Shown: positions 1-64,000 of the stretch, piece by piece | Layout: the number at the start of each line of letters is the position of its first letter | Position numbering within the stretch: position 1 is the stretch's first letter | DNA from: Acinetobacter phage vB_AbaM_14/CRR8 | Sequence record: PV611675.1 | Direction: 5' to 3' (one strand) | Length of the DNA stretch: 64,000 nucleotides | Notes under the pieces: model-generated | Told to the model about the DNA's origin: nothing | Seen by the model: only the letters and a program-made list of their open reading frames with translations | The model's database searches: none | Made by a program: the position numbers and the translations under genes

Positions 1-110
1 GTGAGTTAATTAACAACCTAAATGGTGCTGCTAAGATGCCACGTGAGACTTTAGAGTTTATCCAAGCTTTAGGCTTCACTGTTGACGAAACTCGTGTAGC
101 AGCTTACTAA
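1..110 (+). CDS. C-terminal fragment of an upstream structural gene (possibly tail sheath)
   Basis: A frame is open from the window edge to TAA at 108-110, immediately before the RBS (AAGGAG) of the next gene; it lies just upstream of the tube/chaperone/tape-measure genes. Confidence 0.3.
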   Translation, partial: ELINNLNGAAKMPRETLEFIQALGFTVDETRVAAY

Positions 111-120
111 GGAGTAGCAA

Positions 121-690
121 ATGAGCGTTTCAGTTTTAGACCCATCTAAGTTAAGTTTAACTGTGCTTGGATGTCAAGTCGAGGGTTTCTCCAAAGGCTC
201 ATTTGTGTCAGTGGAGAAAACAGACCCGACATTTTCAACTAGGACCTCTCTCAAGGGGTCCAAGTTAGCTGGAAGAAATAAATTCAAGGATTATACCTTG
301 ACATTCAGTTTAGATAATACCGCTGGGGCTAATATTTGGCTTCATGCTATATACAAGATTCAAGAGGCATATGGGGTTATCTTCCCAGTCCCAGTAATCT
401 ACAAAGATTTAAATGGTACAAGTTCATTCTTCTGCCCTGCTGTTATTATCCAAGAGCCTAGGTTAGAGCAAGGTAGTGAGGTATTCCCTACAGAATGGAC
501 ATTCATTTGTCCTAGAGGAGCCAGTACTATTGGTGGAAGTAATATCGACTCTAAAGTCTCAGACATTCTTTCAACAGTATCTGCACTCATTCAAGCTGCC
601 AGTCTTTTAGATATCAACGTTTCAGAGATTTCAAGTATTGCCAATAAAATTCGAGATAGGGCTACTTCAACATGGAGGAATTTATTTTGA
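121..690 (+). CDS. putative tail tube protein
   Basis: 189-aa ORF with an AAGGAG RBS; first complete gene of a sheath-tube-chaperone-TMP order typical of contractile tails. Confidence 0.35.
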   Translation: MSVSVLDPSKLSLTVLGCQVEGFSKGSFVSVEKTDPTFSTRTSLKGSKLAGRNKFKDYTLTFSLDNTAGANIWLHAIYKIQEAYGVIFPVPVIYKDLNGTSSFFCPAVIIQEPRLEQGSEVFPTEWTFICPRGASTIGGSNIDSKVSDILSTVSALIQAASLLDINVSEISSIANKIRDRATSTWRNLF

Positions 691-1124
691 ACTTTGATTT
701 GATTGATAAGATTTTGCAGAAGGTTGGCTTCTACAACTTTGATCCATCTGATGTTGATTTCGTCGTTGCTGGGTATAGCATGACAGACTTCACAAGGTTA
801 AGTATTACACCTACTCAAAAAAGGATCACTATTCAGGGTATTGATAAACTCTATCACACTTACGTCAAAGTTCCACACTACTACAAGATTTCATTTGACC
901 TACTTCCAGTGTGTAAGGATGTACAGGTTATGGAAGAGCTTAGTATGGTTCTAGATGAATTGGGTGGTGGCTTCGAAGTCATTATCAAAAGCAATGGTAG
1001 ATTCGTCGGTAATTTTAGGTGTTACTTCGAAGCAGACTCAGCTGACATGTTTACAGAAGAGGCTACAGACAAAACATACGAGATGGTGGCAGTGAAGATT
1101 TCTGAAGGTATCAGACAAGCATAA
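687..1124 (+). CDS. hypothetical tail-module protein
   Basis: ORF with a TTG start overlapping the upstream stop (TTGA) and GGAGG 7 nt upstream; alternative ATG at 672. Confidence 0.3.
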   Translation: MNFDLIDKILQKVGFYNFDPSDVDFVVAGYSMTDFTRLSITPTQKRITIQGIDKLYHTYVKVPHYYKISFDLLPVCKDVQVMEELSMVLDELGGGFEVIIKSNGRFVGNFRCYFEADSADMFTEEATDKTYEMVAVKISEGIRQA

Positions 1125-1137
1125 CAGGAGAATTAAT

Positions 1138-1623
1138 ATGAGTTTTGGTTTAAACCCAAAGGTTAGGGATTTTGAGGGTAAAGACGGACAGCGTGTTGTC
1201 AATTACGATGATGGTGCTCGTATTTACTCGATTAAGCCGTTCAAAGGTAAGAAAGGTACTATCGCAGCTGCCAAGTTAACAAAGTACGTTTCTGAGTCAT
1301 TTGGTGGCGTTCTGGTTGGTGTTCTTGATCAGATCGATGGTGGTACGGATGTTGAGAAACTTGATGCTGTAGGATTCATGATTTCTGGCATTCTAGATGG
1401 AGCTTTTAAGAGCCTTGATGATCCACAACTTCACGAGTTCTACTTCTCATTGTTCGATGAAGTTTACCGTGATGGTCAGCGCATTGAATATGATGATGAG
1501 TTCAAGCTTGAGCAAGAGTATGCAATTGACTTAGTAAGACACATCGTTACATACAACTTTAAATCGGTTTTTCAGCGTCTCGGTATCGCTGCGCTCTTAA
1601 AGAAAAAGGTGTCGGAAGAGTAA
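1138..1623 (+). CDS. tail assembly chaperone (gpG-like)
   Basis: 161-aa acidic protein immediately upstream of the tape measure gene; GGAG RBS; ends in a Lys-rich AAG-AAA-AAG tract. Confidence 0.45.
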   Translation: MSFGLNPKVRDFEGKDGQRVVNYDDGARIYSIKPFKGKKGTIAAAKLTKYVSESFGGVLVGVLDQIDGGTDVEKLDAVGFMISGILDGAFKSLDDPQLHEFYFSLFDEVYRDGQRIEYDDEFKLEQEYAIDLVRHIVTYNFKSVFQRLGIAALLKKKVSEE

Positions 1624-1847
1624 GCGATTCGAGGGTAAACAACAAAGAGTTTGAGAGATTAGAAAAATCTGTCTCTCTACCTACAGAGTGGATTCACATT
1701 TTAATGGCTGAGCCTCCTCTACTCTCACTTGAATACCTTATCAATGAAGCCACCATCACTGATGTATATGATGCATTAGAGATGATGGAAGTCAAAAAAT
1801 ACATGAAGATTGAATCGGAGAAATTTAATAATGACGACAAAGGTTGA
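1138..1847 (+). CDS. tail assembly chaperone, predicted -1 frameshift extension product (gpGT-like)
   Basis: The -1 frame is open from the G-AAA-AAG tract (1602-1608) for about 80 codons through the 'intergenic' gap to TGA at 1845-1847, overlapping the TMP start; this is the arrangement conserved in tailed phages. Confidence 0.35.
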
Positions 1848-3825
1848 AGTAGCTAAGTTTCTCTCTGTATTTGGCTTTGAGATTGATACGGCTCAACTAG
1901 AAAAGTTTGATGCTTTAACACGAGGTGTTAGGGCTTCAACAGTTAAATTAGCTCGTGATTTAAGAGCTACAAACACTCAACTTACTCAGGTATCATCTAA
2001 GTTAAAGTCTGTAAATAATGGACTTAATTCAGTTAACTCACGTAAGGGTACTAATAGTTTAGCTGGTGGTTATGCCAGTTTATCAAGAAACGTAAATGTG
2101 GCTCAAACTTCTTTAGTAAGGATGAACACAACAGTTTCAAATATTGAGCCTAAATTAACTCAGCAAGCTGTTACAGTTGCCAACCTTGCAAGGTCTTGGG
2201 GTCATTACTCTCGTGAAGTTAGACGTGCCAATGAAGATTTAAGAAACAGACCTACACATGTAACTCCTGTAAGACCTTCTAGGGCTGGGTTTGCTACAGG
2301 TGCTGTCGCTGGAGCTGCTGCAAGTAGTGGTAGAGGTGGAGGTGCTGGGGCTGGACTTTTAGGAGGCATGGTAGGTAGATTCGCTGGCAACTTTGCCCCT
2401 TCTGCTGCTTTAGCTGGTGGTGCAGTAACTGCTGGTTATGCTGCCAAAGAGTTGATTCAAGTTGGTCGTGAATATCGTAAGATGAGACAGGTATTACTTG
2501 CCTCTTCTGATTCTCAAGCTGAGTTCAACAGAAACTTAGATTATGCAGAGAAAGTGACAAACAGATTAGGTACTAACGTAATCGAGTTTGGTTCTGCTTA
2601 TGCTAAAACACTACAAGCTGCCAAAGGTAAGCTTACACTAGATCAGACAGAAAAGCTATTCGAACAATTCTCAGAGTTGATGGTAGTTTTAGGTTCTAGT
2701 GATGACGACCAGAAAGGTATCTTCCGAGCAATGTCACAGATGTTCTCGAAAGGTAAAATCCAGATGGAAGAGGTCAACCAGATGGCTGAACGTAACGTTC
2801 CAGCTCTGGCTATGTTGACACGAGCATATAAAGAACTTGGTATGACTCAGGATGAGTTTGAGAAAGCACAGAGGGAAGGTAAATTAGACCCTACCAAGTT
2901 CTTGCCACTATTTGGTAAATATGCTAGTGAGTTCGCTAGAAACAACGATGCCTTAAACAAAGCATTACAATCTAGTGTTACACAACAAGGTATCTTCATG
3001 AACCAAATGAGGAAACTTGCTGACCAAATCATGGAAGCTGGTTTAGATAAGTTACTTGGTCAAATGTTCCAAGGATTAACTAAATTAGGTACTGCTCTTA
3101 CACCACTAGTTATGTGGCTTGTTAAAGTAACTCTAGGATTTGTTGAGTTCACTAAAGCTATGGTTGACTGGTCTAAAGAACATCCGATTATCGCTGGTAT
3201 GTTACTTGGATTGATCGGTGGATTCATCGGCTTAGGTAAAGCAATGAGAGCTGGTGTTCCTTTAGCTTTGGCACTGTTTGGTGTTCTTATTAAAGGTTTA
3301 GCTGGACTTAAAGTTGCTCTGATCCGTACTGGTATCTTAGCTATTTTCGTTGCTGTCGGTGAAGTATTAGCTGCCCTTTATGAGCATATGAATGGTGAGA
3401 ATAACTGGTTGTCTGTAACTATCGCTTACTTATCGTTGTTTGGTGAAAACCTTAAGAACGTCTATGAAAACTTCATGATACTTATGGCAGCGATTAGAAG
3501 AGGTATTGGAGATAGCTTAATTGGTGAGTTCTTCTCTAAGTTATTCAACTTTGATTTTAGTACAGCATTTAATGGACCTAACTCTGGACAGAATTCTGGT
3601 AGGCCACAGTTATCACCTGTAGGTAGTACATTGGCTCAACAGAATCAAGCAGCGGAAAACTTAAGGAATAATACTGCACCTTATCAGAAGAGTTTACCTG
3701 CTCCAGCTAAGCCAGCCTTCTATGGCAGCTTTGATGCCAAGTATACTCTTGATGTTAAGAGTGGCAATCAAATCTTCTCTCAATCGAAGACACAAACCAT
3801 CAACTTAGGAGGATTGCAAAAATGA
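1831..3825 (+). CDS. tail tape measure protein
   Basis: 664 aa, long helical regions, Gly/Ala-rich low-complexity segment (GAVAGAAASSGRGGGAGAGLLGG), hydrophobic segments, position after the chaperone; ATG 1831 with GGAG RBS (track lists TTG 1810). Confidence 0.75.
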   Translation: MTTKVEVAKFLSVFGFEIDTAQLEKFDALTRGVRASTVKLARDLRATNTQLTQVSSKLKSVNNGLNSVNSRKGTNSLAGGYASLSRNVNVAQTSLVRMNTTVSNIEPKLTQQAVTVANLARSWGHYSREVRRANEDLRNRPTHVTPVRPSRAGFATGAVAGAAASSGRGGGAGAGLLGGMVGRFAGNFAPSAALAGGAVTAGYAAKELIQVGREYRKMRQVLLASSDSQAEFNRNLDYAEKVTNRLGTNVIEFGSAYAKTLQAAKGKLTLDQTEKLFEQFSELMVVLGSSDDDQKGIFRAMSQMFSKGKIQMEEVNQMAERNVPALAMLTRAYKELGMTQDEFEKAQREGKLDPTKFLPLFGKYASEFARNNDALNKALQSSVTQQGIFMNQMRKLADQIMEAGLDKLLGQMFQGLTKLGTALTPLVMWLVKVTLGFVEFTKAMVDWSKEHPIIAGMLLGLIGGFIGLGKAMRAGVPLALALFGVLIKGLAGLKVALIRTGILAIFVAVGEVLAALYEHMNGENNWLSVTIAYLSLFGENLKNVYENFMILMAAIRRGIGDSLIGEFFSKLFNFDFSTAFNGPNSGQNSGRPQLSPVGSTLAQQNQAAENLRNNTAPYQKSLPAPAKPAFYGSFDAKYTLDVKSGNQIFSQSKTQTINLGGLQK

Positions 3826-4763
3826 TTTATTCCTTAGTAATCCTCAATGAGAAGGGTGAAATTCAGGAAACAATCTCTTTTGACGCTATTACAAGATTTA
3901 CCAAAGGTATGTCTTCTAGCGTCTCGCAGAGTCCTGTCGAAGAGGGTTTCAGTGTTTCAGATCACGTAACCAAGGGCAACACAAAATTCTCTATTAGTGC
4001 TGTCGTTTCAGATTCATTATTTATGAGGAAAGGGGCAACCTTGCAATATGTCAATGGTAGATTTGTGAGGTTGTATGAGGATGTTGACCCTATCACAGAT
4101 GAATCTCCTTCCAAGGCTATGCAAGCTAGACTTGAAGCCATTTGGGAGAAGAGTGAAATCTTTGGATTATTTGAGTCAAAAACCTCTTCTGAAACTAACG
4201 TTGTTAACCTGATTTACCCTTGTGTCTTAACAGACTTAAGCTTTGAAGAGACGGATGGTTCTGAAGCGGTCTATCCGAATATGACATTCGAAAAGATCAG
4301 AGTCACGAAAGTTGAGACTACAGTTGTTGAGAACCCATCACCTCACTTAATCCCTTATGTTAAGACAAGTAATGCTGGTAATCAAACTGGAGCCACTGGA
4401 GTTGCAGAATTGAGTGGTACAAAGGTTGATGATACGGACTTGATCAAACAAGCCAAAGAGGGTAATAAAGACTTGGTGCAAAAGGTTGTCCCTAAAGAGA
4501 AATCTTGGGCTGACAATAAAGTTGCTGAGATCAATAAGAGACGTGATGAAATGAGGTATACCAATGAAGCTGAGCGTAAGTTCAGGGAAGGCTATAGTAG
4601 CGGAAGGTATAACTTCAACCAGAAAGGCGAGTACACCAAAGCTTATGTTGACACAGCTATGAAGAAGCAGTATGGCGCTGGATGGCAGACAACTTCTGGT
4701 TCACCTAAAGCTCCAGTTACATCTACTGTTGCTGGTGGCGGTACTTGGAATCAAAAACAATGA
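3822..4763 (+). CDS. tail/baseplate protein (position of Mu gpN / P2 gpU-like)
   Basis: ATGA overlap with TMP stop; gene order. Confidence 0.3.
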   Translation: MIYSLVILNEKGEIQETISFDAITRFTKGMSSSVSQSPVEEGFSVSDHVTKGNTKFSISAVVSDSLFMRKGATLQYVNGRFVRLYEDVDPITDESPSKAMQARLEAIWEKSEIFGLFESKTSSETNVVNLIYPCVLTDLSFEETDGSEAVYPNMTFEKIRVTKVETTVVENPSPHLIPYVKTSNAGNQTGATGVAELSGTKVDDTDLIKQAKEGNKDLVQKVVPKEKSWADNKVAEINKRRDEMRYTNEAERKFREGYSSGRYNFNQKGEYTKAYVDTAMKKQYGAGWQTTSGSPKAPVTSTVAGGGTWNQKQ

Positions 4764-5098
4764 GTTCATATTTCAATTATGCGTGGGTAGAGTTGCAAGA
4801 CCTACCTACTTACACATTCTTTGCCTCTTGTTTTGAGAAGACTCTTACGTTTAAGGTCACTTGGATTGAGAGGATAAAAAGACGAGCAATTTCTGTAGTA
4901 GGTAGTGACGGCACTGTCTACTTACAAAACACAGTTATATCTCTTAATGAGCCTCTGGATTTTAATATGAATGCTGTTAGTGATGGTTACGAATGTAGCT
5001 TGATCTTGCAGAAGGACCCAGAGTCTTCTAAAGAGATTGATTACTACAATTGGTCAAAGTCGATGTACTTGACTGTCTTTAGGATTACGGAGGATTGA
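4760..5098 (+). CDS. hypothetical tail protein
   Basis: ATGA-coupled ORF in the tail module. Confidence 0.25.
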   Translation: MSSYFNYAWVELQDLPTYTFFASCFEKTLTFKVTWIERIKRRAISVVGSDGTVYLQNTVISLNEPLDFNMNAVSDGYECSLILQKDPESSKEIDYYNWSKSMYLTVFRITED

Positions 5099-5099
5099 T

Positions 5100-6380
5100 A
5101 TGATCGGTGATGATATCCAATGGGGTAGATATGCAGAGGTGACATTTACCAACTTCAATACTGGTGTCGTCACTTCTATCAAAAGTAGTCAGATTGACAA
5201 TAACAACAATGTTATCGGTGATGGGTTGAGGATCACATTTGAATACACCAAGAATGATGATGAAGGCAACAACTCACCGAACGGTAAGATTGTTATCTAT
5301 GGTTTAACAGAGATGACCTTCAAAAACCTTGGTGAACGGATGAAGGCTGAAGTTGAACTGAAAGCTGGATACCTTAGATCAAAAAGAAATTCACCAAGGC
5401 AGTTATTCTATGCTGTATTAATGGATAAGACTTATGAGTTACAAGGTGGCACAAGTGTTACTACAATCACCGTTCTTGGAGACTTCATTAACAAGAATGT
5501 TGGAACTCAGATGTCAATGAACCTACCTAAACCAACGATGGCAATGATCATGGCATCTATTGCTGAGGCAATGGGTAAGGGTATGGCCCTATACCTTAAC
5601 AGTCCAAACGAAAATGACAACTTAATGGTTGCCGAATATTTTGAAAAGTGGGTTGTCTCTCCATATGGGTATTCATTCTCAAGTACACCACAACAGGAAT
5701 TGAAACGACTTAGAGATGCATATGGTATCACATATCGAGTTGAGAAGGATATGGTGGTGTACGGTATCTTGGATAAGGCTTATCAATGGCACTTGGATGG
5801 TGCTAGGCAAATCTCAGAAAATGAAAGACGTATAGCTGAAACAGCTTTAGTCGCTGAGAATAAAATTGCACAGCAAGTTGTAGAGCCTAAACCTATACCA
5901 CAGAAAGAAGTCAAAATTGATTTGTTAAGCACACATGCTCTCGTATTGTCATCTGCAACTGGTCTGATTGGATCACCTGTTCTTGTTAACAAGATTGAAG
6001 ATAAGAACTACAGCGAAGGGTTAGCTGAAGGTGAAGAAGTTTGGGAGAAAAAATACTCCAAACCTTTGATTGATAAAAAGACTGGTAAGGCTCGTGTAGA
6101 CAAGAAGACGGGTAAAGTTAAGATGTCTAAGACTCCTAAGAAATATAAGGTTTCTAGACAGACAGTTGAGGCAAGGTGTTTTATTAATGCAAGCTTAAAT
6201 TTCGACTGTCAAGTATCAATTGTGACACCTTCTGGTATTACGGATGGCGTGTATAGGATCAGAAACTTGAAAATTAGTGGAGATACCGATGCCAGTGGAC
6301 CTTGGTATATGGATACTGAGTTAAACGGTGAAGGTTACTCAAGTAAAGACTTACAGAATTTAGGAAAATCAAATGGATGA
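5100..6380 (+). CDS. baseplate hub / tail protein (P2 gpD / Mu gpP-like)
   Basis: 426 aa, follows TMP-proximal genes, translationally coupled; size and order fit gpD-like hub proteins. Confidence 0.35.
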   Translation: MIGDDIQWGRYAEVTFTNFNTGVVTSIKSSQIDNNNNVIGDGLRITFEYTKNDDEGNNSPNGKIVIYGLTEMTFKNLGERMKAEVELKAGYLRSKRNSPRQLFYAVLMDKTYELQGGTSVTTITVLGDFINKNVGTQMSMNLPKPTMAMIMASIAEAMGKGMALYLNSPNENDNLMVAEYFEKWVVSPYGYSFSSTPQQELKRLRDAYGITYRVEKDMVVYGILDKAYQWHLDGARQISENERRIAETALVAENKIAQQVVEPKPIPQKEVKIDLLSTHALVLSSATGLIGSPVLVNKIEDKNYSEGLAEGEEVWEKKYSKPLIDKKTGKARVDKKTGKVKMSKTPKKYKVSRQTVEARCFINASLNFDCQVSIVTPSGITDGVYRIRNLKISGDTDASGPWYMDTELNGEGYSSKDLQNLGKSNG

Positions 6381-7137
6381 AGTAATCACATTACAACTTA
6401 ATAATGAAGTTGTTGAAAGTGGTTCAAGTGAAGAAATTCATTTGGAGCCTATCTTAAACAACTTCATGGACGACTATATGAGGGAGTTAAAATTCTGTCT
6501 AGTCGGTAGGATTGTTAACGTTCAACACGCTGAAGAATTGAGAGTCGATGTACAACCTTTAAATATGCCTAAGTACAATGATGGTACAACAAAGAAGATG
6601 CCATTGATTACGAACATTCCAATGTTTTGTTATGGTACAGAAAACAGTGCTGTTCTGTTCACGCCAAAGCAAGGTCAAACTGTTATGGTCTTATTCTCCC
6701 AATTAAGTCTAGATGAATTTAAAGGTGGCAGTACAGAGCCTTATGAAGCTAGAAGTAATAGGAAGATGGATGGTCAAGATGCTATTGCATTGCCAAGTAT
6801 ATTTCCATTTAACAGAAGTCCGAATAACAAATTGGCTCACTTCACAGAACACTCACTAGATGATTTAACTGTAGTACATAACTTAGGTACATCTCGTGAA
6901 AATAAGGTGATCTTAAAAAGGGATGGTAGCCTTCAAATTAATAGCCCTAAGTCAGTTGATATTGATGCACCTGTCACCAACGTTTCAAAAGACTTAAATG
7001 TTAAAGGGCTGTTGAACGTAGGTATTGATGTGAAGATCGCTGGACGTAGTGTTAAGACATTTATGGAAACTCATAGCCATAACTATACAGACGATGGTAA
7101 TCCAATGGTTACTGCACCGCCTAATCCAACAGCATAG
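6373..7137 (+). CDS. baseplate assembly protein V-like (spike)
   Basis: Position before gpW/gpJ-like genes; N-terminal OB-fold-like region (FCLVGRIVNVQHAEELRVDVQP). Confidence 0.45.
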   Translation: MDEVITLQLNNEVVESGSSEEIHLEPILNNFMDDYMRELKFCLVGRIVNVQHAEELRVDVQPLNMPKYNDGTTKKMPLITNIPMFCYGTENSAVLFTPKQGQTVMVLFSQLSLDEFKGGSTEPYEARSNRKMDGQDAIALPSIFPFNRSPNNKLAHFTEHSLDDLTVVHNLGTSRENKVILKRDGSLQINSPKSVDIDAPVTNVSKDLNVKGLLNVGIDVKIAGRSVKTFMETHSHNYTDDGNPMVTAPPNPTA

Positions 7138-7146
7138 GAGACTCAT

Positions 7147-7530
7147 ATGGACATTTTAATGCAAGGAGGTGCTACTGCACTAGTTGGCGGTAAACTATTG
7201 CTTACAGCTTCACGTGGGGCCTCTCTAGCACAAAGATTAGTTATTCGATTGAATACATTCTTAGGTTCTTGGTTTTTGAACGAGAACCTTGGTATTGACT
7301 ACTTTAATAAAGTATTCGAAAAGACAATTCCTAAATCCTCAATTGATGCAACCTTTCAAACAGCAATTTATGCAGATAACAGGGTTGAAACAATTACTCA
7401 TTTCAGTAGCCATGTGAAAGCTAACATATACCACATGGAATTCAAAGTAAAGGCCAGAGATGGTGTCGTGAGTGATATGGTAGATGTAACAGTCACAAAT
7501 AATGGTATTACGATTAATGTTGGAGCTTAA
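7147..7530 (+). CDS. baseplate protein gpW/gp25-like
   Basis: 127 aa between gpV-like and gpJ-like genes; AGGAG RBS. Confidence 0.4.
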   Translation: MDILMQGGATALVGGKLLLTASRGASLAQRLVIRLNTFLGSWFLNENLGIDYFNKVFEKTIPKSSIDATFQTAIYADNRVETITHFSSHVKANIYHMEFKVKARDGVVSDMVDVTVTNNGITINVGA

Positions 7531-7532
7531 AT

Positions 7533-8975
7533 ATGGCAGTTTTAAATGACAAGGGTGTAGAAATCCAGAAATTGGACGGCATCCTAAAAGAATTACAAGA
7601 TATTGCTAGACGTAGGTTTGCAGACTTAATCAAACCTGACGACGAGCTAGATGTTAGTGAAGTTTCTATCTTAGGTAGAATATTAGCTACAGTGGCTGAG
7701 CCTGAAGCATTCAATGAAGAACTCCTTTTGATGTTATGGCAGTCACTTGACCCAGAACAAGCTGAAGGTATTTTCCTAGACAAGATTCTTGGATTGTCTG
7801 GCATCTTCCGTAAGAATGAAATCAGCGGATTCTCTGGCCTCATCCTTGAAGGTAACATCGGTGTAACAGTACCAGAAAGAAGTTTAGTTTCTAGTACAAT
7901 CACAGGTGACGTATTCGAGACTACAAACGATGTAGTGTTTGGTTTAGAGAATGCTTGTGGTGTTGTTCTACAGATTCCAAATACTACACCAGATCAGACA
8001 TATTCTCTTGGTTACACAGGTACTTATGGTCAAAATAAGTTTCCAACAATCTCATCAAGAAGTGTTGCTGGCGACACCAAGAATATGATCGCTAGACGTT
8101 TCGCTGAAACTGTAAATAGCTCATCAACTCTTCTATACGCTACTGTGGATAATGACGATAACGTTGTTGTTCGATTCCTTAACCTAAACACTGTAGGTTA
8201 CTTTAGTTTAACTGGGAGTTCGTTTAAAGCCATTAAATCATTCATGCCAGTTTCTAGCATCTCAGTAACTGCTGATGCTGGAGTACAAGCTGCTGATACA
8301 TTAACGGTGATGCAAACTCCTGTAATTGGTTGGGTAGGTGTTACTAATCCGTTTGACTCGATTGCTAGTGAACCTAAAGAGGATGACTCTACATTCAGAA
8401 CTAGAGGTAGAATTTCTAAAGCTATGAAGTCTACTGGTAATAGGGTATCTCTTTACACAGAACTCTATTCATTGAATGGTGTCAGATATGTAAACGTACA
8501 GGAAAACATCTATGATAACACAATTAACGGCATTACACCAAAAGGTATTGCTGTTGTTGTATTGGGTGGAGATGATCAAGAAATTGCAGATGTGATCAAG
8601 AGAAACATACCAATTGGTTGTGTTACGAACGGTAATATCGTAGTCCCTATTGTAGATGGTGCAGGTACAGTAGACATTAAGTTTAGTAGACCTGAGTATG
8701 TACAGATCGAAATGAAGATCGGATTACAAACAAATTCAGCATTCCCACAAAATGGTAAGACATTGATTCAAGAAGCTATCGTGAGATACTTCGAGACATT
8801 AGAAGTTGGGGATGATGTTGAGTGGTCAAAACTATTCAATCCTATTAACGAGATTAGAGGACAAAGTGTTAATAGTTTACTTATTGGTGTTAAAGGTCAG
8901 CAACTAGCTACTGGAAACATCTTAATTAGCTACAACCAATTACCTATCATCTCATTTGAAGATATCGAAGTTTAA
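7533..8975 (+). CDS. baseplate J-like protein
   Basis: 480 aa, conserved position after gpW-like gene in Mu/P2-type baseplate cassettes. Confidence 0.5.
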   Translation: MAVLNDKGVEIQKLDGILKELQDIARRRFADLIKPDDELDVSEVSILGRILATVAEPEAFNEELLLMLWQSLDPEQAEGIFLDKILGLSGIFRKNEISGFSGLILEGNIGVTVPERSLVSSTITGDVFETTNDVVFGLENACGVVLQIPNTTPDQTYSLGYTGTYGQNKFPTISSRSVAGDTKNMIARRFAETVNSSSTLLYATVDNDDNVVVRFLNLNTVGYFSLTGSSFKAIKSFMPVSSISVTADAGVQAADTLTVMQTPVIGWVGVTNPFDSIASEPKEDDSTFRTRGRISKAMKSTGNRVSLYTELYSLNGVRYVNVQENIYDNTINGITPKGIAVVVLGGDDQEIADVIKRNIPIGCVTNGNIVVPIVDGAGTVDIKFSRPEYVQIEMKIGLQTNSAFPQNGKTLIQEAIVRYFETLEVGDDVEWSKLFNPINEIRGQSVNSLLIGVKGQQLATGNILISYNQLPIISFEDIEV

Positions 8976-8986
8976 GAGAGGTTCTT

Positions 8987-10462
8987 ATGGACAAGATTGA
9001 TTATGCATCTTTAGCAAAGTCAAGGTATACAAGCCAATTTGAGAAAGATAAGGTATATGATGCCATCATTCAAACTATCATTGAATACAAGCTTAAAACT
9101 CAAGATTTATATATCAATTTTGCTGAGACAATTCTCGATATTGACAAATCTACAGGAAAGAACTTGGACCTCATTGGTAATATTGTAGGTCAGCCAAGAA
9201 TATTGGTTGACTTCAGTATTGAGAAGTACTTCGGCTTCTTGGGTAATCCAAGAGCTGAACCTTACGATAAAGGTTTATGGTATGACATGTACAGCACTAA
9301 AGGTGCTGATTCAAGAGTACTTAATGATGAGGAATATAGAAGAATTATTAAGGCCAGAATTATTAGGAATAAGACAAACTGTAATCGTGAAGATTTCATT
9401 AAAATTTTAAATCTTATTCTTAATGTTGACCCTAATCAAACCTACAAAAACATTCTTTCTAACAGTAACTTTACATCACCTCTACTTACAGGCAATGCAA
9501 CATACACAGTTACCAAGGGTGTTACATTTAGCGATCCATCCCAAGTTGAGGTAACAAGTACATGGGTTGCACCAAACTTGATTACAAATGGCGCTCAAGA
9601 AGTTACTGGAGGCAGCGCATCACTCCCTGAGTATACACTTTGGAGACGTTCTGCCGAATTGAACTCAGCATACAGTAAAGGTGCTATTGATATCTCTTTT
9701 GATATCAAAGTGTCAAATGTAGGTAATGTCCAAGTTTATTCACAGAATAATACTCCAGATTGGTCATTCACTGTATTAACTAATGTTGATGTGGCAAACA
9801 CTTACGTTAGAAGGACTGTAAGAGTTACACCAACTAGGAATACAGCAAATAATACTGGACAGTCTTCTCTTGAATTCTATGGATTAGCCTCAACTGGTCG
9901 AGTGGTGACAGTTAAGAATGTTGTTATCCAATTAGTGTCTCAACTCACAACAACAATGAGTTTTAACACAAATGTTAAAGCTACTAAATTGGTATCTGGT
10001 AAAGCTTACTCTATCTCAATGAAGGTAGCAAGTAACACAGCAACCAATTCAATGAGTGTTACTGCGAAGGGTGCTAATACGAACGCTCAAAACATTATTG
10101 TATCTCAATCTATATCTAGTCGGGACCCGAAGAGTCCACAACAAATCAGAGTGAACTTTACATCTAATATCACAACTGATGTTGCAGATTTTACAGTGAT
10201 CTTCTCAGGGAAATCTGGAGATAAGTTTTGGGTTTCAGAAATGCAAGTTGTAGAGGGTTCGCAAACAACTACCCCACCTTGGAGTCCATCAAAGTATGAC
10301 TCGCCTAGATATTCTATTGGTAATCCTAGCCACGGGAACATTGATTTGACTGTCAATAATTATGCAGGGGATTTAGGTGTACACTTCCTATCTAACTTTG
10401 AGAAGACAGGTGACTTAATTCCTGTGCCACTAGGTTATAAGTTAAGCGTTTATATGCAATGA
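8987..10462 (+). CDS. baseplate wedge protein (gpI/DUF2313-like N-terminus) with C-terminal beta-rich extension
   Basis: Gene order V-W-J-I; the N-terminal ~190 aa resemble tail protein I family; C-terminal Thr/Ser/Asn-rich domain suggests a carbohydrate-binding module. Confidence 0.35.
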   Translation: MDKIDYASLAKSRYTSQFEKDKVYDAIIQTIIEYKLKTQDLYINFAETILDIDKSTGKNLDLIGNIVGQPRILVDFSIEKYFGFLGNPRAEPYDKGLWYDMYSTKGADSRVLNDEEYRRIIKARIIRNKTNCNREDFIKILNLILNVDPNQTYKNILSNSNFTSPLLTGNATYTVTKGVTFSDPSQVEVTSTWVAPNLITNGAQEVTGGSASLPEYTLWRRSAELNSAYSKGAIDISFDIKVSNVGNVQVYSQNNTPDWSFTVLTNVDVANTYVRRTVRVTPTRNTANNTGQSSLEFYGLASTGRVVTVKNVVIQLVSQLTTTMSFNTNVKATKLVSGKAYSISMKVASNTATNSMSVTAKGANTNAQNIIVSQSISSRDPKSPQQIRVNFTSNITTDVADFTVIFSGKSGDKFWVSEMQVVEGSQTTTPPWSPSKYDSPRYSIGNPSHGNIDLTVNNYAGDLGVHFLSNFEKTGDLIPVPLGYKLSVYMQ

Positions 10463-10469
10463 GGTTAAG

Positions 10470-11330
10470 ATGAGATTAATGATTTCTGCCTTCTTTAATG
10501 TTGGCTCATGGGACCGTAGATACCTTTTAAACAAAGAATCTACAGGTTGGTTCGAAGGTAACTTAACCGACCAAGGTCTTGATAGATGTGGTGATAGTTA
10601 CTGGTACTCTGGTGTACACATCGGTTCAGGGATGGCAGATGTCAGCGATACAGCTATCTCACTCTCAAGCCCATTTAAATACCTAAGTGAACCTTTCACA
10701 GATGAATCAAAATCTTTTATTGAGGATGACAAAATCATCTGGGAAAGGGAAATTACATATAAGGTTGAAAATGAGGACATCCCTACAGTAAGTGAGATTT
10801 CTGCTTCTTGGGATAGTGATATTAAAACGTCTGTAGCTTTAGCTAATCTTCCAAAGACAATTAGTCTAGGTGTTGACGACGATTTGATTGTTAAGGTTAA
10901 GTTGGTTGTTAAGCAATCTGCGACAGAGACATTCTCAGGTTCGATAGATTTTGGTGCATCTATCCATTCTTATATTATTAAACCTTGCTACTATAAAAAG
11001 TTTGATAATTTCTTTATTGGTAATGCACTATCACAAAAAGATGGTCGTGTCTACAGTGGTTCAATTCCTTCAGACCTGACATTGGAACCTGAAGGCTCTA
11101 TCGATGCTAACTTAGCGATCTATGATGTATACACATTCAATGCTCGTAGTCGCACATTCTCAAACTTTTTCACTTTAAGTAGTCCCAATTCCGCTACTAA
11201 GACTGCCACTTCACATACTATTGGTATTCCAAGTGCATATGGTGTCGAGTTTGATCCACCAATCGATAAAAGCTTTAACAGAGAACTGACTTTAAATTAC
11301 GTATTAAAATGGGAGAGAGATAATGGCTAA
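10470..11330 (+). CDS. tail fiber / baseplate-associated protein
   Basis: Position after baseplate genes; Ser/Thr-rich beta-type composition. Confidence 0.3.
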   Translation: MRLMISAFFNVGSWDRRYLLNKESTGWFEGNLTDQGLDRCGDSYWYSGVHIGSGMADVSDTAISLSSPFKYLSEPFTDESKSFIEDDKIIWEREITYKVENEDIPTVSEISASWDSDIKTSVALANLPKTISLGVDDDLIVKVKLVVKQSATETFSGSIDFGASIHSYIIKPCYYKKFDNFFIGNALSQKDGRVYSGSIPSDLTLEPEGSIDANLAIYDVYTFNARSRTFSNFFTLSSPNSATKTATSHTIGIPSAYGVEFDPPIDKSFNRELTLNYVLKWERDNG

Positions 11331-12405
11331 GATTCAAAAACCTGACTTTACAACTTTGTGGGCTTCACAAGGTAACGTGCAAGCTCCTGACATTTCACAA
11401 GTATTGAGTGGTTGGCAATTAAATCAATTCCCACCATCTAACGTTACTAACTATCAGATGAATAAAGTTGAGTCTGCCATTGCTTACCTATTCCAAATGG
11501 GTATCTCTGAATGGACAGATAAGATTGAGTTCCAACCTAATAGTCTGGCTATGCATCCAAAGGACGGATTAGTCTATAGATCAAAAACTGTGAACAAAGG
11601 TAAGGACCCTCAAACTTCTGGCACAGACTGGGCTATCGCTTTTGATAAGTATGGCGCATCTGAAGACTTAAGACAAGAGGTCATTAAGATTATGTCACAA
11701 GATGGTTACTTACCATTCTATGTGAAAGTCTCTGACCCTGTAATGAATGGCCCAGCTAAAGCTCCTACATTTAGAGCTAACGTAGGTGCTCCATCTGGCG
11801 CTGTAGGTTATGGATTTGCGAACTATTTAACTACAGGTATGTTCAGCCAAGGTGGTGATCTATTACTTGCTGCTGGTGGTAATGTACAAGGACGTATTAA
11901 ATCAGTACCTCCAACTCTGGAAATGAATGACAATACTCTTGTCACAACAGCACTTCTTAAAAAAGTTATTGAAGAGATAAAGATTGCTTCTCAGTTACCT
12001 GTCGGTATGTCTATTATCTCGAACAACAAAGCCAACCCATCTACATACTTAGGTTACGGTACATGGGTTCAAGATATGCAAGGTAAGGCATTGGTTGGTG
12101 TTGTATCTAATGCTGGTACTGATATGCCTGATTGGGTTAAGTATGTAGATAGTACATCTGGCGATAGCTACACAACTAAACTTGATGTTAAAAACTTGCC
12201 ATCATTCAGAGCCAACATTCTACTTAACACATGGGTAGGTGGTGACGATGCTAGTGGTGAGGGTGCTATCTTGACAGCTAACCGTGAATGGAGATCAGGT
12301 ACTCAGATGCCTGATAAATCATATGCTGATTTCCAAGGTGAAAACTTGCCATTCAGTAATGTTCAGCCATCACAAACTAAGTTCATTTGGACTAGAACAG
12401 CATAG
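11323..12405 (+). CDS. tail fiber protein (candidate receptor-binding protein)
   Basis: 360 aa, last structural gene before the lysis cassette; Gly-rich C-terminal half. Confidence 0.35.
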   Translation: MAKIQKPDFTTLWASQGNVQAPDISQVLSGWQLNQFPPSNVTNYQMNKVESAIAYLFQMGISEWTDKIEFQPNSLAMHPKDGLVYRSKTVNKGKDPQTSGTDWAIAFDKYGASEDLRQEVIKIMSQDGYLPFYVKVSDPVMNGPAKAPTFRANVGAPSGAVGYGFANYLTTGMFSQGGDLLLAAGGNVQGRIKSVPPTLEMNDNTLVTTALLKKVIEEIKIASQLPVGMSIISNNKANPSTYLGYGTWVQDMQGKALVGVVSNAGTDMPDWVKYVDSTSGDSYTTKLDVKNLPSFRANILLNTWVGGDDASGEGAILTANREWRSGTQMPDKSYADFQGENLPFSNVQPSQTKFIWTRTA

Positions 12406-12413
12406 GAGACGTA

Positions 12414-12815
12414 ATGGAATTTCTGACAAGCTTCATGGCTTTCGCTAAGGGCATATTCCCTGCCACTATTGGTTCGGTAGTAGCTGTTTGGCGAAAGCGT
12501 AATGAAGTTAATTTCAGGGAGATGGATGCTTACCAAAAAGCATCTATGATCCTTGTGGCACTGTTTGCCATCTTAGTAGGTGTTTGTATAGGTAAGTGGG
12601 TTGGAGGCGCTGTTGCAGCTTACTACACTACTACACCAATCATTACAACACTAATTGAATTTGTAACAGCCCTAAATGGACTTAAGATCGTAGATAGTGC
12701 AATCAAGAGTGTTGAAGCTGCTTTAGATATCGTTACCAAGAACGTTCCCGTCCTAGTAGGGAATGTTGTTGAACTAATCTCCGATAAAATCGAAAAGATT
12801 TTCGGTAAGAAATAA
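12414..12815 (+). CDS. membrane protein (lysis-cassette associated)
   Basis: 133 aa with several hydrophobic helices; AGGAG RBS; upstream of holin/endolysin. Confidence 0.3.
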   Translation: MEFLTSFMAFAKGIFPATIGSVVAVWRKRNEVNFREMDAYQKASMILVALFAILVGVCIGKWVGGAVAAYYTTTPIITTLIEFVTALNGLKIVDSAIKSVEAALDIVTKNVPVLVGNVVELISDKIEKIFGKK

Positions 12816-12826
12816 AAGGTGAATAT

Positions 12827-13144
12827 ATGACTATTGTCCTTATACAAATTATCTTAGCACTTTTCGCAGCTGTAAATTTCTACTGTGAAGTATCAAAGAA
12901 ATATAGAGACTGTGGAATACACGCATCACTACGCTGGTTGTTTATGGTTGCATCACTTATCGCATTGGTAAAGGTCAAGTACCTTGCCATTATGCCTTTT
13001 GTAGTGCAGCTATCAGCCTTGATTATAGTAATTGGATTAACCAAGTTACTATATGATCACGTTCTTAAACGTCAAATTAGGATTGCAAATTTTAAACTTA
13101 AAAAGCTTTATCTTGAAGAGGTTCAGAAACACTCTCACAGATAA
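12827..13144 (+). CDS. putative holin
   Basis: 105 aa, three predicted TM helices, charged C-terminus, located just upstream of the endolysin. Confidence 0.4.
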   Translation: MTIVLIQIILALFAAVNFYCEVSKKYRDCGIHASLRWLFMVASLIALVKVKYLAIMPFVVQLSALIIVIGLTKLLYDHVLKRQIRIANFKLKKLYLEEVQKHSHR

Positions 13145-13186
13145 TAATAGACTGATTGTCTAAATTCAACTTAATAGGAGATTTAC

Positions 13187-13486
13187 ATGTTAAAAGGTAA
13201 TCAAGCAATTTTCGTATATGGCGACCCTACATCAACTTTAGCAACTCTTGAAGAGCTTAAAGAGTACATGGGTGGTGGAGATGTTGGCGGTGTCACTAAA
13301 GAGTACGTAGATGGCGAGTTAGCTAAGAAGGCAAATGTATCAGCTTTAACAGCCAAAGCTGACAAGACGTATGTAGATGCAGAATTGGCTAAGAAAATTG
13401 GATTGCCAGCAACAGCGAATGAAGGTGATATCCTAACTTTCACAGGAGGGAAATGGACTGCTGTACCTGCATCTCAACCAGTATAA
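13187..13486 (+). CDS. small protein with tandem tail-fiber-like repeats
   Basis: Internal repeat YVDGELAKKANVSAL / YVDAELAKKIGL; AGGAG RBS; sits between holin and endolysin. Confidence 0.3.
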   Translation: MLKGNQAIFVYGDPTSTLATLEELKEYMGGGDVGGVTKEYVDGELAKKANVSALTAKADKTYVDAELAKKIGLPATANEGDILTFTGGKWTAVPASQPV

Positions 13487-13496
13487 GGAGTATTAA

Positions 13497-14111
13497 ATGA
13501 AGTTGACTAAGGGTGGTTTCGACATCCTTAGAGCTGAATTGTTCAAATCTTTTACTGAAAGTCAAGTAGAAGCTTTGAACTTCTTGGTTTCTAAGTGTGA
13601 AGAAGCTGGATTGACTTATCCAGAAACAGCTTACGCATTAGCTACAGTATACCATGAAACAGGTGTTGTCAAAGGTGGTAAATTAGTTAGAACCATGCTT
13701 CCTGTAGAGGAACAAGGTAGCGACAAATATTTATCTAAATACGATACAGGTAAATTGGCGACTGCTTTAGGTAATACCCAAGCATTGGATGGAGATGGTC
13801 AGAAGTATAAAGGTCGTGGTTATGTACAGCTTACTGGTACACGAAACTATGCACTATTCGCTAGATTGTTGAAAGTAGACCTTCTCAATAAACCAGAGTT
13901 GGCTATGGACCCAGAAGTGGCAGCCAATATCATGACATATGGTATGTTGAATGGTTCCTTTACTGGTGTTGGGTTCAGGCGTAAGCGTCCAGTTTCCAAA
14001 TATAATAAGGCCCAATACATTGCTGCTAGGAATATCATCAACGGTTCAGATCGTGCTAATGATATTGCTGGATATGCTATGATCTTTGAGAGAGCTTTAA
14101 GAAGTTATTAA
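13497..14111 (+). CDS. endolysin, glycoside hydrolase family 19-like
   Basis: Motif KGRGYVQLTGTRNY matches the GH19 chitinase/endolysin catalytic region; 204 aa, no obvious cell-wall-binding domain. Confidence 0.6.
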   Translation: MKLTKGGFDILRAELFKSFTESQVEALNFLVSKCEEAGLTYPETAYALATVYHETGVVKGGKLVRTMLPVEEQGSDKYLSKYDTGKLATALGNTQALDGDGQKYKGRGYVQLTGTRNYALFARLLKVDLLNKPELAMDPEVAANIMTYGMLNGSFTGVGFRRKRPVSKYNKAQYIAARNIINGSDRANDIAGYAMIFERALRSY

Positions 14112-14146
14112 CAAAAAGAAAGGGAGCCTAGTGCTCCCTATTTTTA
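14112..14146. terminator. bidirectional rho-independent terminator
   Basis: Hairpin GGGAGC-ctagt-GCTCCC flanked by A-run upstream and T-run downstream, between convergent genes. Confidence 0.5.
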
Positions 14147-14434
14147 TCTCTTGTATCCAACAAATTCTTTTAAAGCATCCACAAAGAATGGTTGCATAAC
14201 AAGTTGCATACACAAAGCTTCATCGAAAATCTTACCAACGTTGACATCTGTTTCAAATCCAATCTCGTCAAAATGTTGATTGATACGTTTAGCAAAGCTG
14301 TCAATACCTCTTGCACATCCAAATATCATAATTCCTATGTCTTTTGGGTCATGTCTCTCAAGCATAAGCTCTTCAAACTCTTCATAGGTCCAGCCTTCCC
14401 TTGAACCTGTAATTAATAATGCTACATGTTTCAT
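14144..14434 (-). CDS. SLOG/DUF2493-like Rossmann-fold nucleotide-binding protein
   Basis: Motifs VALLITGSR and IFGCARGIDSFA resemble SLOG (DprA/LOG-like) standalone phage proteins; RBS GAGAGGA; TGATG overlap with the upstream - strand gene. Confidence 0.35.
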   Translation of the reverse strand: MKHVALLITGSREGWTYEEFEELMLERHDPKDIGIMIFGCARGIDSFAKRINQHFDEIGFETDVNVGKIFDEALCMQLVMQPFFVDALKEFVGYKR

Positions 14435-15108
14435 CAATAATCCTCTCTAAAATATTTGGCATCATCTTTCATCCGACGATTTCTTTCAAGAATATCTATA
14501 TTTGGAATACGCTTGAAAATATCAGAGAAAGAAGTTTTTGGTTGTTCAACATGGTGTGTATTAGCACTTACTTGCTCCATAGCTGCATCAATAGCAGAGA
14601 AGTAGTCATCTAAATCCGACCCATCATCTTCATCTTCAATTAATGGTTCAACAGGTAATTCTTCTCTTTTACCAACTAAATGTTTTAAAGCATCTGGAAT
14701 ACCTTTGACAACATTAGGTCTTGATTCACCTTGTTTCTCAAATGAATCTTCCATTTGTGTCTTTGGTTTAACAACCTTAGATACTTTCTTAACAACTTCT
14801 TTCACAGCTTTCTTGACAATGTTAAGAAGCTTACAAGCTTTTTCAGTAATTGAATAATGTGTAGTACGGGTATGACCCATGTCATGAGAAATGATAATGA
14901 GACCAAAATCAACTAACTTTTTCTTAGCTCTTTGAATTTGACTCTCAGATAATGAGCCTTCGAAGTCTTCAGACAGTTGTTTATTAGTTCGATACACCTT
15001 ATCCACATTCTTAGTCTCAGACCAGAACTTAATGTGGTTAAGTAAGAGAGCAGCTTGAATACCAACTAAGTTAGCTACTTCTGGATTGTAAGATTTAATA
15101 TACGACAT
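14434..15108 (-). CDS. winged-helix-like DNA-binding protein with acidic C-terminus (candidate regulator/replication initiator)
   Basis: N-terminus (PEVANLVGIQAALLLNHIKFW) resembles replication-initiator/DnaD-like wHTH; Lys-rich middle; acidic tail; GAGGTG RBS; start at the internal Met of the track ORF. Confidence 0.35.
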   Translation of the reverse strand: MSYIKSYNPEVANLVGIQAALLLNHIKFWSETKNVDKVYRTNKQLSEDFEGSLSESQIQRAKKKLVDFGLIIISHDMGHTRTTHYSITEKACKLLNIVKKAVKEVVKKVSKVVKPKTQMEDSFEKQGESRPNVVKGIPDALKHLVGKREELPVEPLIEDEDDGSDLDDYFSAIDAAMEQVSANTHHVEQPKTSFSDIFKRIPNIDILERNRRMKDDAKYFREDY

Positions 15109-15132
15109 GATAACACCTCTTCGATGTAGGCA

Positions 15133-15161
15133 ATCATACACACCTTAAAAACTCAGATCAA
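15133..15161 (-). promoter_or_regulatory. sigma70-like promoter for the - strand gene pair
   Basis: On the - strand: TTGATC, 17 bp, TATGAT, about 20 nt upstream of the RBS of the 15108 gene; AT-rich UP-like tract upstream. Confidence 0.35.
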
Positions 15162-15224
15162 TATTTAATTTTATTTTTAATTTAATTTTATTCTATTAAT
15201 AACATCTGACAGATACGAAGAATG

Positions 15225-15320
15225 GATTTTTCAAAAACGATAAATGGATATTTTGAAACTGAAACATGGAATTTATGATATCGAAATATGCATATTTCAG
15301 TATCGAAAAATGGAAAGGAA
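15225..15320. repeat. iteron-like direct repeats plus 16-bp perfect palindrome in a divergent intergenic region
   Basis: Four copies of A-ATGGA-W-WTT (15230, 15242, 15265, 15311); palindrome GAAATATGCATATTTC (15283-15298) flanked by direct TATCGAAA. Confidence 0.4.
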
Positions 15321-15330
15321 ATAAAAAGAT

Positions 15331-15359
15331 TTGACAACAGAATTTAATATGTGTAGTAT
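15331..15359 (+). promoter_or_regulatory. sigma70-like promoter
   Basis: TTGACA, 17 bp, TAGTAT. Confidence 0.45.
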
Positions 15360-15473
15360 GGATATAAATATATAGTAATTGACAGGACTAAAAAATTATT
15401 GTAGATAGTTATAGTACCACAAAAACGGATTTTGTCAAGTCATTTATTGTTACAGAAATGTAAACAGTAAGGC

Positions 15474-15501
15474 TTGACTATTGTCATTTTTACTGTATAA
15501 T
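15474..15501 (+). promoter_or_regulatory. sigma70-like promoter of the replication operon
   Basis: TTGACT, 16-17 bp, TATAAT, 30 nt upstream of the dCMP deaminase start; inverted repeat ACTATT/AATAGT spans the spacer. Confidence 0.5.
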
Positions 15502-15531
15502 AGTCGGGTATCGATACATAAGGAGGTTATA

Positions 15532-15960
15532 TTGGAAATTACAAAGCTTAAATATAAACTAGCTTTTATGGGTATGGCTAAAGTCTTCGCAAAGACATCT
15601 GAAGCAAAGAGACTTCAAGTAGGTGCTTTAATTGTGAAGAATAAGCAGATCATATCTACAGGAGTAAATGGTACACCAGCTGGATGGGAAACAAACAATT
15701 GTGAGAACTCAAACAATGAGACAGAATGGTTTGTTAGACACGCAGAAGTTCAGGCATTAAACAAATTAAGAAAATCACACGAGACATCTATTGGGGCTGA
15801 AATGTATATTACGCACAGCCCTTGTAAGAATTGTGCTGTCGAGATTATCGATGCTGGAATTTCTAAAGTTTACTATGACATTGACTATAGAGATTCAACT
15901 GGGATTGAACTACTTAAAAAGTATGGGATTCGAGTTGAAAAACTTCAGGAGGTTAAATGA
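15532..15960 (+). CDS. dCMP deaminase
   Basis: Zinc-binding cytidine/deoxycytidylate deaminase motifs HAEVQAL and PCKNCA; TTG start 5 nt after AGGAGG. Confidence 0.7.
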   Translation: MEITKLKYKLAFMGMAKVFAKTSEAKRLQVGALIVKNKQIISTGVNGTPAGWETNNCENSNNETEWFVRHAEVQALNKLRKSHETSIGAEMYITHSPCKNCAVEIIDAGISKVYYDIDYRDSTGIELLKKYGIRVEKLQEVK

Positions 15961-18038
15961 GTATCCCAACAAACATGATCTGGAAGAAAGTTAAAGGTGA
16001 GTGGACGATTGGGAAATTCATGGGTGTTGATTGGAGTGGTGTAGAGTGGGATTATGAAGGAAAACAAGCCTGTCCTCATTGTCAAGCACAAGGGAATGAT
16101 AACTCTGGCAACAATCTACATGTGTATGGTCTTGATGACCAAGGTCGTCCACTTGGAGGTAAATGTTTTAGGGAAGAGTTGGTTATCGTGTCTGTTGAAA
16201 AAGCTATAGATGATGCCAATGAAGAAAGTGGTAATGCTGCCAAGGATAAAGTTAAGAGTTTTAGTGGAGGTAAGAAAACAGATATGTCAGCATTTGATGA
16301 GAAGAAGTTGAGTAAGGAAAAAGCTAAACTTAAACGTGAGCGACTTACTAAAGAGGAACTTCAAGAGGTATTGGAATCCACTGGTGATGATCCAAAGCTT
16401 CTACGAGGAATGGACCTTGAGACATCTCAGAAGTATGATATTAGATATCAATATGATGAGAGTACTGGAAAACCAAAAGTAATGATGATCCCAGCATTTA
16501 TTGAAGAGAATGGTGAGTTCGTTATTACGGGATACAAGTGTCGTAACTTCCGTAAGAAGAAAGAGCAAGAGGGTCACTTCTACTCGATTGGTTATGTAGG
16601 TAAATTGAACTGCTTCATGGGTCAAAACATTGCAAAGTCAGCTAACCATGCACTTATCGTTGGTGGTGAAATTGATGTTATTGCAGCTGATGCTTTACTT
16701 AAGAAACATTCAAAACTTAAGCAGTACAACAAGAACTATGTTGTATTAAGTTCTTTAGTTGGTGAACCTGCTACATTTGAGGTTTGTAAACAGAACTACG
16801 AGTTCATGGATCAATTCATGAAAGTTGTTCTTGCATTAGACAATGACGATGCTGGTAGAGATGCTACTGAGCGAGTTAAAGAAGTTTTACCTAATGAAAC
16901 TTTATTCACTGCTAAATTGTCTTACAAAGACCCTTGGGTTTATTGGGAGCAATTTAAAAAGCATAAGAATAAAGAGGTTCCAAAAGAGTTTGAGAATGAC
17001 ATCCATTGGAATAGTAAACTGGTTAAGTCGTTTGGACTTGTTGGCTCGCGCTCTTTACTCTCAAGAGCAATTGAGCATGTGGTTCGCCCTAAGATTCCTT
17101 TGCCAGCATTCTTACAGGATTTAGGTGATTATTTCACTGATGGTATTGGGCTTGGTGAAATCTTCAACATCATTTCCAACACATCTACAGGTAAATCTGT
17201 TTATGTGAATGAGATGATTTCTGACTGGGTTGTAAATGCACCATATAAAATGTGTATCTTCTCACTAGAGGATAACTGTGGTTCTTATGGTACTAAGATT
17301 GCATCACGATTAATCGGTCGATCTATCCATCGTGTTAAGGGTGCAGAGAACCGTAAGAAAATACTTGAGGATAATGCCGATAAGATCATGGAGTTCTTGA
17401 CTGACAAGGAAACTGGTGAAGATGCGTTCTACTTAATTGAGGAAGCATTCAGTGATCTTGAGCAAGTTAAGCAAGCTATTCTTCAAGCTATTAAAGTTCT
17501 TGGATGTAAGATCATTGTTATTGACCCATTGGTTAACTTGATCTCACATAAGTCAAATGAAGAGCAGATTGCATTTATGGTGTTTGAGGAAGAGTGTCGT
17601 CGTATTTATGATGTAACCTTCATTAACGTATGTCATACACGTAAAGTTGGTGGTGGTGGCTCTAAAGCTGCATCTCAAGGTGGGGATATCACAGAAGAGG
17701 ATGTTAAAGGTTCAAGCCAAATTACTGGCTCTGCAACAATTAATATGATCATTCGTCGTGATAAAGGTAATGCATGTGAGATTAAACGTAATACTACAGA
17801 GATCGACTTGATCAAGAACCGTACAGACGGTCAGACAGGTAAATCAGTAGCTAAGATTTTCTATCATGGAGATAGTCATACATTGATCCCTTACTCTATT
17901 GCTGAGGAGAATGATTTCTATCAAGATGGGCAAAAGGTAGATTTCAAGAGAAAAGGTATTACACCTGTAACCACACAGGAAGATGCCGAAGATGACGATG
18001 AAGTTGTTGATCCAGACAAAATGGATTTCACGGATTAG
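15957..18038 (+). CDS. DNA primase-helicase (T7 gp4-like)
   Basis: N-terminal Zn ribbon (CPHC...C), TOPRIM acidic motifs (EIDV, DNDDAG), C-terminal DnaB-like helicase with Walker A (STGKS). Confidence 0.8.
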   Translation: MSIPTNMIWKKVKGEWTIGKFMGVDWSGVEWDYEGKQACPHCQAQGNDNSGNNLHVYGLDDQGRPLGGKCFREELVIVSVEKAIDDANEESGNAAKDKVKSFSGGKKTDMSAFDEKKLSKEKAKLKRERLTKEELQEVLESTGDDPKLLRGMDLETSQKYDIRYQYDESTGKPKVMMIPAFIEENGEFVITGYKCRNFRKKKEQEGHFYSIGYVGKLNCFMGQNIAKSANHALIVGGEIDVIAADALLKKHSKLKQYNKNYVVLSSLVGEPATFEVCKQNYEFMDQFMKVVLALDNDDAGRDATERVKEVLPNETLFTAKLSYKDPWVYWEQFKKHKNKEVPKEFENDIHWNSKLVKSFGLVGSRSLLSRAIEHVVRPKIPLPAFLQDLGDYFTDGIGLGEIFNIISNTSTGKSVYVNEMISDWVVNAPYKMCIFSLEDNCGSYGTKIASRLIGRSIHRVKGAENRKKILEDNADKIMEFLTDKETGEDAFYLIEEAFSDLEQVKQAILQAIKVLGCKIIVIDPLVNLISHKSNEEQIAFMVFEEECRRIYDVTFINVCHTRKVGGGGSKAASQGGDITEEDVKGSSQITGSATINMIIRRDKGNACEIKRNTTEIDLIKNRTDGQTGKSVAKIFYHGDSHTLIPYSIAEENDFYQDGQKVDFKRKGITPVTTQEDAEDDDEVVDPDKMDFTD

Positions 18039-18085
18039 TTTGTAAAATCAAAAAGATGCTGGTATAATGCTGGCATCTAATTTAT
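18039..18085 (+). promoter_or_regulatory. overlapping terminator/promoter element
   Basis: TTGTAA, 17 bp, TATAAT; the -10 lies in the loop of hairpin GATGCTGG-tataat-GCTGGCATC followed by a T-rich tract. Confidence 0.4.
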
Positions 18086-18095
18086 TGGAGGTAAT

Positions 18096-18452
18096 ATGTA
18101 TGGTAATTTAATTTTAGAAAAATTTAAATCTAATTCTGAAGATGAAGTCATTCGATTAAATGGTTTTAGATTTTTGTCTTGTGAAGGGACTGAATATTCT
18201 CACTTCTTTGGGAATATCTGGTTGTATGAAGTAAATTTCCAACATCACAGTAAGGAAACCATCAAAGGCCAAGGAGAGGTTCATAACTTCAAATTGACTA
18301 TTAAACAAGCTCATATAGAGAAGTCTAGTATCATCTCTCATGAGGCTTTGAACATAGTAGGTGAAGTAGGTTTGATTAATACAATTAAACGTATGTGTGC
18401 CGAGATTAGTTCACAACGAATTGATGAAATCCTTGGAGGTGATAATGTCTGA
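18096..18452 (+). CDS. hypothetical protein
   Basis: 118-aa ORF with GGAGGT RBS between primase-helicase and polymerase. Confidence 0.4.
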   Translation: MYGNLILEKFKSNSEDEVIRLNGFRFLSCEGTEYSHFFGNIWLYEVNFQHHSKETIKGQGEVHNFKLTIKQAHIEKSSIISHEALNIVGEVGLINTIKRMCAEISSQRIDEILGGDNV

Positions 18453-20508
18453 AGAGCGTAAGTATAGATTTTTTGCTGCCGATTTGGAGGCAACAGGTCT
18501 ATTGTGGGACATGGTTAAACAAGGGGATGAGAAGAAATTACATAACTTCTGTGCTATTGAGATCAAGGACCATAAGTTTCAAAATATTGAGATGTTTCAC
18601 CCTCATGATAAGAAGGGGAGAGATGAACTTCAAAAATTTATTGAACATCCAGATCATATCTTTCTGATTCACAATGCTTATACATATGATGTTCATGCAC
18701 TGGAATTATTTGGTTTTGATACATCTAAAATGAAGGTGATTGATACATTGCCATTGTCTTGGTATCTCCATCATGATCGTGATCGTCATGGTCTTGAATG
18801 GTGGGGTGAAGAGTTTGGAGTACCTAAACCTAAGATCGACAACTGGGAAGATTTAACTCAAGAAGAGTATGACCATCGTGTTATCGAAGACTGTAAGATT
18901 CAGCGACTCCTGTGGATGAAGTTGTGTACAGAATTTGGTGAGATGTATAAGATTAAGACTCAGAAGGATGTATATGAACACTTTGCATTCAAATACATTC
19001 AGTTTAAATCTAAACAACTTTCTGAACAGATGAAGAATAAGTGGAAGTTCAATGTTGAGGAAGGTCAGAAATTATTTGATGAGCTTGAAGCTGAGATTGC
19101 AGAGCGTACAGAGAAGTTAAAATCTGTAATGCCTAAAGTTCCAAAGTATGCTAAACGTAAACCTCCAGCTAAACCGTTTAAAGCAAATGGTGAATTATCT
19201 GCTACTGGTGAGAAGTGGAAGAAACTTTGTGAGGAACATGGTTATGAGTTTGGTACTTATAAAGGTGAGATTTTAGAGCTTACTAAGTATGAAGAACCAA
19301 ACCCAGCATCTTCAACTCAAGTGAAAGCTTGGTTAACTAGTTTAGGCTGGGAGCCAATGACATTTGAGTATAAGCGTGAAGCTGATGGTAAGACTCGTGC
19401 TATTCCTCAAGTTAACAAGAAGAACTCAGGTGGATTAGTTTGTGAATCTGTTTCGATGTTGGCTGAGGAAGTTGAGGAAGTATCAGCTCTGGAAGGTCTA
19501 GGTATCGTAAAGCACCGTTTTGCTATGGTTAAGGGTTGGTTGGAGAATCACGAAGATGGATTCTTAATCGCACAAGCTGGTGGGTTTACGAATACGTTAC
19601 GATTGAAGCATAGACAACTTGTGAATATGCCTTCAGGTCGTGTACCATACGGAATGCGTTTACGTGGGTTGCTTGAAGCTCGTGAAGGTTGTATATTGAC
19701 AGGGGCCGACTTAAGTTCTCTTGAGAACCGCTGGAAGTTCCATCATCAATATCCACTTGATCCTGATTATGTAGAAGCACAGATGTCGGATGACTTTGAC
19801 CCTCACTTGGCACTAGCGGAGATGGCAGGTCTATTAACGACAGATGATGTAAACTTCTATAAGTTGTTTGAGAGTGGCTACACCATCCCTGATGAGTGTT
19901 ACACTGATGAACTGAAGAGACGAATTAAGAAAGCTGAGGAAGATGAGGAGTGGAAACACTCTGAGATCAAGCGCATTGCTAAAATTCGTGGTATTGGTAA
20001 GAATGGTAACTATGCACTACAATATGGTTCTGGTGTTGAAACATTAGCCCGTACTGCTAAGATTACCAAGAAACAAGCAACCAAGTTGAAAGAAGGTTAT
20101 GATAAGCTTAACTGGACTATCCCTGTTATTGCCAAGGCACAACGGGTTAAAGATTTTAAACATGGACGATTCTTGTATAACCGTGAGAATAAAATCTGGT
20201 ATCCATTAAAAGCTGAGAAGGATAGATTCTCTACCTTGATTCAGGGAAGTGGTTCGTATACACTAGACTTATGGATCATGAAGTTCTTCCAAATTCGTAA
20301 GAAGGCTATTGCCTCTGGTCGGATTAAGTTTGCTAATTTATTAGGGACTTTCCACGATGAGTTAATCTTGGAGCATTTGGAGGAGGATGCAGAAGAAGTT
20401 AAGAAGATGTTAAGTGAGGCGATCGACCTTGTTAATAAATCTTTGAAGCTTTCTGTAGACTTGACATGTGACATTAAACAGGGTAAAACATACGCTGAAA
20501 TTCACTAA
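18445..20508 (+). CDS. family A DNA polymerase (T7 gp5-like) with 3'-5' exonuclease
   Basis: Exo I motif FFAADLEATGL; motif B KxxxNGxxYG (KIRGIGKNGNYALQYG); motif C HDE; ATG 18445 after GGAGGTG. Confidence 0.8.
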   Translation: MSEERKYRFFAADLEATGLLWDMVKQGDEKKLHNFCAIEIKDHKFQNIEMFHPHDKKGRDELQKFIEHPDHIFLIHNAYTYDVHALELFGFDTSKMKVIDTLPLSWYLHHDRDRHGLEWWGEEFGVPKPKIDNWEDLTQEEYDHRVIEDCKIQRLLWMKLCTEFGEMYKIKTQKDVYEHFAFKYIQFKSKQLSEQMKNKWKFNVEEGQKLFDELEAEIAERTEKLKSVMPKVPKYAKRKPPAKPFKANGELSATGEKWKKLCEEHGYEFGTYKGEILELTKYEEPNPASSTQVKAWLTSLGWEPMTFEYKREADGKTRAIPQVNKKNSGGLVCESVSMLAEEVEEVSALEGLGIVKHRFAMVKGWLENHEDGFLIAQAGGFTNTLRLKHRQLVNMPSGRVPYGMRLRGLLEAREGCILTGADLSSLENRWKFHHQYPLDPDYVEAQMSDDFDPHLALAEMAGLLTTDDVNFYKLFESGYTIPDECYTDELKRRIKKAEEDEEWKHSEIKRIAKIRGIGKNGNYALQYGSGVETLARTAKITKKQATKLKEGYDKLNWTIPVIAKAQRVKDFKHGRFLYNRENKIWYPLKAEKDRFSTLIQGSGSYTLDLWIMKFFQIRKKAIASGRIKFANLLGTFHDELILEHLEEDAEEVKKMLSEAIDLVNKSLKLSVDLTCDIKQGKTYAEIH

Positions 20509-20520
20509 AGGTTAATATTT

Positions 20521-20712
20521 ATGAAAAATTTACAATTACTTGTTGACATTGCAGAAAGTTCTGGTAATATGGATGCCATTGAAGATGATGTAGGATTTAA
20601 ATTTCCAGAATCCACATCTCTACCAAAGCTTGAGGTTATGTCCCTTGAGAAAAGGTTCTTAGAACATTGGAGTGATACATATTCTCCAGTTCATTTAAGA
20701 TATGAATTGTAA
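20521..20712 (+). CDS. hypothetical protein
   Basis: 63-aa ORF directly after the polymerase. Confidence 0.3.
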   Translation: MKNLQLLVDIAESSGNMDAIEDDVGFKFPESTSLPKLEVMSLEKRFLEHWSDTYSPVHLRYEL

Positions 20713-20728
20713 TTAAATAGGTGGTTCT

Positions 20729-20932
20729 ATGTTGTATTCGTTAGTATTAGTAGTATTTCTATCAAACGGTTCAGAAGATAGAACCACTTTAGCAAAAAAT
20801 TATCAAGATTACTCTTGCATTGATTCAAGAGATGTTGTAAGATCACAACTTGATTATTACAACAATCTCGAATCTAAAGGTGATGTTGAGTTTGTTGATG
20901 TTGAGTGTGAAGCTCAAAAAGATTTTATTTAG
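20729..20932 (+). CDS. small membrane/secreted protein
   Basis: N-terminal hydrophobic segment, two Cys; GGTGG RBS. Confidence 0.3.
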   Translation: MLYSLVLVVFLSNGSEDRTTLAKNYQDYSCIDSRDVVRSQLDYYNNLESKGDVEFVDVECEAQKDFI

Positions 20933-20954
20933 TAGTTCCTTAGAGGAGAAATTT

Positions 20955-22160
20955 ATGACAGCTTTTAAAATGCGTAAGGGTACAGGTAATGGCAACGGTG
21001 GTAACGGACCTAAAGTAGACTATGCAGCTATTAATGCTCAGGTTGATGAAGGTTCACACGGTGCTCGTATTGTACACTTAATCGACTTAGGGGACCATCA
21101 AGATTCTGTTAAGTTGGGTGATAAGGGTTACACAGGATTCCTTAGCGAAGAGGATGCTGAGTTATTCATTGAACAGATGAAAGAAAAGCATGGTGAAAAA
21201 CATTCTGCATTCAAAAATGGTGATCCAGAGATTGAGGAAGCGGATGAAGCGGATTTTGATGAGTCTAAGACAAAAACACTTAAACTTACAGGTAAAGGTG
21301 ACAAAGCTCGTTGGATTGAAACAGACACTGATCCAGAGTATGTAGTAAACATCAATGAGTACGGTGGCTTTAAGAAAGATGGTACACCTCTTTTATATCA
21401 AGAGATTGCTCTTGTAGCTGACTGTACAGAGATGGAAATTGATTATGGTGAAGATATTGGTGTAAAACCTTATCGTATCCTGTTGAACAAAACTTGGATG
21501 GGTGATGTTACTGGTTTCCAACTTAAGAAAGTTCCACCAGCTAAAAAAGATGGTGTATGGACAATTAAAGGTAATACCAAGTTAGCTGAGGTAATTACAG
21601 CTTGTGGTAAGAAAGAGCTTCTTGATGTTGATTTGGAAGATGCAGATTTTTCTGAAATTCTTGGTGAAGCATTCAATATCGCAATTGAGAAGAATGGTGA
21701 CAATGACCAGTATGTAAATATCGGTAAAGCCATCCCTCTCAAGAAGAAGAAGGGTGTTCCAGAAGAAGTAGCTGAGCTTTGGGATGAACCATTAGTAATC
21801 ACATTTGAGAATGCAACAGCTGATTTGCTTGAACAAGCACACGTTCGTGGAGACATTATCAAGAAGATTAAGTCTGCTACAAACTATAAAGGTTCTGCAA
21901 TGGAAGAGGCTGTTGAAGAGTATGAAGCTCGTAACAAAGCAAAATACAAAGCTCAAGCTGAATCACAAGAATCTGATTTGGACGATGAAGGTGATGATGA
22001 GGATGAGGATGAAAAGCCACAACGTAAGGTTACTAAAGAGACTAAGTCTAAGTCAACAAAAGCAAAGACTAAAACTAAGAAGGAACCTGAGCCTGAACCT
22101 GAATCAGATGATGATAATGACGATGATGGTGACGACGATGAAAACGATGATTGGGAATAA
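20955..22160 (+). CDS. hypothetical protein with poly-acidic C-terminal tail (possible ssDNA-binding/recombination protein)
   Basis: GAGGAG RBS; Lys-rich linker then a 30-aa Asp/Glu run ending in DDWE, as in phage SSB C-termini; location in the replication module. Confidence 0.4.
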   Translation: MTAFKMRKGTGNGNGGNGPKVDYAAINAQVDEGSHGARIVHLIDLGDHQDSVKLGDKGYTGFLSEEDAELFIEQMKEKHGEKHSAFKNGDPEIEEADEADFDESKTKTLKLTGKGDKARWIETDTDPEYVVNINEYGGFKKDGTPLLYQEIALVADCTEMEIDYGEDIGVKPYRILLNKTWMGDVTGFQLKKVPPAKKDGVWTIKGNTKLAEVITACGKKELLDVDLEDADFSEILGEAFNIAIEKNGDNDQYVNIGKAIPLKKKKGVPEEVAELWDEPLVITFENATADLLEQAHVRGDIIKKIKSATNYKGSAMEEAVEEYEARNKAKYKAQAESQESDLDDEGDDEDEDEKPQRKVTKETKSKSTKAKTKTKKEPEPEPESDDDNDDDGDDDENDDWE

Positions 22161-22167
22161 GTGATAA

Positions 22168-22428
22168 ATGGAAGCAAGCGTTAACATATCTTCAAATGAG
22201 TTGAAGCGCTTGTTCCACAAAGCTGTAAAGGATGGTGGCTTCTCTGAGAGAGTGATCTCGGAGACAGTCACTAAACTTTTAGATAGGGTAGCCAGAGACT
22301 ACCCACATCTTCTCAAAGGTATTTACCAGAATGCACATCGTAAGTACCAAGCGAGTTTAGCTCTTGGACTCAAGCAGCAAAGAGAACGTAACATGAAACA
22401 AATCTATGGAGGAAAGTATGGGAACTAA
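22168..22428 (+). CDS. hypothetical protein
   Basis: 86-aa basic ORF. Confidence 0.35.
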   Translation: MEASVNISSNELKRLFHKAVKDGGFSERVISETVTKLLDRVARDYPHLLKGIYQNAHRKYQASLALGLKQQRERNMKQIYGGKYGN

Positions 22429-22825
22429 ACACATTAATGAATTAGCTACAGAAATTGAAGCAAAGCGTGGCGCTGGTCGCCCATCTGTTGATAATGAATC
22501 TATCCTTGATGAGCTTTTGGCAAAGCCTGAAACACGACAGAAACTTAAAGATCAATTCCGTTATTTAAAAGAGCAGAAGCTTGCTGTAATGGCAAAGCAA
22601 GACATTTATAAAGATGATGTAAAAGCTACCAAAGAAGTATTTGGTCTTTCAAATGGGTTTATTACAAAAGCTGTCGATGCTCTTGTTAAGTCTGAAGTTA
22701 GTAAGAAAATGACTGAAGCTGCTCAATTCTCTGATTTCTTATCTGTTCTTGGTGAAGATGAGGAAGATGTAGATTCAGGCAATTACGACGAAAATGACTT
22801 TGGGGATGAGGATTATGACGATTAA
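22418..22825 (+). CDS. hypothetical protein with acidic C-terminus
   Basis: ATG after GGAGG; C-terminus DEDVDSGNYDENDFGDEDYDD. Confidence 0.35.
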   Translation: MGTKHINELATEIEAKRGAGRPSVDNESILDELLAKPETRQKLKDQFRYLKEQKLAVMAKQDIYKDDVKATKEVFGLSNGFITKAVDALVKSEVSKKMTEAAQFSDFLSVLGEDEEDVDSGNYDENDFGDEDYDD

Positions 22826-23066
22826 TGTCGATTTAAAATACGGCAGTCAATCTCTCTATAAGGTACTTGATGATGAAGATGGTCACAAGTACCTTATTCC
22901 TTTTCAGGAGTATGATGAGGTAAAGGCTCAATTTGATAATATTTTAGAAGCTCAAGATGATGATTTATATGATCAGTTGGAAAACCTCCTTGACACATAT
23001 GAAAAGTTGGAAGGTGCTGACTTTTTAGTAATACTGGAATCGGAGGTGGTTAGTGTCAGGGTTTAA
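22794..23066 (+). CDS. hypothetical acidic protein (start uncertain)
   Basis: ORF overlapping the previous gene end; several in-frame ATGs. Confidence 0.25.
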   Translation: MTLGMRIMTINVDLKYGSQSLYKVLDDEDGHKYLIPFQEYDEVKAQFDNILEAQDDDLYDQLENLLDTYEKLEGADFLVILESEVVSVRV

Positions 23067-24369
23067 GATGCGAAAGGTGTCAGAGGAAGTAAAACAATAT
23101 TATGTACATGAAATTGATTTCCCAGTTTATAAAAAGCGTGAAAAAGTTCTTTTAATCGATGCTGATATCTTAGCATTCAAAGTCTCTTCAGTTTGTGAAT
23201 CAAGATTCAGATTTACACATAAAGAAGACCCTGATGAGGTTTATCTAGCGAAATCCATTAAAGAGTTCCAAGGCTTCCTTGAAGACGAGAAGGCCCGTTC
23301 TGCTCGTAAAGTTGAACGTATTAGTAAGAAGATGATGGAAGCTCGTCATTCTGATGATACCGAAGCTTACGAGAAGCATAAGAAGAATCTTGCCAAAGCT
23401 CGTGAAGTATTCCAAAATTGCTATGAGTTTGAAGATTTTGAACGTGAAGATGTTCAGATCGCTGATCCTTTTGAGTATTGTGCAAAAACATTGAAGGATG
23501 CTCTGGAAAGAGTACTTAAGATGTTGAGAATCAAAAAGTTTGAGATGTATGTAGGTGGTGATGAAAACTTCCGATCTAAACTACCTCTTGTTGAAGAGTA
23601 TAAAGTGTCTGTACGTAAAGATGGTATTCGACCTATACACCTAACTGCTGCCAAAGAATTTTTAATGAAGAAGTATGGGGCAATTAAGGTTAAAGGTATT
23701 GAGGCTGATGACGTATTGCAGATGAGACAATATCAATTACACAAAGCTGGTGTTGATGTGGTCATGTACTCTAATGATAAAGACCGTAAGCAAGGCTGGT
23801 ATGGTAAGTACTATAATCCAGACAGTGAGTCTCTAGAAGTCTTAGATTCTTATTTAGGCACAATCAACGAGAAGGGTAAGGGTTGTGGTCTTAAATGGTT
23901 ATTGTTCCAAATGTCACAAGGTGATCCAGTCGATGGGTACTCGCCTAAAGCATGGTACGATAAAACGCATTATAAGCGTGGCTATGGGCCGAAAGGGTTT
24001 TATAATGACTTTGGTCACATCGAATGTGAAAAAGAGCTTCTGGAGCATTTCATAGTAGTTCACCGTGATAGATTACTCACTCAGGAAATTTATGAGTGGA
24101 CAACTTGGGATAAACGTCGAGTAAAATCAAATTGGCTAGGCATCATTGAGTTGATGTTCTCTTGTGCTTACATGAAGCTTGAGGTTGATGACCAGCGTAC
24201 ATTTAGATCATTGTGTCAAGAACACGGTGTGGATGCTGGAGAATTAATCTGGGATGTTTGCCATGAGTGGGACATTCCAACTGAGGAATTAGGGTGTGTT
24301 CAGAAGGTCGTTAAGGAGGTCTTAGATGAGGCAATTGAGGAAGGGGTCCTTCAAAGATCAAGTGATTAA
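23053..24369 (+). CDS. 5'-3' exonuclease / flap endonuclease (RNase H-like) with C-terminal extension
   Basis: N-terminal LLIDADILAFK, GIEADDVL and SNDKD motifs match T4 RNase H/T5 D15-type FEN; GTG start after GGAGG. Confidence 0.5.
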   Translation: MSGFKMRKVSEEVKQYYVHEIDFPVYKKREKVLLIDADILAFKVSSVCESRFRFTHKEDPDEVYLAKSIKEFQGFLEDEKARSARKVERISKKMMEARHSDDTEAYEKHKKNLAKAREVFQNCYEFEDFEREDVQIADPFEYCAKTLKDALERVLKMLRIKKFEMYVGGDENFRSKLPLVEEYKVSVRKDGIRPIHLTAAKEFLMKKYGAIKVKGIEADDVLQMRQYQLHKAGVDVVMYSNDKDRKQGWYGKYYNPDSESLEVLDSYLGTINEKGKGCGLKWLLFQMSQGDPVDGYSPKAWYDKTHYKRGYGPKGFYNDFGHIECEKELLEHFIVVHRDRLLTQEIYEWTTWDKRRVKSNWLGIIELMFSCAYMKLEVDDQRTFRSLCQEHGVDAGELIWDVCHEWDIPTEELGCVQKVVKEVLDEAIEEGVLQRSSD

Positions 24370-24973
24370 GTTCCCTTATGATTCATGGAAGTTGCTTAAT
24401 GACCAAGCTGATGCAGTAGCTGAGTGCTTTAGGTTAATGAGAGATTGGGAGGAACCAAATTTGACAGCCCAACTAGGGATTAAAGCAGATTTAGTAACTA
24501 TGGGAAATCATGTACATCATGGTACAGATAACCCATTCATTACAACAACTTCAGGAGAGGTATTTATGTATAGTGATGCTATTAGAGACTCTAATATTAG
24601 TGGTTTAGGTTTACCTACCCGTAGAGGTATTGAAAACACTTTTATTTCAAGCATTTCGGGTGGAGTTGTGTCGATTTCAGGCAAAGTTCATCGTGAATGT
24701 CCACCAAACAAAGTTGTCAAGTATACACAACTGGTTTGGAATATCGCCAAATCTACACGAGATAATTTGGCAGACATGGTGGTTAATGACTACTATAGAA
24801 TTTCAGGTAAATCTGTAGTTCAATTATTGGAAAATGCGACACCTGAACGTTTTGAACTTGAAATTTGGTTTGAGGATGATCGTAAATTCCATATATATCG
24901 AGATGATAAACGAATTTTTGAGAGTAAATCTGCTAAAGAGACTGCTGCATTTATTGAGGGTGGGCTTAAGTAA
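24326..24973 (+). CDS. hypothetical protein (start uncertain)
   Basis: 215-aa ORF overlapping the FEN 3' end; true start may be an internal ATG. Confidence 0.3.
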   Translation: MRQLRKGSFKDQVIKFPYDSWKLLNDQADAVAECFRLMRDWEEPNLTAQLGIKADLVTMGNHVHHGTDNPFITTTSGEVFMYSDAIRDSNISGLGLPTRRGIENTFISSISGGVVSISGKVHRECPPNKVVKYTQLVWNIAKSTRDNLADMVVNDYYRISGKSVVQLLENATPERFELEIWFEDDRKFHIYRDDKRIFESKSAKETAAFIEGGLK

Positions 24974-25590
24974 TGGATTTCGGAATTGTTCAAGAGGAAA
25001 CTAAGGGTAAATCGATAGATTTCTCCAAGGTGTCTGATAAAGACCTCAAGCAATTTCTCACCTGCACTAAGCATGTATTTAAATCTGAGTCGGCATTTTT
25101 TACTTGGGTTCGTAGTGGTTTAAGACAAGGTCTTTGGATGAAACACCCGATCAAGATGGAAATGCTCAATTCTCAGAGATATAAGATCAAGAACCCTAGA
25201 CCAAATCCACGTAAAGGTTCAGAGTTGGTGTGGGGTTATGATTGTGCATGTTGTGGTGGTCAATTTACAGCACCAAACGTAGAAGTTGATCATATTGTTG
25301 GTGAACACAGTTTGAAGACAATTGAAGATGTAGTTACTTTCTTTAAGAAAATTATGTTAGTGACTCCATCCGATTTACAAATTGTTTGTAAAGAATGTCA
25401 TGCTATCAAAACTTATGCTGAGCGATATGGTGTTTCTGAGAAGAAAGCAAGAGCTATTAAGAAAGCTATCGCTGCTGTTAAAGATGGCATACATCAAGAG
25501 GAACTTGAGAGGTTAGGTGTTAAGAAATTAGTACCTAAGACAAAGGCTAGAGATATGCTTGCCGATCTCTATGAAAGAGAGGATACATAA
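24973..25590 (+). CDS. HNH endonuclease
   Basis: CACCGG...VDHIV...CKECH HNH/zinc motif. Confidence 0.55.
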   Translation: MDFGIVQEETKGKSIDFSKVSDKDLKQFLTCTKHVFKSESAFFTWVRSGLRQGLWMKHPIKMEMLNSQRYKIKNPRPNPRKGSELVWGYDCACCGGQFTAPNVEVDHIVGEHSLKTIEDVVTFFKKIMLVTPSDLQIVCKECHAIKTYAERYGVSEKKARAIKKAIAAVKDGIHQEELERLGVKKLVPKTKARDMLADLYEREDT

Positions 25591-26786
25591 TGTACGACTA
25601 CTGGCCTCAATGTAGTCTCTATCACCAGCGATATTACATTCAACATGCTAAGGATATGGAATACAAACATGGCTTGGTAGTTGGCGGTAAATATAGAAGG
25701 AAGACAGGGGAGTTATATTTCTTTAGCCACCAGTATCTATGTGATTTCTTTTACATAAATGCTGAAACTATGCGTAAAGAACACGACTACCCTTCCAACT
25801 TCGTCGTAGAGGAGGATACTTTGAAGGTATTTGAAGAATTAAAACATTGGAAACAGAAGGCATTATACATGCATATGTTCCAAGGAAAAACTGGAGCACA
25901 TATTAGTAGGGAATTGAATATTCCTGAACGTACTGTACAAGATAACCTTAAAAAGCTTAAAGGTAAGATTCGTATTGAGGATATCTATGATCCAGATAAT
26001 GTAGGCAAAAATATTGTTAATGGAGCCAAGATTCTATTCCATGATATTGAAACATCATTGGCGGTATCTTACCACTTTGGACAATGGCAACAAAATTTAG
26101 GTATTAAGCAACAAGTATTTGAAAGTCATTTACTATCACACTCATGGGCTTGGAATGATGGAGAGGTTAAAGGCTCTATCTTAACTCGTGAAGAGGTTCT
26201 TAAACGAGATGATAGCCGATTGGTTATGGAAGTCTGGGCTTTACTAGATGAATGTGATGTTTATGTTGCACACAATGGCAAGAAGTTTGATGTGAAGAAA
26301 TTGAATGGTTTCTTCCTGAAACACGGTCTCCCACCTCCTTCACCATACAAGGTTGTAGATACACTGCAAATTTCTCGTAATAAGTTTGGACTCCCATTCC
26401 ATAATCTGGCATACTTAGCTAAATTCCTAGATGTTACTCGTAAGATTGACAACTCAGGTATTGAGCTTTGGATTAGTTGTGCTCAAGGTGATCAGGAAGC
26501 TCTTGATGAAATGTTAGAATATAACATTGGTGATATTGTAACTTTACGTGAGGTTTATTACAAAATCATTGGTTGGGATAATAACGGTGTCAATATGGCA
26601 TTGTATCAGCCAGTACAAGGTCTTGTTTGTACGCATTGTGGTAATAACGAGATGATTAGGTTGGTTGGTAAGACAGCTACAACTGTACAGATGAAGTATA
26701 ATGTGTATAGATGTACAAGCTGTAAAGCCCCACACCGTGGAAATACTTTGAATGGTGAAGATACTAAACTGTATCGTATTATCTAA
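25590..26786 (+). CDS. DEDD-family 3'-5' exonuclease with N-terminal sigma70 region-4-like HTH and C-terminal Zn ribbon
   Basis: HTH ALYMHMFQGKTGAHISRELNIPERTVQDNLKKL; Exo I DIETS, Exo II HNGKKFD; C-terminal CTHCG...CTSC. Confidence 0.5.
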   Translation: MYDYWPQCSLYHQRYYIQHAKDMEYKHGLVVGGKYRRKTGELYFFSHQYLCDFFYINAETMRKEHDYPSNFVVEEDTLKVFEELKHWKQKALYMHMFQGKTGAHISRELNIPERTVQDNLKKLKGKIRIEDIYDPDNVGKNIVNGAKILFHDIETSLAVSYHFGQWQQNLGIKQQVFESHLLSHSWAWNDGEVKGSILTREEVLKRDDSRLVMEVWALLDECDVYVAHNGKKFDVKKLNGFFLKHGLPPPSPYKVVDTLQISRNKFGLPFHNLAYLAKFLDVTRKIDNSGIELWISCAQGDQEALDEMLEYNIGDIVTLREVYYKIIGWDNNGVNMALYQPVQGLVCTHCGNNEMIRLVGKTATTVQMKYNVYRCTSCKAPHRGNTLNGEDTKLYRII

Positions 26787-26811
26787 ATGATTGTTAATTA
26801 ATCAGTTTAGA

Positions 26812-26841
26812 GTTGAAATGGTGAGTTATTATGATATAATA
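26812..26841 (+). promoter_or_regulatory. sigma70-like promoter with dyad symmetry over the -10
   Basis: TTGAAA, 16 bp, TATAAT; inverted repeat GGTGAGT...ACTCACC encloses the -10. Confidence 0.4.
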
Positions 26842-26868
26842 CTCACCTAAGTTAATTTGGAGGATGTT

Positions 26869-27510
26869 ATGTCTAAGCATGTAGAATTTGGTGTTGAAGA
26901 GTTTAATAAGTTTTTGGAACAAGAGTTATATCCAGCTGTATTTGAATTTAATGGGGCATGTGGTAAAGACCCAGAGAAGGTTGAAGATATTGATGATGCA
27001 GCCGAAATGATTTTAAATGAATGTAAGCGTGTGATTGAAGAGTGTGATGAAACAATTGCAGCTTATAAAGCTCGTGATACAAAAGAGCGTTTGGATGGTG
27101 TTGTTGATGTGTATTGGACAAGTGCTCAGTTACAACGATTATTAGATGTGCTTATGGTGAAATTCCCTAATATTATTGCACACATGAAAGAGAATTATGA
27201 GTTTGACGAAGTTCTTCAGTTGAATCATGCTCTTGGTTTGTTCCCTATTGCAATTACGTTAGGTCAAGGTACAATCCTTTCTGGTCATCGTATTGCATTG
27301 GCAGCACGTCGAATTATTGCAAACAACAAACAGAAGTATACCTCTAATATTGAAGAGGCTCTTGACTGGGAGAAACATCGACCTGCTGGTGTTGTACTGC
27401 GTAAGTATGAATATAATGGTCAAGAGTTTTATTGTTTGAAACGTACATCTGATGATTATGTTGTTAAGCCTCATACATTTGAGGATGTAAAATTAGGGGA
27501 CTTAGTATGA
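26869..27510 (+). CDS. MazG-like all-alpha NTP pyrophosphohydrolase
   Basis: EExxE..D motif (NECKRVIEECDETIAAYKARD); GGAGGA RBS. Confidence 0.45.
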   Translation: MSKHVEFGVEEFNKFLEQELYPAVFEFNGACGKDPEKVEDIDDAAEMILNECKRVIEECDETIAAYKARDTKERLDGVVDVYWTSAQLQRLLDVLMVKFPNIIAHMKENYEFDEVLQLNHALGLFPIAITLGQGTILSGHRIALAARRIIANNKQKYTSNIEEALDWEKHRPAGVVLRKYEYNGQEFYCLKRTSDDYVVKPHTFEDVKLGDLV

Positions 27511-27890
27511 CAAAGAAGTTGGTACGAGGTCCAGACAGAATACCGCCACCAGAACGTCAAGTAAGCTTTAGTGAGTTGACAGTTGGTGACAAGAAGATTG
27601 AACTTGTCCTCGAAAAATGTGGTGTGGATTTTGTATTGGAGAAACTTTGGGGGTTTGACACTAAACATAAGAGTGGCACACCTGAAGGGTTTTATGAAGT
27701 TAAAGAATGTCAACATAGGAATCGTGATGGAAAAATCGTCACTGGTAAACTTTATATTGGAGTCGAGAGACTTGATGATGAGTGGATTTTACAAGGCGCA
27801 CCGTCCGAAAAAGCTAAGTTGGCTGCAAAGCAAGATTTGTCACTGTACAGAGAACTTTCTAGTATGAGTCGATCAATACAGTCTTGCTAA
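27507..27890 (+). CDS. hypothetical protein
   Basis: 127-aa ORF, ATGA-coupled. Confidence 0.35.
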   Translation: MTKKLVRGPDRIPPPERQVSFSELTVGDKKIELVLEKCGVDFVLEKLWGFDTKHKSGTPEGFYEVKECQHRNRDGKIVTGKLYIGVERLDDEWILQGAPSEKAKLAAKQDLSLYRELSSMSRSIQSC

Positions 27891-27894
27891 ATGT

Positions 27895-27922
27895 GATCCA
27901 GCCTTAGTGCTGGATTTTTTGT
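27895..27922 (+). terminator. rho-independent terminator
   Basis: ATCCAGC-cttagt-GCTGGAT then T6. Confidence 0.45.
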
Positions 27923-27939
27923 TATATAGGAGTAATAAA

Positions 27940-30846
27940 TTGTCAGGAAAATATACATCAATCTTAATGCAAGAAACGAACTCATATGTTGATAGATTCC
28001 CACAGTTCGTTGATGCAATCACATTCCAAAAGGAGGATTTATTCTGGACTGAGAAAGAAATCAAAGTAGAGAAAGATGAACAAGACTTAAAGCATAACAT
28101 CTTGCATTCTCAAGTTCATGCTCTTATGTTTAACCAACGACTATTCACTAAGTATGAGGATGTCATTGGAAATGATTACTGGATCGGTGTTGTACACAAG
28201 AAATACAAATGTCAAGAGATTCGTCGACTAGCCATTTGTTTTGCTGATGTGGAGAATAATATTCACTTCCCATTCTACCGTCGAGTGAATGAAGTGCTGG
28301 GAACTCATAATGATGAGTTCTATGATGCATTTGAAACAGACCCTATCTTGGTTGAACGTGTCAAATTCATGCAAGAGTTGGTGGCATCGAAAGATACACT
28401 AGCATCAATGGGTGGTTTTGCTTTCATGGAAGGTGCAGTATTATTTACAGCATTTGCTATGATTAAGTCTCTTGGTGTTAAAGGTCAGTCATTTATGCCT
28501 AACTTGATTTCAGGCATTAACATGTCGATCCTTGATGAGAATTTCCACATGCAGACAGCTTGTGAGATTTTCCGCACACAGTTAGAGTTAGAGAATCGTA
28601 CAGAAGAGGATATTAGAAAACTTAAAGAGGATATCTTTAAGCATGCACAGAACGTTTTAGAGCATGAGTACATTATCATTAACGCTATGTTAGCTGAAGG
28701 GGATATTCCTTTTGCTTCTAAAAAGGAACTTCAAGCTTTTGCTCGACATCGTGTTAACGTAGTTTTAACAACTCTTGGATTCCCAGAGTTAGCTACATTT
28801 GATGAGACTGATGATACTATCTCAGAATGGTTCTATGAGTTCATGGGTGGTTATACAAGTAATGATAATTTCTATTCTCGTGGTCGTAACTACAAGAAAG
28901 AGTTCTCTGCTGTTGACTACGACATTATCTCAAATGGTGCTGTTGAAGAAGTCCTTGCACAAATCCCTGATGAGTATTTAGATCAAATGGGCATTGACTT
29001 GAATCGTAAGTTTGAAAAGACTTTAGAAGAAGAGTTGGAAGCCCAACGACCTAAACGTAAGAAGCACAACAATGCTGAGGATGCTTTATATGTTCCAGAC
29101 TATAGTCGTGAACGTAAAGAGATGCAAGCACGTGGTGAAGCTCCTGAGTGGATGGCAACGGCTGGATGGCAGCTATTTAAGAAGAAATACCTCAATGGTG
29201 ATGCTAAAACTCCTAGAGATCAGTACATGCGAATTGCTGAGTGTTTGGCACAGTATGCACCTAAATCTTACCCTTCTTGGTGGAATGAGATTGACTACTG
29301 GAAAGGTAAAACATGGAAAGATGCATTCTTCCAGATCATGTGGGATGGCTTCTTAAGTCCTTCGACTCCTGTACTCTCTAACACAGGTACAGATTTTGGT
29401 ATGTCAGTGTCGTGTTCTGGTGCTGTGACTGAAGATAGTGTTGCTGGCTTCTATGATGCTCGTAAGATTAACGCTTTACTTTCTAAGGAAGGTTTTGGTA
29501 CTACGATTGATTTAGATCGTGTACGTGGACGTGGTAAGCCTATGAAGGGCGGTATCGCAAATGGTGCTCTCCCTGTGGCTCGTATGTTCCGTCAAGATGC
29601 TTTAGATATCAGTCAAGGCTCTCAGCGTCGAGGTGCTACTGCTTGGTACTACAACGTAGAAGGTTTAGACTTTGATGAGTTATTGCACTTCTTAGAATAC
29701 GACACTGATGGTAACAATGGTGGTTGGAAAATTACCAACGAACTTATCAACCGTGTTCTTGTTGGTGATACATTAGCCATTGAACGTATGAACAAAATTT
29801 TAGCTGTACGTCACCATGTCGGTCTAGGCTATGAATTGTTTATTGATAAAGTAAACGCTCGTCGTCCTAAGATGTATAAAGATCGTGGTATGATGGTTAC
29901 TACAAGTAACTTATGTACTGAGATTACACTGTTTAGTGATCCAAAACATACATTTACATGTGTGTTGTCAAGTGAGAACTTAGTACGTTTTGATGATCGT
30001 CCAAAGAACTTGGCATTCGTTGGTACAGTATTCCTTGACTGTGTGGCTGAAGACTTCATTCAGAAAGGTTCTAAGATCGAAGGTCTTGAAACTGCTGTTG
30101 AATTCACTAAGAAAGGTCGTGCTCTTGGTTATGGTACAATGGGCTTCGCTTCATACTTAATGCGTAACAACATCGAGTATGGCTCAATGGAATCATTCTG
30201 GAAGAATAAGAAGATTTACTCTACTATTGAAGCGGAAACAAAAGCAGCTTCTCGATGGTTAGCTAAAGAACTTGGTGAACCAGAATGGTGTGAAGGTTAC
30301 GGTGTTCGTAATACTCACTTGATGGCTATCGCTCCAACTAAGTCTACTGGCTTATTGATGGGTGGTGACTCAGAAGGAATCAACGTTCCATCTGCATTTG
30401 TATTCGCACAAGATACACCTGCTGGTACAGTATTCCGTATTGATCCATCATTCTTGTTACTGTTGAAGCGTAAAGGATTATACAACATTGATCCTGAGAC
30501 TAAGCGTATCACACCTGAAACAGAAGCCTTGTTGAAACGTGTGTCAGATAATTTAGGTAGTGTGCAAACATTAACTGATGTTCTGACAGATAAAGAACGT
30601 GCTGTGTTCAAGACAGCTTATGAAATTAACCAGTACCGTCATATTGATTTGTGTGCTCAGCGTCAAGAACATATTGACCAAGCTCAATCGATCAATTTAT
30701 TCATTGCGAATATGTCGGCTCAAGAGATTTCTAAGTTGTATATGTACGCTGCACTTAACCCTAACATTTTGAGTCTTTACTACCATACTGGTATTCGAGA
30801 TTCACGTATTGGAGAGAGTAAAAATGAATGCGAATCATGTATGTGA
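27940..30846 (+). CDS. ribonucleotide reductase, fused beta (NrdB/R2-like) and alpha (NrdA/R1-like) subunits, class I
   Basis: N-terminal ~350 aa: diiron ferritin-like motifs (ENNIH, FMEGAVLF, DENFH); C-terminal ~600 aa: NLCTEI thiyl loop, AIAPTKSTG, C-terminal CESC pair; one uninterrupted ORF; TTG start 7 nt after AGGAG. Confidence 0.8.
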   Translation: MSGKYTSILMQETNSYVDRFPQFVDAITFQKEDLFWTEKEIKVEKDEQDLKHNILHSQVHALMFNQRLFTKYEDVIGNDYWIGVVHKKYKCQEIRRLAICFADVENNIHFPFYRRVNEVLGTHNDEFYDAFETDPILVERVKFMQELVASKDTLASMGGFAFMEGAVLFTAFAMIKSLGVKGQSFMPNLISGINMSILDENFHMQTACEIFRTQLELENRTEEDIRKLKEDIFKHAQNVLEHEYIIINAMLAEGDIPFASKKELQAFARHRVNVVLTTLGFPELATFDETDDTISEWFYEFMGGYTSNDNFYSRGRNYKKEFSAVDYDIISNGAVEEVLAQIPDEYLDQMGIDLNRKFEKTLEEELEAQRPKRKKHNNAEDALYVPDYSRERKEMQARGEAPEWMATAGWQLFKKKYLNGDAKTPRDQYMRIAECLAQYAPKSYPSWWNEIDYWKGKTWKDAFFQIMWDGFLSPSTPVLSNTGTDFGMSVSCSGAVTEDSVAGFYDARKINALLSKEGFGTTIDLDRVRGRGKPMKGGIANGALPVARMFRQDALDISQGSQRRGATAWYYNVEGLDFDELLHFLEYDTDGNNGGWKITNELINRVLVGDTLAIERMNKILAVRHHVGLGYELFIDKVNARRPKMYKDRGMMVTTSNLCTEITLFSDPKHTFTCVLSSENLVRFDDRPKNLAFVGTVFLDCVAEDFIQKGSKIEGLETAVEFTKKGRALGYGTMGFASYLMRNNIEYGSMESFWKNKKIYSTIEAETKAASRWLAKELGEPEWCEGYGVRNTHLMAIAPTKSTGLLMGGDSEGINVPSAFVFAQDTPAGTVFRIDPSFLLLLKRKGLYNIDPETKRITPETEALLKRVSDNLGSVQTLTDVLTDKERAVFKTAYEINQYRHIDLCAQRQEHIDQAQSINLFIANMSAQEISKLYMYAALNPNILSLYYHTGIRDSRIGESKNECESCM

Positions 30847-30908
30847 TATGTACGGACTTGGCAAAGAAGGTTGGTATGGAAAAGAAGCTTGGGACTTGTA
30901 AAAAAGTT

Positions 30909-30938
30909 GTTGACAAGCTAAAAAGTAATCATTAATAT
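30909..30938 (+). promoter_or_regulatory. sigma70-like promoter
   Basis: TTGACA, 17-18 bp, TTAATA/TAATAT, abutting a terminator hairpin. Confidence 0.4.
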
Positions 30939-30939
30939 A

Positions 30940-30970
30940 GGGACATGTCTTAGGGCGTGTCCCTTTTTTA
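30940..30970 (+). terminator. rho-independent terminator
   Basis: GGGACA-tgtcttagggcg-TGTCCC then T6. Confidence 0.5.
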
Positions 30971-30983
30971 TTGTGAGGTGATT

Positions 30984-31244
30984 ATGGGCTGGTTAAAAGC
31001 TAAGAAACAAATGGTTATAACCATAGGTGAAAATATCTACAAGGTTATTGAATTACGTAGAGATGATGGTAAGCTTTCAAAACTTCGTTTAAATCGTGTT
31101 GTTAATGGAGAGGTGGTCCCTTACATCCACAAATACATAACACTTAATGATGCTTGTTCAATCTATATTGATGGTGTGATTCGATATAAAGTTCAAATGG
31201 AAGATGGTAGCATAGGTTTTATTTCTGCTGGAGCAATACAATGA
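30984..31244 (+). CDS. hypothetical protein
   Basis: ATG after GAGGTG. Confidence 0.35.
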   Translation: MGWLKAKKQMVITIGENIYKVIELRRDDGKLSKLRLNRVVNGEVVPYIHKYITLNDACSIYIDGVIRYKVQMEDGSIGFISAGAIQ

Positions 31245-31903
31245 GTCTAATTGGTCGATGGTTTAAGGTAGTTGATGATCGTAAAATGCATGATCTGGAA
31301 ATCCTTAATGGTGATATCTTAAAGGTTCAAGATGAACATAAAGATGTATCTTGGGGTTACGGAGCAACTAAGGTTGAGTGTGTTCGTGGTGGTGAGAGTA
31401 GAGTTCTAACACTTTCAAGATTCAGTGGGTATTGGTGCTACTTTTCTGAAGGTATGATTAAAAAAGGTGAATTGGTTGAGGTCGAGCCTACATTTGAAGA
31501 TGATCAGAAGTCTGATGAAACAGAGTATTTGATGAAAGGTAAGAACGGTGAAAGATTGGCTGAATCTGTTAAAAACATTCGAAGTAAATCATACCTTCAT
31601 GCTCATGGTGTTGAATCTCTAGAAGATCGATACAACAACTGGATTGTTGAAAATATCCATGTGTACGAATTATTCTGTGAATTTGCGATCAAAGCTATTC
31701 AATCAGGTAAGAAAAAGATTTCTCATTGGTTGATTGTAAATCGCTTACGTTGGGAAGTGGAGATTGAAACTAAAGGGACATGTTATCAAGACAAAGACTT
31801 TAAAATCTCAAATGATTATATCGCTTTCTTGGCTCGTGACTTCATGAAAGATTATCCACAATATGGTGAGGTATTTACCATCAAGCAGATGAAGCGAGTA
31901 TAA
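31241..31903 (+). CDS. hypothetical protein
   Basis: 220-aa ORF, ATGA-coupled. Confidence 0.4.
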   Translation: MSLIGRWFKVVDDRKMHDLEILNGDILKVQDEHKDVSWGYGATKVECVRGGESRVLTLSRFSGYWCYFSEGMIKKGELVEVEPTFEDDQKSDETEYLMKGKNGERLAESVKNIRSKSYLHAHGVESLEDRYNNWIVENIHVYELFCEFAIKAIQSGKKKISHWLIVNRLRWEVEIETKGTCYQDKDFKISNDYIAFLARDFMKDYPQYGEVFTIKQMKRV

Positions 31904-31904
31904 T

Positions 31905-32942
31905 ATGTATATAGCAACTATGATAGTAATCTTCCTTGCTGTTATGATTTGGATGTGGCACAAGGATTATAAAGGGTATCTATTAATACCTATCCTCTTC
32001 TCAATGGTTTTTAGTGCATTCATGGTATTTATGTACGTTGCAGCTAAAGATTCTCAGGGTGGTGATGTGATGGTCCTTAATGGACATGTCACAAAGAAGT
32101 TCTCGCAACGTACATCATGCAGTCACAGTTATAGCTGTAATTGTCGTATAGTGCAGAATGGGAAATCAACTACAACAAAGTGTGATACATGTTATGAACA
32201 TCCATATGATGTTGATTGGGTGGTTAAATCTAACGTTGGATCAGCTGAGATTGACAGGATAAATAGGCAGGGCACTAAAGAACCTCCTAGATTCACACAA
32301 GCTTATATAGGTGAGCCATTCTCGATTGAAATGGATTACTACAACTACATTAAAGCATCACCTTTAAGTGTGTTTAAGGATTATCATACATTCAAGAATG
32401 TTTTGACTCCTAGCTACCCAAAAGTTTATGACTATTACAGGATTAAACATGTGGTTGATTATAATAGTGAATGGAGAGGTCAGTTTGAGGTTATTGACAA
32501 CTACCTTGCACATAAACTAAAATATAGTTCAGCTAAGGCTAAGGCCAACGTGGTTGTGATATTCTATGGCAAAGAAGATATACGTGAAGCCATGAGGGTT
32601 AAGAACTACGGGGGCAGGATTAATGACTTGACTGTTATGATTCAGGCTGCTAAGGATGGGACTATTAAGAATGCTTATGTGTTCTCATGGTCTAAGAGTG
32701 ATATGGTGAACATTCTACTTCGTGACGACATTCTTGATATGAAAAATATGAATGGAAGTCAGAAAAAACTTGTTGACAGTATCGACAACATTCTGGTAAA
32801 GTACTACACACATCGTAGCATGGAAGATTTCAAGTATTTGGAACACAACATTCAAATGCCTATGTGGTATTATGTTGGAACTATACTTGGTATGCTATTA
32901 GTTTTAGGTTTTAATTTATTTATCGTTCGTGATTTGAGGTAA
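31905..32942 (+). CDS. integral membrane protein with Cys-rich extracytoplasmic domain
   Basis: Two N-terminal and one C-terminal hydrophobic helices; CSHSYSCNCR...CDTC cluster. Confidence 0.4.
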   Translation: MYIATMIVIFLAVMIWMWHKDYKGYLLIPILFSMVFSAFMVFMYVAAKDSQGGDVMVLNGHVTKKFSQRTSCSHSYSCNCRIVQNGKSTTTKCDTCYEHPYDVDWVVKSNVGSAEIDRINRQGTKEPPRFTQAYIGEPFSIEMDYYNYIKASPLSVFKDYHTFKNVLTPSYPKVYDYYRIKHVVDYNSEWRGQFEVIDNYLAHKLKYSSAKAKANVVVIFYGKEDIREAMRVKNYGGRINDLTVMIQAAKDGTIKNAYVFSWSKSDMVNILLRDDILDMKNMNGSQKKLVDSIDNILVKYYTHRSMEDFKYLEHNIQMPMWYYVGTILGMLLVLGFNLFIVRDLR

Positions 32943-32943
32943 A

Positions 32944-33510
32944 ATGTTTATGAATAAGATTGTATTAGCTATTATTGCAGGATTGGCGAGTATCGCTATT
33001 CTATTAGGTGGTTGGAACTACGTACATTATAAGAATGTCGGTGTGCAGTATGAACAACAGGTGAAGGCTACATATGATGATAACAAAGTCACATTGAATG
33101 CTCTAACTACAAAAGTTCAAGAGATTGCCCAAGTACCTGACATGTACAAGAAAGATTTACAGGATGTCATCAAGCAGACGTTTGAGGGTCGATATGGTGG
33201 AGATGGTTCACAAGCTGTATTCCAAATGATCCAAGAGAATAATATGAATCTTGATCCTACTATGTATCGACAGATTCAACAGGTGATGGAGGCAGGACGT
33301 AATGAGTTTAAAACATCACAGAAGCAGTTGATTGATGTTACACGAAACTATGAGGCATCTTTAAACTATGTGTGGTCAGGGTTCTGGTTGAATATTGCAG
33401 GTTATCCTAAGATTAATCTTAATGATTATCGAGTGATTGTAACTGATGAAGTTGATCAAAAGATGAAATCAGGTAAGGACTCTGTAATTAAGTTGAAATC
33501 TGGAGAGTAA
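32944..33510 (+). CDS. LemA-family protein
   Basis: N-terminal TM helix then a ~160-aa domain; segment RNYEASLNYVWSGFWLNIAGYPKI matches the conserved LemA C-terminal region. Confidence 0.45.
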   Translation: MFMNKIVLAIIAGLASIAILLGGWNYVHYKNVGVQYEQQVKATYDDNKVTLNALTTKVQEIAQVPDMYKKDLQDVIKQTFEGRYGGDGSQAVFQMIQENNMNLDPTMYRQIQQVMEAGRNEFKTSQKQLIDVTRNYEASLNYVWSGFWLNIAGYPKINLNDYRVIVTDEVDQKMKSGKDSVIKLKSGE

Positions 33511-33511
33511 T

Positions 33512-33691
33512 ATGAAAGCACTTTTCGCAGGTTATTGGATTGCAATGTTCTTGTGTTTACTGGGTTGGATTCTCAATATTAAACAGATTATTGGTAGTGC
33601 AGTTGTATTTTCATGGTTGTTGGTGGCTAAGGTTGCTGGAATCTTTATCTTTCCAGTTGGAATTGTGTTAGGTTGGGCTGGAGTATTTTAA
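33512..33691 (+). CDS. small membrane protein
   Basis: 59 aa, two hydrophobic helices; GGAGAG RBS; TAATG overlap with the next gene; below the ORF-track length cutoff. Confidence 0.35.
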   Translation: MKALFAGYWIAMFLCLLGWILNIKQIIGSAVVFSWLLVAKVAGIFIFPVGIVLGWAGVF

Positions 33692-33918
33692 TGCCAAAGT
33701 TTAAGATTTGTGTTACACGTATTCATGTTGATGAGTTAATCGTGGAGGCAGCTGATTTAGAACATGCACAAGAAATTGGAAGTAATTACGAAGATCAGAT
33801 GGAATCTACACGAGATAACCATATTGAGTCTGAATGGCCTGTGACTCCTCTTCCAGATGATGCTAAGGTAAATTACAAACCTACAGCAAAATATCTTGCA
33901 ATGAAGAATTGGAAGTAA
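33691..33918 (+). CDS. hypothetical acidic protein
   Basis: ATG 33691; followed by a terminator. Confidence 0.35.
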   Translation: MPKFKICVTRIHVDELIVEAADLEHAQEIGSNYEDQMESTRDNHIESEWPVTPLPDDAKVNYKPTAKYLAMKNWK

Positions 33919-33924
33919 TATAAT

Positions 33925-33953
33925 GGGATCATCGAAAGGTGGTCCCTTTTTAT
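33925..33953 (+). terminator. rho-independent terminator (GAAA tetraloop family)
   Basis: GGGATCATC-GAAA-GGTGGTCCC then T5. Confidence 0.5.
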
Positions 33954-33965
33954 TAGGAGAATTAA

Positions 33966-34211
33966 ATGTATATACATGGCAGAAGTATAGCTTATGTGAT
34001 TGTAGATGAATGCTTGCATGAGGTCGAGAGTGTTGATGCAGCGTTAAAGATTCTTGCTGAGAAAGTGGAAAAGAGGAGAAAGTTTTCAATAGATGAGACT
34101 ACTAGTTTATTTCCGAAGTTCGCAATGGAAGTAAACAAACGTCCACCAGAACCAAATGACTGGAGACGTAAAAGTAAACGTGGCTTCAATGGATATCAAC
34201 GTCATGTCTAA
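33966..34211 (+). CDS. hypothetical protein
   Basis: 81-aa ORF with GGAGAA RBS. Confidence 0.35.
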   Translation: MYIHGRSIAYVIVDECLHEVESVDAALKILAEKVEKRRKFSIDETTSLFPKFAMEVNKRPPEPNDWRRKSKRGFNGYQRHV

Positions 34212-34237
34212 TAAATTTAATTTAAGAGGTAGCGAAG

Positions 34238-34351
34238 ATGCTAACTAAACACGAAAGATTAGCTATACTATACTCATTTATTGGGATCATATACTTGGTT
34301 GTGATTATGATGGGTGTTGGTTCTTATTTAGATAAAACTTGTGGAGGTTAG
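34238..34351 (+). CDS. small membrane peptide
   Basis: 37 aa, one TM helix; AGAGGT RBS. Confidence 0.25.
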   Translation: MLTKHERLAILYSFIGIIYLVVIMMGVGSYLDKTCGG

Positions 34352-34352
34352 G

Positions 34353-34775
34353 ATGGGTAAAGCAGCTCGCCTTAAACAGCAACGTAAGGCTCGTGTGGCG
34401 ATTTTACAGAAGAGAGGTACGATTACACCGATTGACATTGAAAAGGTCAAATCTGGACCAATGGGTGCAGCATACTGGGTTACTGGATACTTCTGGGAAC
34501 ATGATGTCAAGATTGTAGAGCCATTTTGTGTGGTGAATAAGTTTGGTAACTTGAATATTACAAGTTTAGGTATTGGTGACATGGAGTTCTATGAGGCTAG
34601 AAAACTATTGAAGTCACCAAACAATATCCTTATATTTGAGGATCGGGTTGCAGCTTTAGATGCTTGTCAAGCTTTACACAATGAAAAAGAGCTTCTTGAT
34701 GGTATGTTTGAATTTATGTCTAAGGAAGATTTTGAACAATTTGCAAATGATAGGGTAGGAAATGAAAATGAGTGA
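34353..34775 (+). CDS. hypothetical protein
   Basis: ATG after GGAGGT; basic N-terminus. Confidence 0.35.
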   Translation: MGKAARLKQQRKARVAILQKRGTITPIDIEKVKSGPMGAAYWVTGYFWEHDVKIVEPFCVVNKFGNLNITSLGIGDMEFYEARKLLKSPNNILIFEDRVAALDACQALHNEKELLDGMFEFMSKEDFEQFANDRVGNENE

Positions 34776-35733
34776 TGAAGTACAGTATTTAAATCTACTA
34801 AAAGATTTATTAAATAAAATTGAAGATAAAGGTTTTCAGACAAATGATCGAACGGGTGTAGGGACGTGTAAGATTTTTGGCGCTCAGATGAGATTTGATT
34901 TGGAGAAAGGCTTCCCATTGTTTACACATAAGAAGGTGTTCATGCGTGGAATCTTTGAAGAGCTTATGTGGTTCTTAAGAGGTGATACAAACATTCGCAC
35001 ATTATTAGATCGTGATGTACATATCTGGACAGAGTGGCGATATAAAGCATATTGTAAATTTCAGGATCACTACAATCTACCTAAGTTTACTATGAAAGAA
35101 TTTGAACAAGAGATTGTTGAGTCTCAAGCTTTTGCGAACCAGTTTGGAGATATTGGTAAAGGTTATGGACATCAATGGCGTAACTTTGGTGAAATTGAAG
35201 ATGAGGCAACTAGTGTAGATTGTTTCGGTGAAAGGACTGTACCATATTATCGTGAAGGTATTGACCAGATTGAGTGGGTTATCAATGAGATTAAGGTTAA
35301 TCCGAACAGTCGTCGTCTAATTGTATCTGGTTGGAATCCTCAAGAGGTTGATCAAGTAGACCTTCCACCATGCCATACACTATTCCAATTCTTTGTAGAA
35401 GATGGTAAGTTATCTTGTCAGTTATATCAACGTAGTGCTGACATTTTGTTAGGTGTGCCGTTTAATATCGCATCGTATGCTTTGTTGACACATTTAATTG
35501 CAGCTGAATGTGGCTTAGGTGTTGGAGAGTTCATCTGGACAGGTGGGGATATCCATGTATATTCAAACCAAATAGATGGATTGAAAGAGATCGTAAATAA
35601 TAGATTTGCTTTAAAAGCTCCTACGCTGAAATTACGAAGAGTACGTAAGGATATTGCACAATATCAATGGCAAGATATTATTTTAGAAGGGTATAGTTCA
35701 TTACCTAAAGTGGAAATGCCAGTAGCAGTATAG
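34768..35733 (+). CDS. thyA: thymidylate synthase (ThyA), long form with small-domain insert
   Basis: Near-complete motif identity with ThyA: QYL, DRTGVGT, FPLxTxK, catalytic PPCH, QLYQRSADILLGVPFNIASYALL, WTGGDxHxYSN; ~50-aa insert at the position seen in L. casei-type TS. Confidence 0.9.
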   Translation: MSDEVQYLNLLKDLLNKIEDKGFQTNDRTGVGTCKIFGAQMRFDLEKGFPLFTHKKVFMRGIFEELMWFLRGDTNIRTLLDRDVHIWTEWRYKAYCKFQDHYNLPKFTMKEFEQEIVESQAFANQFGDIGKGYGHQWRNFGEIEDEATSVDCFGERTVPYYREGIDQIEWVINEIKVNPNSRRLIVSGWNPQEVDQVDLPPCHTLFQFFVEDGKLSCQLYQRSADILLGVPFNIASYALLTHLIAAECGLGVGEFIWTGGDIHVYSNQIDGLKEIVNNRFALKAPTLKLRRVRKDIAQYQWQDIILEGYSSLPKVEMPVAV

Positions 35734-35742
35734 GAGACTACA

Positions 35743-35946
35743 ATGAGTGAATGTAAGGATGTATGCAACTTCAGTTACACAAACAACAAGAATATCGTTG
35801 TGGAAGTAATTTTAAGGACAGATGGTGAAGTTTATTGGGTCATGGAAGGTCCACGATATGTTGGGGAATTTGAAGACCTTGAAACTATCGAGAACTATTT
35901 CTTCCAGAACTATAACATTGCTGTAGACTTATCTAAGTTTAAGTAG
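35743..35946 (+). CDS. hypothetical protein
   Basis: 67-aa ORF, AGGAG RBS. Confidence 0.3.
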   Translation: MSECKDVCNFSYTNNKNIVVEVILRTDGEVYWVMEGPRYVGEFEDLETIENYFFQNYNIAVDLSKFK

Positions 35947-35952
35947 TACAAT

Positions 35953-35984
35953 AAGGGTCATCGAAAGGTGGCCCTTTTTATTTG
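35953..35984 (+). terminator. rho-independent terminator (GAAA tetraloop family)
   Basis: AGGGTCATC-GAAA-GGTGGCCCT then T5ATTT. Confidence 0.5.
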
Positions 35985-35993
35985 GAGGTTGAA

Positions 35994-36260
35994 ATGGTTA
36001 AGAGAAAAACAGAAGTTAGAGCAAGTGTATCTATTTATAAAGATTATGGTGATAGAATCTCTTGTGAGTTTATTGTATCTGTCGTAGAAGATGGCAAGAA
36101 TGTCCCTGATCGTGGTGGTGCTATGGAGATGCTTTACTTTAAAGATACAAAAGCAATGGATTTCATTAATAATGATGCTATGTATGGAGTCACTTTAATT
36201 CCATTCAGTAAGGTGGAAGAGTTCCGTAACTGGTTAATTGCAAACAATTTTGAGGGTTAA
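35994..36260 (+). CDS. hypothetical protein
   Basis: ATG after GGAGGT. Confidence 0.35.
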   Translation: MVKRKTEVRASVSIYKDYGDRISCEFIVSVVEDGKNVPDRGGAMEMLYFKDTKAMDFINNDAMYGVTLIPFSKVEEFRNWLIANNFEG

Positions 36261-36262
36261 AT

Positions 36263-36829
36263 ATGTACAATGGTCGTAATAAAGTTAAAATCTGCCACAT
36301 CGTAGCTGCTGGTTTGAATGGCGAGATCGGTAAAGATAATAAATTACTTTGTCATATTCCAGAGGATTTAGCTTATTTCAAGAAGATGACATTAGGTCAT
36401 GCTGTAGTAATGGGTCGGAAGACTTTAGAATCCCTACCAAACAAGCTCTCTCGTCGTGCTGTATGGGAGGTTTCTAATAGAAACCATGATGGAAGTCGAT
36501 GGTATAATGGTTTGTACTCAGCTCTATATGCAGCATCTGGTTCATGCTATTTCTTAAATACGAACAAGATTTGGATTGCTGGTGGTGCATCTATTTATGA
36601 GCAGACAAATGATATTGTTGATGAGGTTTACCTTACACGTATTCACCATGAATTTCCTGATGCAGACACTTTCTACAAGATTCCTGAAGGATTTGTATTT
36701 GAGGGATATACAGAACGTACATTGGAGCATTTCCCTGAAGAACGCTTTCTTGAAGATAAATTAAGTTTAGATACATGGAAAGTTACATTTGAGAAGTGGG
36801 TTCGTGTTGACAGTTGGAAAAATAAGTAG
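36263..36829 (+). CDS. folA: dihydrofolate reductase
   Basis: Aligns with DHFR: IVAAGLNGEIGKDNKL, LPxxLAYFKKMTLGHAVVMGRKTLESLP. Confidence 0.75.
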   Translation: MYNGRNKVKICHIVAAGLNGEIGKDNKLLCHIPEDLAYFKKMTLGHAVVMGRKTLESLPNKLSRRAVWEVSNRNHDGSRWYNGLYSALYAASGSCYFLNTNKIWIAGGASIYEQTNDIVDEVYLTRIHHEFPDADTFYKIPEGFVFEGYTERTLEHFPEERFLEDKLSLDTWKVTFEKWVRVDSWKNK

Positions 36830-36860
36830 TATTCTATGGAAATGAACTAGGAGATACATC

Positions 36861-37139
36861 ATGTCTTTAAAAATTTATGATTTAGATGACTGCACATTCT
36901 TGGTAGATGTTGCTGACTATGGTGTTGTGGCATTTCATTATGAGTGTGATCTAAAATTCTTAACTGAGGAAGTTGAGGTAAATAATTTGATAATCAACCA
37001 TCTGTCAGATGATTGTAATATGTCAGAGAATGAAATCGACATTCTTGTAGGTGAAGTACGTGATCATAAATTAGAGATTGAAGATATGATTATCAAGTAC
37101 TGGATTAAAGAGCGTGGAAAGTATTGGGATGAAGTCTAA
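36861..37139 (+). CDS. hypothetical acidic protein
   Basis: 92-aa ORF. Confidence 0.3.
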   Translation: MSLKIYDLDDCTFLVDVADYGVVAFHYECDLKFLTEEVEVNNLIINHLSDDCNMSENEIDILVGEVRDHKLEIEDMIIKYWIKERGKYWDEV

Positions 37140-37329
37140 GGTAGGAAATCTATTTGTTGTCAATAGTGGAAGTTATTTCGCTGGCGAAGTTGGCTGTTGT
37201 ATAGAGCAATTGTCAGAAGAAGTAAAGTTTAAAAAATCTAAACATGATGACTATGTTAAACTAGAACTTGAGCACTCAGGTACTGTTACATGGTTCAATT
37301 TAAATGAATTAACGGAGGTGGTACTATGA
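37114..37329 (+). CDS. hypothetical protein (start uncertain)
   Basis: Overlaps the previous gene; alternative ATG at 37129. Confidence 0.25.
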   Translation: MESIGMKSKVGNLFVVNSGSYFAGEVGCCIEQLSEEVKFKKSKHDDYVKLELEHSGTVTWFNLNELTEVVL

Positions 37330-37610
37330 ATGTTGGAACTATTGGTGGAGGCAGACAGCTTAATGCAGCTATCATAGCTCATGCATTGGCAAATGATCTA
37401 GTATCTGCACTTGGTGGACCAAAGCCTGTTCGATATACTTATCGTGACGATGATGGTGTTTTCACAAGAGCTTATGCTCAAGACTCAGTATCTAACCGAC
37501 ATACTTTTATTAAGTTATTACAGGGTACAGAGTTTTGTTATCAGGAGTCTGAAATACAGAAGTTCTTAGCTTTTAAGGGTCAAAATTCAATTTTAGTGGA
37601 GAATATTTAA
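37326..37610 (+). CDS. hypothetical protein
   Basis: ATGA-coupled ORF. Confidence 0.3.
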   Translation: MNVGTIGGGRQLNAAIIAHALANDLVSALGGPKPVRYTYRDDDGVFTRAYAQDSVSNRHTFIKLLQGTEFCYQESEIQKFLAFKGQNSILVENI

Positions 37611-38674
37611 TGAGTAAAGCACCTAAACCTTTCCGTCCAATGAAAACAGTAAATGAAGCATTGGATTTTGGTGATGTAAAGTATCCAAAGTTTGGGTCAA
37701 TTAAGTTCGATGGTGTGTACGCATTTGTTCGTGATAACAAATTACTCGGACGTTCTCTTAAACCTTTGAAGAATAAATGGATCACAGAGCAGCTTAGTCA
37801 TCCAGAATTTAATGGTATGGTGTTTGAGACATTGAATGCTCGTATGGATGGTAAAGACGGCTTACAATTGAACCGACAAGATTTATACAACAACAGTAAT
37901 TCTTGTACTGGTACGATCAACAAGGAAGATTGGGATGTTACCTTAGTGTTGTTTGACTACGTCAAAGACTGTACTGGAGAGTATTTAGAGAATCCATATG
38001 ATGTTCGTATGGAGCATTTGAATCTACTTCTCAGCGAGTTGAGCGACGAGGCATTTATCACAGAGCATAATATCTGTGGTATCGACTATCATGAATATAT
38101 GATTCGTGGCATCACTGTATTAATCCCAATGCCTCATCTTATTGAAGATGCTGAGTATGCGCGTGAACTTTACGAGCGTATTGTTGCCGAGGGTCATGAG
38201 GGCTTAATCTTACGTTGCCCTATGGGTGTATTTAAGTGTGGTCGAGCTACCAAGAAGTCTCAAGAGATGATTCGATTCAAACCTTCTGGTGATAGTGAGA
38301 TCATTGTCACTCGTATGGAAGAGATGATGGAGAATCAGAATGAAGCTAAGACAAATGAGTTAGGCTATACTGAACGTTCTTCACATCAAGAGAATAAAGT
38401 GCCTCTTGGTATGGTTGGTGCATTGATTGGTATCGACATCAATTCTGGCATTGAGGTTAAGATTGGAGCTGGTAAGCTTACACATGAACAGCGTAAAGAG
38501 GTTTGGGATAATCGAGGTGATTATATCGGTCGATTGGCTAAGTATAAGTTCATGGATTCAGGTCAAAAAGATTTGCCACGACATCCACGTTGGGTTGGTT
38601 GGCGAGAGTTAACAGATGTGGACCCAGAGGTTGTTTCTTTTGCTAAAGAACATGATGTATATATTAAGGAGTAA
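37610..38674 (+). CDS. ATP-dependent DNA ligase (T7-like)
   Basis: Motif I KFDGV, motif IV EGLILR, size 354 aa. Confidence 0.7.
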   Translation: MSKAPKPFRPMKTVNEALDFGDVKYPKFGSIKFDGVYAFVRDNKLLGRSLKPLKNKWITEQLSHPEFNGMVFETLNARMDGKDGLQLNRQDLYNNSNSCTGTINKEDWDVTLVLFDYVKDCTGEYLENPYDVRMEHLNLLLSELSDEAFITEHNICGIDYHEYMIRGITVLIPMPHLIEDAEYARELYERIVAEGHEGLILRCPMGVFKCGRATKKSQEMIRFKPSGDSEIIVTRMEEMMENQNEAKTNELGYTERSSHQENKVPLGMVGALIGIDINSGIEVKIGAGKLTHEQRKEVWDNRGDYIGRLAKYKFMDSGQKDLPRHPRWVGWRELTDVDPEVVSFAKEHDVYIKE

Positions 38675-38676
38675 TC

Positions 38677-39012
38677 ATGTCGGATTTTGCAACTGAAATG
38701 ACTATAGAGGATATGATTGACCGTGATATATCAAATCTTAATAATACATTAGGGCATTTGATTTCAGAGCAATTTCCTAATGTATATCTTGTGAGAGATC
38801 AAATGTATTTCTATGTATATGAGCATGGAAACAAGGAAAAGTTGGGTTATTTTAAAACAACTGAAGGTTGCATATCGTATTTGAACATAGAGCATATGGA
38901 ACTATTTGGTGAGATGTCGAATTTGTTAAACTTCCTGAGACGAAATCCTTATGCAATTTTTGCTCTAGAATTATGTGGGTTTGTTAAACAACGATATCAA
39001 GTTGAACAATAA
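38677..39012 (+). CDS. hypothetical protein
   Basis: 111-aa ORF. Confidence 0.35.
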   Translation: MSDFATEMTIEDMIDRDISNLNNTLGHLISEQFPNVYLVRDQMYFYVYEHGNKEKLGYFKTTEGCISYLNIEHMELFGEMSNLLNFLRRNPYAIFALELCGFVKQRYQVEQ

Positions 39013-39026
39013 ATCCTAAAATAGTT

Positions 39027-39055
39027 GTTGACCCATTATGGATTAATCTCTATAA
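39027..39055 (+). promoter_or_regulatory. sigma70-like promoter embedded in dyad symmetry
   Basis: TTGACC, 17 bp, TATAAT; inverted repeat CCCATTAT...ATAATGGG spans spacer and -10, T-rich after. Confidence 0.45.
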
Positions 39056-39082
39056 TGGGTTAATCATTTAGGAGGTAATACT

Positions 39083-40951
39083 ATGAGTTTTAAACCGACA
39101 GAAGAACAGCAAACAATTATTGACATGGCACTAGAGGGTGAAGATTTAGTTATCAATGCGTTTGCAGGTGCTTCAAAAACAACTACACTTACCATGATTG
39201 CTGAAGCTAAGCATGAGCAAGGTGGAGAGTTGGGGTTATATTTAGCATTTAACAAAGCTATTGCGACAGAAGCAGAGGAGAGGTTCCCAACATCTGTTGA
39301 GTGTCGAACTGTGCACAGTTTAGCTTATCGTCACACACCTAAAGCTTTGAAGTCCAAGATTGGTGGTCGAATATTCCCTAAAGAGATCGCAGAACTGTTA
39401 GGGTTTAAGGGTGAGTTCATTGTAAGCAAGAAGAGTAATGAAGTTCGTAAGCTTGTGTCAATTAATGCTAAGGCTAGTATGATCAAGCAGACTTTATCTC
39501 GCTTCTGTAATTCGGCTGACAATTCTATTGAGGCTCACCACTTAGTTAAGATGGATTGGATGAATAAACTTAGCCCAGAAGATTTTGACTTTGACCCTCT
39601 GATGGCAGAGATTCTTGTGTTAACACGAGCTTATTGGGAGGAGTGCAAGGACCCATCATCACCTGTACCTTTAGAGCATGACGGATACTTGAAGATGTAT
39701 TCAATGCTGGGTAAACAAATACCTGTATCGTACATCATGATTGATGAGAACCAAGATTCATCACCTGTGATTCTTAATATTATTGAGGCTCAAAAGAAAG
39801 CTCAGAAAGTTTATGTTGGTGATAAGTATCAGGCTATTTATGGGTGGCGTGGTGCAATCAACGCTATGAACTTTGTGACAGGTAATAAAGTTTACTTGAC
39901 TAAGTCATTCCGTTTTGGTAATAACGTACAGACAGTAGCAAACATGATTCTTGCAGAATCTGGATGTGAAATTGAATTAAAAGGTAATGGCTCTAATGAA
40001 GGTAAACTATTCCTTAGAGAGAAGTCTATTGAACCTAACGTTGTAATCTGTCGTACAAACTCTGGTGTTATCAAGAATGTGTTTGAGTACAGTAACCGTT
40101 ACCCTAACAAGGTGATTGGGGCAAGCTGTGATTTGACGGAGATTCAATCTTTTGTCAAGGCTTATGAAGACTTGGTTGCTGGTAAGAAGGTGGAGCATAA
40201 GCTTCTGTATGCCTTTGAAAACAAGGGTGAGTTGATGGACTACTGTGAAGAGTGTCCAAATGACTTAGAAGTTTCTGGTATGGTAAAACTCATTGAACGA
40301 TTTGGAGCTAAGGCTTTAATGGCAGCAATGAGTAGATGTTTTAACCAACAGCGACCAGATATTATGGTGACAACTGCACATAAATCAAAAGGTCTTGAGT
40401 GGGATAATGTTATCCTATACAATGACTTTGGTTATGATATTGATGAATCTGGAGCCTTAGAGGTTTCTGATGAAGAGATGAATATTGTTTATGTGGCAGC
40501 TACTCGCGCTAAAAAACATCTTTGTATAGCTGGCATTCATGACTTACTCAACTTACTTAGTAAGAAATCTGGTGTTAAGTTTGAGATGTCAGATGAGTCT
40601 ACAGAGTATCTTGATTACTTAAACCGTGTTGTGCAAGAGGCTAAATTAAGGAATGTTAAGTTCTCTTATAAAGGCTGTACAATGGAAGAGTTAGAGAGAT
40701 TCACTCAACGACACAGCCATTTGTTAGAGATGAAGTATGACGGTACAGGTGAAGTTCTTGTAGGGTTTGATGAAGCAGCGGAGGCAACAGGTGGTGTATT
40801 AACTAATGCTAAAATGATGCACATTTCCCCAAATACAGGGATATCTAATGATGTTATTATGGATCGTATAGGTCAGTTCATTGATAGTAACAGTGAGTAC
40901 TATCATGAAGCTATGATCAGTGATATGGAGCATGATCATATAGACAATTGA
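39083..40951 (+). CDS. UvrD/Rep-family SF1 DNA helicase with C-terminal extension
   Basis: Walker A AGASKTT, DENQD, GDKYQAIYGWRGA, HKSKGLEWDNV, VAATRAK motifs; ~150-aa C-terminal domain of unknown function. Confidence 0.7.
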   Translation: MSFKPTEEQQTIIDMALEGEDLVINAFAGASKTTTLTMIAEAKHEQGGELGLYLAFNKAIATEAEERFPTSVECRTVHSLAYRHTPKALKSKIGGRIFPKEIAELLGFKGEFIVSKKSNEVRKLVSINAKASMIKQTLSRFCNSADNSIEAHHLVKMDWMNKLSPEDFDFDPLMAEILVLTRAYWEECKDPSSPVPLEHDGYLKMYSMLGKQIPVSYIMIDENQDSSPVILNIIEAQKKAQKVYVGDKYQAIYGWRGAINAMNFVTGNKVYLTKSFRFGNNVQTVANMILAESGCEIELKGNGSNEGKLFLREKSIEPNVVICRTNSGVIKNVFEYSNRYPNKVIGASCDLTEIQSFVKAYEDLVAGKKVEHKLLYAFENKGELMDYCEECPNDLEVSGMVKLIERFGAKALMAAMSRCFNQQRPDIMVTTAHKSKGLEWDNVILYNDFGYDIDESGALEVSDEEMNIVYVAATRAKKHLCIAGIHDLLNLLSKKSGVKFEMSDESTEYLDYLNRVVQEAKLRNVKFSYKGCTMEELERFTQRHSHLLEMKYDGTGEVLVGFDEAAEATGGVLTNAKMMHISPNTGISNDVIMDRIGQFIDSNSEYYHEAMISDMEHDHIDN

Positions 40952-40964
40952 TTTAGGAGGTTTA

Positions 40965-41219
40965 ATGGTTTTACTGGGTTGGTCGCAGAGAGAAGTATAT
41001 AGCGATAGATTATATGATCACGTAAAATTTTCTGGTGAAACCAACCTCATACATGTGCTGGATTCCTCTGGAGTTCAGCATATTGGTGTAGAGGTGAGGT
41101 ATAAAGGTAAAGTGAAGGAATCTGATATTGAAAAATCTCATAGATATTTAATGAAGAATGTCTTTGGTGTGTTGGAAGGTATGGAACCTAAGCTGTTTAT
41201 TTTAAGTGAGGTGTTATGA
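40965..41219 (+). CDS. hypothetical protein
   Basis: ORF with GGAGGT RBS. Confidence 0.3.
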   Translation: MVLLGWSQREVYSDRLYDHVKFSGETNLIHVLDSSGVQHIGVEVRYKGKVKESDIEKSHRYLMKNVFGVLEGMEPKLFILSEVL

Positions 41220-41491
41220 AAGGTGTAATGTTAATTACAGCGGATTTCGATGAGAAAGAGTTGCATACTCAAGTCTATGAAAACATCGATTATCTTGTGG
41301 AAGATCGGACTGGTTGGCCCTCTTATGCTGACATGAAGCTGTATGTAGATAAACACGGTTATGACAGTGAAGAGTGTGAAGGTTCAGAGAAGATGATTAT
41401 AGAGCTTGTTGAAGATGGGTTCTATGTCGATGAATGGCATTCTTATGAGTTGCATACTGGTGAGTTCACTATGGGAGTTAAGAGTGTTTAG
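41216..41491 (+). CDS. hypothetical acidic protein
   Basis: ATGA-coupled ORF. Confidence 0.3.
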   Translation: MKGVMLITADFDEKELHTQVYENIDYLVEDRTGWPSYADMKLYVDKHGYDSEECEGSEKMIIELVEDGFYVDEWHSYELHTGEFTMGVKSV

Positions 41492-41633
41492 TTCATTTGA
41501 TGATTGGTTTGAGGAGCTTAAAGAGTCTGCAAGCTACTATGGTTTTTATATTGATAATGCAGCTGATTGGGAAGATTACTATAAGATGGGTATGATGCCT
41601 GACGCAGCTTGGAAGAAATACGGTAATAAATAG
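41484..41633 (+). CDS. hypothetical small protein
   Basis: GTG start 6 nt after GGGAG; preferred over the longer track ORF 41406 that overlaps the preceding gene. Confidence 0.25.
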   Translation: MFSSFDDWFEELKESASYYGFYIDNAADWEDYYKMGMMPDAAWKKYGNK

Positions 41634-41641
41634 GAGGTTCT

Positions 41642-42331
41642 GTGGAAAATTTAGAAAATGTAATTCAAGATAAAGTTGAAAGTAAACTTAAACAACGTGT
41701 TGTCTTATTGAATGGTCCACCAAACACTGGTAAGGATGTCTCGGCTGACATGCTGAAAGAATTGTTTGGTACAGGGGCACATAAAGCTTTTAAAGACGTG
41801 TTGTATGAAGAAACAGCTAAGTATTTTGGTGTGGAAACTGGTTGGATTCGTTCAATGGCAACTGATCGAACAACAAAAGAGTCGCCAACACGTCGATTAT
41901 TCGATAAAGATTTAAATTGGATTGTGCGTTTAGCCTTAACCTTGTTAAGTTTTGTACGACCTGTTGGCTTTAGTCCACGTCAAGCTTTAATCCATGTATC
42001 TGAAAACATTATCAAGCCACGCTTTGGTAAAAAGTATTTTGGTCATAAACTACTTGATGCAATTAAAGAGAGTGGTGAGGAGTATACTTTTGTTTCAGAC
42101 TCTGGGTTTATTGAAGAGATTCATCCTCTAGTAGAGGCTGGATTAGAAGTAATCGTATTACGCTTAAAGCGTGACGGTTGCACTTATACTGGTGATAGTC
42201 GTCGTTATCTAACAGATGAAGAGCTTGAAGATTTAGGTGTTAAAGTTATCGACATTGATAACAATGGTACACTTGAGGATTTAAAATCGAAACTGTTGAA
42301 TGCATCACTAGAAATTTTGGGAGTTAAGTAG
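41642..42331 (+). CDS. P-loop kinase (possible deoxynucleoside monophosphate kinase)
   Basis: Walker A LNGPPNTGKD; size and context in the nucleotide-metabolism block; GTG after AGGAGG. Confidence 0.4.
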   Translation: MENLENVIQDKVESKLKQRVVLLNGPPNTGKDVSADMLKELFGTGAHKAFKDVLYEETAKYFGVETGWIRSMATDRTTKESPTRRLFDKDLNWIVRLALTLLSFVRPVGFSPRQALIHVSENIIKPRFGKKYFGHKLLDAIKESGEEYTFVSDSGFIEEIHPLVEAGLEVIVLRLKRDGCTYTGDSRRYLTDEELEDLGVKVIDIDNNGTLEDLKSKLLNASLEILGVK

Positions 42332-42332
42332 T

Positions 42333-42551
42333 ATGAAGATACTGAAGGATTTCTGGATTATATTCGTTGTTGTAGCAATCTTTATTAGCTTGCTTGTAGA
42401 TAATCTCAGTAAAGCTAATGCAAGTAAACCTACATCAACAACATACCCTCCAGTGGTTGCACCATTAAGTTGGGACATGGTGAAGAAAGAATGTAAACTG
42501 AAAATTAAGAAGGATCAGAAGCTACCTAAGCACTGTTATAAACTTGTGTAG
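42333..42551 (+). CDS. small secreted/membrane-anchored protein
   Basis: N-terminal signal-anchor helix, Lys-rich C-terminus with two Cys. Confidence 0.3.
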   Translation: MKILKDFWIIFVVVAIFISLLVDNLSKANASKPTSTTYPPVVAPLSWDMVKKECKLKIKKDQKLPKHCYKLV

Positions 42552-42712
42552 GAGATTACCTTGAAGCTTAAGTATCTTGCAGTAGGTGTTATACTTTTAG
42601 TAGTTGTATACAGAAAATCATTAAAAGATTTTGATGAAATTCTTATTGGAAGTGCTTGACACAATATAGGGCCATGTATTATCATGGCTTTATTCATTTA
42701 GAGGAGAAAAAC

Positions 42713-43354
42713 ATGACTATTCAATTCAAAACTCAAGTATTCCGTGAAGCACCTCAAATTACAGAACTTCGACGTTGGTTTATCTCAACAATTTCCAAGA
42801 AGTATGGTGTGAATATGGCGATTCAATCTGGCGTATTGTTTGATGAATGTTTAACGATGTCTTATATTGGATATCGAAATAAAGTTCCTGCTGTATCAGG
42901 AATCAATATCCCTGTACTGGCTAAGAAATTCACCCGTGTGAATGGTGGATTTGATGTCAATGTGTTTAATGACCTATGTACTCGATGGATTCTTGATGAA
43001 GAGACAGCTTTTGATACTGGCTTGTTAGGTAAGTCTCAATACGATGGTGTACACATTCATGCGTCTGCTTTACAAGCATTAAAGATTATCTACAACCAGT
43101 TACGTATTGGGTTTGCAGCTCAACACCTAAGCTCATGGGTTTATGACCACGACAATTGGGACGTTGTGCTTAATTTAGCTTTATGTTACACACGTGAGTT
43201 TACGAACAAGGAATTTAGTGGGCACGTACAACGTATTGCAAATATTTCTCGTAACAGTGCCATTGTTATGCTGATGTCTATTGATGGCCTAAACTATAAG
43301 CAGTCATCAACACTTGTTGATTTAGTTCGAAAAATAAGTGGAAGTGTACGATAA
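42713..43354 (+). CDS. hypothetical protein
   Basis: ATG after AGAGGAG; preceded by a promoter-like TTGACA/TATTAT with palindrome CCATGTATTATCATGG. Confidence 0.35.
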   Translation: MTIQFKTQVFREAPQITELRRWFISTISKKYGVNMAIQSGVLFDECLTMSYIGYRNKVPAVSGINIPVLAKKFTRVNGGFDVNVFNDLCTRWILDEETAFDTGLLGKSQYDGVHIHASALQALKIIYNQLRIGFAAQHLSSWVYDHDNWDVVLNLALCYTREFTNKEFSGHVQRIANISRNSAIVMLMSIDGLNYKQSSTLVDLVRKISGSVR

Positions 43355-43893
43355 TGAAATTCTACCACAAGAAAACTGTAGGTGATATTAACAAAAGAAT
43401 CTCGGAGTTAAAGCAAGAGATTCGTGAAGCTGAGGAAAAAGTTCAGCTTGTTATTAAAGATCACCTTAGAGCTGGATGTAAGACATTTCCAGAGGTTGTA
43501 GAACTCTCTAAAGAACTTGGCTGTAGTTTTGAATATGTAGTCGATGGACTTGGGCCAAAAAGAAAGTATTCACTATGGTCTAACTTAATGTGGGTGGAGG
43601 TCAAGTCTGGTCATGATGGTTTGATACTTAAATTAGAAAATGTAGGGATTTTGGAAAAGACTTACTATTACTGTAATAATTATGGTGGGCAAGATTTATG
43701 TATCGGTGATGAGGAGGCTATGAAATCCTTTGAGTGTGAGGATGGAATTTGGGCTTGTCCGATCAAGGGTGAGGAGATTAGTAAAGAAGAATTTGATGAA
43801 AATCTTTACCCAATGTTCTCTACTACTGATAAATATCATAACATCTGGAAGAAATTATCTGAAGGCATTGACAACTTACTGGTGTTCCAATAA
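43354..43893 (+). CDS. hypothetical protein
   Basis: 179-aa ORF, ATGA-coupled. Confidence 0.35.
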   Translation: MKFYHKKTVGDINKRISELKQEIREAEEKVQLVIKDHLRAGCKTFPEVVELSKELGCSFEYVVDGLGPKRKYSLWSNLMWVEVKSGHDGLILKLENVGILEKTYYYCNNYGGQDLCIGDEEAMKSFECEDGIWACPIKGEEISKEEFDENLYPMFSTTDKYHNIWKKLSEGIDNLLVFQ

Positions 43894-43898
43894 AATCG

Positions 43899-43930
43899 AG
43901 GGTGTGGCTTAGGCTGCACCCTTTTTATTT
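43899..43930 (+). terminator. rho-independent terminator (UUAG loop family)
   Basis: GGGTGTGGC-TTAG-GCTGCACCC then T5ATTT. Confidence 0.5.
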
Positions 43931-43944
43931 GTCTGGAGGAAAGT

Positions 43945-44142
43945 ATGTCTAAAACTATTAGCCCTACCTTCACCTGTGAATGTGGTGGACGTGTTACATC
44001 ACACTGGGTTATGGGGACTAGGGAGGATATCAGGACAAGCCAAGATTATGCTCGTGGTAAGAGACGATGGAAGCTTGTTAGTAACGGTTACTGGAGTATG
44101 GGTTGCAATAGTTGTGATTACAGGGGGAAATATACACCATGA
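43945..44142 (+). CDS. small Zn-ribbon protein
   Basis: CECGG...CNSCDY four-Cys motif. Confidence 0.35.
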   Translation: MSKTISPTFTCECGGRVTSHWVMGTREDIRTSQDYARGKRRWKLVSNGYWSMGCNSCDYRGKYTP

Positions 44143-44408
44143 GCGCTAAAGATTATATTGAAAATGTACTGGCATATCCTGATGACAGTAATGTGAAGTC
44201 TGACCTATTGTACTTTAAAGAATTTCAAGACTTCTTGTTTGAGTTATACTACTCAGAGCATTTTGACTGCCTTATAAAGTTCGTTGGTGGAACAACCTTT
44301 ATGGAGCAAGATGGTGGATGGACATTCTATTCATCTAGTGAATCAGCTATGCGTACATTAAGATGGAAGGGTAGACTGATAAGTGTTAAAAAGTATTTGA
44401 CAGAGTAA
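44139..44408 (+). CDS. hypothetical protein
   Basis: ATGA-coupled ORF. Confidence 0.3.
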   Translation: MSAKDYIENVLAYPDDSNVKSDLLYFKEFQDFLFELYYSEHFDCLIKFVGGTTFMEQDGGWTFYSSSESAMRTLRWKGRLISVKKYLTE

Positions 44409-44452
44409 TACTTTAATTATATTATACCTTTAAATTAACTGAGGTGAAGTGT

Positions 44453-44713
44453 ATGTTGGTAGTTAGTCGAAGAACTGCAATATTTATTAATACAGTCGCT
44501 AATTGGGCTTTTATTAATTACAATTATGATCGTAATGCACTGAAGGATTTTCAGGGTAGGCTTAGAGATAGAGTTAACCTATCAAAATTAGTTAGTGATG
44601 TATCTTTAGGTGATGACTGTGATTGTCTTGTTTCGATAGATGATGCAGACACACCTTTAGTTGAAAGTATTCTTAAAAGTTTCAAGGAGCGTAATCGTGG
44701 AAGTAATTCGTAA
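44453..44713 (+). CDS. hypothetical protein
   Basis: ATG after GAGGTG. Confidence 0.3.
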   Translation: MLVVSRRTAIFINTVANWAFINYNYDRNALKDFQGRLRDRVNLSKLVSDVSLGDDCDCLVSIDDADTPLVESILKSFKERNRGSNS

Positions 44714-45605
44714 TAAGGTGGTAGAACAATATACTTGGGCTGGTCAGAAAATTGAATTGACTATTAAGAAATATAAGCCGATTGTTTTCCATAAAAATTT
44801 GTGGGACCAATACCCTTCAGCTATCAAAGCGCGTGGTGCTGTATATCATGGTGATGAACAAGTGGTATATCCTATGGACAAGTGTTTCAACTACCTTGAG
44901 AATGGTTGTGGAAAAGATATCGAGGGTGATCACTATGTTATGTGGTATCGTAAAGTAAATGGCTTTATGGTGAACCTTACATACCATGAAGCTCTTGGTT
45001 GGATCATTTCAACTACAGGTGATGCTATCATCTTTGGCAATGTGACAGAGAATAAATACATCAATATGGCTTTGCAGTATATTGAAAAGTATGATGGCTT
45101 TGGTTTGTATGAACAGTTAAAGGGTGACTATTGCTTCTTTGATGACGATCAATTTACGGTGACGTTTGAAGTTGTCCATGAGAATGATCCACACATCGTA
45201 ACTGAAGTGACTGGACTATACCCATTATGTGTGCAAAAGAATGGTGTAACAATACCATTAAATGTCTCTCTTCAGGAGGATGGTAGTGGTGAGTTTGATG
45301 ATTTGAAAGAAGCTTTGAAGGTATGTAGACATGAAGGCTTTATGGTCTACAATGGTGCTGGTGAGCTTCTATTTAAGATGAAGTCTCCATATTACCTTGC
45401 TAAGAAATGGGTACAGCGTGGAGGAGCTAAGCGAGTTTGGAGTAATGACTATAAAGAACGTTTGGATGAAGAGTATTACCCAATCATTGATTACTTACGA
45501 TCACATCATGACAAGGAAGAGTGGGATAAGATGACAGAAGAGGCAAAGTCTATTGCATTCTTGGATGCTTACTACTTTGTAAATAACTTTAGTAGGGAGG
45601 GATAA
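44697..45605 (+). CDS. ligase-family nucleotidyltransferase (RNA ligase-like, KxNG motif)
   Basis: Covalent nucleotidyltransferase motifs: I RKVNGF, IV EGFMVY, V LFKMKSP, with canonical spacing; GTG start 6 nt after AAGGAG. Confidence 0.35.
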   Translation: MEVIRNKVVEQYTWAGQKIELTIKKYKPIVFHKNLWDQYPSAIKARGAVYHGDEQVVYPMDKCFNYLENGCGKDIEGDHYVMWYRKVNGFMVNLTYHEALGWIISTTGDAIIFGNVTENKYINMALQYIEKYDGFGLYEQLKGDYCFFDDDQFTVTFEVVHENDPHIVTEVTGLYPLCVQKNGVTIPLNVSLQEDGSGEFDDLKEALKVCRHEGFMVYNGAGELLFKMKSPYYLAKKWVQRGGAKRVWSNDYKERLDEEYYPIIDYLRSHHDKEEWDKMTEEAKSIAFLDAYYFVNNFSREG

Positions 45606-46162
45606 TGGGTGTAGTAACACACGGCATGAGTGGGACTCCATTGTACCAATGTTGGAAGAATATGAAGGCTAGGTGTTATAGAAAGTCATCTACTCACTTC
45701 CATAGGTATGGTGGTAGGGGTATTAAGGTCTGTGATGAGTGGAAATTTTCATTCATCACATTTATGGATTGGGCATATAAAAGTGGCTACTCTGAGGATT
45801 TAACTATTGATAGGGTAGATGTTGATAAGGACTATACACCTGATAATTGTAGATGGATTAGACCTGATGAAAATGTATCAAGAGCTAACTTTTACCATAA
45901 GGAGTTAGGAACTGGATGTCAATCGGATACATCTAAGATGAAAATGAGGGAAACCATTGTTGATTTACAAGGCATGAAGGTTGAACTTTATTTTGGTTTG
46001 AAATTGATTGGTGTGTATGATTCAATAGGTCTAGCTTCTGATTATGTTGCTGAAGCCCTTGGAAGGAAGAAAAAGAATGTCTACTCTCAGATGAAACAAC
46101 AAATGAAAGGTAAGGTTAAAACTACTGGTGGCTATACTGTGGAGGAATTTTTAGATGAGTAA
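45605..46162 (+). CDS. HNH-type endonuclease / AP2-like DNA-binding protein
   Basis: N-terminal motif TPLYQCWKNMKARC...YGGRGIKVCDEW typical of free-standing phage HNH/AP2-type proteins. Confidence 0.35.
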   Translation: MGVVTHGMSGTPLYQCWKNMKARCYRKSSTHFHRYGGRGIKVCDEWKFSFITFMDWAYKSGYSEDLTIDRVDVDKDYTPDNCRWIRPDENVSRANFYHKELGTGCQSDTSKMKMRETIVDLQGMKVELYFGLKLIGVYDSIGLASDYVAEALGRKKKNVYSQMKQQMKGKVKTTGGYTVEEFLDE

Positions 46163-46568
46163 TAAAATACTTTGGTTTATTAGGGGTGTGTCGGGTTCTG
46201 GAAAGAGTACCGTAGCAAAAGTGTTACGGGAACAGCTACCATTTGGTTGTGGAACTGAGGCTGATGACTTTCGTTATATCGATGGTCGGTATGCATGGGA
46301 GGAGGTCCCAAATTATATTGCACACCGTAAATGTTTTGATACTACAAAAGAATTCTTGACAGATGGTCGTCAAAATGTGGTAGTATCTAATACATCGACA
46401 AGAAGCAAAGATGTTCGCAAGTATAAGAAGCTTGCAGAAGAATTTGGGTATATGTTTATATCTATTGTGGTTGAGAATTACCATGAGACAGGTAATACAC
46501 ATAATGTACCATATGCTACACTTGTTGATATGGAAAATAAACTACGTGGTAGTATTAAATTAAAGTGA
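46155..46568 (+). CDS. polynucleotide 5'-kinase (T4 Pnk kinase-domain-like)
   Basis: Walker A GVSGSGKST; collinear similarity to T4 Pnk kinase domain (DDFRY, VVVSNT, RKYKKLAEEFGY, NVPYATLVDM). Confidence 0.6.
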   Translation: MSNKILWFIRGVSGSGKSTVAKVLREQLPFGCGTEADDFRYIDGRYAWEEVPNYIAHRKCFDTTKEFLTDGRQNVVVSNTSTRSKDVRKYKKLAEEFGYMFISIVVENYHETGNTHNVPYATLVDMENKLRGSIKLK

Positions 46569-46575
46569 GGTATTT

Positions 46576-46764
46576 GTGAAAATTTTACTAAATGGGTTGG
46601 AATGGGACTCTGAGGTACATAAAAATTTAATTAAAAAATTGGGTGGTGTCAAGGTTATTGAAGGTAAAATAAAAGAACCTCTTTTAGCAGGGGAGGCTCA
46701 CTACTATAAAATGATCTTGCATGTAAAGGAAACTTTTGAAGCTCATAACGTAGGATTTAAATAA
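46576..46764 (+). CDS. hypothetical protein
   Basis: 62-aa ORF. Confidence 0.25.
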   Translation: MKILLNGLEWDSEVHKNLIKKLGGVKVIEGKIKEPLLAGEAHYYKMILHVKETFEAHNVGFK

Positions 46765-47390
46765 TGGCTAAGTTATCTACAAGTGATTTACATTTTGGAC
46801 ATGTAAATATTTTAAAGTTCACCAAGCGTTACCATTTTATGTTTGACGATTCAACTTTTAAAAATCAATATTTTATTGATTCGGATGTATTTGAAAGAAT
46901 GCATAACGGAACTCTGACTTATTCTGACAAGGTGTTGATTAAAGAGAAGCATGATAATTGGTTGATCGAAAGGTTGAATAGCCAAATTGACAATGGTGAT
47001 GTGGTTTATCATGTAGGGGATTTTGCATTCTATAAGGATGTAAAGTCTATTCGCAATATCATTATGCAGTTGGCTGGAGATTGGATTTTTGTACTAGGTA
47101 ATCATGATAATGAATCTACATTACGTGAAGCTTGTAAGGGTACTCGTCATAAGGTGGTAGGTTATTACCATATGACTCGTGTCAATCGTAAGCGTGTGAT
47201 TTTCTGCCATTTTCCTTTTGAAGAGTGGGATCAATGCCATAATGGTTCATGGCATGTCTATGGACATTTACATGGTTCTGATGGTCATGGGGAGTTCAAG
47301 ATGAGAAAGGACTTGCCACGTCGATTTGATACTGGCATTGATGCACATAAAGAATGTAAGCTTTTCAACTTAGATGAGGTGATTCAGTGA
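46764..47390 (+). CDS. calcineurin-like metallophosphoesterase
   Basis: DLHFGH (DxH), GDFAFY (GDxx) and LGNHDNE (GNHD/E) motifs. Confidence 0.6.
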   Translation: MAKLSTSDLHFGHVNILKFTKRYHFMFDDSTFKNQYFIDSDVFERMHNGTLTYSDKVLIKEKHDNWLIERLNSQIDNGDVVYHVGDFAFYKDVKSIRNIIMQLAGDWIFVLGNHDNESTLREACKGTRHKVVGYYHMTRVNRKRVIFCHFPFEEWDQCHNGSWHVYGHLHGSDGHGEFKMRKDLPRRFDTGIDAHKECKLFNLDEVIQ

Positions 47391-47566
47391 GTTTATTTAC
47401 AGTAGGTAATGATGTTGGTCTAGCTGCTGACCATTTAAATTTCGCTATCGAGACTTTGGAAGATTGTGATATTGATGGCGAGGCTATGGATTCATTACGT
47501 GAGGCACAGCAACGATTAGACCAAGCTATGGCTGAGATTGCTGTATTAAGGGAAAAGTACCCATGA
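47387..47566 (+). CDS. hypothetical small protein
   Basis: GTGA/ATGA-coupled 59-aa ORF below the track cutoff. Confidence 0.25.
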   Translation: MSLFTVGNDVGLAADHLNFAIETLEDCDIDGEAMDSLREAQQRLDQAMAEIAVLREKYP

Positions 47567-47832
47567 TGCTGCATGGCAGAAAGACTACATATAAGGATTC
47601 GGTCCAACGACTGCTTAATTGTGGAGCCAACCTTGAAGAAATGATGATAGAGATGCTTGAGTTTGAGAGTACTCTATCTGCTGGTCTAAAGGAACGTCAC
47701 TGGACAGCCTCATTTCACGTAGGAGGTGAGTTAAAGTCTTTGACTGTAGTACCAGAGGGAACGGAGCTTTCATTCCGTGTGCAGGATTTGGCGAAGTATA
47801 GGGTGTTGTTAACACCAGAGGAGTTGAGATAG
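47563..47832 (+). CDS. hypothetical protein
   Basis: 89-aa ORF. Confidence 0.3.
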   Translation: MMLHGRKTTYKDSVQRLLNCGANLEEMMIEMLEFESTLSAGLKERHWTASFHVGGELKSLTVVPEGTELSFRVQDLAKYRVLLTPEELR

Positions 47833-48065
47833 TGCCTATATGTATTGGAGGACCATTCCATGATAAACATGCTAATTGTGGTGATTACATTTATACTATA
47901 ATGGGTACTAGGAAGCTTGTAGAATATCGGCTAAGAGATTACTGTTATGACGATGGTTCTATTAAAAAGATTCAACTTTACCAGCATGTGTCCCTTTCAG
48001 ATGAATGTATCATTCAATTCCTAAATGAAAAATTTAATTTAAACCCTGTTGAGAAAAAGTCTTGA
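47832..48065 (+). CDS. hypothetical Cys-containing protein
   Basis: 77-aa ORF. Confidence 0.3.
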   Translation: MPICIGGPFHDKHANCGDYIYTIMGTRKLVEYRLRDYCYDDGSIKKIQLYQHVSLSDECIIQFLNEKFNLNPVEKKS

Positions 48066-48089
48066 CAGGGTTTTTCTTTGCCTGTAATA
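48043..48089 (+). promoter_or_regulatory. overlapping terminator/promoter element
   Basis: Hairpin CCCTGT-tgagaaaaagtct-TGACAGGG then T-run; the 3' arm contains -35 TTGACA; 17 bp; -10 TAATAT. Confidence 0.45.
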
Positions 48090-48123
48090 TTCACTTCACT
48101 TCATAGACAACTAGGAGCTGGAA

Positions 48124-48669
48124 ATGAAAGCAAGACGTGAGTTAGAGTTAAAAGTTTGGAATCTTTCTGAAGAGGAAGTTTTAAATAAAACACTATTTGA
48201 TTTGCTTGGTAAAGAAGAAATTGTAAGATGCTTCCATGAAGCATTTAAAAAGCTTGGCGTACTACAACGTTATGATGAGTTTTATCTGAAGAAAATTGGT
48301 AATCGTAAGGTTAATAACTATATCTCAACGTTACGTGAATTAGATGGTCAAGTTGGAACTCGACTCTACAAAGTTGAGCACAATGCATTCATGACAGGTT
48401 TGTTACGTGAAGCTGGCATAATCGATGGTGTTTATTTCGCAGCTCTGTATCCAAACTTCATGAAGAAGATTATTACTTCTGCACAAAGCCATATGGGTTT
48501 AATTGAGGGTGATACAGGAAATGGTAAAGATCATTTAATCTATGTACTTAAGGGTGTTAGTGGTCTTGCAACTACAGAGCAATCTAAGTTGTTGGGCATT
48601 TCAATGGGTCATTGGGAAGGTGGTCGAGAGAAAGTTACTGGACTTAAACGTCGAAAAGATCGTAAATAA
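48124..48669 (+). CDS. hypothetical protein
   Basis: 181-aa ORF with GGAGCTGG RBS. Confidence 0.35.
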   Translation: MKARRELELKVWNLSEEEVLNKTLFDLLGKEEIVRCFHEAFKKLGVLQRYDEFYLKKIGNRKVNNYISTLRELDGQVGTRLYKVEHNAFMTGLLREAGIIDGVYFAALYPNFMKKIITSAQSHMGLIEGDTGNGKDHLIYVLKGVSGLATTEQSKLLGISMGHWEGGREKVTGLKRRKDRK

Positions 48670-48672
48670 TTG

Positions 48673-48701
48673 TTGACACAGATTTAATTTTTAATTATAT
48701 T
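48673..48701 (+). promoter_or_regulatory. sigma70-like promoter
   Basis: TTGACA, 17 bp, TATATT. Confidence 0.4.
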
Positions 48702-48730
48702 TAATGCACAAACTAACTGGAGTAAAGGAA

Positions 48731-48871
48731 ATGTCTAAATTCACTAAACCGTCACAAGATAAAGATCAGTTCGAATCTTATCATGATGAGCGAAAGCAAC
48801 GTGGTCGTAAGCGACATGACGGTGGTAAGAAAGTGAAATCTTCAACTAAATGGTATGATCGGATGAACTAA
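48731..48871 (+). CDS. small basic protein
   Basis: 46-aa Lys/Arg-rich ORF downstream of promoter. Confidence 0.25.
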   Translation: MSKFTKPSQDKDQFESYHDERKQRGRKRHDGGKKVKSSTKWYDRMN

Positions 48872-48872
48872 T

Positions 48873-49391
48873 ATGAAAGGATTTATTAAAGAAGGTTCGT
48901 TAGAAGAAGCCAACAAAATCTTGATGTGTTACCAAGATGTTTTGAAGGCAATGGATAAAATCCAAAAGGGTGAAGAGCCACCGCCTTGGTTTAATACTAG
49001 GGTTGGTACTTGTATCAATGTTGAGTTAGCAGCTTTTGCAAACTATGGTATTAATTTAAACAATCTAGATGATTGGCAGAGAAGTGTTGTACATCCAGAT
49101 CAAGATATTTGTATAGGTGAGTCGAAACTCGATTATATTCTTAACAAAGCTTGGATTGATTTTGTAAACACTATGGGTAATACTGTAGGGTATGTTGAAC
49201 CTAACTCAAGTAATGTTTACCCTATCATCCGTGAATATCCAGAATATACAGCTGCATATTCATATGCCAATAGTGTTGCATATGGAACTCTTTACAAAGG
49301 CAAACAGTTAGAGGCTCGTGTAAGTTTAGTGAACTTCAAGTGTCAAGTACTACGAGAAGAGTTACTGAACATTTGGAAATTAAGTAAGTAA
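48873..49391 (+). CDS. hypothetical protein
   Basis: 172-aa ORF. Confidence 0.35.
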   Translation: MKGFIKEGSLEEANKILMCYQDVLKAMDKIQKGEEPPPWFNTRVGTCINVELAAFANYGINLNNLDDWQRSVVHPDQDICIGESKLDYILNKAWIDFVNTMGNTVGYVEPNSSNVYPIIREYPEYTAAYSYANSVAYGTLYKGKQLEARVSLVNFKCQVLREELLNIWKLSK

Positions 49392-49406
49392 TTTGAGGAT
49401 TAAAAT

Positions 49407-50510
49407 ATGAAATTTATCAAGTACCCAAGCATTAAACGTTTAACTGAACGTGCAATCAATAATGTGAAGGAAATGCCATTTGAATTACCACAATTTATGG
49501 TAACTGAGAAACTTCATGGGGCCAATATGGGTATCTACTCTAATGGTGAAGAGTTTAAGATTGCATCTCGTGAAGGTTTTGTCCGTGAAGGTATCAAGTT
49601 CTACAATGGTCGTGCTGTAGCTGATCGATACAAAGATGGTATCATGGAACATGCCAAACACTCTGTTAAATCTGCTCGTGAGATTGGCATCATTGGTGAT
49701 GTAGTAAGTATCTACTTTGGTGAACTGTTTGGTGGGAGTATCCATAAAGGTACACCATACTCTCAAGAGCAAGATTTTGTTTTGTTTGACTTCTTCATGA
49801 CATTTGAAAACTCTGAAGAGAACCTTAAAGCATTAAAGCTATTTGGTGTTAAAGATTTTATTGTATATGAGGAGCAAGGAGTTATTGCTTGTCGTAGTTA
49901 CGATAAACCTAGTTCATTGAAATACATCTCCGAGTTTATTGGTTGTCGACATATTGAGATTTTATTTATTGGCTCATTTGAAGATGCTTTAAAAGTTGAG
50001 AACAACTTTAAATCTAAGTATGTGTGTCCTGAAAAGGTTAAGGAGTCTGGCGTTGCTGCTCATGGTCAAGATGCAGTAGACTACCTATGCATTACTGAAG
50101 GTGTAATCATTGAACCAGTGAACCCAATGAATCATTTTGGTGACATGCTTAAATACAAATCTAAGAACTCTAAGTTTGAAGAGAAGTATAATACAGGTTA
50201 TAAAGAGAAAATTTCTGCTGTTGAGAAGGCTCTCAATAAATTAACAGATGAAGAACGTGATACATTGACTGATATGGATCAATACATTACTAACCCTCGT
50301 TACGATGCTGTGGTGAGTAAGATTGGTGAAGTAACCATCAAAGATTTTTCAAAAGTTTTGAAAGCTTTTGTTGAAGACGTATTAGCTGACATTAAAGAAG
50401 ATTATCAAGAGTATCGTGAGTGCTTCCCTGATCTTAGTAAAGATGCTATGATGTTATTCACAAATGAAGTTAAAGCGTTTATTCGCCCTAAATTATTGGA
50501 GAACAGTTAA
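49407..50510 (+). CDS. RNA ligase (Rnl2-like, KxHGxN motif)
   Basis: Motif I KLHGAN, motif IV EGVIIEP, motif V LKYKSKN. Confidence 0.55.
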   Translation: MKFIKYPSIKRLTERAINNVKEMPFELPQFMVTEKLHGANMGIYSNGEEFKIASREGFVREGIKFYNGRAVADRYKDGIMEHAKHSVKSAREIGIIGDVVSIYFGELFGGSIHKGTPYSQEQDFVLFDFFMTFENSEENLKALKLFGVKDFIVYEEQGVIACRSYDKPSSLKYISEFIGCRHIEILFIGSFEDALKVENNFKSKYVCPEKVKESGVAAHGQDAVDYLCITEGVIIEPVNPMNHFGDMLKYKSKNSKFEEKYNTGYKEKISAVEKALNKLTDEERDTLTDMDQYITNPRYDAVVSKIGEVTIKDFSKVLKAFVEDVLADIKEDYQEYRECFPDLSKDAMMLFTNEVKAFIRPKLLENS

Positions 50511-51478
50511 TGTCCATTTTACGAGTTAAAAACTTCCTTGAACTGCATGTAGTTGGCAAGGGGCAGATTAAAGTAGATGTGGTGGAATTTGGGGACGGCA
50601 CTAAAAGTGTCCGTATCCCTACTATTAAGTGTTACGACCGAGAGACCACTTTCCGTATTGAGTTATTTCAGCGTAGTATGGATGACATCATGCTTGTTGC
50701 ACAAATTGTAGATATCATTCGTCGTAATACACGTACAATTGTGAACATCATCTTAAGCTTAGAGTCACCAATGTATATGCGTTATGATCGTGTGATGAAT
50801 GATAAGAAGGATGATGCCTTTGCACTAAAACAGTTTGTGAAAATGATTCTGGCGACAGGTGTCAATCATGTACAGTTGACAGACCCTCACAGTGAAGTGG
50901 CTGAGGAGTTGTTATTCCTACATGGCTCTGGTCGAAACTTTGTAAGTGTTACACGTCAAGAAGATTGTGTGTATGAGGCTCTACGAACATTCACAGAAGG
51001 ACATAAAAACCTAGGGCATTATGATATTGTACTACCTGATGCTGGAGCAGCTAAGAAAGTTCTTGGTTATGAAACTTTCCAATGTATGAAAGCTCGTGAC
51101 CCTAACACTGGTAAGTTGTCTAAAGCTGGGTTTGATATTGATCCTAATGTATTAACTAAGTTGTTATTGAGTAAGAAAGATAGAATCATTATTGTTGACG
51201 ACATCTGCGAGAACGGTGGAACCTTCTTAGGATGCCATAAAATGCTCAGAGAGCGTGGTGTTATAAAACCTATGGATTTGTACATCACACATGGCGTATT
51301 CCCTAATGTGCAAGCAATGAGTAAGTTCTATGGGGTGTTTGAGAATATCTACATATACAATGGAACAAATGCAAAGTATCTTGACCTTGTATCCCATACA
51401 GGAGCTAAGATTCATATGGTAAATGCTTTTGTGGGAGCTGATGAATTAGTTTTCGAAGATGACCTATTTAAGTCTTGA
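50510..51478 (+). CDS. prs: ribose-phosphate pyrophosphokinase (PRPP synthetase)
   Basis: PRPP-binding loop IIIVDDICENGGTF; size 322 aa. Confidence 0.65.
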   Translation: MSILRVKNFLELHVVGKGQIKVDVVEFGDGTKSVRIPTIKCYDRETTFRIELFQRSMDDIMLVAQIVDIIRRNTRTIVNIILSLESPMYMRYDRVMNDKKDDAFALKQFVKMILATGVNHVQLTDPHSEVAEELLFLHGSGRNFVSVTRQEDCVYEALRTFTEGHKNLGHYDIVLPDAGAAKKVLGYETFQCMKARDPNTGKLSKAGFDIDPNVLTKLLLSKKDRIIIVDDICENGGTFLGCHKMLRERGVIKPMDLYITHGVFPNVQAMSKFYGVFENIYIYNGTNAKYLDLVSHTGAKIHMVNAFVGADELVFEDDLFKS

Positions 51479-51504
51479 CATCTATACAATAGTGGGGTTA
51501 TAAT
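51475..51504 (+). promoter_or_regulatory. sigma70-like promoter
   Basis: TTGACA, 18 bp, TATAAT. Confidence 0.45.
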
Positions 51505-51531
51505 GGCCCCACAAACTTTTAGAGGTGTGCT

Positions 51532-51759
51532 ATGAGAAAAGCTCGTATTAAAGCTACAAAACAACAAATGGTTGATATGGGTATCGACGGTGTGGTTGTT
51601 AATGGAGAGGTAATTAAAGATGGTACAATTCTAGACATTAAAGAATTGCAAATCAACTTTGAGGGTAAGCCAGCATTTCAGTTTATTGGATCATATAATG
51701 GGTTAATAGACCATACATGGTACATCTCGGCTGAGCTATTTGAATTTATTGAGGGTTAA
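51532..51759 (+). CDS. hypothetical protein
   Basis: 75-aa ORF. Confidence 0.3.
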   Translation: MRKARIKATKQQMVDMGIDGVVVNGEVIKDGTILDIKELQINFEGKPAFQFIGSYNGLIDHTWYISAELFEFIEG

Positions 51760-51762
51760 TTT

Positions 51763-53607
51763 ATGAATTTTTTAGAAAAGAAAGCCTTATTAGAGGAATC
51801 AATCTTTGACGCAGTGCCAAAGGTGAATCCTTTCTTATATTGGACAGACTCTTACAAAGATTCTCATATTCGTTTTGAAGTTGAGGGTGTTAAGTATATT
51901 TATTCTAATGCCACAGCACGTTTTGGTTACTACATGAAAAACCTTCTGGGTGAATACTTTGAAGATGAGTTCGTTGTTTTTGGTATTCAGTGGATGTTGG
52001 CACGTTTTCATGCTATGGCTAAGATCGGATTCTTTGATCGTCCTAAGCAAGAAGTATTGGATGAAATGTTAGAGGTACTTGGACCTTACATTGGTGAAAC
52101 GGATGTAACTCGTTTTGGTGATCTCCATGATCTTGGTTATGTACCATTGATCTTTAAAGCATTACCAGAAGGTACAGTTGCACCTATTGGTACTCCATTC
52201 TATACATGTGAGAATACATTACCTGAATTTGAATGGCTTGCAAATTTCCTTGAGTCTGGTATGTCTACAGATACTTGGAAACAGTTAACAGTAGCTACTG
52301 TAGCTTATGCTTTCCGTCGAATCAGTAACAAGTTCGCTTTAGAGACTCAAGGAAATATCGAGGGTACAGAGTGGCAAAACCATGACTTCTCAACACGTGG
52401 TCAATCTGGATTTGAGTCTGGTGCAATTAATGGTGTAGCATTCTTGCTTAGCTCTTGTGGCACAGACAATAAGCCATCATTGTGGGCAGCTCGTGACTTC
52501 TATTTGAGTAAGAATACCCAAGACTTATTGTTGTGTGGTTCTGTACCTGCTGGGGAACATAGTGTTTCTACATTAGGTATTCAATCATTCATTAAGAAAG
52601 CTGAACTTGCTGGTGAGGAACTATCGTTACTTGAGGCTGAAATTAAATATGCTAAGTTTGTTATTACAGAACGTTTCCCTACAGGTATCTTATCTTATGT
52701 GTCGGATTCGTATGATTACTGGGGATTCATTAAAGAAGTTCTTCCAGCTCTTAAAGAAGATATTCTTGCACGTGATGGTAAACTTGTTGTGCGTGGCGAT
52801 TCAGGTGATCCTATTCATATTATCGCTGGTTATCGTATCTTTGATGCTGATACAGATGTACGTGTTAAGGGTAAGTTTAATTCAGTATCTCAGTTGATGT
52901 TGAACACACACTTATGGTGGGATTCTAAGTGGGAGGTCATCAAATTCAATGATCAATATTTCTTGATCATTGATAGTGGTACAGAACTTCAAGAGATTTC
53001 ACGTGAAGAAGCTCATGGAACTATCCAATGTTTATGGGATGAGTTTGGTGGTATTGTAAATGATCTTGGATTTAAACACTTAGATAGTCATATCGGCATG
53101 ATCTATGGTGATGGAATTACAATCCAACGTTCAGTAGAAATCTTGACTCGATTAAAGGACAAAGGTTTTGCATCTACAAATATCGTATTTGGTGTAGGTA
53201 GTTACTCATTGAATATGTTATCTCGTGACCATCTTGGTATTGCCATTAAAGCAACCAATGCAATCATTGAGATTGATGAACGTCTCGTTGAGATGCCTAT
53301 CTACAAGGACCCTAAGACTGATACGAGTAAGAAGTCTGCTAAAGGTTATTTGGTGGTGTCTGCTGATAAGGAAGGGAATATCATTACTTTGGATGAACAG
53401 AGTCGTGAAGCAGCTTTACATACTGGTTTACTTGAAACTGTATATATGAATGGGCAATTCCAAGTCTTAACTACAGTACCAGAGATTCGAGAGCGTCTAT
53501 GGAATCCTAAATCTTTAGCTCCTCCAACTGTAGAGGAGGGTGAGGAAGTGATTGTAAATGATATCACACCAGAAGTTGACGGTGAGTCAGAGGAGTTTGT
53601 AGAGTAA
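51763..53607 (+). CDS. nadV: nicotinamide phosphoribosyltransferase (NAMPT/NadV), extended form
   Basis: TDSYK motif near the N-terminus and overall NAPRTase-family features; adjacent to prs; 614 aa, longer than typical. Confidence 0.7.
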   Translation: MNFLEKKALLEESIFDAVPKVNPFLYWTDSYKDSHIRFEVEGVKYIYSNATARFGYYMKNLLGEYFEDEFVVFGIQWMLARFHAMAKIGFFDRPKQEVLDEMLEVLGPYIGETDVTRFGDLHDLGYVPLIFKALPEGTVAPIGTPFYTCENTLPEFEWLANFLESGMSTDTWKQLTVATVAYAFRRISNKFALETQGNIEGTEWQNHDFSTRGQSGFESGAINGVAFLLSSCGTDNKPSLWAARDFYLSKNTQDLLLCGSVPAGEHSVSTLGIQSFIKKAELAGEELSLLEAEIKYAKFVITERFPTGILSYVSDSYDYWGFIKEVLPALKEDILARDGKLVVRGDSGDPIHIIAGYRIFDADTDVRVKGKFNSVSQLMLNTHLWWDSKWEVIKFNDQYFLIIDSGTELQEISREEAHGTIQCLWDEFGGIVNDLGFKHLDSHIGMIYGDGITIQRSVEILTRLKDKGFASTNIVFGVGSYSLNMLSRDHLGIAIKATNAIIEIDERLVEMPIYKDPKTDTSKKSAKGYLVVSADKEGNIITLDEQSREAALHTGLLETVYMNGQFQVLTTVPEIRERLWNPKSLAPPTVEEGEEVIVNDITPEVDGESEEFVE

Positions 53608-54080
53608 TGATTGAGGAACGCATCAAAGGTGATGTGTTCCCTTACCTTATGAAGAAGGATAACAATTTTGACGCATTTGTTCATGGTTGTAATTGCTTCT
53701 GTACTATGGGTAAGGGGATAGCTCCACTAGTCAAAAAGCATTTCTATGCTGCTTATGAGGCTGATTTACTCACAGAGAAAGGTGATCGGAGTAAGCTTGG
53801 TGATTATACATGGGCTTGGTTTAATGAGTATAAACTTGAAATTATCAATGCTTACACTCAATACGATTACAGAAAAGCTTATGGTGATACAGATATCAAT
53901 GTCAGTTATCATGCTATTCGGGAAGTGTTTAGAAAGCTTAACAAGGACTATCGAGGGTGTCGATTCGCTATACCTAAGATCGGTGCTGGTTTGGCTGGAG
54001 GTGATTGGGAGTTGATTGAGAAGATCATCAATGAAGAGACACCACACTTACACATTACATTATTTTATTTAGAGGATTAA
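53607..54080 (+). CDS. macro domain protein (ADP-ribose binding/processing)
   Basis: Macro-domain motifs AFVHGCNCFCTMGKGIA and IPKIGAGLAGGDW. Confidence 0.55.
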   Translation: MIEERIKGDVFPYLMKKDNNFDAFVHGCNCFCTMGKGIAPLVKKHFYAAYEADLLTEKGDRSKLGDYTWAWFNEYKLEIINAYTQYDYRKAYGDTDINVSYHAIREVFRKLNKDYRGCRFAIPKIGAGLAGGDWELIEKIINEETPHLHITLFYLED

Positions 54081-54082
54081 TT

Positions 54083-54343
54083 ATGAAATTTAATATTAAA
54101 GGCGTACAACCTCTTGTACAATCAAATAAGTTCCCTGCTTTAGTGCAAAGTATTCCACAAGAAGGCGATAATCCAGAAGATGTATTTATTATTTGGGCTT
54201 TGGACAAGAGTCAAGGTGTCATTGTAAAGAACACTGAAGAGCCTGATTCTGAAGGTGAACTTGAAGATGGTTATGACTTTACAGACTCTAAGGCTTGGGT
54301 CCGATTACCAGTTGGAACAGTGCTAGAAATTACTCAAGAATAA
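54083..54343 (+). CDS. hypothetical acidic protein
   Basis: 86-aa ORF. Confidence 0.3.
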   Translation: MKFNIKGVQPLVQSNKFPALVQSIPQEGDNPEDVFIIWALDKSQGVIVKNTEEPDSEGELEDGYDFTDSKAWVRLPVGTVLEITQE

Positions 54344-54356
54344 AATATTTAAATTA

Positions 54357-54384
54357 AGGGTGAGCTTAGGCTTGCCCTTTTTTA
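54357..54384 (+). terminator. rho-independent terminator (UUAG loop family)
   Basis: GGGTGAGC-TTAG-GCTTGCCC then T6. Confidence 0.5.
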
Positions 54385-54433
54385 TTGCTTGTAGTATTAT
54401 AAGATCATTAGTTAACCAACGAGAGATCGTCTA

Positions 54434-54967
54434 ATGAAAGTTTATCGTATTGAGCATCCAGAAACAGGGCATGGAATTTTCCGTACAGATTGGGAAGATA
54501 TTCGACATAATGGATTCTTGTCAAATTTACCTGACAACCTTATATGGTCTTATCATGATGCATTTAAACGAGTTAAAGCTTGTAACTGTAGTGTTAAACA
54601 TGATACTCCAACAGGTGAGTCTACAGGCAAACAATATGCTATAGCTATGGCTATTCTGTACGGAGACACTGAGTCTATACAAGCTAAAAAACATTTAACA
54701 GAGCAAGAAAGATCAATAATTAGAGAAGATTATTCAAGTGGTAAGAGGGCTTTATGTGCAGCTCCTAGTATTGAAGTTATGTCTGATTGGATTGAATTGG
54801 AAGCAATACAATTCTTACAAATGACTGGCTTCAAATTGTATGAAATAGATTTAAAAGTACGTAAGTCAATCCATTATGTATCAGACACACAAGTAGTATT
54901 CTTTCCAAGAACTGTTAAAAGTAAGAAAGAAATTTGCTTATCTCGTTTAGCATCTAGAGGAGTTTAA
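54434..54967 (+). CDS. hypothetical protein
   Basis: 177-aa ORF. Confidence 0.35.
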   Translation: MKVYRIEHPETGHGIFRTDWEDIRHNGFLSNLPDNLIWSYHDAFKRVKACNCSVKHDTPTGESTGKQYAIAMAILYGDTESIQAKKHLTEQERSIIREDYSSGKRALCAAPSIEVMSDWIELEAIQFLQMTGFKLYEIDLKVRKSIHYVSDTQVVFFPRTVKSKKEICLSRLASRGV

Positions 54968-54971
54968 TATT

Positions 54972-55673
54972 ATGAAATTAGTTAACGATTTAATCATGAA
55001 TAAGATTGAAAAAGAGTTCGATGTACGCAACATTGAATTACCTTACGATGTTACATCTGAGGTTTTTCACTGGACCCATGAATACCTAGGTAAAGGTATG
55101 ACTCCAGAGCAAGTAGCAGACAAATTATTTGAAGAGATTTTCTCTTATAAGAATTATGATGTTGGTAAATTTGTTTATCTGGATACAGAGAAACGTGAAA
55201 CCACACATGGTTGGGTATTATCTCCTGAAGGTGTGATGTATCATACTCGATATGAATATTGTCATGGCCTAGCTATTGCAGCCTTATGTCCTGTTGAAGC
55301 ATTAAAACACAAATTTATTGCACCTCCAATGTTTAGCAAGTATGAATGTATTCATCGAAACAGTTACCAAGATTTTGGATTCATTGCTACAAGAGAGTAT
55401 GGTTGGATTCGATTTGATCAATCGTTTAACATCCTACGTATAGATTTCTATATGGAAAATGTTACTCAGGCCCAAATTGATACAATGAAAGATTGGTTTA
55501 AATATCATGATTTGCTTGACAGAAAATGTGAAACATATTACACTCACTCAAACATTAGAAAGGTGTTAGATCAAATGCAACGTGAAGTATCAGAGCGTAA
55601 GCTTGGTAAGCCACCTGAAGAGATGATTTTAATCGAACCTGACGAAAATGGTTTTGGTTTAGGTTCACTATAG
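54972..55673 (+). CDS. hypothetical protein
   Basis: 233-aa ORF. Confidence 0.35.
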   Translation: MKLVNDLIMNKIEKEFDVRNIELPYDVTSEVFHWTHEYLGKGMTPEQVADKLFEEIFSYKNYDVGKFVYLDTEKRETTHGWVLSPEGVMYHTRYEYCHGLAIAALCPVEALKHKFIAPPMFSKYECIHRNSYQDFGFIATREYGWIRFDQSFNILRIDFYMENVTQAQIDTMKDWFKYHDLLDRKCETYYTHSNIRKVLDQMQREVSERKLGKPPEEMILIEPDENGFGLGSL

Positions 55674-55684
55674 AGGATAAATAA

Positions 55685-56173
55685 ATGTACATATTTCCAA
55701 GTCAAGTATTCTTTTACCCGAACAATTTATTCTTAGATTCAATAAATGAACTTGATGGTCATATAATTGAGATGGGCTGTGGTGTGGGTCATACTCTGGC
55801 TAGAATGAAAGAGTATGGTGGGGCGGTAGATAACTGCAATATGTTTAACTCACGTGGGTTTGATATTGTAGCTAGAACTGAATGTGAGGCACCTACCCAA
55901 GTGGCTTATGGTTATATGTTTGACGCTTTAGAATTTAAGTTCTACACTAAGCTTATGAACGTATTGGTATGCCGTCCTGATCATGGAGGTTGGGTCGGAA
56001 CTTTGTTGGACAAGTTCTTGAGTGGTGAGAAAACTTGTAAGCGATTCATCTATGTAGGATTAGAACGTAACTTGACTATAGATTTTGATCCTATACAATT
56101 AGATGCATTATCTCAAGTCATAGAGAATGTTGGTGATGACGGGGAGAATATGTACATTTGGGAGATTTCCTGA
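55685..56173 (+). CDS. small protein with SAM-methyltransferase-like motif I
   Basis: IIEMGCGVGHTLARM resembles class I MTase E/DxGxGxG; 162 aa. Confidence 0.3.
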   Translation: MYIFPSQVFFYPNNLFLDSINELDGHIIEMGCGVGHTLARMKEYGGAVDNCNMFNSRGFDIVARTECEAPTQVAYGYMFDALEFKFYTKLMNVLVCRPDHGGWVGTLLDKFLSGEKTCKRFIYVGLERNLTIDFDPIQLDALSQVIENVGDDGENMYIWEIS

Positions 56174-56379
56174 TGGATACTATGATTGAATATTTCTTTC
56201 ACGGTTTACTGGTGGCTGTAGTATTATACTACGCCATCAAGATGACATTGTTCATGATCCAAGCTCAAATAGATTCTTATAAATTTCAGAAGAATCTGAA
56301 GGAGACTGAGCGAAAACAGGCAGAGTATGAAAACTCTATTGAATGTAAACTAATAAACAAGTATCTCTCGGAGAAATAA
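56173..56379 (+). CDS. small membrane protein
   Basis: One TM helix; ATGA overlap; GGAG RBS. Confidence 0.3.
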   Translation: MDTMIEYFFHGLLVAVVLYYAIKMTLFMIQAQIDSYKFQKNLKETERKQAEYENSIECKLINKYLSEK

Positions 56380-56380
56380 C

Positions 56381-57058
56381 ATGGATTTTACAGGTGGACA
56401 AATAGCATTTATAGTACTGTTTTCTTTTTCAATATTCTTACTTCTTGTTTGGCATGACAAGTATCGGAGGAAGAAGTTATCTGAAATTGAGCAGACAACA
56501 TGGGAGCCTTGGATGGAGTACGATAATGGTACTCCAGATGGTGATGACAGTGAAGATGTATACTATTCACTCCGTGAGAAATTTGTTGAAAACTATCAGT
56601 GGGCAAGTAAAATATTTGGTGTGCATTGGTGTCTTATTGGAAATGATGCTGTAGATACCATATTACATGACCGTGAGAAATTTAACTACAAGGCTTGTTA
56701 CTATATCTTCAGATGGCCTCAACACCTCCCAACGTGTTTTAGGATTTCAGAATTTACACACAAAGTTACGGATGATGCTAAATCTACGTATGCTTGTAGA
56801 GGTGCTGAACTCTTCATGAAGGAGTTTAATGAAAAGGTTGATAGGTTAAGAACTTATGCTGAAGATAACAGGTTGTCAATCAAATATGGTTTAGATGACG
56901 AGTTCCCAGTAGAAGCTATTGTAAATTGTATTAGAGAGTGTACTATTAACAGTAAGCATACATACGATACCTGTTTTAAAGTTCATTCGGAATTATTACC
57001 AAAACTTTTGAGGAAAGAGAAGTGGAAGAAAATAGTGAACGGTTCGGAATGGGATTGA
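56381..57058 (+). CDS. membrane-anchored protein
   Basis: N-terminal TM helix then basic stretch and soluble Cys-containing domain. Confidence 0.35.
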   Translation: MDFTGGQIAFIVLFSFSIFLLLVWHDKYRRKKLSEIEQTTWEPWMEYDNGTPDGDDSEDVYYSLREKFVENYQWASKIFGVHWCLIGNDAVDTILHDREKFNYKACYYIFRWPQHLPTCFRISEFTHKVTDDAKSTYACRGAELFMKEFNEKVDRLRTYAEDNRLSIKYGLDDEFPVEAIVNCIRECTINSKHTYDTCFKVHSELLPKLLRKEKWKKIVNGSEWD

Positions 57059-58083
57059 GTTTAAGTAAAGGTCCCTTATCTTCGGAAGAGAATTACTCGG
57101 AGCGTATTAGGAGAAGTCGTGAAAGGTTGAGAGATTCTGTGGCTGCATCTGATGAGTATCTGATGTGGCGTGGTGATGGTAGAGGAGCACAAGCCATTAA
57201 CGCATTTGCAACTAAGGTGTTTAGTCAAGAACTAAATATTAAGGAAACTGCTGATGCGATAACTAAACTACAAAGGGATATGACAGAGAGACCTGCACCT
57301 ATACCACACCGAAACAGATATAAAGCTATACTTGCAGATAAACCATATGTGATGTATTTGCAAGGTTGTAAGTATGTAGTTCATCCAAATTTCATGCCTT
57401 ACAATGATTTAAGTTGCATTGATGATTTAAGCCTTGCTGCTGTACTTAGGGTATATGACAAGTATACAAACATCAAGCTTCAAGACTATGAAAGCATTGT
57501 CCCAGTAAAATTGGAAGTCTTAGATAAAACTATACTTGTTTGGGATAAGAGAGCTGATGTAGATAAGCTTGATATTTTCAAGCAAGTGATGGAGTTTAGT
57601 GATGACGACTTCGATACTTATGCAAAAAGGAAAGGTTGGAGGACACATCGTGATGATCGTGGTAAGATTATAGCCTTATCTAAACCTGATCCAGTTCGTG
57701 TTGGATTTCCTAGAAGATCGGGAATGTTTATGCATGGAATGATGGAGGACTGGGAAGATGATGTTGAGGAAGATATTGATGAGTGCTGGGAGTTTGAAAA
57801 TGAGGAATCGAAGGAGTATTCAGATTCGTACTCTGAAAGCAATGATGAACATCTTCTCCAAAAAATATATGAAAGGAAACTCGAAACTAGGTCAAAGAGA
57901 ATACCTCCATATTTGAAGGATGAGAGTATCGATATGTCTATGGCCGAAGCAATGAAGGCTAAACGTGATGGTAGGTTTGATGTTCGGACATTGTGTAATG
58001 GTACAACTATAAAGGTTGGTGAGCCAAAACTTTCAATGTCTGAAGAGATTGAACAGAGATTAATTGAAAAATATTTAACATAG
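57022..58083 (+). CDS. hypothetical protein
   Basis: 353-aa ORF, acidic regions. Confidence 0.35.
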   Translation: MEENSERFGMGLSLSKGPLSSEENYSERIRRSRERLRDSVAASDEYLMWRGDGRGAQAINAFATKVFSQELNIKETADAITKLQRDMTERPAPIPHRNRYKAILADKPYVMYLQGCKYVVHPNFMPYNDLSCIDDLSLAAVLRVYDKYTNIKLQDYESIVPVKLEVLDKTILVWDKRADVDKLDIFKQVMEFSDDDFDTYAKRKGWRTHRDDRGKIIALSKPDPVRVGFPRRSGMFMHGMMEDWEDDVEEDIDECWEFENEESKEYSDSYSESNDEHLLQKIYERKLETRSKRIPPYLKDESIDMSMAEAMKAKRDGRFDVRTLCNGTTIKVGEPKLSMSEEIEQRLIEKYLT

Positions 58084-58086
58084 TTG

Positions 58087-58115
58087 TTGACAGTATTTTA
58101 AATTGTTTATATACT
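58087..58115 (+). promoter_or_regulatory. sigma70-like promoter
   Basis: TTGACA, 17 bp, TATACT, upstream of the PspA-like gene. Confidence 0.45.
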
Positions 58116-58143
58116 GACTGCATAACTTAAGAGGAGATACAAA

Positions 58144-58842
58144 ATGTCAAACTGGTTCTTAAAATTATTCACTATCGGTGTTAACAAGGTTAATGAAGCT
58201 GGTGAAAAAGCTGTAGAGAATTACATTGATATTCAGCGTGAAGGTAAAGCTGTGGTGGCAAATAAACGCAAAGCAATTGAACAGCGTAATGCTAAGGTTG
58301 TGAAGTCTCAGACATTCATCAAGCTTAAACAACAAGAGATTGAAGGTAAGAAGGCATCTCTTGATAAGATGAATCTTATTGCAGAGAAAGCTTTAGCTGC
58401 TGGTGAAGAGGCTGATGCACGTCAAGCTTTGGTACAGGCAGAACGATTGGAAGATGATATTACTGTTCTACAGGGTATTGTCGATGAGTTGCAACCTATT
58501 GTAGATGATTCAATCCAACAGATTGAAGAATACAAAATTGAAATTTCTCGAATTGAAAGTGAGATTGAGCGACTTGACCATATTTACGAAAGTATTAAAT
58601 ATCGTGAAGAGTTAGAGGGTGGCAACTTTGGTGCTGGTGGTGCATTCGATATGGATTCATTACGTAATCTTGTTAATAAAGCTAAAGCAACTTCTGAAGC
58701 TAAGGCTGAGATTAAAGAGAAGACTGGTGGAAACTTGGAGAAGAAATACAACAACATTAAGTCTGAATCTAAAGTTGATTCTCGCTTAGAAGAGCTTAAA
58801 CAAAAATTAGCTGCTGATAAACCAGCTAAGAAAAAAGCTTAA
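58144..58842 (+). CDS. PspA/IM30 (phage shock protein A / Vipp1)-like coiled-coil protein
   Basis: N-terminal amphipathic helix, long heptad-repeat coiled coil, length and architecture collinear with PspA. Confidence 0.45.
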   Translation: MSNWFLKLFTIGVNKVNEAGEKAVENYIDIQREGKAVVANKRKAIEQRNAKVVKSQTFIKLKQQEIEGKKASLDKMNLIAEKALAAGEEADARQALVQAERLEDDITVLQGIVDELQPIVDDSIQQIEEYKIEISRIESEIERLDHIYESIKYREELEGGNFGAGGAFDMDSLRNLVNKAKATSEAKAEIKEKTGGNLEKKYNNIKSESKVDSRLEELKQKLAADKPAKKKA

Positions 58843-58853
58843 TAATATGGAAG

Positions 58854-58885
58854 GGTGGCATCGAAAGGTGTTGCCCTTTTTGTTT
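58854..58885 (+). terminator. rho-independent terminator (GAAA tetraloop family)
   Basis: GGGTGGCATC-GAAA-GGTGTTGCCC then T5gTTT. Confidence 0.5.
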
Positions 58886-58929
58886 GTCTGTAGTAAACTT
58901 AATTCATCAAATAACAGAGGTATGTTGAT

Positions 58930-59394
58930 GTGAGTAAGTGTCAAGAAATTGTAAATCATTTTGGTGGTACGGTTGAGGCTTTTAAGGCTTTAATGCAAAT
59001 GCATCGTATAGGGTTCTCTCGTAACTACGATTACGTGGATGGAGAGTTGGTTATATGTGATATCCATTCCCATGAGGGATACTTCCCCAGTGAGCTTGAA
59101 TTAGCGCTAGAGGAATGTTTGACTAAACAAGTACTATCACACAGAAAACCTCACCACGTTGAATATACGAGCGCTAGTGAGCCTCCAGAGGTATTCCATA
59201 AGCAGCTTAGGGTTAATGGATTTAATACTTCAATGAAGACTGATAAACTGATACTTAAGTATGAGTATAAAGGTGAAATAGCTTATGCTACAGGACATAT
59301 GCTTCGTTATATGTATGACAGACCAGATGAATTTAGACTTGACGGGCATGGTGGAGACTGGCATAATACTGTAGTTGGTTGGGCTTATTGTTGA
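58930..59394 (+). CDS. hypothetical His/Cys-containing protein
   Basis: GTG start. Confidence 0.35.
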   Translation: MSKCQEIVNHFGGTVEAFKALMQMHRIGFSRNYDYVDGELVICDIHSHEGYFPSELELALEECLTKQVLSHRKPHHVEYTSASEPPEVFHKQLRVNGFNTSMKTDKLILKYEYKGEIAYATGHMLRYMYDRPDEFRLDGHGGDWHNTVVGWAYC

Positions 59395-59402
59395 GGTGAT
59401 GT

Positions 59403-59579
59403 ATGGGATCATTCTGGGGTGATAGGTTGATGGCTTTAACGTTTATCATCCTAGTATCTTTTATCATGGCTAAGTGTACAGCTCATGAAGTGGACCAGAA
59501 ACGTAAAGAGGTTTGTGTCATGGGTAAGAAAACGTTTATATATAAGGGTAATGAGTACCGTTGTGGAGGATTTAAATGA
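59403..59579 (+). CDS. small membrane protein
   Basis: 58 aa, one TM helix, ATG after GAGGTG, ATGA overlap downstream; below track cutoff. Confidence 0.3.
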   Translation: MGSFWGDRLMALTFIILVSFIMAKCTAHEVDQKRKEVCVMGKKTFIYKGNEYRCGGFK

Positions 59580-59812
59580 AATTATTTTTAGTGGTAAATG
59601 AGAGAGCTGGTGAATGTATTGGCTTTGATAACTTAGCTGATGCACAACATGCAGCAACAGGTAAAAACTTTAACCTTGAACAACGACAGGGTTGGCACAG
59701 TGTTTTAGGTTCTGAATACCGTGAAAGTATTATTGAGGATGAAGATGAGCAATTCCGTATTGCTGAAGTTGAAATTGATTTGGCTACATTAAAGAATGCA
59801 GAGGATTTCTAG
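59576..59812 (+). CDS. hypothetical acidic protein
   Basis: 78-aa ORF. Confidence 0.3.
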   Translation: MKLFLVVNERAGECIGFDNLADAQHAATGKNFNLEQRQGWHSVLGSEYRESIIEDEDEQFRIAEVEIDLATLKNAEDF

Positions 59813-60190
59813 ATGGAAAGAATACCTAGAGACTGGAAAGAAGCATCGGAACACTTTAGAGCTATAAGTTCTTTTAAACGTGGCACAAATCGAAGCACTA
59901 GAATGCTTTGTCAGGCTCTATTGCATGTGTCAAACAAGTTCTCTGGCAATCGTTCTGTAGTGGTTGCTTTACATGAGGATCACAAGAATCAATTAGAGGG
60001 TAGGGCTAGGGAATTATTCTCTAAAGAGATGCTTAAGAGTATTGGATTCATGACTTACCAGAAGTACAAGGACTCTAATCGAGAAGGTGAAGTTATAGGG
60101 TTAAAATATTTTATCGATCCTGCTTGTCTTGAAGATGAAATTGCTGTACTATTGAAAAAGTGGGAACAGTATGATGACCCAAGAGATTAA
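59813..60190 (+). CDS. hypothetical protein
   Basis: 125-aa ORF. Confidence 0.35.
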   Translation: MERIPRDWKEASEHFRAISSFKRGTNRSTRMLCQALLHVSNKFSGNRSVVVALHEDHKNQLEGRARELFSKEMLKSIGFMTYQKYKDSNREGEVIGLKYFIDPACLEDEIAVLLKKWEQYDDPRD

Positions 60191-60205
60191 TTAACGGAGA
60201 CTATT

Positions 60206-60703
60206 ATGTCACACTTTGGTATAGACCCAAGAGCAGCTAAAGATTTTTGGAGTACTGATCCTCTGAAAGTAAATCAAGAGATGCTTGAGAGTAAGACAAT
60301 GGCACTTTGTGAAAAGTTTTTGCATGACATGTTGCTACATGATGCATACTTTTATGGACTATTTAATGCTGGTCCAGATAGTGAAGAGTACCTGAATGCT
60401 TTTGCAGATATAAAAGGGATTGCACGTAAGTATCCTGTACTCTTCGTAGAGCCAAAGAAGATGACAGATGTTGGAACTATAGGGTTTCCATTAGAACCTA
60501 GCTTAAACGAGCTTACACAGTCAATTAGAGGTGGTATTGCTAAGGATGAGATGTGTGTGGTAGTTGGTAGACCTACAAGTGCATCTGCTATACGTCCTGA
60601 AGTGTTGGAGTTTTATAAGAGTCGTCGTAATAATCCTGTATTGCATGTAGCCCTTGAAGATACTAAACCTTATCTAGTTGAAAGGTACTTAGGAACTTCA
60701 TAA
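60206..60703 (+). CDS. hypothetical protein
   Basis: 165-aa ORF with GGAGAC RBS. Confidence 0.35.
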   Translation: MSHFGIDPRAAKDFWSTDPLKVNQEMLESKTMALCEKFLHDMLLHDAYFYGLFNAGPDSEEYLNAFADIKGIARKYPVLFVEPKKMTDVGTIGFPLEPSLNELTQSIRGGIAKDEMCVVVGRPTSASAIRPEVLEFYKSRRNNPVLHVALEDTKPYLVERYLGTS

Positions 60704-60724
60704 AATAATCTTGGAGATTTTGAA

Positions 60725-60892
60725 ATGAGTTATGACATTCATCGTAAAGCTGCTGCTATTATGTTTGGCATACCAGAGAGTATGGTGACAGACAAGCAAC
60801 GTAAGGTTGGTAAGGCATACAATACAGCTAGACAGTACAAGGCCAGTCATTCCACTGCCATGCATCTAGCATTAAAGGAGAAGGGAGCTTAG
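60725..60892 (+). CDS. hypothetical small protein
   Basis: 55-aa ORF with GGAGA RBS, ends in the terminator. Confidence 0.25.
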   Translation: MSYDIHRKAAAIMFGIPESMVTDKQRKVGKAYNTARQYKASHSTAMHLALKEKGA

Positions 60893-60906
60893 GCTCTCTT
60901 TTTTAT
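60872..60906 (+). terminator. rho-independent terminator (UUAG loop family)
   Basis: AGGGAGC-TTAG-GCTCTCT then T6. Confidence 0.45.
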
Positions 60907-60990
60907 TGTCTAGATATTCCCAGATATATTCAGATATTCCAGCAAAATCAGAAAAAATTTGAAAAGTTTTTGAAAGTTTTTGAAATTTCC
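60905..60990. repeat. short tandem repeats upstream of a promoter
   Basis: CAGATAT(AT)TC twice (60920-60942) and TGAAA(A)GTTTT three times (60958-60988) ending at the -35. Confidence 0.35.
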
Positions 60991-60991
60991 T

Positions 60992-61020
60992 TGACATGTG
61001 TTGTGAGTTGAACTAAAATG
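60992..61020 (+). promoter_or_regulatory. sigma70-like promoter of the ncRNA candidate
   Basis: TTGACA, 17 bp, TAAAAT. Confidence 0.4.
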
Positions 61021-61026
61021 TAATCT

Positions 61027-61250
61027 CTTTATTAAAGGTTACTCCATATTGATTTGAAGATTAACAGGTTTTGCCGAACCTATTGAATAGGAGGATGTTG
61101 TATGTGAGCTTATGTGGTAGATAGGTGTGACACTACGGAAGTTTGATAGACGAAGTGCTATACGATCCCAGCATCTTGATGGAGGTTCATGAAAGTGTCT
61201 AGTGAACTGTGAGAAATTGCCCATGCTTTGTCGTGGGCTTTTTTGTGCCT
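61027..61250 (+). ncRNA. candidate structured non-coding RNA (~220 nt)
   Basis: Bounded by a promoter and a terminator (GCCCA-tgctttgtcg-TGGGC, T6); several internal hairpins (CCTATT-ga-ATAGG; GTTCAT...GTGAAC); no plausible ORF with RBS; less AT-rich than the flanks. Confidence 0.3.
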
Positions 61251-61379
61251 GTCTGTCTGGCCTGAAAAAATTTTTAGAGGGCATGATGACTTTTGAAAAT
61301 TTGAGTGGGATTACAGGAATATCCATTTTTACAACTTGGGTTAAATCTGATCACTTTGGAATTTTAAGAAACTGAAAAG

Positions 61380-61460
61380 TTAGAGATTGTCAATAGGTAT
61401 TAACAAAAAATATTGATTTATTTTTATTGACTTTGATTTTTATTTACTGTATTCGCATGC
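61380..61460. repeat. AT-rich repeat tract followed by a GC-rich island
   Basis: TCAATA...TATTGA inverted repeat, TTGAYTT direct repeats, then GCATGCGCCCGC (61456-61467). Confidence 0.3.
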
Positions 61461-61660
61461 GCCCGCTCTTTATAAACGTGGCGTTATTTCGTTGTGGTTG
61501 TAGTATGAAAGGTATGTAAGAACATTCCAAATGATTATTTAGAACTATAAATTTATCTATTTCATACACTTATAAAATTTATATAAAATTTTCTTGCATT
61601 TATTTTTAGATTGTTTACTATGTGCTTATCGAAACGAAACAAGCCTAGAAAGGTGATGAG

Positions 61661-62260
61661 ATGGAACAAATTACATTAGATTTATTTAGCTTTGAAGAAC
61701 TCTCTAATGAAGCTCAACAAGTGGCAATTGAAGCAGTCCGTAACAGTGAATATTATTTATCTCATGATTGGTATGATTCTACAAAAGAAGATTTTCACCA
61801 AATCTTAAACATTATCGGCTTTTATGATGTTAAGAGTCAATTTTCTGGTTTTAATTCTCAAGGTGATGGGGCGAGTTTTTCAGCTAACTACCGTTATCAA
61901 ACAGAATGTTTAACTAATGTTAAAATCCATGCACCAAATGATAATGAGTTGCATGATATTGTAAGCGGTATCGTTAAGATCATGAGACGTTATTTCTATC
62001 GTCTTGAGTGTGAAATTTACACACAAGGTTATTACTGCCATTCTAACACGATGAATTTTAATTGGTCGTATAATGATAGATATGATTGCAATATTAGTGA
62101 TGAAGACGAAAGTATCTTGAATCAATTGTTCCGAGACTTGGCAGATTGGTATTATGAAAAGCTTAATAAAGAATATGATTACCTTATGAGTGATGAAGGT
62201 ATCACGGGGCATATTATAGCAAATGAGTGCAAATATACAGTTGATGGGAAGGAGTTTTGA
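61661..62260 (+). CDS. hypothetical early protein
   Basis: 199-aa ORF with AAAGGTGATGAG RBS after the long non-coding region. Confidence 0.4.
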   Translation: MEQITLDLFSFEELSNEAQQVAIEAVRNSEYYLSHDWYDSTKEDFHQILNIIGFYDVKSQFSGFNSQGDGASFSANYRYQTECLTNVKIHAPNDNELHDIVSGIVKIMRRYFYRLECEIYTQGYYCHSNTMNFNWSYNDRYDCNISDEDESILNQLFRDLADWYYEKLNKEYDYLMSDEGITGHIIANECKYTVDGKEF

Positions 62261-62262
62261 TT

Positions 62263-62403
62263 ATGAAAACTTACTTAATAACATTTGATGGCGGTTATGC
62301 ATTTATGAATGCAAAAAATAAAAAGACTGCTAAAGAAAAGTTTATTGAAAAGTGTGTTCGTGAAAGTAATTTCACTCCTGAAAATGTTGTGGTAGTTTAT
62401 TAA
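62263..62403 (+). CDS. small hypothetical protein
   Basis: 46-aa ORF, GGAG RBS. Confidence 0.25.
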   Translation: MKTYLITFDGGYAFMNAKNKKTAKEKFIEKCVRESNFTPENVVVVY

Positions 62404-62414
62404 AGGTAAATGAA

Positions 62415-62693
62415 ATGAAAATGTCAACTCAAGAGATTATTGATTTCCTATCTGTAAATCAAAGTGCATGGAAAAAGGTAGCACTAAAAAATATTGAAGA
62501 TATTAGTGCGGTGAATGATGAGCTAGAAGAAAAAGATATCTATACATTGAAACATGATTGTACATTCTATGATGCTTTGAATGACCACAATACACCTTTT
62601 GAAGATGTGTTAAATGATTTCTTTATGTTACATTTAGACATCGAACAAAATAGCAATGATGTGATGATTTGGTTGCAGCGTATTTATGCTTAA
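62415..62693 (+). CDS. hypothetical acidic protein
   Basis: 92-aa ORF. Confidence 0.35.
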   Translation: MKMSTQEIIDFLSVNQSAWKKVALKNIEDISAVNDELEEKDIYTLKHDCTFYDALNDHNTPFEDVLNDFFMLHLDIEQNSNDVMIWLQRIYA

Positions 62694-62705
62694 TGGTGGA
62701 TGAAA

Positions 62706-63035
62706 ATGAGTAAACAGCAATGTATATTTTTTGATGCCTTTTTTAACTTCAAAAAGAAACGTAAAGTTGAAGAGTACACATTAACTATTACTGTGTGGTA
62801 CACTCTTAAAGATCAAATAAGACGTGGTAAATATTGCATCGTCATACATGGCGACAACCCTAGTCGGATGAGTGTAGACGGGGTAAATAAGTTTAAAGAC
62901 TTTATCGACGGCAGAGAGATTACAAAAGGTATTGCTATGTCTAGTGTAAGCTATGACGTGACAAAGTATAGAGGCCATTTGGTGGCAAGTCATGTCAAAG
63001 CACAAAACTTGATTGTAAATGAAAAAGGTAATTGA
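62706..63035 (+). CDS. hypothetical protein
   Basis: ATG after GGTGG. Confidence 0.3.
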   Translation: MSKQQCIFFDAFFNFKKKRKVEEYTLTITVWYTLKDQIRRGKYCIVIHGDNPSRMSVDGVNKFKDFIDGREITKGIAMSSVSYDVTKYRGHLVASHVKAQNLIVNEKGN

Positions 63036-63036
63036 T

Positions 63037-63411
63037 ATGAGTAACTTAAATATTGCAGCACATCCTATAGATGGGGAAAACACATTAATCGTAAACGGTT
63101 ATGAAGTTAAAATCTCGTATGATGATGAATTAGATGCTTTGTTGTATCGTGTGTATTACAATAATGAGCATGTAGAGTCATTTTCATCTATTCAGCAAGC
63201 TTTTGGTTACATCGAAAGTATTGATATAACTTTGTTGCAATGCCCACATTGTAAAAGTTTATTTAGCATGGATGAGGATGGATACCAAATGAATGACATT
63301 TTCGAGATAGTGTTTTGTTCTTTAGAGTGTTCGCATAAACATAATCTTGAACATAAAGATGAGCTATTATCGCAAGGTTATACGGAAAATGATTTAAGTG
63401 AATTGGCATGA
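63037..63411 (+). CDS. hypothetical protein with Cys4 Zn-ribbon-like motif
   Basis: CPHC...CSLEC; ATG after AAGGT. Confidence 0.35.
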   Translation: MSNLNIAAHPIDGENTLIVNGYEVKISYDDELDALLYRVYYNNEHVESFSSIQQAFGYIESIDITLLQCPHCKSLFSMDEDGYQMNDIFEIVFCSLECSHKHNLEHKDELLSQGYTENDLSELA

Positions 63412-63605
63412 TTATAGTTTGTACGTTCAAATCAACAAATGACATTGTTACTCATTCAGTAGCAATATTTAAAGGTGGTAAGATTGTTAAACAAATCCTG
63501 AATATTAAAGAGGATGGATTAAGAACAGTTTTAGCAGCATACAACACACATAAAGATATTTATTATCGAGATGTAAAATCAAAAGCGAGTTTAAAATGGC
63601 GTTAG
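63408..63605 (+). CDS. hypothetical protein
   Basis: 65-aa ORF, ATGA-coupled. Confidence 0.3.
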   Translation: MIIVCTFKSTNDIVTHSVAIFKGGKIVKQILNIKEDGLRTVLAAYNTHKDIYYRDVKSKASLKWR

Positions 63606-63781
63606 ATGTAGAGATTTACAGTAAATACGAACATGATACGGGCCTTATATTATATTCCGACTTCAAGCAAGGTCAGTTTATACAAGGTTACATGGGCGAT
63701 ATTACTTATATCATCGTACTGTGGGATGTTAACGGCATACCTAAAGCCCATTATTCAAAAGAATTTAATATTTAATTTAAA
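63602..63781 (+). CDS. hypothetical small protein
   Basis: 59-aa ORF below track cutoff. Confidence 0.25.
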
Positions 63782-63787
63782 TTAATT

Positions 63788-63816
63788 GTTGACAAGGATT
63801 TTAAATAGGGCCATAA
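63788..63816 (+). promoter_or_regulatory. sigma70-like promoter
   Basis: TTGACA, 17 bp, CATAAT. Confidence 0.45.
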
Positions 63817-63861
63817 TACCCACATAGACAAACAAACAGCTTAAACAAAAGGTAAAGCGAA

Positions 63862-64000
63862 ATGGCTATGCAACGTATCAGTAAAAAGAAAGAACTAAAC
63901 GAACAAGAAATCGAAATGAAGGAATTCTTTCGTTTAGGTAGATTTGAAATGACTGCAACATATATTGCAGAAGTTAAGATGAATGCAGAAGACCGTTATC
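63862..64000 (+). CDS. hypothetical protein, partial (runs off window)
   Basis: ATG after AAGGTAAAG; open to the window end. Confidence 0.3.
   Translation, partial: MAMQRISKKKELNEQEIEMKEFFRLGRFEMTATYIAEVKMNAEDRY

Follow-up and report, generated by a model that had tools for sequence, protein, structure and literature searches.

Ribonucleotide reductase (RNR) is the enzyme that supplies the building blocks of DNA, and the active alpha2beta2 complex of class I enzymes is weak and transient, which has long hampered study of the proton-coupled radical transfer over ~32 Å (3.2 nm). The window analysed here, a stretch of 64,000 nucleotides from Acinetobacter phage vB_AbaM_14/CRR8 (PV611675.1), holds one reading frame in which a radical-generating subunit (NrdB, beta) is followed, after a short linker, by a catalytic subunit (NrdA, alpha). 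The question is whether this is a genuine fusion of the two genes and, if so, whether the chain works as a single enzyme.

One conserved gene for both subunits

The gene and its surroundings comprise the following features.

27895..27916, plus strand: hairpin resembling a terminator, with a T-run after it, in the gap that separates the RNR gene from the gene before it, whose stop is at 27890
27928..27932, plus strand: Shine-Dalgarno sequence AGGAG, 7 nt before the TTG start, as seen in the sequence itself
27940..30846, plus strand: coding sequence of the nrdB-linker-nrdA fusion, 968 codons and a stop (profiles, ORF list and GenBank records)
30939..30964, plus strand: terminator-like hairpin (11 bp, 6 of them G-C) with a T-run, ~90 nt downstream of the RNR stop codon

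The reading frame is open without interruption from 27907 to 30846. The TTG at 27940 is the best-supported start; it is annotated in several GenBank records, with the ATG at 27967 used in others, while a GTG at 27907 is disfavoured because it lies within the hairpin at 27895-27916. The product has 968 amino acids and a mass, computed from the translation, of 110.8 kDa. Residue numbers below are counted from the conserved ATG at 27967, and 9 must be added for numbering from the TTG.

Pfam assigns the N-terminal half to the R2 family and the C-terminal half to R1. Ribonuc_red_sm (PF00268) matches residues 20-275 (E 1.5e-30; 107 bits, cut-off 33.6), Ribonuc_red_lgN (PF00317, all-alpha domain) residues 399-477 (39.8 bits) and Ribonuc_red_lgC (PF02867, ten-stranded barrel) a region reaching residue 928 (E 1.6e-65; 222 bits), the latter two also above their cut-offs; the same search gave no match to the ATP-cone (PF03477). 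The first ~340 residues of the ORF form a complete NrdB and the last ~585 a complete NrdA. One existing profile, phrog_30939 (977 positions), spans both halves and aligns residues 1-959 with its positions 11-977 at 2139.9 bits. A sequence-only reading of this DNA had proposed a single-polypeptide class I RNR on one uninterrupted ORF, beta before alpha, with no ATP-cone and with the R2 tail covalently tethered through the fusion. These points are borne out by the Pfam search and the genome comparison that it had suggested, and the motifs that it cited (ENNIH, FMEGAVLF, DENFH, NLCTEI, AIAPTKSTG and a C-terminal CESC) are all present in the translation. Neither a second nrdA nor a second nrdB was found in the 64-kb window by tblastn, and Pfam was uninformative for the genes that flank the fusion.

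The source is a Saclayvirus-type Acinetobacter phage, and all 20 related phage records, with nucleotide identities of 88-99.7%, match the ORF from end to end. The ORF is open across the junction in each of the nine records inspected, with neither a stop nor a frameshift, and the eight that are annotated there all carry a single CDS. The same architecture occurs in seven 90%-identity clusters of metagenomic or isolate origin (73-100% amino acid identity), one of which, P0001, is 100% identical to the present protein; these clusters are monophyletic in NJ trees of both alpha and beta.

The closest unfused relatives point to the origin of this gene. In the nearest unfused pair, nrdA lies immediately downstream of nrdB with a TAATG overlap; the alignment of the beta half of the fusion runs to the last residue of that NrdB, and that of the alpha half starts at residue 4 of that NrdA. 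Beta-then-alpha adjacency without fusion is also found at 13 further IMG/VR loci, down to 32% identity. An ORF lies between nrdB and nrdA at locus L022, and Pfam was uninformative about it. We propose that in a Saclayvirus-like Acinetobacter phage ancestor nrdB and nrdA, which lay side by side and overlapped, became one reading frame, and that a 38-residue insert took the place of the stop/start overlap as the ancestral alpha start codon was lost.

The two halves and their junction

Within the protein, the following segments can be distinguished.

27967..28848, plus strand: ferritin-like core of beta (NrdB), residues 1-294 (Pfam PF00268, AF2 and fold comparison)
[quoted passage not shown]
28900..29046, plus strand: residues 312-360, a part of the tail for which structure is predicted, with the EFSAVDYDII motif, short helices and a conserved MGIDLNRKFEK stretch
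28978..29091, plus strand: insert of 38 residues, 338-375 (LDQMGIDLNRKFEKTLEEELEAQRPKRKKHNNAEDALY), delimited by blastp against the MD-2021a NrdB and NrdA
29047..29091, plus strand: linker core, residues 361-375 (RPKRKKHNNAEDALY), variable, charged and probably disordered
29092..30843, plus strand: alpha (NrdA) catalytic subunit without ATP-cone, residues 376-959 (Pfam lgN and lgC, alignments and folds)
30829..30840, plus strand: free C-terminal CxxC, C955-E-S-C958, on the flexible tail of alpha (sequence; pLDDT <50 for residues 946-959)

The beta core is modelled with pLDDT mostly >90 in both the full-length and the beta-only AF2 models. Its six metal ligands (E64, E96, H100, E155, E191 and H194) are invariant among 59 beta sequences, as are Y104, the radical-site tyrosine four residues after the first histidine and equivalent to E. 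coli Y122, and the tail tyrosine Y309; W27, equivalent to W48, is nearly invariant. Y309 corresponds to E. coli Y356, a residue of the radical-transfer path, and aligns with the tail tyrosine of L. blandensis NrdB. The metal motif is E-x-x-x-H, as against the canonical E-x-x-H, the E96-H100 spacing being one residue longer. In a fold search, the nearest solved betas were those of class Id and 9DWS, the beta of Francisella hispaniensis. Class Id enzymes have a Mn2(IV,III) cofactor, activated by superoxide, and no tyrosyl radical. The diiron/tyrosyl-radical assignment of the sequence-only reading is thus not established, since the closest structures are dimanganese class Id betas and the Francisella beta.

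Beyond the flexible stretch, the tail carries a motif, EFSAVDYDII (DFDIF in stand-alone betas), which is conserved in fused and stand-alone tails and is likely to be the alpha-docking determinant. Stand-alone relatives continue for 3 to about 38 residues after DFDIF, so a free C-terminus directly after the motif is not needed. The pLDDT of residues 312-360 rises from 65-87, already fairly high, in the beta-only model to 81-95 in the full-length one, and from these values a contact of the tail with alpha in the fused protein may be inferred. The overall confidence pattern (flexible tail, structured docking segment, flexible linker, alpha) fits such an arrangement.

The 38-residue insert, which joins the last residue of beta to residue 4 of alpha, has no counterpart in the nearest unfused pair. 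Its linker core (pLDDT <50 over residues 361-377 of the full-length model) differs in sequence and length among the fused clusters, with indels of 10-12 residues in other clusters. Between two Saclayvirus subgroups, synonymous changes have accumulated at the junction with nearly no non-synonymous ones: dN/dS is 0.017 in the linker, at a dS of 0.53, compared with 0.019 in the beta core, 0.006 in the tail and 0.055 in alpha. By this substitution pattern (dN/dS about 0.02), the junction is under strong purifying selection.

All the catalytic residues of alpha are present, namely N648, C650 (the thiyl radical residue), E652 and the redox pair C483 and C665, together with the tyrosine dyad Y938/Y939. 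The C955-E-S-C958 motif aligns with the CSSC of class Id alphas, and we take C955/C958 to be the shuttle that re-reduces the active site via thioredoxin or glutaredoxin. No gene for either was found in the 64-kb window by tblastn and a CxxC scan, so that the reductant has to be supplied by the host or by a part of the phage genome outside the window. Alpha had been described as trimmed, which is incorrect: it aligns end to end, at 58% identity, with a stand-alone alpha of 580 amino acids, and likewise with class Id alpha structures of 574-585 amino acids (6DQX, E 3e-81; TM 0.92-0.94 to class Id alphas). The ATP-cone is present in class Ia and is not universal in class I; its absence places this alpha outside class Ia, not outside class I. 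By alignment and fold, alpha is a member of a subclass without ATP-cone, and the structures closest to it are those of class Id alphas. Such subclasses never carry an ATP-cone (10.1101/190033).

How the fused chain may work

We consider it probable that this is a genuine, evolutionarily fixed nrdB-nrdA fusion, expressed as one chain of 111 kDa in which both subunits are complete, and that it works as a (beta-alpha)2 enzyme with a tethered tail. Two chains would associate, beta with beta and alpha with alpha, to give a homodimer equivalent to the normal alpha2beta2. The oxidising equivalent would pass from the dimetal site of beta, with Y104, to Y309 in the tail, on to Y939/Y938 and finally to C650 in alpha. 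As the join is located after the docking segment, the beta core keeps its flexible leash (residues 295-311) and the tail cannot diffuse off alpha; it would stay tethered next to its docking site at all times, whether it docks in cis or in trans. We would anticipate that the two subunits are always present at 1:1, that the contact between tail and alpha, which is normally weak, benefits from a very high local concentration, and that host subunits are not mixed in. With beta placed before alpha, the C-terminal CxxC tail of alpha would remain free for multiple turnovers. In the absence of an ATP-cone no shut-off by dATP is expected, which would suit a lytic phage.

It is unlikely, in our view, that the chain is a polyprotein, translated as one product and then cut in the linker by a host or phage protease to yield an ordinary alpha2beta2, so that the fusion would only ensure equimolar synthesis. 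The predicted disorder of the linker core fits such cleavage, and a basic patch, P-K-[KR]-x-[KR], in four of the seven clusters (here RPKRKK) could be a protease site. However, the patch is missing from the other three, linker length varies, and a second fused lineage has an unrelated, Pro/Gly-rich linker. No protease is known to act in this way, which also counts against this explanation. Moreover, the overlapping stop and start codons of the unfused relatives already couple synthesis of the two subunits at near-equimolar levels, and hence fusion followed by cleavage would be of little benefit.

Less credence still can be given to a dual output, in which an internal start such as the ATG of M385 (29119) yields free alpha alongside the fusion, either working with its beta or shifting the stoichiometry. 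This ATG is in frame, just past the linker, and is preceded by a purine-rich AAAGAG; however, AAAGAG abuts the ATG, leaving no usable spacing. M385 is the first ATG downstream of the position of the ancestral alpha start, where no start codon is left in the fusion, and it is not conserved, being leucine in four of the seven fused clusters.

It is very improbable that the beta half is degenerate, that is, decayed and non-catalytic or retained in a structural or regulatory role, with alpha taking its radical from the host NrdB. The unusual E-x-x-x-H spacing and the low similarity to solved betas (best E 6e-18) might suggest decay. Against this, the six ligands, Y104 and Y309 are invariant and dN/dS is 0.019, the same spacing is common to stand-alone phage betas down to 30% identity, and the tail carries the motif of the phage clade rather than a host-type one.

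A sequencing or assembly error that erased a stop or frameshift between two ordinary genes, for which only the rarity of such fusions speaks, is effectively ruled out by the 20 independently sequenced genomes that match over the full length, by metagenomic clusters that keep the ORF open at 73-81% identity, by the near absence of non-synonymous change among the synonymous changes at the junction, and by an insert of 38 residues, which is beyond any single-base error.

Relation to known enzymes and a second fused lineage

Stand-alone pairs are known from related ~90-kb phages (Acinetobacter phage MD-2021a, Edwardsiella phage vB_EtaM_ET-ABTNL-9) and from many IMG/VR contigs, with beta immediately upstream of alpha and identities to the fusion of 64-69% for beta and 58-60% for alpha. 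Like the fusion, they have no ATP-cone and carry the metal motif E-x-x-x-H and, in the tail, NDNFY.RGRNYK.EF..DFDIF, but they have two genes in different frames with a stop/start overlap, encoding polypeptides of 341 and 580 amino acids. MD-2021a also has a glutaredoxin-like gene just downstream, for which no counterpart was found in the 64-kb window; a tblastn search of the phage collection with this glutaredoxin gave no Saclayvirus record among the 40 matches listed.

For both halves, the nearest solved structures are those of class Id (NrdAi/NrdBi; Flavobacterium johnsoniae, Actinobacillus ureae, Leeuwenhoekiella blandensis and Facklamia ignava), with 6DQX/6DQW matched by alpha (E 3e-81, TM 0.92-0.94) and 6CWQ/5OLK/6SF5 by beta. 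Class Id alphas are likewise short and lack an ATP-cone. However, sequence identity is only 20-33%, and the class Id enzymes characterised so far are always two separate chains. NrdBi is distinguished by a Glu instead of Asp as first metal ligand and by a strictly conserved Trp seven residues later (PMC6754362). The fused beta has the Glu (E64, invariant), but its invariant Trp, W72, is at +8, with Tyr, the NrdBk state, at +7. Four residues after the Glu it has G68 and not Lys; the Lys is found only in the characterised NrdBi subgroup, Gly being the ancestral state (PMC6754362). The fused alpha scores 432.7 against TIGR02510 NrdE-prime (NCBIfam), below the cut-off of 602.25, and NrdAk is another cone-less alpha (10.1101/190033).

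Covalent tethering of a beta tail to alpha has been engineered in the photoRNR chimera of E. coli class Ia (PDB 8VHU), which was made to overcome the weak, dynamic alpha-beta contact (PMC11067019). This artificial protein has the reversed order, alpha(1-753) followed by only the last 35 residues of beta; it has no beta core or metallocofactor, and the C-terminal redox cysteines of alpha were removed. In contrast, the phage fusion appears from its residues to have lost nothing of either subunit and to retain a functional tail on each. Other natural RNR fusions, often in viruses, are Grx::NrdB, ATP-cone::NrdB and Grx::NrdA (PMC6187632, 10.1101/190033), and a eukaryotic NrdD-NrdG fusion combines a class III enzyme with its activase (PMC3019208). 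These join accessory or partner functions to a subunit, and none unites both core class I subunits. A RefSeq survey for Grx and ATP-cone combinations did not report NrdB::NrdA (PMC6187632), and we found no description of a natural NrdB-NrdA fusion in the literature.

A second fusion, of 1019 amino acids, was detected on an 85-kb phage-like contig (P0297, with P0367-P0370; contig L010). It consists of an ATP-cone, beta and alpha, and has the same topology, with a whole beta and its tail, a linker of ~30 residues and a whole cone-less alpha, and all the catalytic residues are present. However, it is only about 31% identical and lies outside the Saclayvirus clade; its beta is of the L. blandensis type, with a canonical ExxH and an N-terminal ATP-cone. 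None of its 58 IMG/VR relatives is fused. The low identity, the different beta type and linker and the unfused relatives indicate an independent fusion event. Among the best 150 of 6089 matches, P0297 was the sole protein matching both halves, and all other long matches (700-1600 amino acids) proved to be intein-containing alphas. Synechococcus phage S-CBWM1 (991 amino acids, a BFVD match) was rejected as a third fusion, as it has an alpha with an intein and a separate beta gene upstream.

On balance, we lean towards regarding these proteins as the first recognised natural class I RNRs with complete radical-generating and catalytic subunits on one polypeptide, an arrangement that phages would have reached at least twice independently and that would work as an uncleaved (beta-alpha)2 with the tail permanently at alpha. 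If so, work on structure and radical transfer would gain a holoenzyme that comes ready-made and stoichiometric and does not dissociate, in the second lineage with an allosteric ATP-cone on the same chain, and docking in cis versus trans could be tested directly. A naturally selected, full-length beta-alpha fusion speaks against the need for a free beta C-terminus in the Saclayvirus-type clade. It would also illustrate how a lytic phage may simplify its dNTP supply by relying on a single gene, dispensing with the ATP-cone brake and avoiding cross-assembly with subunits of the host.

The finding also corrects the annotation of these phage proteins. In databases, they are labelled "alpha subunit", "hypothetical protein" or even "deoxynucleoside kinase", and with such labels the phages look as if they had no beta subunit.

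The fused RNR gene and its classification

The sequence at window positions 27907-30846 (+) forms one open frame throughout. Its likely start codon is the TTG at 27940, which has AGGAG 7 nt upstream and is annotated identically in several GenBank records of related phages; other such records choose the conserved ATG at 27967, from which residues are numbered here (+9 gives numbering from the TTG). The product has 968 aa and a mass of 110.8 kDa. The features concerned are as follows.

27895-27916, terminator-like hairpin, within which the GTG at 27907 falls
27940-30846 (+), fused RNR gene: NrdB (beta), linker, NrdA (alpha)
28156-28182 (+), E64 to W72, in helix B of beta
28252-28266 (+), E96-N-N-I-H100, second metal-binding motif of beta
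28978-29091 (+), residues 338-375, between the two halves

In Pfam, the protein matches Ribonuc_red_sm over residues 20-275 (E 1.5e-30), Ribonuc_red_lgN over residues 399-477 and Ribonuc_red_lgC as far as residue 928 (E 1.6e-65), with no match to the ATP-cone. This agrees with the sequence-only reading, which had proposed beta then alpha in one ORF without a cone and whose quoted motifs are all found in the translation. Its description of the alpha as trimmed does not hold. As NrdE, NrdAi and NrdAk never bear ATP-cones (10.1101/190033), the lack of a cone is native here and is not a truncation.

The best PDB sequence matches of the alpha are the class Id proteins 6DQX (E 3e-81, 574 aa) and 6DQW (E 4e-69, 585 aa), on which the alpha half, as modelled by AlphaFold, superposes with TM values of 0.92-0.94. 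For the beta, the closest structures come from class Id dimanganese proteins (6CWQ, 5OLK and 6SF5) and from a Francisella hispaniensis beta (9DWS). Of the NrdBi signatures, a Glu first ligand, a subgroup Lys and a Trp (PMC6754362), the phage beta has the Glu, lacks the Lys (Gly68) and has the Trp shifted by one residue; the fused protein scores under the cut-off of the NCBIfam NrdE-prime model. We place the enzyme among the class I RNRs, in the NrdAi/NrdAk-like group without a cone, and call it "class Id-like", a label that says nothing about the metallocofactor.

Among Acinetobacter phages, phi1_092033 matches the region at 99.7% identity and 19 other records (about 100-112 kb, some of the genus Saclayvirus) match it at 88-98.6%; in every record the match covers the full query length. 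A stop or frameshift between the halves, a possibility raised by the sequence-only reading, is absent from all nine related records inspected, where the 959 codons from the ATG are open with zero indels; a single CDS is called in eight, the ninth being without annotation here. The PHROG family phrog_30939 (977 positions) spans the full length of the protein, and a search of 5.8 billion proteins gave seven 90%-identity clusters (P0001-P0007) with the beta-then-alpha architecture (73-100% identity, 959-976 aa). Between the two Saclayvirus subgroups, dN/dS rises from 0.006 in the tail through 0.017 in the linker (dS 0.53) and 0.019 in the beta core to 0.055 in alpha; these low values indicate that the junction is translated and under constraint. 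The full-length matches, the intact frames and the low dN/dS at the junction effectively exclude a sequencing artefact.

Related records name the product "alpha subunit", "large subunit", "hypothetical protein" (Acba_22 and CP14) and, once, "deoxynucleoside kinase" (334-3240 of locus L008, Acinetobacter phage vB_AbaP_HB01, a fused RNR); the phage locus L003 and cluster P0001 are among the mislabelled entries. With these labels, the genomes seem on paper to have no beta.

Ancestry and anatomy of the junction

The nearest unfused relatives, an alpha of about 580 aa (about 59% identity) and a beta of about 341 aa (64-69%), occur in ~90-kb phages, among them Acinetobacter phage MD-2021a and Edwardsiella phage ET-ABTNL-9. 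In MD-2021a, nrdA begins where nrdB ends (TAATG overlap), and next comes a glutaredoxin-like gene. By blastp, residues 3-337 of the fusion correspond to the entire MD-2021a beta through its last residue and residues 376-958 to its alpha from residue 4 on, while residues 338-375 have no counterpart in either protein. In IMG/VR the search yielded 3 loci with the fusion and 13 pairs with beta before alpha as separate genes, some at only 32% identity; 12 of these pairs abut or overlap. The seven fused clusters are monophyletic and sister to unfused sequences in neighbour-joining trees of the alpha and beta halves alike. This monophyly and the adjacency of the unfused genes point to one fusion event in the Saclayvirus-type lineage, in which two genes that normally lie side by side were joined.

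The remaining IMG/VR pair (L022) has a 260-aa ORF without a Pfam match (2505-3287) between nrdB and nrdA, which makes this junction an insertion site in this phage group. A beta-only protein, P0107 (829 aa), is 81% identical to fusion beta residues 1-212 and divergent over the ~600 residues afterwards, in which no intein or alpha domain was detected; it could contain an insertion that escaped recognition, or stem from a chimeric contig.

Stand-alone beta tails share the motif NDNFY.RGRNYK.EF..DFDIF, after which come 3 to about 38 weakly conserved residues, some tails ending in …LDV, …VDLNNVVEL or …NIDPT..GV. Given these variable extensions, the likely docking determinant is internal in this clade and a free carboxyl end is not needed, which we infer to be a plausible pre-adaptation for fusion. 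The full-length AlphaFold2 model (mean pLDDT 88.4, pTM 0.69) divides the chain as follows.

Segments of the fused protein and their pLDDT in the full-length model
Residues 1-294, beta core: high
Residues 295-311, tail bearing Y309: <50
Residues 312-360, DYDII motif and conserved MGIDLNRKFEK: 81-95
Residues 361-377, linker core: <50
Residues 378-945, alpha: high
Residues 946-959, CxxC tail: <50

Segment 312-342 has a lower pLDDT (65-87) in a beta-only model, which is consistent with, but not proof of, its packing on alpha. The stretch 361-375 is variable in sequence across the fused clusters, with 10-12-residue indels, as expected for a flexible connector; cleavage of the linker after translation, which would separate the two halves, is unlikely. 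The ancestral alpha start codon has disappeared (…ALYVPDYSRERK…), and M385, the first in-frame ATG downstream of it, is variable between fused clusters. Extra internal initiation alongside the fusion is, in our estimate, slightly less probable still than cleavage.

The join would sit beyond the tail segment anchoring beta to alpha, in which case the beta core would be no more restrained than in a normal holoenzyme. The covalent link would make the otherwise reversible contact of tail and alpha intramolecular or intra-dimer, and a homodimer of the chain would provide alpha2 and beta2. If formed, such a dimer would fix a 1:1 stoichiometry, would not dissociate when dilute and would not form hybrids with host subunits. 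The beta-then-alpha order would also keep the C-terminal redox tail of alpha free, whereas this tail was removed in an engineered E. coli alpha-beta-tail chimera (PMC11067019).

Catalytic residues of both halves

None of the beta residues E64, E96, H100, Y104, E155, E191 and H194, nor tail tyrosine Y309, varies among 59 phage betas reaching down to 30% identity, and W27 is nearly invariant; a non-catalytic beta domain is thus a very improbable reading. The alpha has C483, C665, N648/C650/E652, Y938/Y939 and the C-terminal C955-x-x-C958, its catalytic and redox residues aligning with their equivalents in class Id alphas. The 64-kb window has neither a further copy of nrdA or nrdB nor a small CxxC redoxin.

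Two spacings in beta are unusual. The E96-x-x-x-H100 motif, with a Tyr at H+4, has an extra residue relative to the E-x-x-H usual in R2 proteins, and the distance from the Glu ligand E64 to W72 exceeds that of NrdBi by one. Both are invariant in the 59 phage betas and found in none of the solved betas compared. As stand-alone phage betas share them, they are clade traits and not decay; they may represent helix bulges altering the metal-site geometry.

Other fused RNRs and neighbouring sequence

A HMMER search covered 1.84 billion representative proteins, and the best 150 of 6089 matches were re-scored with each half separately. Among these 150 there was one other fused protein, P0297 (1019 aa; ATP-cone, Ribonuc_red_sm, lgN and lgC), encoded at 10001-13060 of an 85-kb phage-like metagenomic contig (L010). 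It has four relatives of the same architecture (P0367-P0370; 62-67% identity), one with an intein (1398 aa), and no fused forms among its 58 IMG/VR relatives. Its linker, of about 30 Pro/Gly-rich residues, is unrelated to the Saclayvirus-type linker. In this lineage the beta-then-alpha topology arose a second time, independently, and the allosteric switch shares a single chain with the radical generator and the catalytic subunit. The same contig carries a 1478-aa ORF (17139-21575; RNA_pol_Rpb2_6 and RNA_pol_Rpb1_2) that looks like a multisubunit-type RNA polymerase on one chain.

In BFVD the sole full-length match is the Aci01-1 protein itself; a 991-aa match from cyanophage S-CBWM1 was rejected as a fusion, being an alpha with an intein and having a separate beta gene. 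No account of a natural NrdB-NrdA fusion came up in our full-text literature search. The RNR fusion survey of the Sjöberg group (PMC6187632) reports only Grx and ATP-cone fusions, and a 2026 comparative paper on Acinetobacter phages mentions the Saclayvirus RNR without comment. The novelty is the recognition of an overlooked architecture and not a new sequence family, the sequences being already public and clustered.

Other features of the window lie beside the gene.

27507-27890, 127-aa ORF just upstream
30910-30964, 3' of the stop: promoter-like TTGACA, 17-nt spacer and TAATAT, then a strong terminator-like hairpin (11 bp)
31241-31903, 220-aa ORF, two genes downstream

The 127-aa ORF is called "thymidylate synthase" in Pharokka-annotated relatives, probably an annotation carry-over, since Pfam gives no match and its length falls far short of ThyA or ThyX. 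The 220-aa ORF weakly resembles the PinA peptidase inhibitor family of Pfam, below threshold (E 0.0011; 19.3 bits, cut-off 27 bits). In some records a putative ORF of 30-36 codons is annotated overlapping or just past the 3' end of the RNR gene.

Follow-up and report, generated by a model that had tools for sequence, protein, structure and literature searches.

A probable NARP1-AP operon in Acinetobacter phage vB_AbaM_14/CRR8

A cassette of Acinetobacter phage vB_AbaM_14/CRR8 very probably is a NARP1-AP operon, i.e., NAD+ reconstitution pathway 1 with an associated phosphatase, as judged from family matches of its proteins. The analysed stretch of record PV611675.1 (the window) comprises 64,000 nt. 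NARP1 chemistry and phenotypes were described by Osterman et al. (2024): Adps pyrophosphorylates ADP-ribose (ADPR) to ADPR-PP, which Namat combines with nicotinamide to yield NAD+ without an NMNAT. NARP1-AP, its phosphatase Adpp and the defence system aRES were described later (Osterman et al., bioRxiv, January 2026, 10.64898/2026.01.28.702374). The RES-domain defence aRES converts NAD+ to nicotinamide and ADPR-1''-phosphate, and Adpp lets NARP1 overcome it.

The three-gene layout is already in print as NARP1-AP. Over positions 50000-54500, Acinetobacter phage vB_AbaM_B09_Aci01-1 and the window share about 98.7% identity. Table S1 of the NARP1-AP paper contains the Adps, Namat and macro genes of this phage, and the macro sequence given there is identical to that of the window. 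Aci01-1 is also present in the Adps and Namat tables of Osterman et al. (2024). Since phages of the same lineage stand in the list of the NARP1-AP paper, the finding, though real, is no novelty. The preliminary description had proposed an NAD+-restoring counter-defence module of which the macro protein is a functional part, and the family matches to NARP1-AP and its Adpp bear this out. It had also contrasted the Nampt-macro arrangement with the published Nampt+Nmnat pair; the arrangement is itself published, as that of NARP1-AP.

Mutations that killed the NARP1-AP operon of Vibrio phage Gary affected K192 of Adps, H243 of Namat, and H24 and N27 of Adpp. Their counterparts in the window are K194, H266, H26 and N29, respectively. 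All residues with inactivating mutations in the tested enzymes are conserved.

Gene order and transcription signals

The genes follow one another in the order Adps-orf75-Namat-Adpp-orf86 (Table 1). The Prs-like, NAMPT-like and macro reading frames lie where the preliminary description had placed them; the 75-aa ORF went unmentioned there. The Rnl2-type RNA ligase gene is an upstream neighbour and context only, outside the NAD+ pathway. Its end is joined to the Adps start by a TAATG overlap (50508-50512), and the two genes are translationally coupled. A second TAATG (53605-53609) couples Namat to the macro gene, the stop codon of the former and the start codon of the latter sharing one base, as noticed earlier.

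Table 1. Features of the cassette and its borders in the window.
Feature	Position	Strand	Basis
RNA ligase 2 (Rnl2-type)	49407..50510	+	PF09414 and PF18043 (1e-13), phrog_548 (1e-55)
Putative Adps (ADP-ribose pyrophosphokinase, Prs-like), 322 aa	50510..51478	+	blastp, motifs, Table S1 relative
Promoter-like site TTGACA-N18-TATAAT	51475..51504	+	sigma-70 consensus match
orf75, 75-aa orphan	51532..51759	+	ORF between Adps and Namat
Putative Namat (nicotinamide ADP-ribose transferase, Nampt-like), 614 aa	51763..53607	+	similarity to SPbetaL1 Namat, conserved site residues
Putative Adpp (Poa1p-like macro-domain ADPR-1''-phosphate phosphatase), 157 aa	53607..54080	+	Table S1 identity, Gary Adpp similarity, macro fold
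orf86, 86-aa acidic orphan	54083..54343	+	final gene ahead of terminator
Intrinsic-terminator-like hairpin	54356..54379	+	10-bp stem, 5 G-C pairs, then TTTTTATT

The promoter-like site is the sole perfect sigma-70 consensus in the window (one match vs. 0.19 expected; at least one in 18 of 100 shuffled sequences), and the -35 element shares bases with the Adps stop codon. The site is the probable promoter of orf75-Namat-Adpp-orf86, and the terminator-like hairpin closes this predicted transcription unit. Adps appears to belong to a transcription unit apart from Namat and Adpp, which counts against the NARP1-AP operon reading.

Each of the two small ORFs was found in 15 Acinetobacter phage records only and has no match in Pfam, PHROG or NCBIfam. 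orf75 forms one cluster in a database of 5.8 billion proteins; its structural model has a pLDDT of 68, and a fold search with it gave no match. In phage vB_AbaM_P1, the only case in which the match position allowed comparison, a 29%-identical version likewise lies directly 5' of Namat. orf86 starts 2 nt past the Adpp stop codon and has its own ribosome-binding site (GAGGA).

The macro-domain protein

The macro protein was assigned as Adpp, i.e., a putative Poa1p-like phosphatase that would convert ADPR-1''-phosphate to ADPR and Pi. Its sequence is identical to entry MH800198_00142 of the NARP1-AP Table S1, and it shares 36% identity (88 bits) with the assayed Gary Adpp. In profile searches, which the preliminary description had suggested for the cassette, it matched phrog_335 'phosphatase' (3.5e-51) and, under the gathering score, PF01661 (2e-3). 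The AlphaFold model (pLDDT 91) confidently predicts a clear macro fold, and Foldseek matched it to BT1257, TARG1, Poa1p and DarG at E of about 1e-9, Poa1p being one of the top matches. With Poa1p, TARG1/OARD1 and DarG (TM 0.70-0.76), the protein falls into one macro-fold subclass at 17-23% sequence identity. The His-x-x-Asn pair of Poa1p (H23, N26) is kept as H26 and N29, while Poa1p S30 corresponds to Thr33 and F152 to Ala130. The sequences taken as Poa1p and TARG1 for this mapping carry the expected residue at each position cited, and H23 and S30 of Poa1p also appear in PDB entry titles.

A role of the macro protein apart from Adps and Namat is unlikely, be it as a TARG1/DarG-like enzyme removing ADP-ribosylation (e.g., against DarT-type DNA ADP-ribosylation) or in Appr-1''-p processing with the RNA-ligase/RNA-repair neighbours. 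The fold matches to TARG1 and DarG are as good as that to Poa1p, and DarG is the best NCBIfam match, but its 36 bits are far under the 250-bit cut-off. Moreover, the positions of the catalytic Lys of TARG1/DarG and of Asp125 of TARG1 are occupied by Gln85 and Ala130, which are invariant in a 40-sequence family alignment, and the His and Asn required by Gary Adpp are kept. Processing of Appr-1''-p would suit the Rnl2 gene and the Rnl1/kinase/phosphoesterase cluster just upstream, the RNA ligase genes that also flank the Gary operon, and yeast Poa1p, which clears a tRNA-splicing by-product; however, a Tpt1/KptA-type source of Appr>p was not seen among the phage annotations. About 2,800 phage records contain Adpp-like macro genes, and many of these lack NARP1, T4-like phages included, so the family is not an exclusive NARP1 accessory. 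Nevertheless, a macro gene lies at most two genes from NARP1 in 15% of NARP1 phages, in unrelated lineages and differing gene orders, and here it is translationally coupled to Namat. Among the substrates proposed in the preliminary description, ADPR-1''-phosphate is the one demonstrated for a homologous Adpp (Osterman et al. 2026).

Putative Adps and Namat and the predicted route to NAD+

The Prs-like protein, previously described as a PRPP synthetase, is by present sequence evidence an Adps. It matches phrog_619 'ribose-phosphate pyrophosphokinase' (3e-51), its Pfam matches are weak and below cut-off, and the PRPP-binding loop quoted earlier, IIIVDDICENGGTF, is present as residues 226-239. 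On the Prs subfamily model TIGR01251 (cut-off 113 bits) it scored 50.5 bits as compared to 423 for E. coli Prs, and it stayed under every NCBIfam Prs cut-off. In blastp, Adps of Bas63 (83 bits, 33% identity), Gary (69 bits) and SPbetaL1 (59 bits) all outscored E. coli Prs (30 bits); identity to the assayed Adps enzymes was 28-33%. The Adps motifs DPHS (125-128), PDAGAAKK (176-183) and K194-x-R-x3-TG are kept, and K194 is also the counterpart of K162, which is essential in SPbetaL1. Among the Adps homologs in Table S1 of Osterman et al. (2024) is MH800198_00139, which is near-identical to the window protein. Purified SPbetaL1 Adps pyrophosphorylated ADPR but formed no product when run in the PRPP-synthetase control (Osterman et al. 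2024). By analogy, the window Adps would catalyse ADPR + ATP -> ADPR-PP.

Likewise, the NAMPT-like protein (PF04095, 8e-27; phrog_448, 1e-166), which had been thought to form NMN, is a Namat by sequence similarity: it scored 335 bits against the SPbetaL1 Namat of known crystal structure (PDB 9W5X/9W5W) vs. about 165 bits against human Nampt. It is 37-38% identical to Namat of Bas63 and Gary, and the near-identical MH800198_00141 is 'Adps-associated' in the 2024 table (Osterman et al. 2024). The TDSYK motif noted earlier spans residues 28-32. The residues of the NAM/NMN site (D29, Y31, F209, S210, R212, D235, A263, R344, D346, G449, D450, G479, S480, R488 and D489) are all kept, and the catalytic core is complete. 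As stated in the preliminary description, the protein exceeds the typical length by about 120 aa, the references here being SPbetaL1 Namat and human Nampt (about 491 aa). The excess consists mostly of insertions that also occur in the founding NARP1 Namat, that of Bas63 (593 aa), and in Gary Namat (537 aa), so the length is no peculiarity of this phage. The clamp helix, GSYSLNMLSRD (479-489), departs from the published consensus (Namat structure and clamp: Lan et al. 2026): Met485 stands at the second, adenine-stacking aromatic position, which is Tyr in SPbetaL1 (Y396), Bas63 and Gary, and Ser487 replaces Thr. The clamp loop is seven residues longer, its alignment being ambiguous. This variant motif and the two lineage-restricted small ORFs of the transcription unit are minor features. 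The reaction of the window Namat would be ADPR-PP + nicotinamide -> NAD+.

No NMNAT was found, in line with the preliminary description. The GxFxPxHxGH motif is absent from all window ORFs of at least 120 aa, the annotation of a complete relative genome (98% identical) lists no NMNAT, and a cytidylyltransferase domain was absent from 20 unannotated proteins of that genome. Thus, an NMNAT that would make the cassette a NARP2 was found neither in the window nor in the relative. Since Namat would yield NAD+ directly, the 'missing' NMNAT is accounted for and no host enzyme would be needed.

Classical salvage, in which PRPP from the Prs-like protein and NMN from the NAMPT-like protein would feed a host NMN adenylyltransferase (NadR or NadD), in outline the model of the preliminary description, is very probably wrong. 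The Pfam and PHROG labels do read Prs and NAMPT, Namat enzymes retain PRPP-based NMN formation in vitro at about half the human Nampt level, and the lack of one of two aromatic clamp residues could weaken the preference for ADPR-PP. Against this stand the Prs and Adps comparisons above and the observation that Namat offered both substrates formed NAD+ only. In addition, Bas63 NARP1 was functional in a pncC nadR double-deletion host (Osterman et al. 2024). A phage Nmnat accompanies 94% of true phage Nampt genes and none was found in the window or the complete relative genome, and a PRPP-based route would give the linked ADPR-1''-phosphate phosphatase no role.

Related systems and the proposed pathway

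NARP1-AP of Vibrio phage Gary shares with the window the three protein families, the four essential residues, a macro protein of the Poa1p/TARG1 class and nearby RNA ligase genes, at 28-37% protein identity. It differs in its gene order (Adps-Adpp-Namat); the window, unlike Gary, has the strong promoter-like site between Adps and the remaining genes, the two lineage-specific small ORFs, and a Namat that is 77 aa longer with an acidic C-terminal tail. The NARP1 operons of Bas63, SPbetaL1 and FADO (Osterman et al. 2024) likewise pair a Prs-like with a Nampt-like gene without a phage NMNAT, and Bas63 Namat has the same large mid-protein insertion that gives the window Namat its 'extended' length, but no macro gene adjoins these operons. 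NARP2 of Vibrio phage KVP40 (Nampt and a bifunctional Nmnat) also restores NAD+ from nicotinamide by a Nampt-family enzyme and counters the same defences; in contrast to the window, with its Adps and no Nmnat found, it starts from PRPP, proceeds via NMN and requires the phage Nmnat. RyDEP, a RyR-domain glycosidase encoded beside NARP1 in mycobacteriophage DyoEdafos, resembles Adpp as an accessory that supplies ADPR to NARP1, in its case from 2'/3'cADPR, but differs in fold and substrate. The operon genes and those directly beside them gave no RyR-domain match.

All three enzyme activities, like the anti-defence phenotype, are proposed here by analogy with homologues of low identity (28-38%). 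SIR2, TIR, SEFIR and similar effectors would cleave NAD+ to nicotinamide and ADPR; an NADase system of this kind, Sir2-HerA, is known from A. baumannii. Adps would transfer pyrophosphate from ATP to the free ribose of ADPR, and nicotinamide would displace pyrophosphate from ADPR-PP on Namat, giving NAD+ in one step without an NMN intermediate. aRES homologues are present in Acinetobacter genomes (Table S2 of the NARP1-AP paper), and in such a host an aRES-type NAD+ phosphorylase would release ADPR-1''-phosphate, which Adps could not use. Adpp would dephosphorylate this product to ADPR, which may therefore enter the Adps and Namat steps.

The NARP1-AP operon and its published pathway

The locus is an already catalogued NARP1-AP operon, i.e., NARP1 (Adps and Namat) accompanied by the macro-domain protein Adpp, and its function is predicted from homologous enzymes that were tested in other phages. 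The signature of NARP1 is a Prs-like gene together with a NAMPT-like gene and no NMNAT (Osterman et al. 2024). That study began from the Pfam-based expectation, shared by the preliminary description, that PRPP is converted to NMN, which is then used by host salvage, and disproved it. Phage Bas63 countered SIR2-HerA even in a host without pncC and nadR. When purified, the Prs-like protein from phage SPbetaL1 yielded no product in the PRPP-synthetase control; it converted ADP-ribose, with ATP, to ADPR-PP and was named Adps. The NAMPT-like enzyme, named Namat, formed NAD+ directly from ADPR-PP and nicotinamide and preferred ADPR-PP over PRPP (Osterman et al. 2024). A Namat homologue lies in the immediate vicinity of adps for 97% of the Adps clade.

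A second paper by the same group (bioRxiv, January 2026) described aRES, a RES-domain defense that converts NAD+ and phosphate to nicotinamide and ADPR-1''-phosphate, the latter being unusable for NARP1. It reported a macro-domain gene at most two genes away from 15% of NARP1 operons. Adpp, the Poa1p-like macro protein encoded by Vibrio phage Gary, was shown to convert ADPR-1''P to ADPR, and the three-gene NARP1-AP was shown, for the Gary operon only, to overcome aRES (bioRxiv, January 2026).

The window derives from a Saclayvirus-type Acinetobacter baumannii myophage, and its positions 50000-54500 are 98.7% identical to phage vB_AbaM_B09_Aci01-1 (MH800198). Osterman et al. 2024 listed a near-identical Aci01-1 protein in their Adps table and entered the Aci01-1 Namat as 'Adps-associated'. 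Aci01-1 is also represented in Table S1 of the second paper (entries MH800198_00139, _00141 and _00142; bioRxiv, January 2026), and the macro-domain protein of the window is letter-for-letter identical to MH800198_00142. The preliminary description had placed the three genes correctly (Table) and had regarded the NAMPT-macro arrangement as a new layout; the Aci01-1 operon, with its identical macro sequence, was already in Table S1. Its interpretation was thus partly right. A NAD+ counter-defense module with a macro enzyme acting on an ADPR derivative agrees with the biology as judged by homology. The chemistry from PRPP via NMN to the host was very probably wrong, since by comparison the Prs-like protein is an Adps and the NAMPT-like protein a Namat. 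The pathway, its logic and the membership of this lineage are already published, and the locus opens no new question in this respect.

Table. Features of the operon and of its surroundings.
Feature	Coordinates	Length	Remark
Rnl1-like ligase gene	in 44661-47390		named from the annotation of the relative PQ859668; no Pfam match
ORF without Pfam match	45605-46162	185 aa	between Rnl1-like and kinase-like genes
AAA_33 kinase-like ATPase gene	46155-46568
Metallophos_2 phosphoesterase gene	46764-47390
Rnl2 (RNA ligase 2) gene	49407-50510
TAATG, Rnl2-Adps	50508-50512		translational coupling
Adps (Prs-like) gene	50510-51478	322 aa	+ strand
Promoter-like match	51475-51504		-35 overlaps Adps stop
Promoter-like match with inverted repeat	51475-51515		-10 between the 6-bp arms
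orf75	51532-51759	75 aa	between Adps and Namat
Namat (NAMPT-like) gene	51763-53607	614 aa	+ strand
Segment encoding the acidic tail of Namat	53500-53607		Namat residues 580-614
Adpp (macro-domain) gene	53607-54080	157 aa	+ strand
orf86	54083-54343	86 aa	3' of the macro gene
Terminator-like hairpin	54356-54379		after orf86
Counterpart of the PspA/IM30-like gene	58144-58842		232-aa equivalent in the relative

Other NAD+ pathways of phages were considered. NARP2 consists of Nampt and Nmnat, and the preliminary description, which had noted the lack of an NMNAT, had allowed for one elsewhere in the genome. None was found: the complete genome of the 98% identical relative PQ859668 (104 kb) carries no annotated NMNAT, NadR, NadD or PnuC, a cytidylyltransferase domain was matched by none of its 20 unannotated proteins of at least 137 aa and by none of 16 ORFs examined in the window from 41642 to 58083, and the NMNAT signature GxFxPxHxGH is absent from the window ORFs. 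NARP3 comprises different genes, encoding a PnuC-type transporter and a NadR-like kinase/adenylyltransferase (PMC13464706), and neither PQ859668 nor the window gave a PnuC or NadR-like annotation or Pfam match. On the basis of these negative searches, NARP2 and NARP3 were excluded.

Assignment of Adps and Namat

The HMM searches proposed in the preliminary description supported its family assignments. PHROG profiles matched Adps with E = 3e-51, Namat with E = 1e-166 and Adpp with E = 3.5e-51. Among the Pfam matches, NAPRTase was clear for Namat (E = 8e-27), while those of Adps were weak and under the gathering scores, and that of Adpp was likewise weak and below its cut-off.

The Prs-like protein is predicted to be an Adps, as it groups with the characterized Adps enzymes and not with bona fide Prs; this placement follows from pairwise scores and the published tables. 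In blastp, it scored 83 bits with Bas63 Adps, 69 with Gary Adps and 59 with SPbetaL1 Adps, as compared to 30 bits with E. coli Prs. A bona fide ribose-phosphate pyrophosphokinase was rejected because the curated NCBIfam and Pfam cut-offs for Prs were not reached. The Prs subfamily model TIGR01251 (cut-off 113 bits) gave 50.5 bits for the window protein, 100 for Gary Adps and 423 for E. coli Prs, and the NCBIfam Prs equivalog models gave 20-45 bits against cut-offs of 296-536. The motifs DPHS, PDAGAAKK and K-x-R-x3-TG are common to the window protein and the three Adps enzymes; the corresponding stretches of E. coli Prs read DLHA, PDIGGVVR and DKRRPRANVS. In addition, K194 aligns with SPbetaL1 K162 and Gary K192, the mutation of which abolished Adps function.

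For the NAMPT-like protein, the best matches among solved structures were 9W5X and 9W5W, i.e., SPbetaL1 Namat (335 bits); human and rodent Nampt scored about 165 bits. All 15 mapped core residues of the NAM/NMN site in the crystal structure are conserved, and the catalytic histidine, H243 in Gary Namat, corresponds to H266. The NCBIfam Nampt-type model did not separate Namat from Nampt (389 for the window protein and 418 for Gary Namat at a cut-off of 405); the release used was one without models for Adps, Namat or Adpp. PDB entry 9KE8, the second-best match, was considered as a phage NARP2 Nampt. Since it was not a phage protein in the phage collection queried, where its best match was SPbetaL1 Namat with 55% identity, and a literature search found no paper citing it, 9KE8 was left out as a NARP2 reference.

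The selectivity clamp of the window Namat departs in part from the published one. Its clamp helix, GSYSLNMLSRD (479-489), keeps the Namat length, the aromatic residue at position 3 (Tyr481) and the R-D pair. Position 7, a second stacking Tyr in SPbetaL1, Bas63 and Gary, is the non-aromatic Met485, and Ser487 replaces the Thr of the published signature. In Namat, the clamp loop (beta1-beta2) provides a stacking residue (Arg, Lys or Tyr). The loop of the window protein exceeds that of SPbetaL1 by 7 residues and includes Y56, Y57 and K59, with an ambiguous alignment in this part. Because single clamp mutations of SPbetaL1 Namat reduced activity only 1.3- to 1.7-fold, the clamp is read as a probable variant that does not disqualify the assignment.

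The extra length of about 120 aa, noted in the preliminary description, turned out not to be peculiar to this protein, and an 'extended NAMPT' was discarded as a novelty. Most of it is due to insertions at about residues 272-291 and 357-417; Bas63 Namat (593 aa) has both of them, and Gary Namat (537 aa) has the larger one. The remainder consists of a short extension at the N-terminus and an acidic C-terminal tail of 35 residues, WNPKSLAPPTVEEGEEVIVNDITPEVDGESEEFVE, which is absent from the SPbetaL1, Bas63 and Gary proteins. That the Met-containing clamp helix and the acidic tail alter the substrate preference of Namat is a lesser possibility.

The macro-domain protein Adpp

Adpp of the window shares 36% identity with the assayed Gary Adpp (88 bits, E 2e-27). 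Its residues H26 and N29 correspond to H24 and N27 of the Gary protein, the mutation of which abolished function, and align with H23 and N26 of Poa1p; N29 is invariant among the 40 family members aligned. The AlphaFold model built with this 40-sequence alignment as input (pLDDT 91.3) predicted a Poa1p-like macro fold. Its nearest solved folds were the macrodomains of BT1257, TARG1, Poa1p and DarG, all with E of about 1e-9 (Poa1p 6LFR: E 2e-9, TM 0.71). Since TARG1, DarG and BT1257 matched as well as Poa1p, the fold alone cannot distinguish a phosphatase from a glycohydrolase.

The residues argue against de-ADP-ribosylation of the TARG1/DarG type. The catalytic residues of these enzymes include a Lys after the central strand (K84 in TARG1) and, in TARG1, D125. 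In a HMMER alignment with M. tuberculosis DarG, Gln85 of Adpp occupies the position of the catalytic Lys (PTK vs. YTQ), and TARG1 D125 aligns with Ala130; both Gln85 and Ala130 are invariant in the 40-sequence alignment. An ADP-ribosyl glycohydrolase of this type is unlikely on these grounds. The sequences of TARG1 and Poa1p behind this mapping are presumably correct, as they gave the expected K84 and D125 of TARG1 and H23, S30 and F152 of Poa1p. Poa1p H23 and S30 also occur in PDB entry titles, and the TARG1 sequence partly matched a printed alignment.

In the phage collection, some 2,780 records carry an Adpp-like macro gene, many more than there are NARP1-AP operons. Among the carriers are phages that lack NARP1 as well as NARP2-type phages, e.g., T4-like phages, where the gene adjoins the valyl-tRNA synthetase modifier gene, and the KVP40-like ValKK3. 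A role of Adpp where neither Adps nor Namat is there to use the ADPR is outside what the published model explains.

Transcription unit, neighboring genes and host relevance

Namat starts 285 bp downstream of Adps, with orf75 in between, and the Adpp start codon shares one nucleotide with the Namat stop codon immediately upstream (TAATG). The match at the end of Adps is the sole perfect TTGACA-N18-TATAAT (sigma-70 consensus) in 64 kb, at a chance expectation of 0.19 matches per window, and is suggestive of a promoter, not proof of one. The inverted repeat around its -10 (GTGGGG...CCCCAC) might act as an operator or form a 5' stem in the RNA. A GAGG-type ribosome-binding site precedes each of orf75, Namat, Adpp and orf86, and the hairpin after orf86 is strong. 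Because of this order of promoter-like site, orf75-Namat-Adpp-orf86 and terminator-like hairpin, Namat and Adpp probably have their own host-recognized promoter, which would fit early expression of a counter-defense function.

Both orf75 (15 records by tblastn) and orf86 (about 15) were restricted to Acinetobacter phages, and neither gave a family match. A search of a 5.8-billion-protein database returned orf75 as one cluster. It also lies directly upstream of Namat in phage vB_AbaM_P1, at only 29% identity. The AlphaFold model of orf75 was weak (pLDDT 68, five models in disagreement), and Foldseek against viral structures retrieved its own homologue only. An aRad1-type small inhibitor of aRES was dismissed for both ORFs, as no similarity to aRad1a (one sequence, compared by eye) was visible; for a RyDEP/RyR domain, Pfam gave no match either in the operon or in the directly adjacent genes. 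By analogy with Adpp, RyDEP and aRad1, the two ORFs, sharing the transcription unit of Namat and Adpp, might be undescribed NARP1 accessories, although this appears unlikely. Such accessories could, for example, provide a further 'feeder' activity for a different product of NAD+, or bind or inhibit an NADase effector of Acinetobacter. If novelty hides at this locus, it would be in orf75 and orf86 only, and the probability is low.

Just upstream of the operon lies an RNA-repair-like set of Rnl1-like ligase, kinase-like, phosphoesterase and Rnl2 genes. Two RNA ligase genes also flank NARP1-AP of the Vibrio phages Gary and BBMuffin; thus, the co-location recurs in unrelated phages. The 185-aa ORF may represent a gene insertion that close relatives do not all share, since in PQ859668 the kinase-like gene directly follows the ligase gene. 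Further downstream, the 232-aa protein of the 98% relative (L006:42655-43353) showed a full-length match to PspA/IM30 (PF04012, 8e-7), which was sub-threshold (29 bits vs. a cut-off of 33.9 bits); a membrane-stress protein of this type would be unusual for a phage.

Acinetobacter genomes are present in the aRES homologue table (bioRxiv, January 2026), and a Sir2-HerA NADase system of A. baumannii has been used experimentally. Thus, both target classes exist in the host genus. For A. baumannii myophages, the common label 'Ribose-phosphate pyrophosphokinase + nicotinamide phosphoribosyltransferase + phosphatase or hypothetical protein' should be corrected to Adps + Namat + Adpp. These phages are predicted to resist ADPR-producing NADase defenses, e.g., A. 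baumannii Sir2-HerA, and aRES-type defenses. Several phages of this kind are members of a group under study for therapeutic use, and the predicted resistance would be useful for phage choice or engineering.

Follow-up and report, generated by a model that had tools for sequence, protein, structure and literature searches.

The question raised by this locus is whether the stretch between a promoter and a nearby intrinsic terminator in Acinetobacter phage vB_AbaM_14/CRR8 (positions 61027-61250 of the window, i.e. the whole 64,000-nucleotide stretch of DNA analysed, record PV611675.1) encodes an RNA with a role of its own. A sequence-only reading had proposed a structured non-coding RNA delimited by these two signals, and its core idea is supported by the conserved promoter hexamers, the conserved terminator, compensatory base changes, the marks of selection and the lack of a conserved open reading frame (ORF). 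Judged from these comparisons, the stretch is very probably a real, previously undescribed folded non-coding RNA gene of ~218 bases in Saclayvirus-type phages.

The non-coding gap and its transcription signals

The 781 bases around the locus are 86-96% identical to 20 records of Saclayvirus phages of Acinetobacter, and one stretch of the same 781 bases also matches Acibel004, a more distant phage. By these matches, the window comes from a Saclayvirus-type Acinetobacter phage; Saclayvirus phages are myoviruses of ~100 kb with direct terminal repeats (PMC11283397). The alignment set combined 16 phage records with five copies taken from Logan and ENA assemblies, which were found via the flanking proteins. 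Scans of IMG/VR returned two known isolates only, scans with an invariant 20-mer gave one chance match in metagenomes and one in bacterial genomes, and a plasmid collection gave zero matches. Neither the rest of the window nor the downstream early region contained a paralogue of the RNA domain. A literature search found no published transcriptome for any Saclayvirus-type phage.

The non-coding gap that holds the locus (60893-61660) measures 768 bp, in agreement with the ~770 bp first given for it, and is one of the two gaps longer than 150 nt in the 64-kb window. The enclosed sequence is, as had been noticed, less AT-rich than its surroundings (G+C of 39-46% within the RNA unit vs 20-30% in the flanks). 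At the left edge of the gap, the predicted terminator of the upstream operon (Table 1) sets the RNA unit apart from the preceding genes. The layout of the gap follows the same order in Saclayvirus and Acibel004: AGATATTCC repeats, phased TTTGAAA motifs, promoter, start-stop unit, AUAGGUG and the folded domain; in the 3' half, a hairpin with a pyrimidine tail, a CTGAAAAA(A)TTTTT..GGCATGATG block and an AT-rich block with 16-bp repeats; and finally a weaker promoter and an early-gene 5'UTR motif before the next gene. From this arrangement, the RNA appears to be its own transcription unit within a densely functional control region.

Table 1 Features of the gap and of the predicted RNA (positions in the window).
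Feature	Positions	Strand	Basis or detail
Intrinsic terminator of the upstream operon, GGGAGC-TTAG-GCTCTC + T6	60883-60904	+	Read in sequence; -13.8 kcal/mol, z = -3.2
Upstream repeats	60912-60987	+	Repeat tools; both motifs at the same place in Acibel004
Sigma-70-type promoter, TTGACA, 17-bp spacer, TAAAAT	60991-61019	+	11 of 12 consensus positions
Predicted primary transcript, ~218 nt, non-coding	61026-61244	+	Promoter and terminator bounds; no conserved ORF
Small 5' hairpin, GGUUU-UGCC-GAACC	61067-61080	+	Two pairs change on both sides (UA to CG, UA to AU) between haplotypes
Start-stop unit: AGGAG (61089-61093), 8-nt spacer, AUG (61102-61104), UGA (61105-61107)	61089-61107	+	Conservation
Core domain closed by helix 3, GACACU (61129-61134) with AGUGUC (61194-61199)	61129-61199	+	Covariation
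Long hairpin	61137-61169	+	Outer stem GGAA/UUCC (UCCC in the window), internal loop, inner stem, 8-nt loop
Conserved segment AGCAUCUUGAUGGAGGUUCAUGAA	61170-61193	+	Nearly invariant in 19 copies
Alternative hairpin X, GUUCAU ... (A/G)UGAAC	61185-61207	+	Arms 61185-61190 with 61202-61207
Intrinsic terminator: 7-bp stem, 6-nt loop, U6	61219-61244	+	Terminator scan and folding energy
Conserved block past the terminator	61245-61300	+	89-100% identical in six pairwise comparisons; conserved in Acibel004

The promoter is the top promoter-like site in 59500-63000. Its sequence is real and conserved, but it had been placed one base too far to the right (the -35 hexamer TTGACA occupies 60991-60996 and the -10 hexamer TAAAAT 61014-61019). 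The 64-kb window has 13 sites that match at least 11 of the 12 consensus positions (12 on the + strand) where a first-order Markov simulation predicts ~3.5, and the chance expectation of such a promoter in the 768-bp gap is ~0.04. The -35 hexamer is invariant across 22 copies, against a spacer that retains only 42-67% identity; most copies have TAAAAT or TATAAT as their -10 hexamer, and three records have a G at its first or third position. The syntenic promoter of Acibel004 is a perfect consensus (TTGACA-18-TATAAT). The depositors of that genome had annotated the site as a promoter. The predicted transcription start lies near 61026 +/- 2. Upstream, AGATATTCC is repeated about three times at 60912-60941, and TTTGAAA(A/G)TTT occurs three times at 60958-60987, phased at 10-11 bp and directly upstream of the -35 hexamer, a tract that resembles an UP element or a bent-DNA tract in its sequence.

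The terminator at the other end of the unit also proved real and conserved. It folds at -13 kcal/mol (z = -3.7), with a stem (GCCCAUG/CGUGGGC, 61219-61238) followed by six U (61239-61244), and is the only match of the terminator scan in 59500-63000. The hairpin at 60883-60904 is absent from the output of this simple scan. Positions 61209-61245 are identical in all six pairwise comparisons made, and the sole terminator change in any copy is one U-tract base in CP14; Acibel004 carries a different hairpin and a C/U-rich tract in place of the canonical terminator. The conserved block that follows holds the near-palindrome CTGAAAAAATTTTTAG, GGCATGATG and a fourth TTTTGAAA copy, and would lie outside the predicted RNA unless read-through occurs. 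Conservation runs ~55 nt beyond the terminator and restarts at 61366-61660, indicating that DNA-level or read-through functions may be mixed in; this second part includes the AT-rich block, which carries 16-bp tandem repeats at 61411-61453 and is shared with Acibel004. The next start codon is 416 nt from the end of the terminator (61244), and the downstream gene has its own promoter-like site, conserved in Acibel004, and a 5'UTR motif like that of other early genes. As this gene is predicted to have a promoter of its own, the RNA is not necessarily its leader.

Selection, fold and start-stop unit

Identity between the window and phage KissB rises along the locus: 0.42 at the third codon positions of the upstream gene, 0.51 in the 5' part of the RNA, 0.92 in its 3' domain and 1.0 in the terminator. 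The 5' part (61027-61088) exists as several haplotypes ~50% identical to each other, close to the third codon positions of the neighbouring gene (0.42-0.47), and the 3' domain (61120-61208) is 90-92% identical across comparisons, with the terminator at 100%. The upstream protein of contig L029 shares only 40% identity with its counterpart in the window, yet the RNA domain there scores 125 bits against the covariance model. The locus is strongly mosaic (in a comparison of the window with KissB, for example, identity is 100% in the downstream gene, and the upstream part is saturated); the domain has nevertheless changed by 8-10% between clades, so its conservation reflects selection and not a recent sweep. 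The architecture of the gap persists in Acibel004 at ~50% identity. On these comparisons, the 3' domain is under strong purifying selection, and the RNA, kept far more strictly than the adjacent protein genes, is the best-conserved element of its neighbourhood.

The fold proposed by RNAalifold consists of helix 3 enclosing the long hairpin and helix 6 (61176-61193). The pairing of helix 3 is intact (100%) throughout 18 distinct copies, and three of its six pairs change on both sides; its changes include an AU to UA double change in four phages and a CG to UA change in L029, with a U-G intermediate in L032. In Acibel004 the same helix reads GAAGCU/GGCUUC (CG to AU plus AU to GC compared to Saclayvirus). 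The inner stem of the long hairpin (61146-61149 with 61158-61161) closes the loop ACGAAGUG at 61150-61157; all four of its pairs change on both sides somewhere, with 100% pairing, Acibel004 included. One of these is a U-A to C-G double change in L029. In Acibel004 all four inner-stem pairs differ and still pair, and the loop is largely kept (ACAAAGUG vs ACGAAGUG). Folded in isolation, the long hairpin takes the same shape in the window, L029 and Acibel004.

In a structure-blind MAFFT alignment of the 16 full-length copies, five pairs (14 cells) change on both sides while remaining paired; five pairs were reached by one of 500 shuffles and 14 cells by none of 500, and slid controls gave 0-1. 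Adding Acibel004 gave seven compensatory pairs, a value that none of 500 shuffles reached; each of them belongs to helix 3 or to the inner hairpin stem. This second alignment was fitted to the covariance model and is hence biased towards it. The compensatory changes represent about five independent events only, and no double changes were seen in helix 4 or helix 6. A covariance model of the domain (R1) finds a single copy in the window and, in Acibel004, recovers the syntenic site with a score of 26 bits (E about 1e-4). The fold contains many G-U pairs, which on the opposite strand would read as C-A mismatches; it is thus specific to the + strand. Covariation and in-silico folding had both been put forward as checks of the structure: the first found compensatory changes, in helix 3 and the inner hairpin stem, and the second did not add to this, as the whole RNA is no more stable than shuffled sequence (z = 0.03) and the subdomains do no better, so that stability alone lends no support.

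Two further elements accompany this core. The small 5' hairpin sits in the otherwise free-evolving 5' part and is absent from Acibel004. The conserved segment at 61170-61193 can form helix 6 (61176-61182 with 61187-61193) within Saclayvirus; Acibel004 keeps most of the AGCAUCUUGAUGGAGGUUCAUGAA sequence (CAUCUUGAUCGAGUUCAU), yet three of the six helix-6 pairs break. When not in helix 6, the segment is a candidate single-stranded contact site, as its sequence conservation suggests.

The three hairpins named in the sequence-only reading are all present in the window sequence, and none of them has covariation support. CCTATT/ATAGG is lost in one haplotype and CCA/TGG clashes with the covariation-supported helices; neither is conserved. 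GTTCAT/GTGAAC, i.e. hairpin X, is conserved in sequence but excludes helix 3. Both arms of hairpin X are kept in Acibel004, with one-sided changes only. The 3' strand of helix 3 lies in the loop of hairpin X; the two folds are thus mutually exclusive, or else would combine in a strained pseudoknot with a crossing loop of 2-3 nt. The helix 3 and hairpin X conformers are 0.3-1.9 kcal/mol apart in three phages.

The variable 5' part ends at a start-stop unit. The AGGAGG at 61089-61094 had been dismissed because the ATG following it reaches a stop after 9 codons; that description is right, but it overlooked a properly spaced ATG-TGA at 61102-61107. In each of the 22 Saclayvirus-type copies, (A/G)GGAG is separated from an AUG by exactly 8 nt, variable in sequence, and UGA or UAA follows the AUG at once; the unit thus has a Shine-Dalgarno sequence, a spacer within the 5-9 nt range, a start codon and a stop directly after it. 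Most copies use UGA, with UAA present in two distinct haplotype backgrounds, and the version in Acibel004 has three codons (AGGAG-8 nt-AUG AAG UUU UAA). The fixed spacing, the free spacer sequence and the stop-to-stop swaps are together the signature of a ribosome-binding site selected without a product.

Other coding potential was denied from the start, and the comparison of genomes agrees: no ORF is conserved as a protein on either strand, ORFs of at least 15 codons on both strands are broken, frame-shifted or changed in length between genomes, and identity to Acibel004 is flat by codon position (12/13/10).

Competing explanations for the locus

The reading that we tentatively favour, a serious possibility that falls somewhat short of probable, is a stand-alone gene for a ~218-nt non-coding RNA made early in infection. 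As far as sequence and conservation go, the RNA has its own promoter and Rho-independent terminator and is non-coding. The host RNA polymerase would transcribe the gene upon entry of the DNA into the cell, and the RNA is probably early and abundant, among the first and most strongly transcribed products. A ribosome might park on the start-stop unit and so shield or stabilise the untranslated RNA against RNase E or Rho; alternatively, the parked ribosome could influence the folding of the domain ~25 nt downstream. The working part would be the conserved 3' domain, where helix 3, the long hairpin and its ACGAAGUG loop, and the CAUCUUGAUGGAGG stretch, also conserved, are candidate contact sites; the conserved unpaired stretches are 61150-61157 and 61170-61182. 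This domain may bind an RNA or protein partner in trans, of host or phage, and thereby reprogramme early infection. An RNAduplex scan against the 136 phage translation-start regions in the window did no better than shuffles, and gave no RNA target among them.

A cis-acting leader or attenuator is a lesser possibility, on the unlikely side: the short RNA would be the by-product of stops at 61244, and a regulated fraction would read into the conserved blocks downstream and the early genes, the choice being set by a ribosome on the start-stop unit, by a pyrBI-type frame across the terminator or by a switch between helix 3 and hairpin X. Premature-termination RNAs from 5'UTRs are common in virulent Pseudomonas phages (bioRxiv 10.1101/2023.10.13.562163), and several features of the gap would suit such a leader: two conserved, mutually exclusive folds of nearly equal energy; a frame from 61202 that is open across the terminator in every genome, with AUG, GUG or (in Acibel004) UUG as its first codon; conserved sequence directly past the terminator; and the absence of a canonical terminator in Acibel004. 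This frame, however, lacks a good Shine-Dalgarno sequence, and the well-formed one precedes an immediate stop. By inspection, no upstream complement or antiterminator pairing was seen for either terminator arm, and constrained folding yields the terminator alongside either conformer, hairpin X included. The missing antiterminator and the distance to the next gene, which begins 416 nt away behind a promoter-like site of its own that is conserved across genera, favour a free-standing RNA over a classical attenuator or riboswitch. A further, unlikely reading is a novel ribosome-engaging riboregulator, in which a ribosome would be purposely parked on the conserved start-stop, beside a bistable domain (helix 3 vs hairpin X). 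If so, the RNA would report or manipulate the translation state of the host in the first minutes of infection or, alternatively, control how much transcription passes the terminator towards the conserved AT-rich block and the early genes.

The gap could also be mainly a DNA-level hub, a replication origin or control region that the transcript activates or primes, although we consider this decidedly unlikely. The T4 origins oriF and oriG and the T7 origins are of the promoter plus AT-rich type, and here the entire gap, itself one of the few long ones in the window, is better conserved than the flanking genes, the AT-rich block with its tandem repeats is shared with Acibel004, and the repeated TTTGAAA and AGATATTCC motifs could be protein-binding sites. 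The compensatory changes, with their G-U pairs and U-G intermediate, point instead to action at the RNA level and on the + strand; moreover, a terminator stands between the promoter and the AT-rich block, the GC skew has no inflection in the window and no initiator-type set of iterons was identified. Very unlikely is the view that the locus has no function of its own, its conservation being due to recent recombination sweeps at a mosaic junction where promoter and terminator merely insulate modules: the mosaicism of the region fits, but the domain is diverged between clades and still 92% identical, against 42-51% at neutral sites, such changes as it has undergone are compensatory, and the architecture is kept at the distance of Acibel004. 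Least likely of all is an mRNA for a very small protein, either the Cys-rich frame of 16-57 aa from 61202 or the antisense ORF of 95 aa (61039-61326). The first starts with AUG or GUG in Saclayvirus-type genomes, keeps its first 16 residues and has a hydrophobic counterpart of 31 aa in Acibel004, at the same place and in the same register; its C-terminus, however, varies through frameshifts in A/T runs, with a stop at codon 17 in D22, nearly all its substitutions are non-synonymous (read from the alignments by eye), its identity is flat by codon position and the intrinsic terminator lies inside it. The antisense ORF, annotated as a protein in some phage records, is broken at different places among genomes, and the G-U pairs would become mismatches on its strand. 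Both frames were rejected as proteins.

Relation to known systems

The closest parallels are short phage RNAs. In virulent Pseudomonas phages, ONT-cappable-seq has given short non-coding RNA candidates that are promoter-proximal or derived from 5'UTRs (bioRxiv 10.1101/2023.10.13.562163), and phage PAK_P3, whose family is related to Saclayvirus (PMC12846349), makes sRNA1 and sRNA2, late RNAs of ~100-200 nt processed from 3'UTRs with no start site of their own (PMC4933390). Like these, the Acinetobacter RNA is phage-encoded, shorter than 250 nt, placed in an intergenic region or 5'UTR and conserved in its genus, and many of the Pseudomonas phage RNAs are bounded by a promoter and a nearby terminator, as is predicted for it. 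It has no sequence or Rfam relationship to them, and it differs from the PAK_P3 RNAs in its own consensus promoter, its start-stop unit and its covariation-supported fold. The trans-acting sRNAs of the Hfq type share with it an own promoter, a length within 50-250 nt, a conserved 3' part, and a Rho-independent terminator with a U tail and an A/U-rich stretch before it; unlike them, it has a variable 5' part that carries a full ribosome-binding site. Leaders of the riboswitch and attenuator kind, with their multi-helix sensor domain, resemble it in the conserved junction domain, in the 3' strand of the closing helix shared with an alternative hairpin and in the intrinsic terminator that follows, and differ from it in that no antiterminator was seen here, no regulated gene is adjacent (the promoter-like site conserved in Acibel004 intervenes before the next one) and there is no Rfam match.

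The start-stop unit can be likened to the lambda bar minigenes, in which a Shine-Dalgarno sequence and AUG precede a near-immediate stop. In E. coli, ribosome-binding start-stops have been described (Meydan et al., bioRxiv 10.1101/520783), and the same series of Shine-Dalgarno sequence, AUG and immediate stop would imply ribosome binding without a product in the phage RNA. The E. coli start-stops lie inside genes, whereas this one is fixed in a free-standing phage non-coding RNA and conserved across two genera. A conserved start-stop next to a covariation-supported fold makes the RNA a small, clean test case that could reveal the purpose of ribosome loading on a non-coding RNA.

Saclayvirus-type phages are under development for therapy against carbapenem-resistant Acinetobacter baumannii, and their early programme is almost entirely unannotated. 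The RNA is likely to have a part in host takeover. Nearly all annotations omit it, and in some records spurious antisense proteins are called across the locus.

Several known RNA and DNA elements were compared with the locus. No Rfam 15 family reached its gathering threshold in the whole window, and ARAGORN found 0 tRNA or tmRNA genes there, both checks having been proposed in the sequence-only reading; a permissive Rfam search of 60850-61700 and of the Acibel004 region gave chance-level matches only (E >= 0.7). A hammerhead ribozyme was rejected: GAAA and the side of the closing helix fit, but the other strand is CUUGAUGG, with no CUGANGA and no proper stem II, and the Rfam hammerhead models had no match at E <= 10 in 60850-61700. 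A CsrA-type GGA sponge was also discarded, since the four GGA triplets (counted by eye) are about what composition predicts. As for an RNA anti-CRISPR that mimics a solitary CRISPR repeat, GUUCAUG ... AGAAA, and no other part, may weakly resemble the presumed I-F repeat of A. baumannii; the two are of unequal length, a hairpin of the repeat type is missing, and Acibel004 does not keep the 3' part. A lambda-type nut site was not retained, as the boxA-like GCTCTTTA at 61463-61470 is downstream of the terminator and absent from Acibel004, and a 35-nt inverted repeat flanking the unit was dropped because its right arm is in a variable segment. The suggestion that the region might be a packaging or terminal element is contradicted by phage vB_AbaM_P1, in which a terminal repeat of 1153 bp is at the record ends and the element lies at 99.5-100.3 kb of 107.5 kb, ~6 kb upstream. 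The record of phage UOL-KIMZ-24 begins inside the region; it is an unverified assembly with an arbitrary start.

Genomic surroundings of the RNA unit

Comparison with relatives revealed sharp mosaic breakpoints within 60580-61960 of the window, a segment that includes the predicted RNA (61026-61244). Between the window and KissB, a Saclayvirus-type relative, the downstream 199-aa gene is 100% identical, but the upstream 55-aa gene is only 42% identical at its third codon positions; in other phages, a different 477-nt gene lies downstream of the same invariant leader. The features found in this neighbourhood and elsewhere in the window are collected in the table.

Features around the RNA unit and elsewhere in the window (window positions unless a sequence handle is given)
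Feature	Position	Description
55-aa ORF	60725-60892	directly upstream of the RNA unit; DNA_pol_A-like fragment
Block beyond the RNA terminator	61245-61300	near-palindrome CTGAAAAAATTTTTAG; GGCATGATG; fourth copy of TTTTGAAA
AT-rich non-coding block	61366-61660	16-bp tandem repeats at 61411-61453
Non-coding gap, + strand	14858-15480	TTGACT-16-TATAAT site (15474) at its end
Repeated early-gene cassette	63789-63850; L028 (a further sequence of the analysis) 1290-1370 and 4550-4640	TTGACA-17-CATAAT, then ACCCACATAGAC, then AAACAAACAGCTTAAACAAAAGG

The product of the 55-aa ORF resembles part of a family A DNA polymerase: it matched positions 184-224 of the Pfam DNA_pol_A model with 23 bits, under the cut-off. 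Every relative has this polymerase-fragment ORF adjoining the RNA; in the contig of one of them (L029) it is 76 aa long and has a precomputed PF00476 match. Polymerase swaps have been described for the Saclayvirus-type phage clade (PMC11348598), and the 55-aa ORF may be left over from these swaps or may encode a small protein with a function of its own. Phage Aci05 alone has an insertion separating the polymerase-fragment ORF from the RNA promoter: an HNH endonuclease gene (L001, 3447-4013), which takes the place of the AGATATTCC repeat region.

Conserved non-coding blocks beyond the terminator

The block immediately past the terminator is conserved across genera. The short ORFs starting from its ATGATG (10, 30 or 32 aa) are wholly unlike between haplotypes, indicating that the constraint on this block does not act at the protein level. 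The AT-rich block preceding the next gene shows 91-96% identity between phage clades, and an 89-nt stretch of it is 79% identical to the more distant phage Acibel004; a boxA-like GCTCTTTA inside the block (61463-70) is not kept in Acibel004. Possible readings of this second block are an origin, a control region and a further small transcript.

Apart from the gap holding the RNA, the one at 14858-15480 is the only + strand non-coding gap longer than 150 nt in the window. Minus-strand ORFs (14144-15141) reach into this gap, which probably serves for divergent control.

Early-gene cassette and sigma-70-like sites

The last element of the early-gene cassette corresponds to AAGCAAACAACTTAAAAGG, reported by the Acibel004 authors as the conserved upstream motif of eight genes. 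Near-consensus sigma-70-like sites (at least 11 of 12 positions) numbered 13 in the whole window, compared to approximately 3.5 expected in total; all except one lie on the + strand, the coding strand of nearly all the window genes, and several fall within genes.
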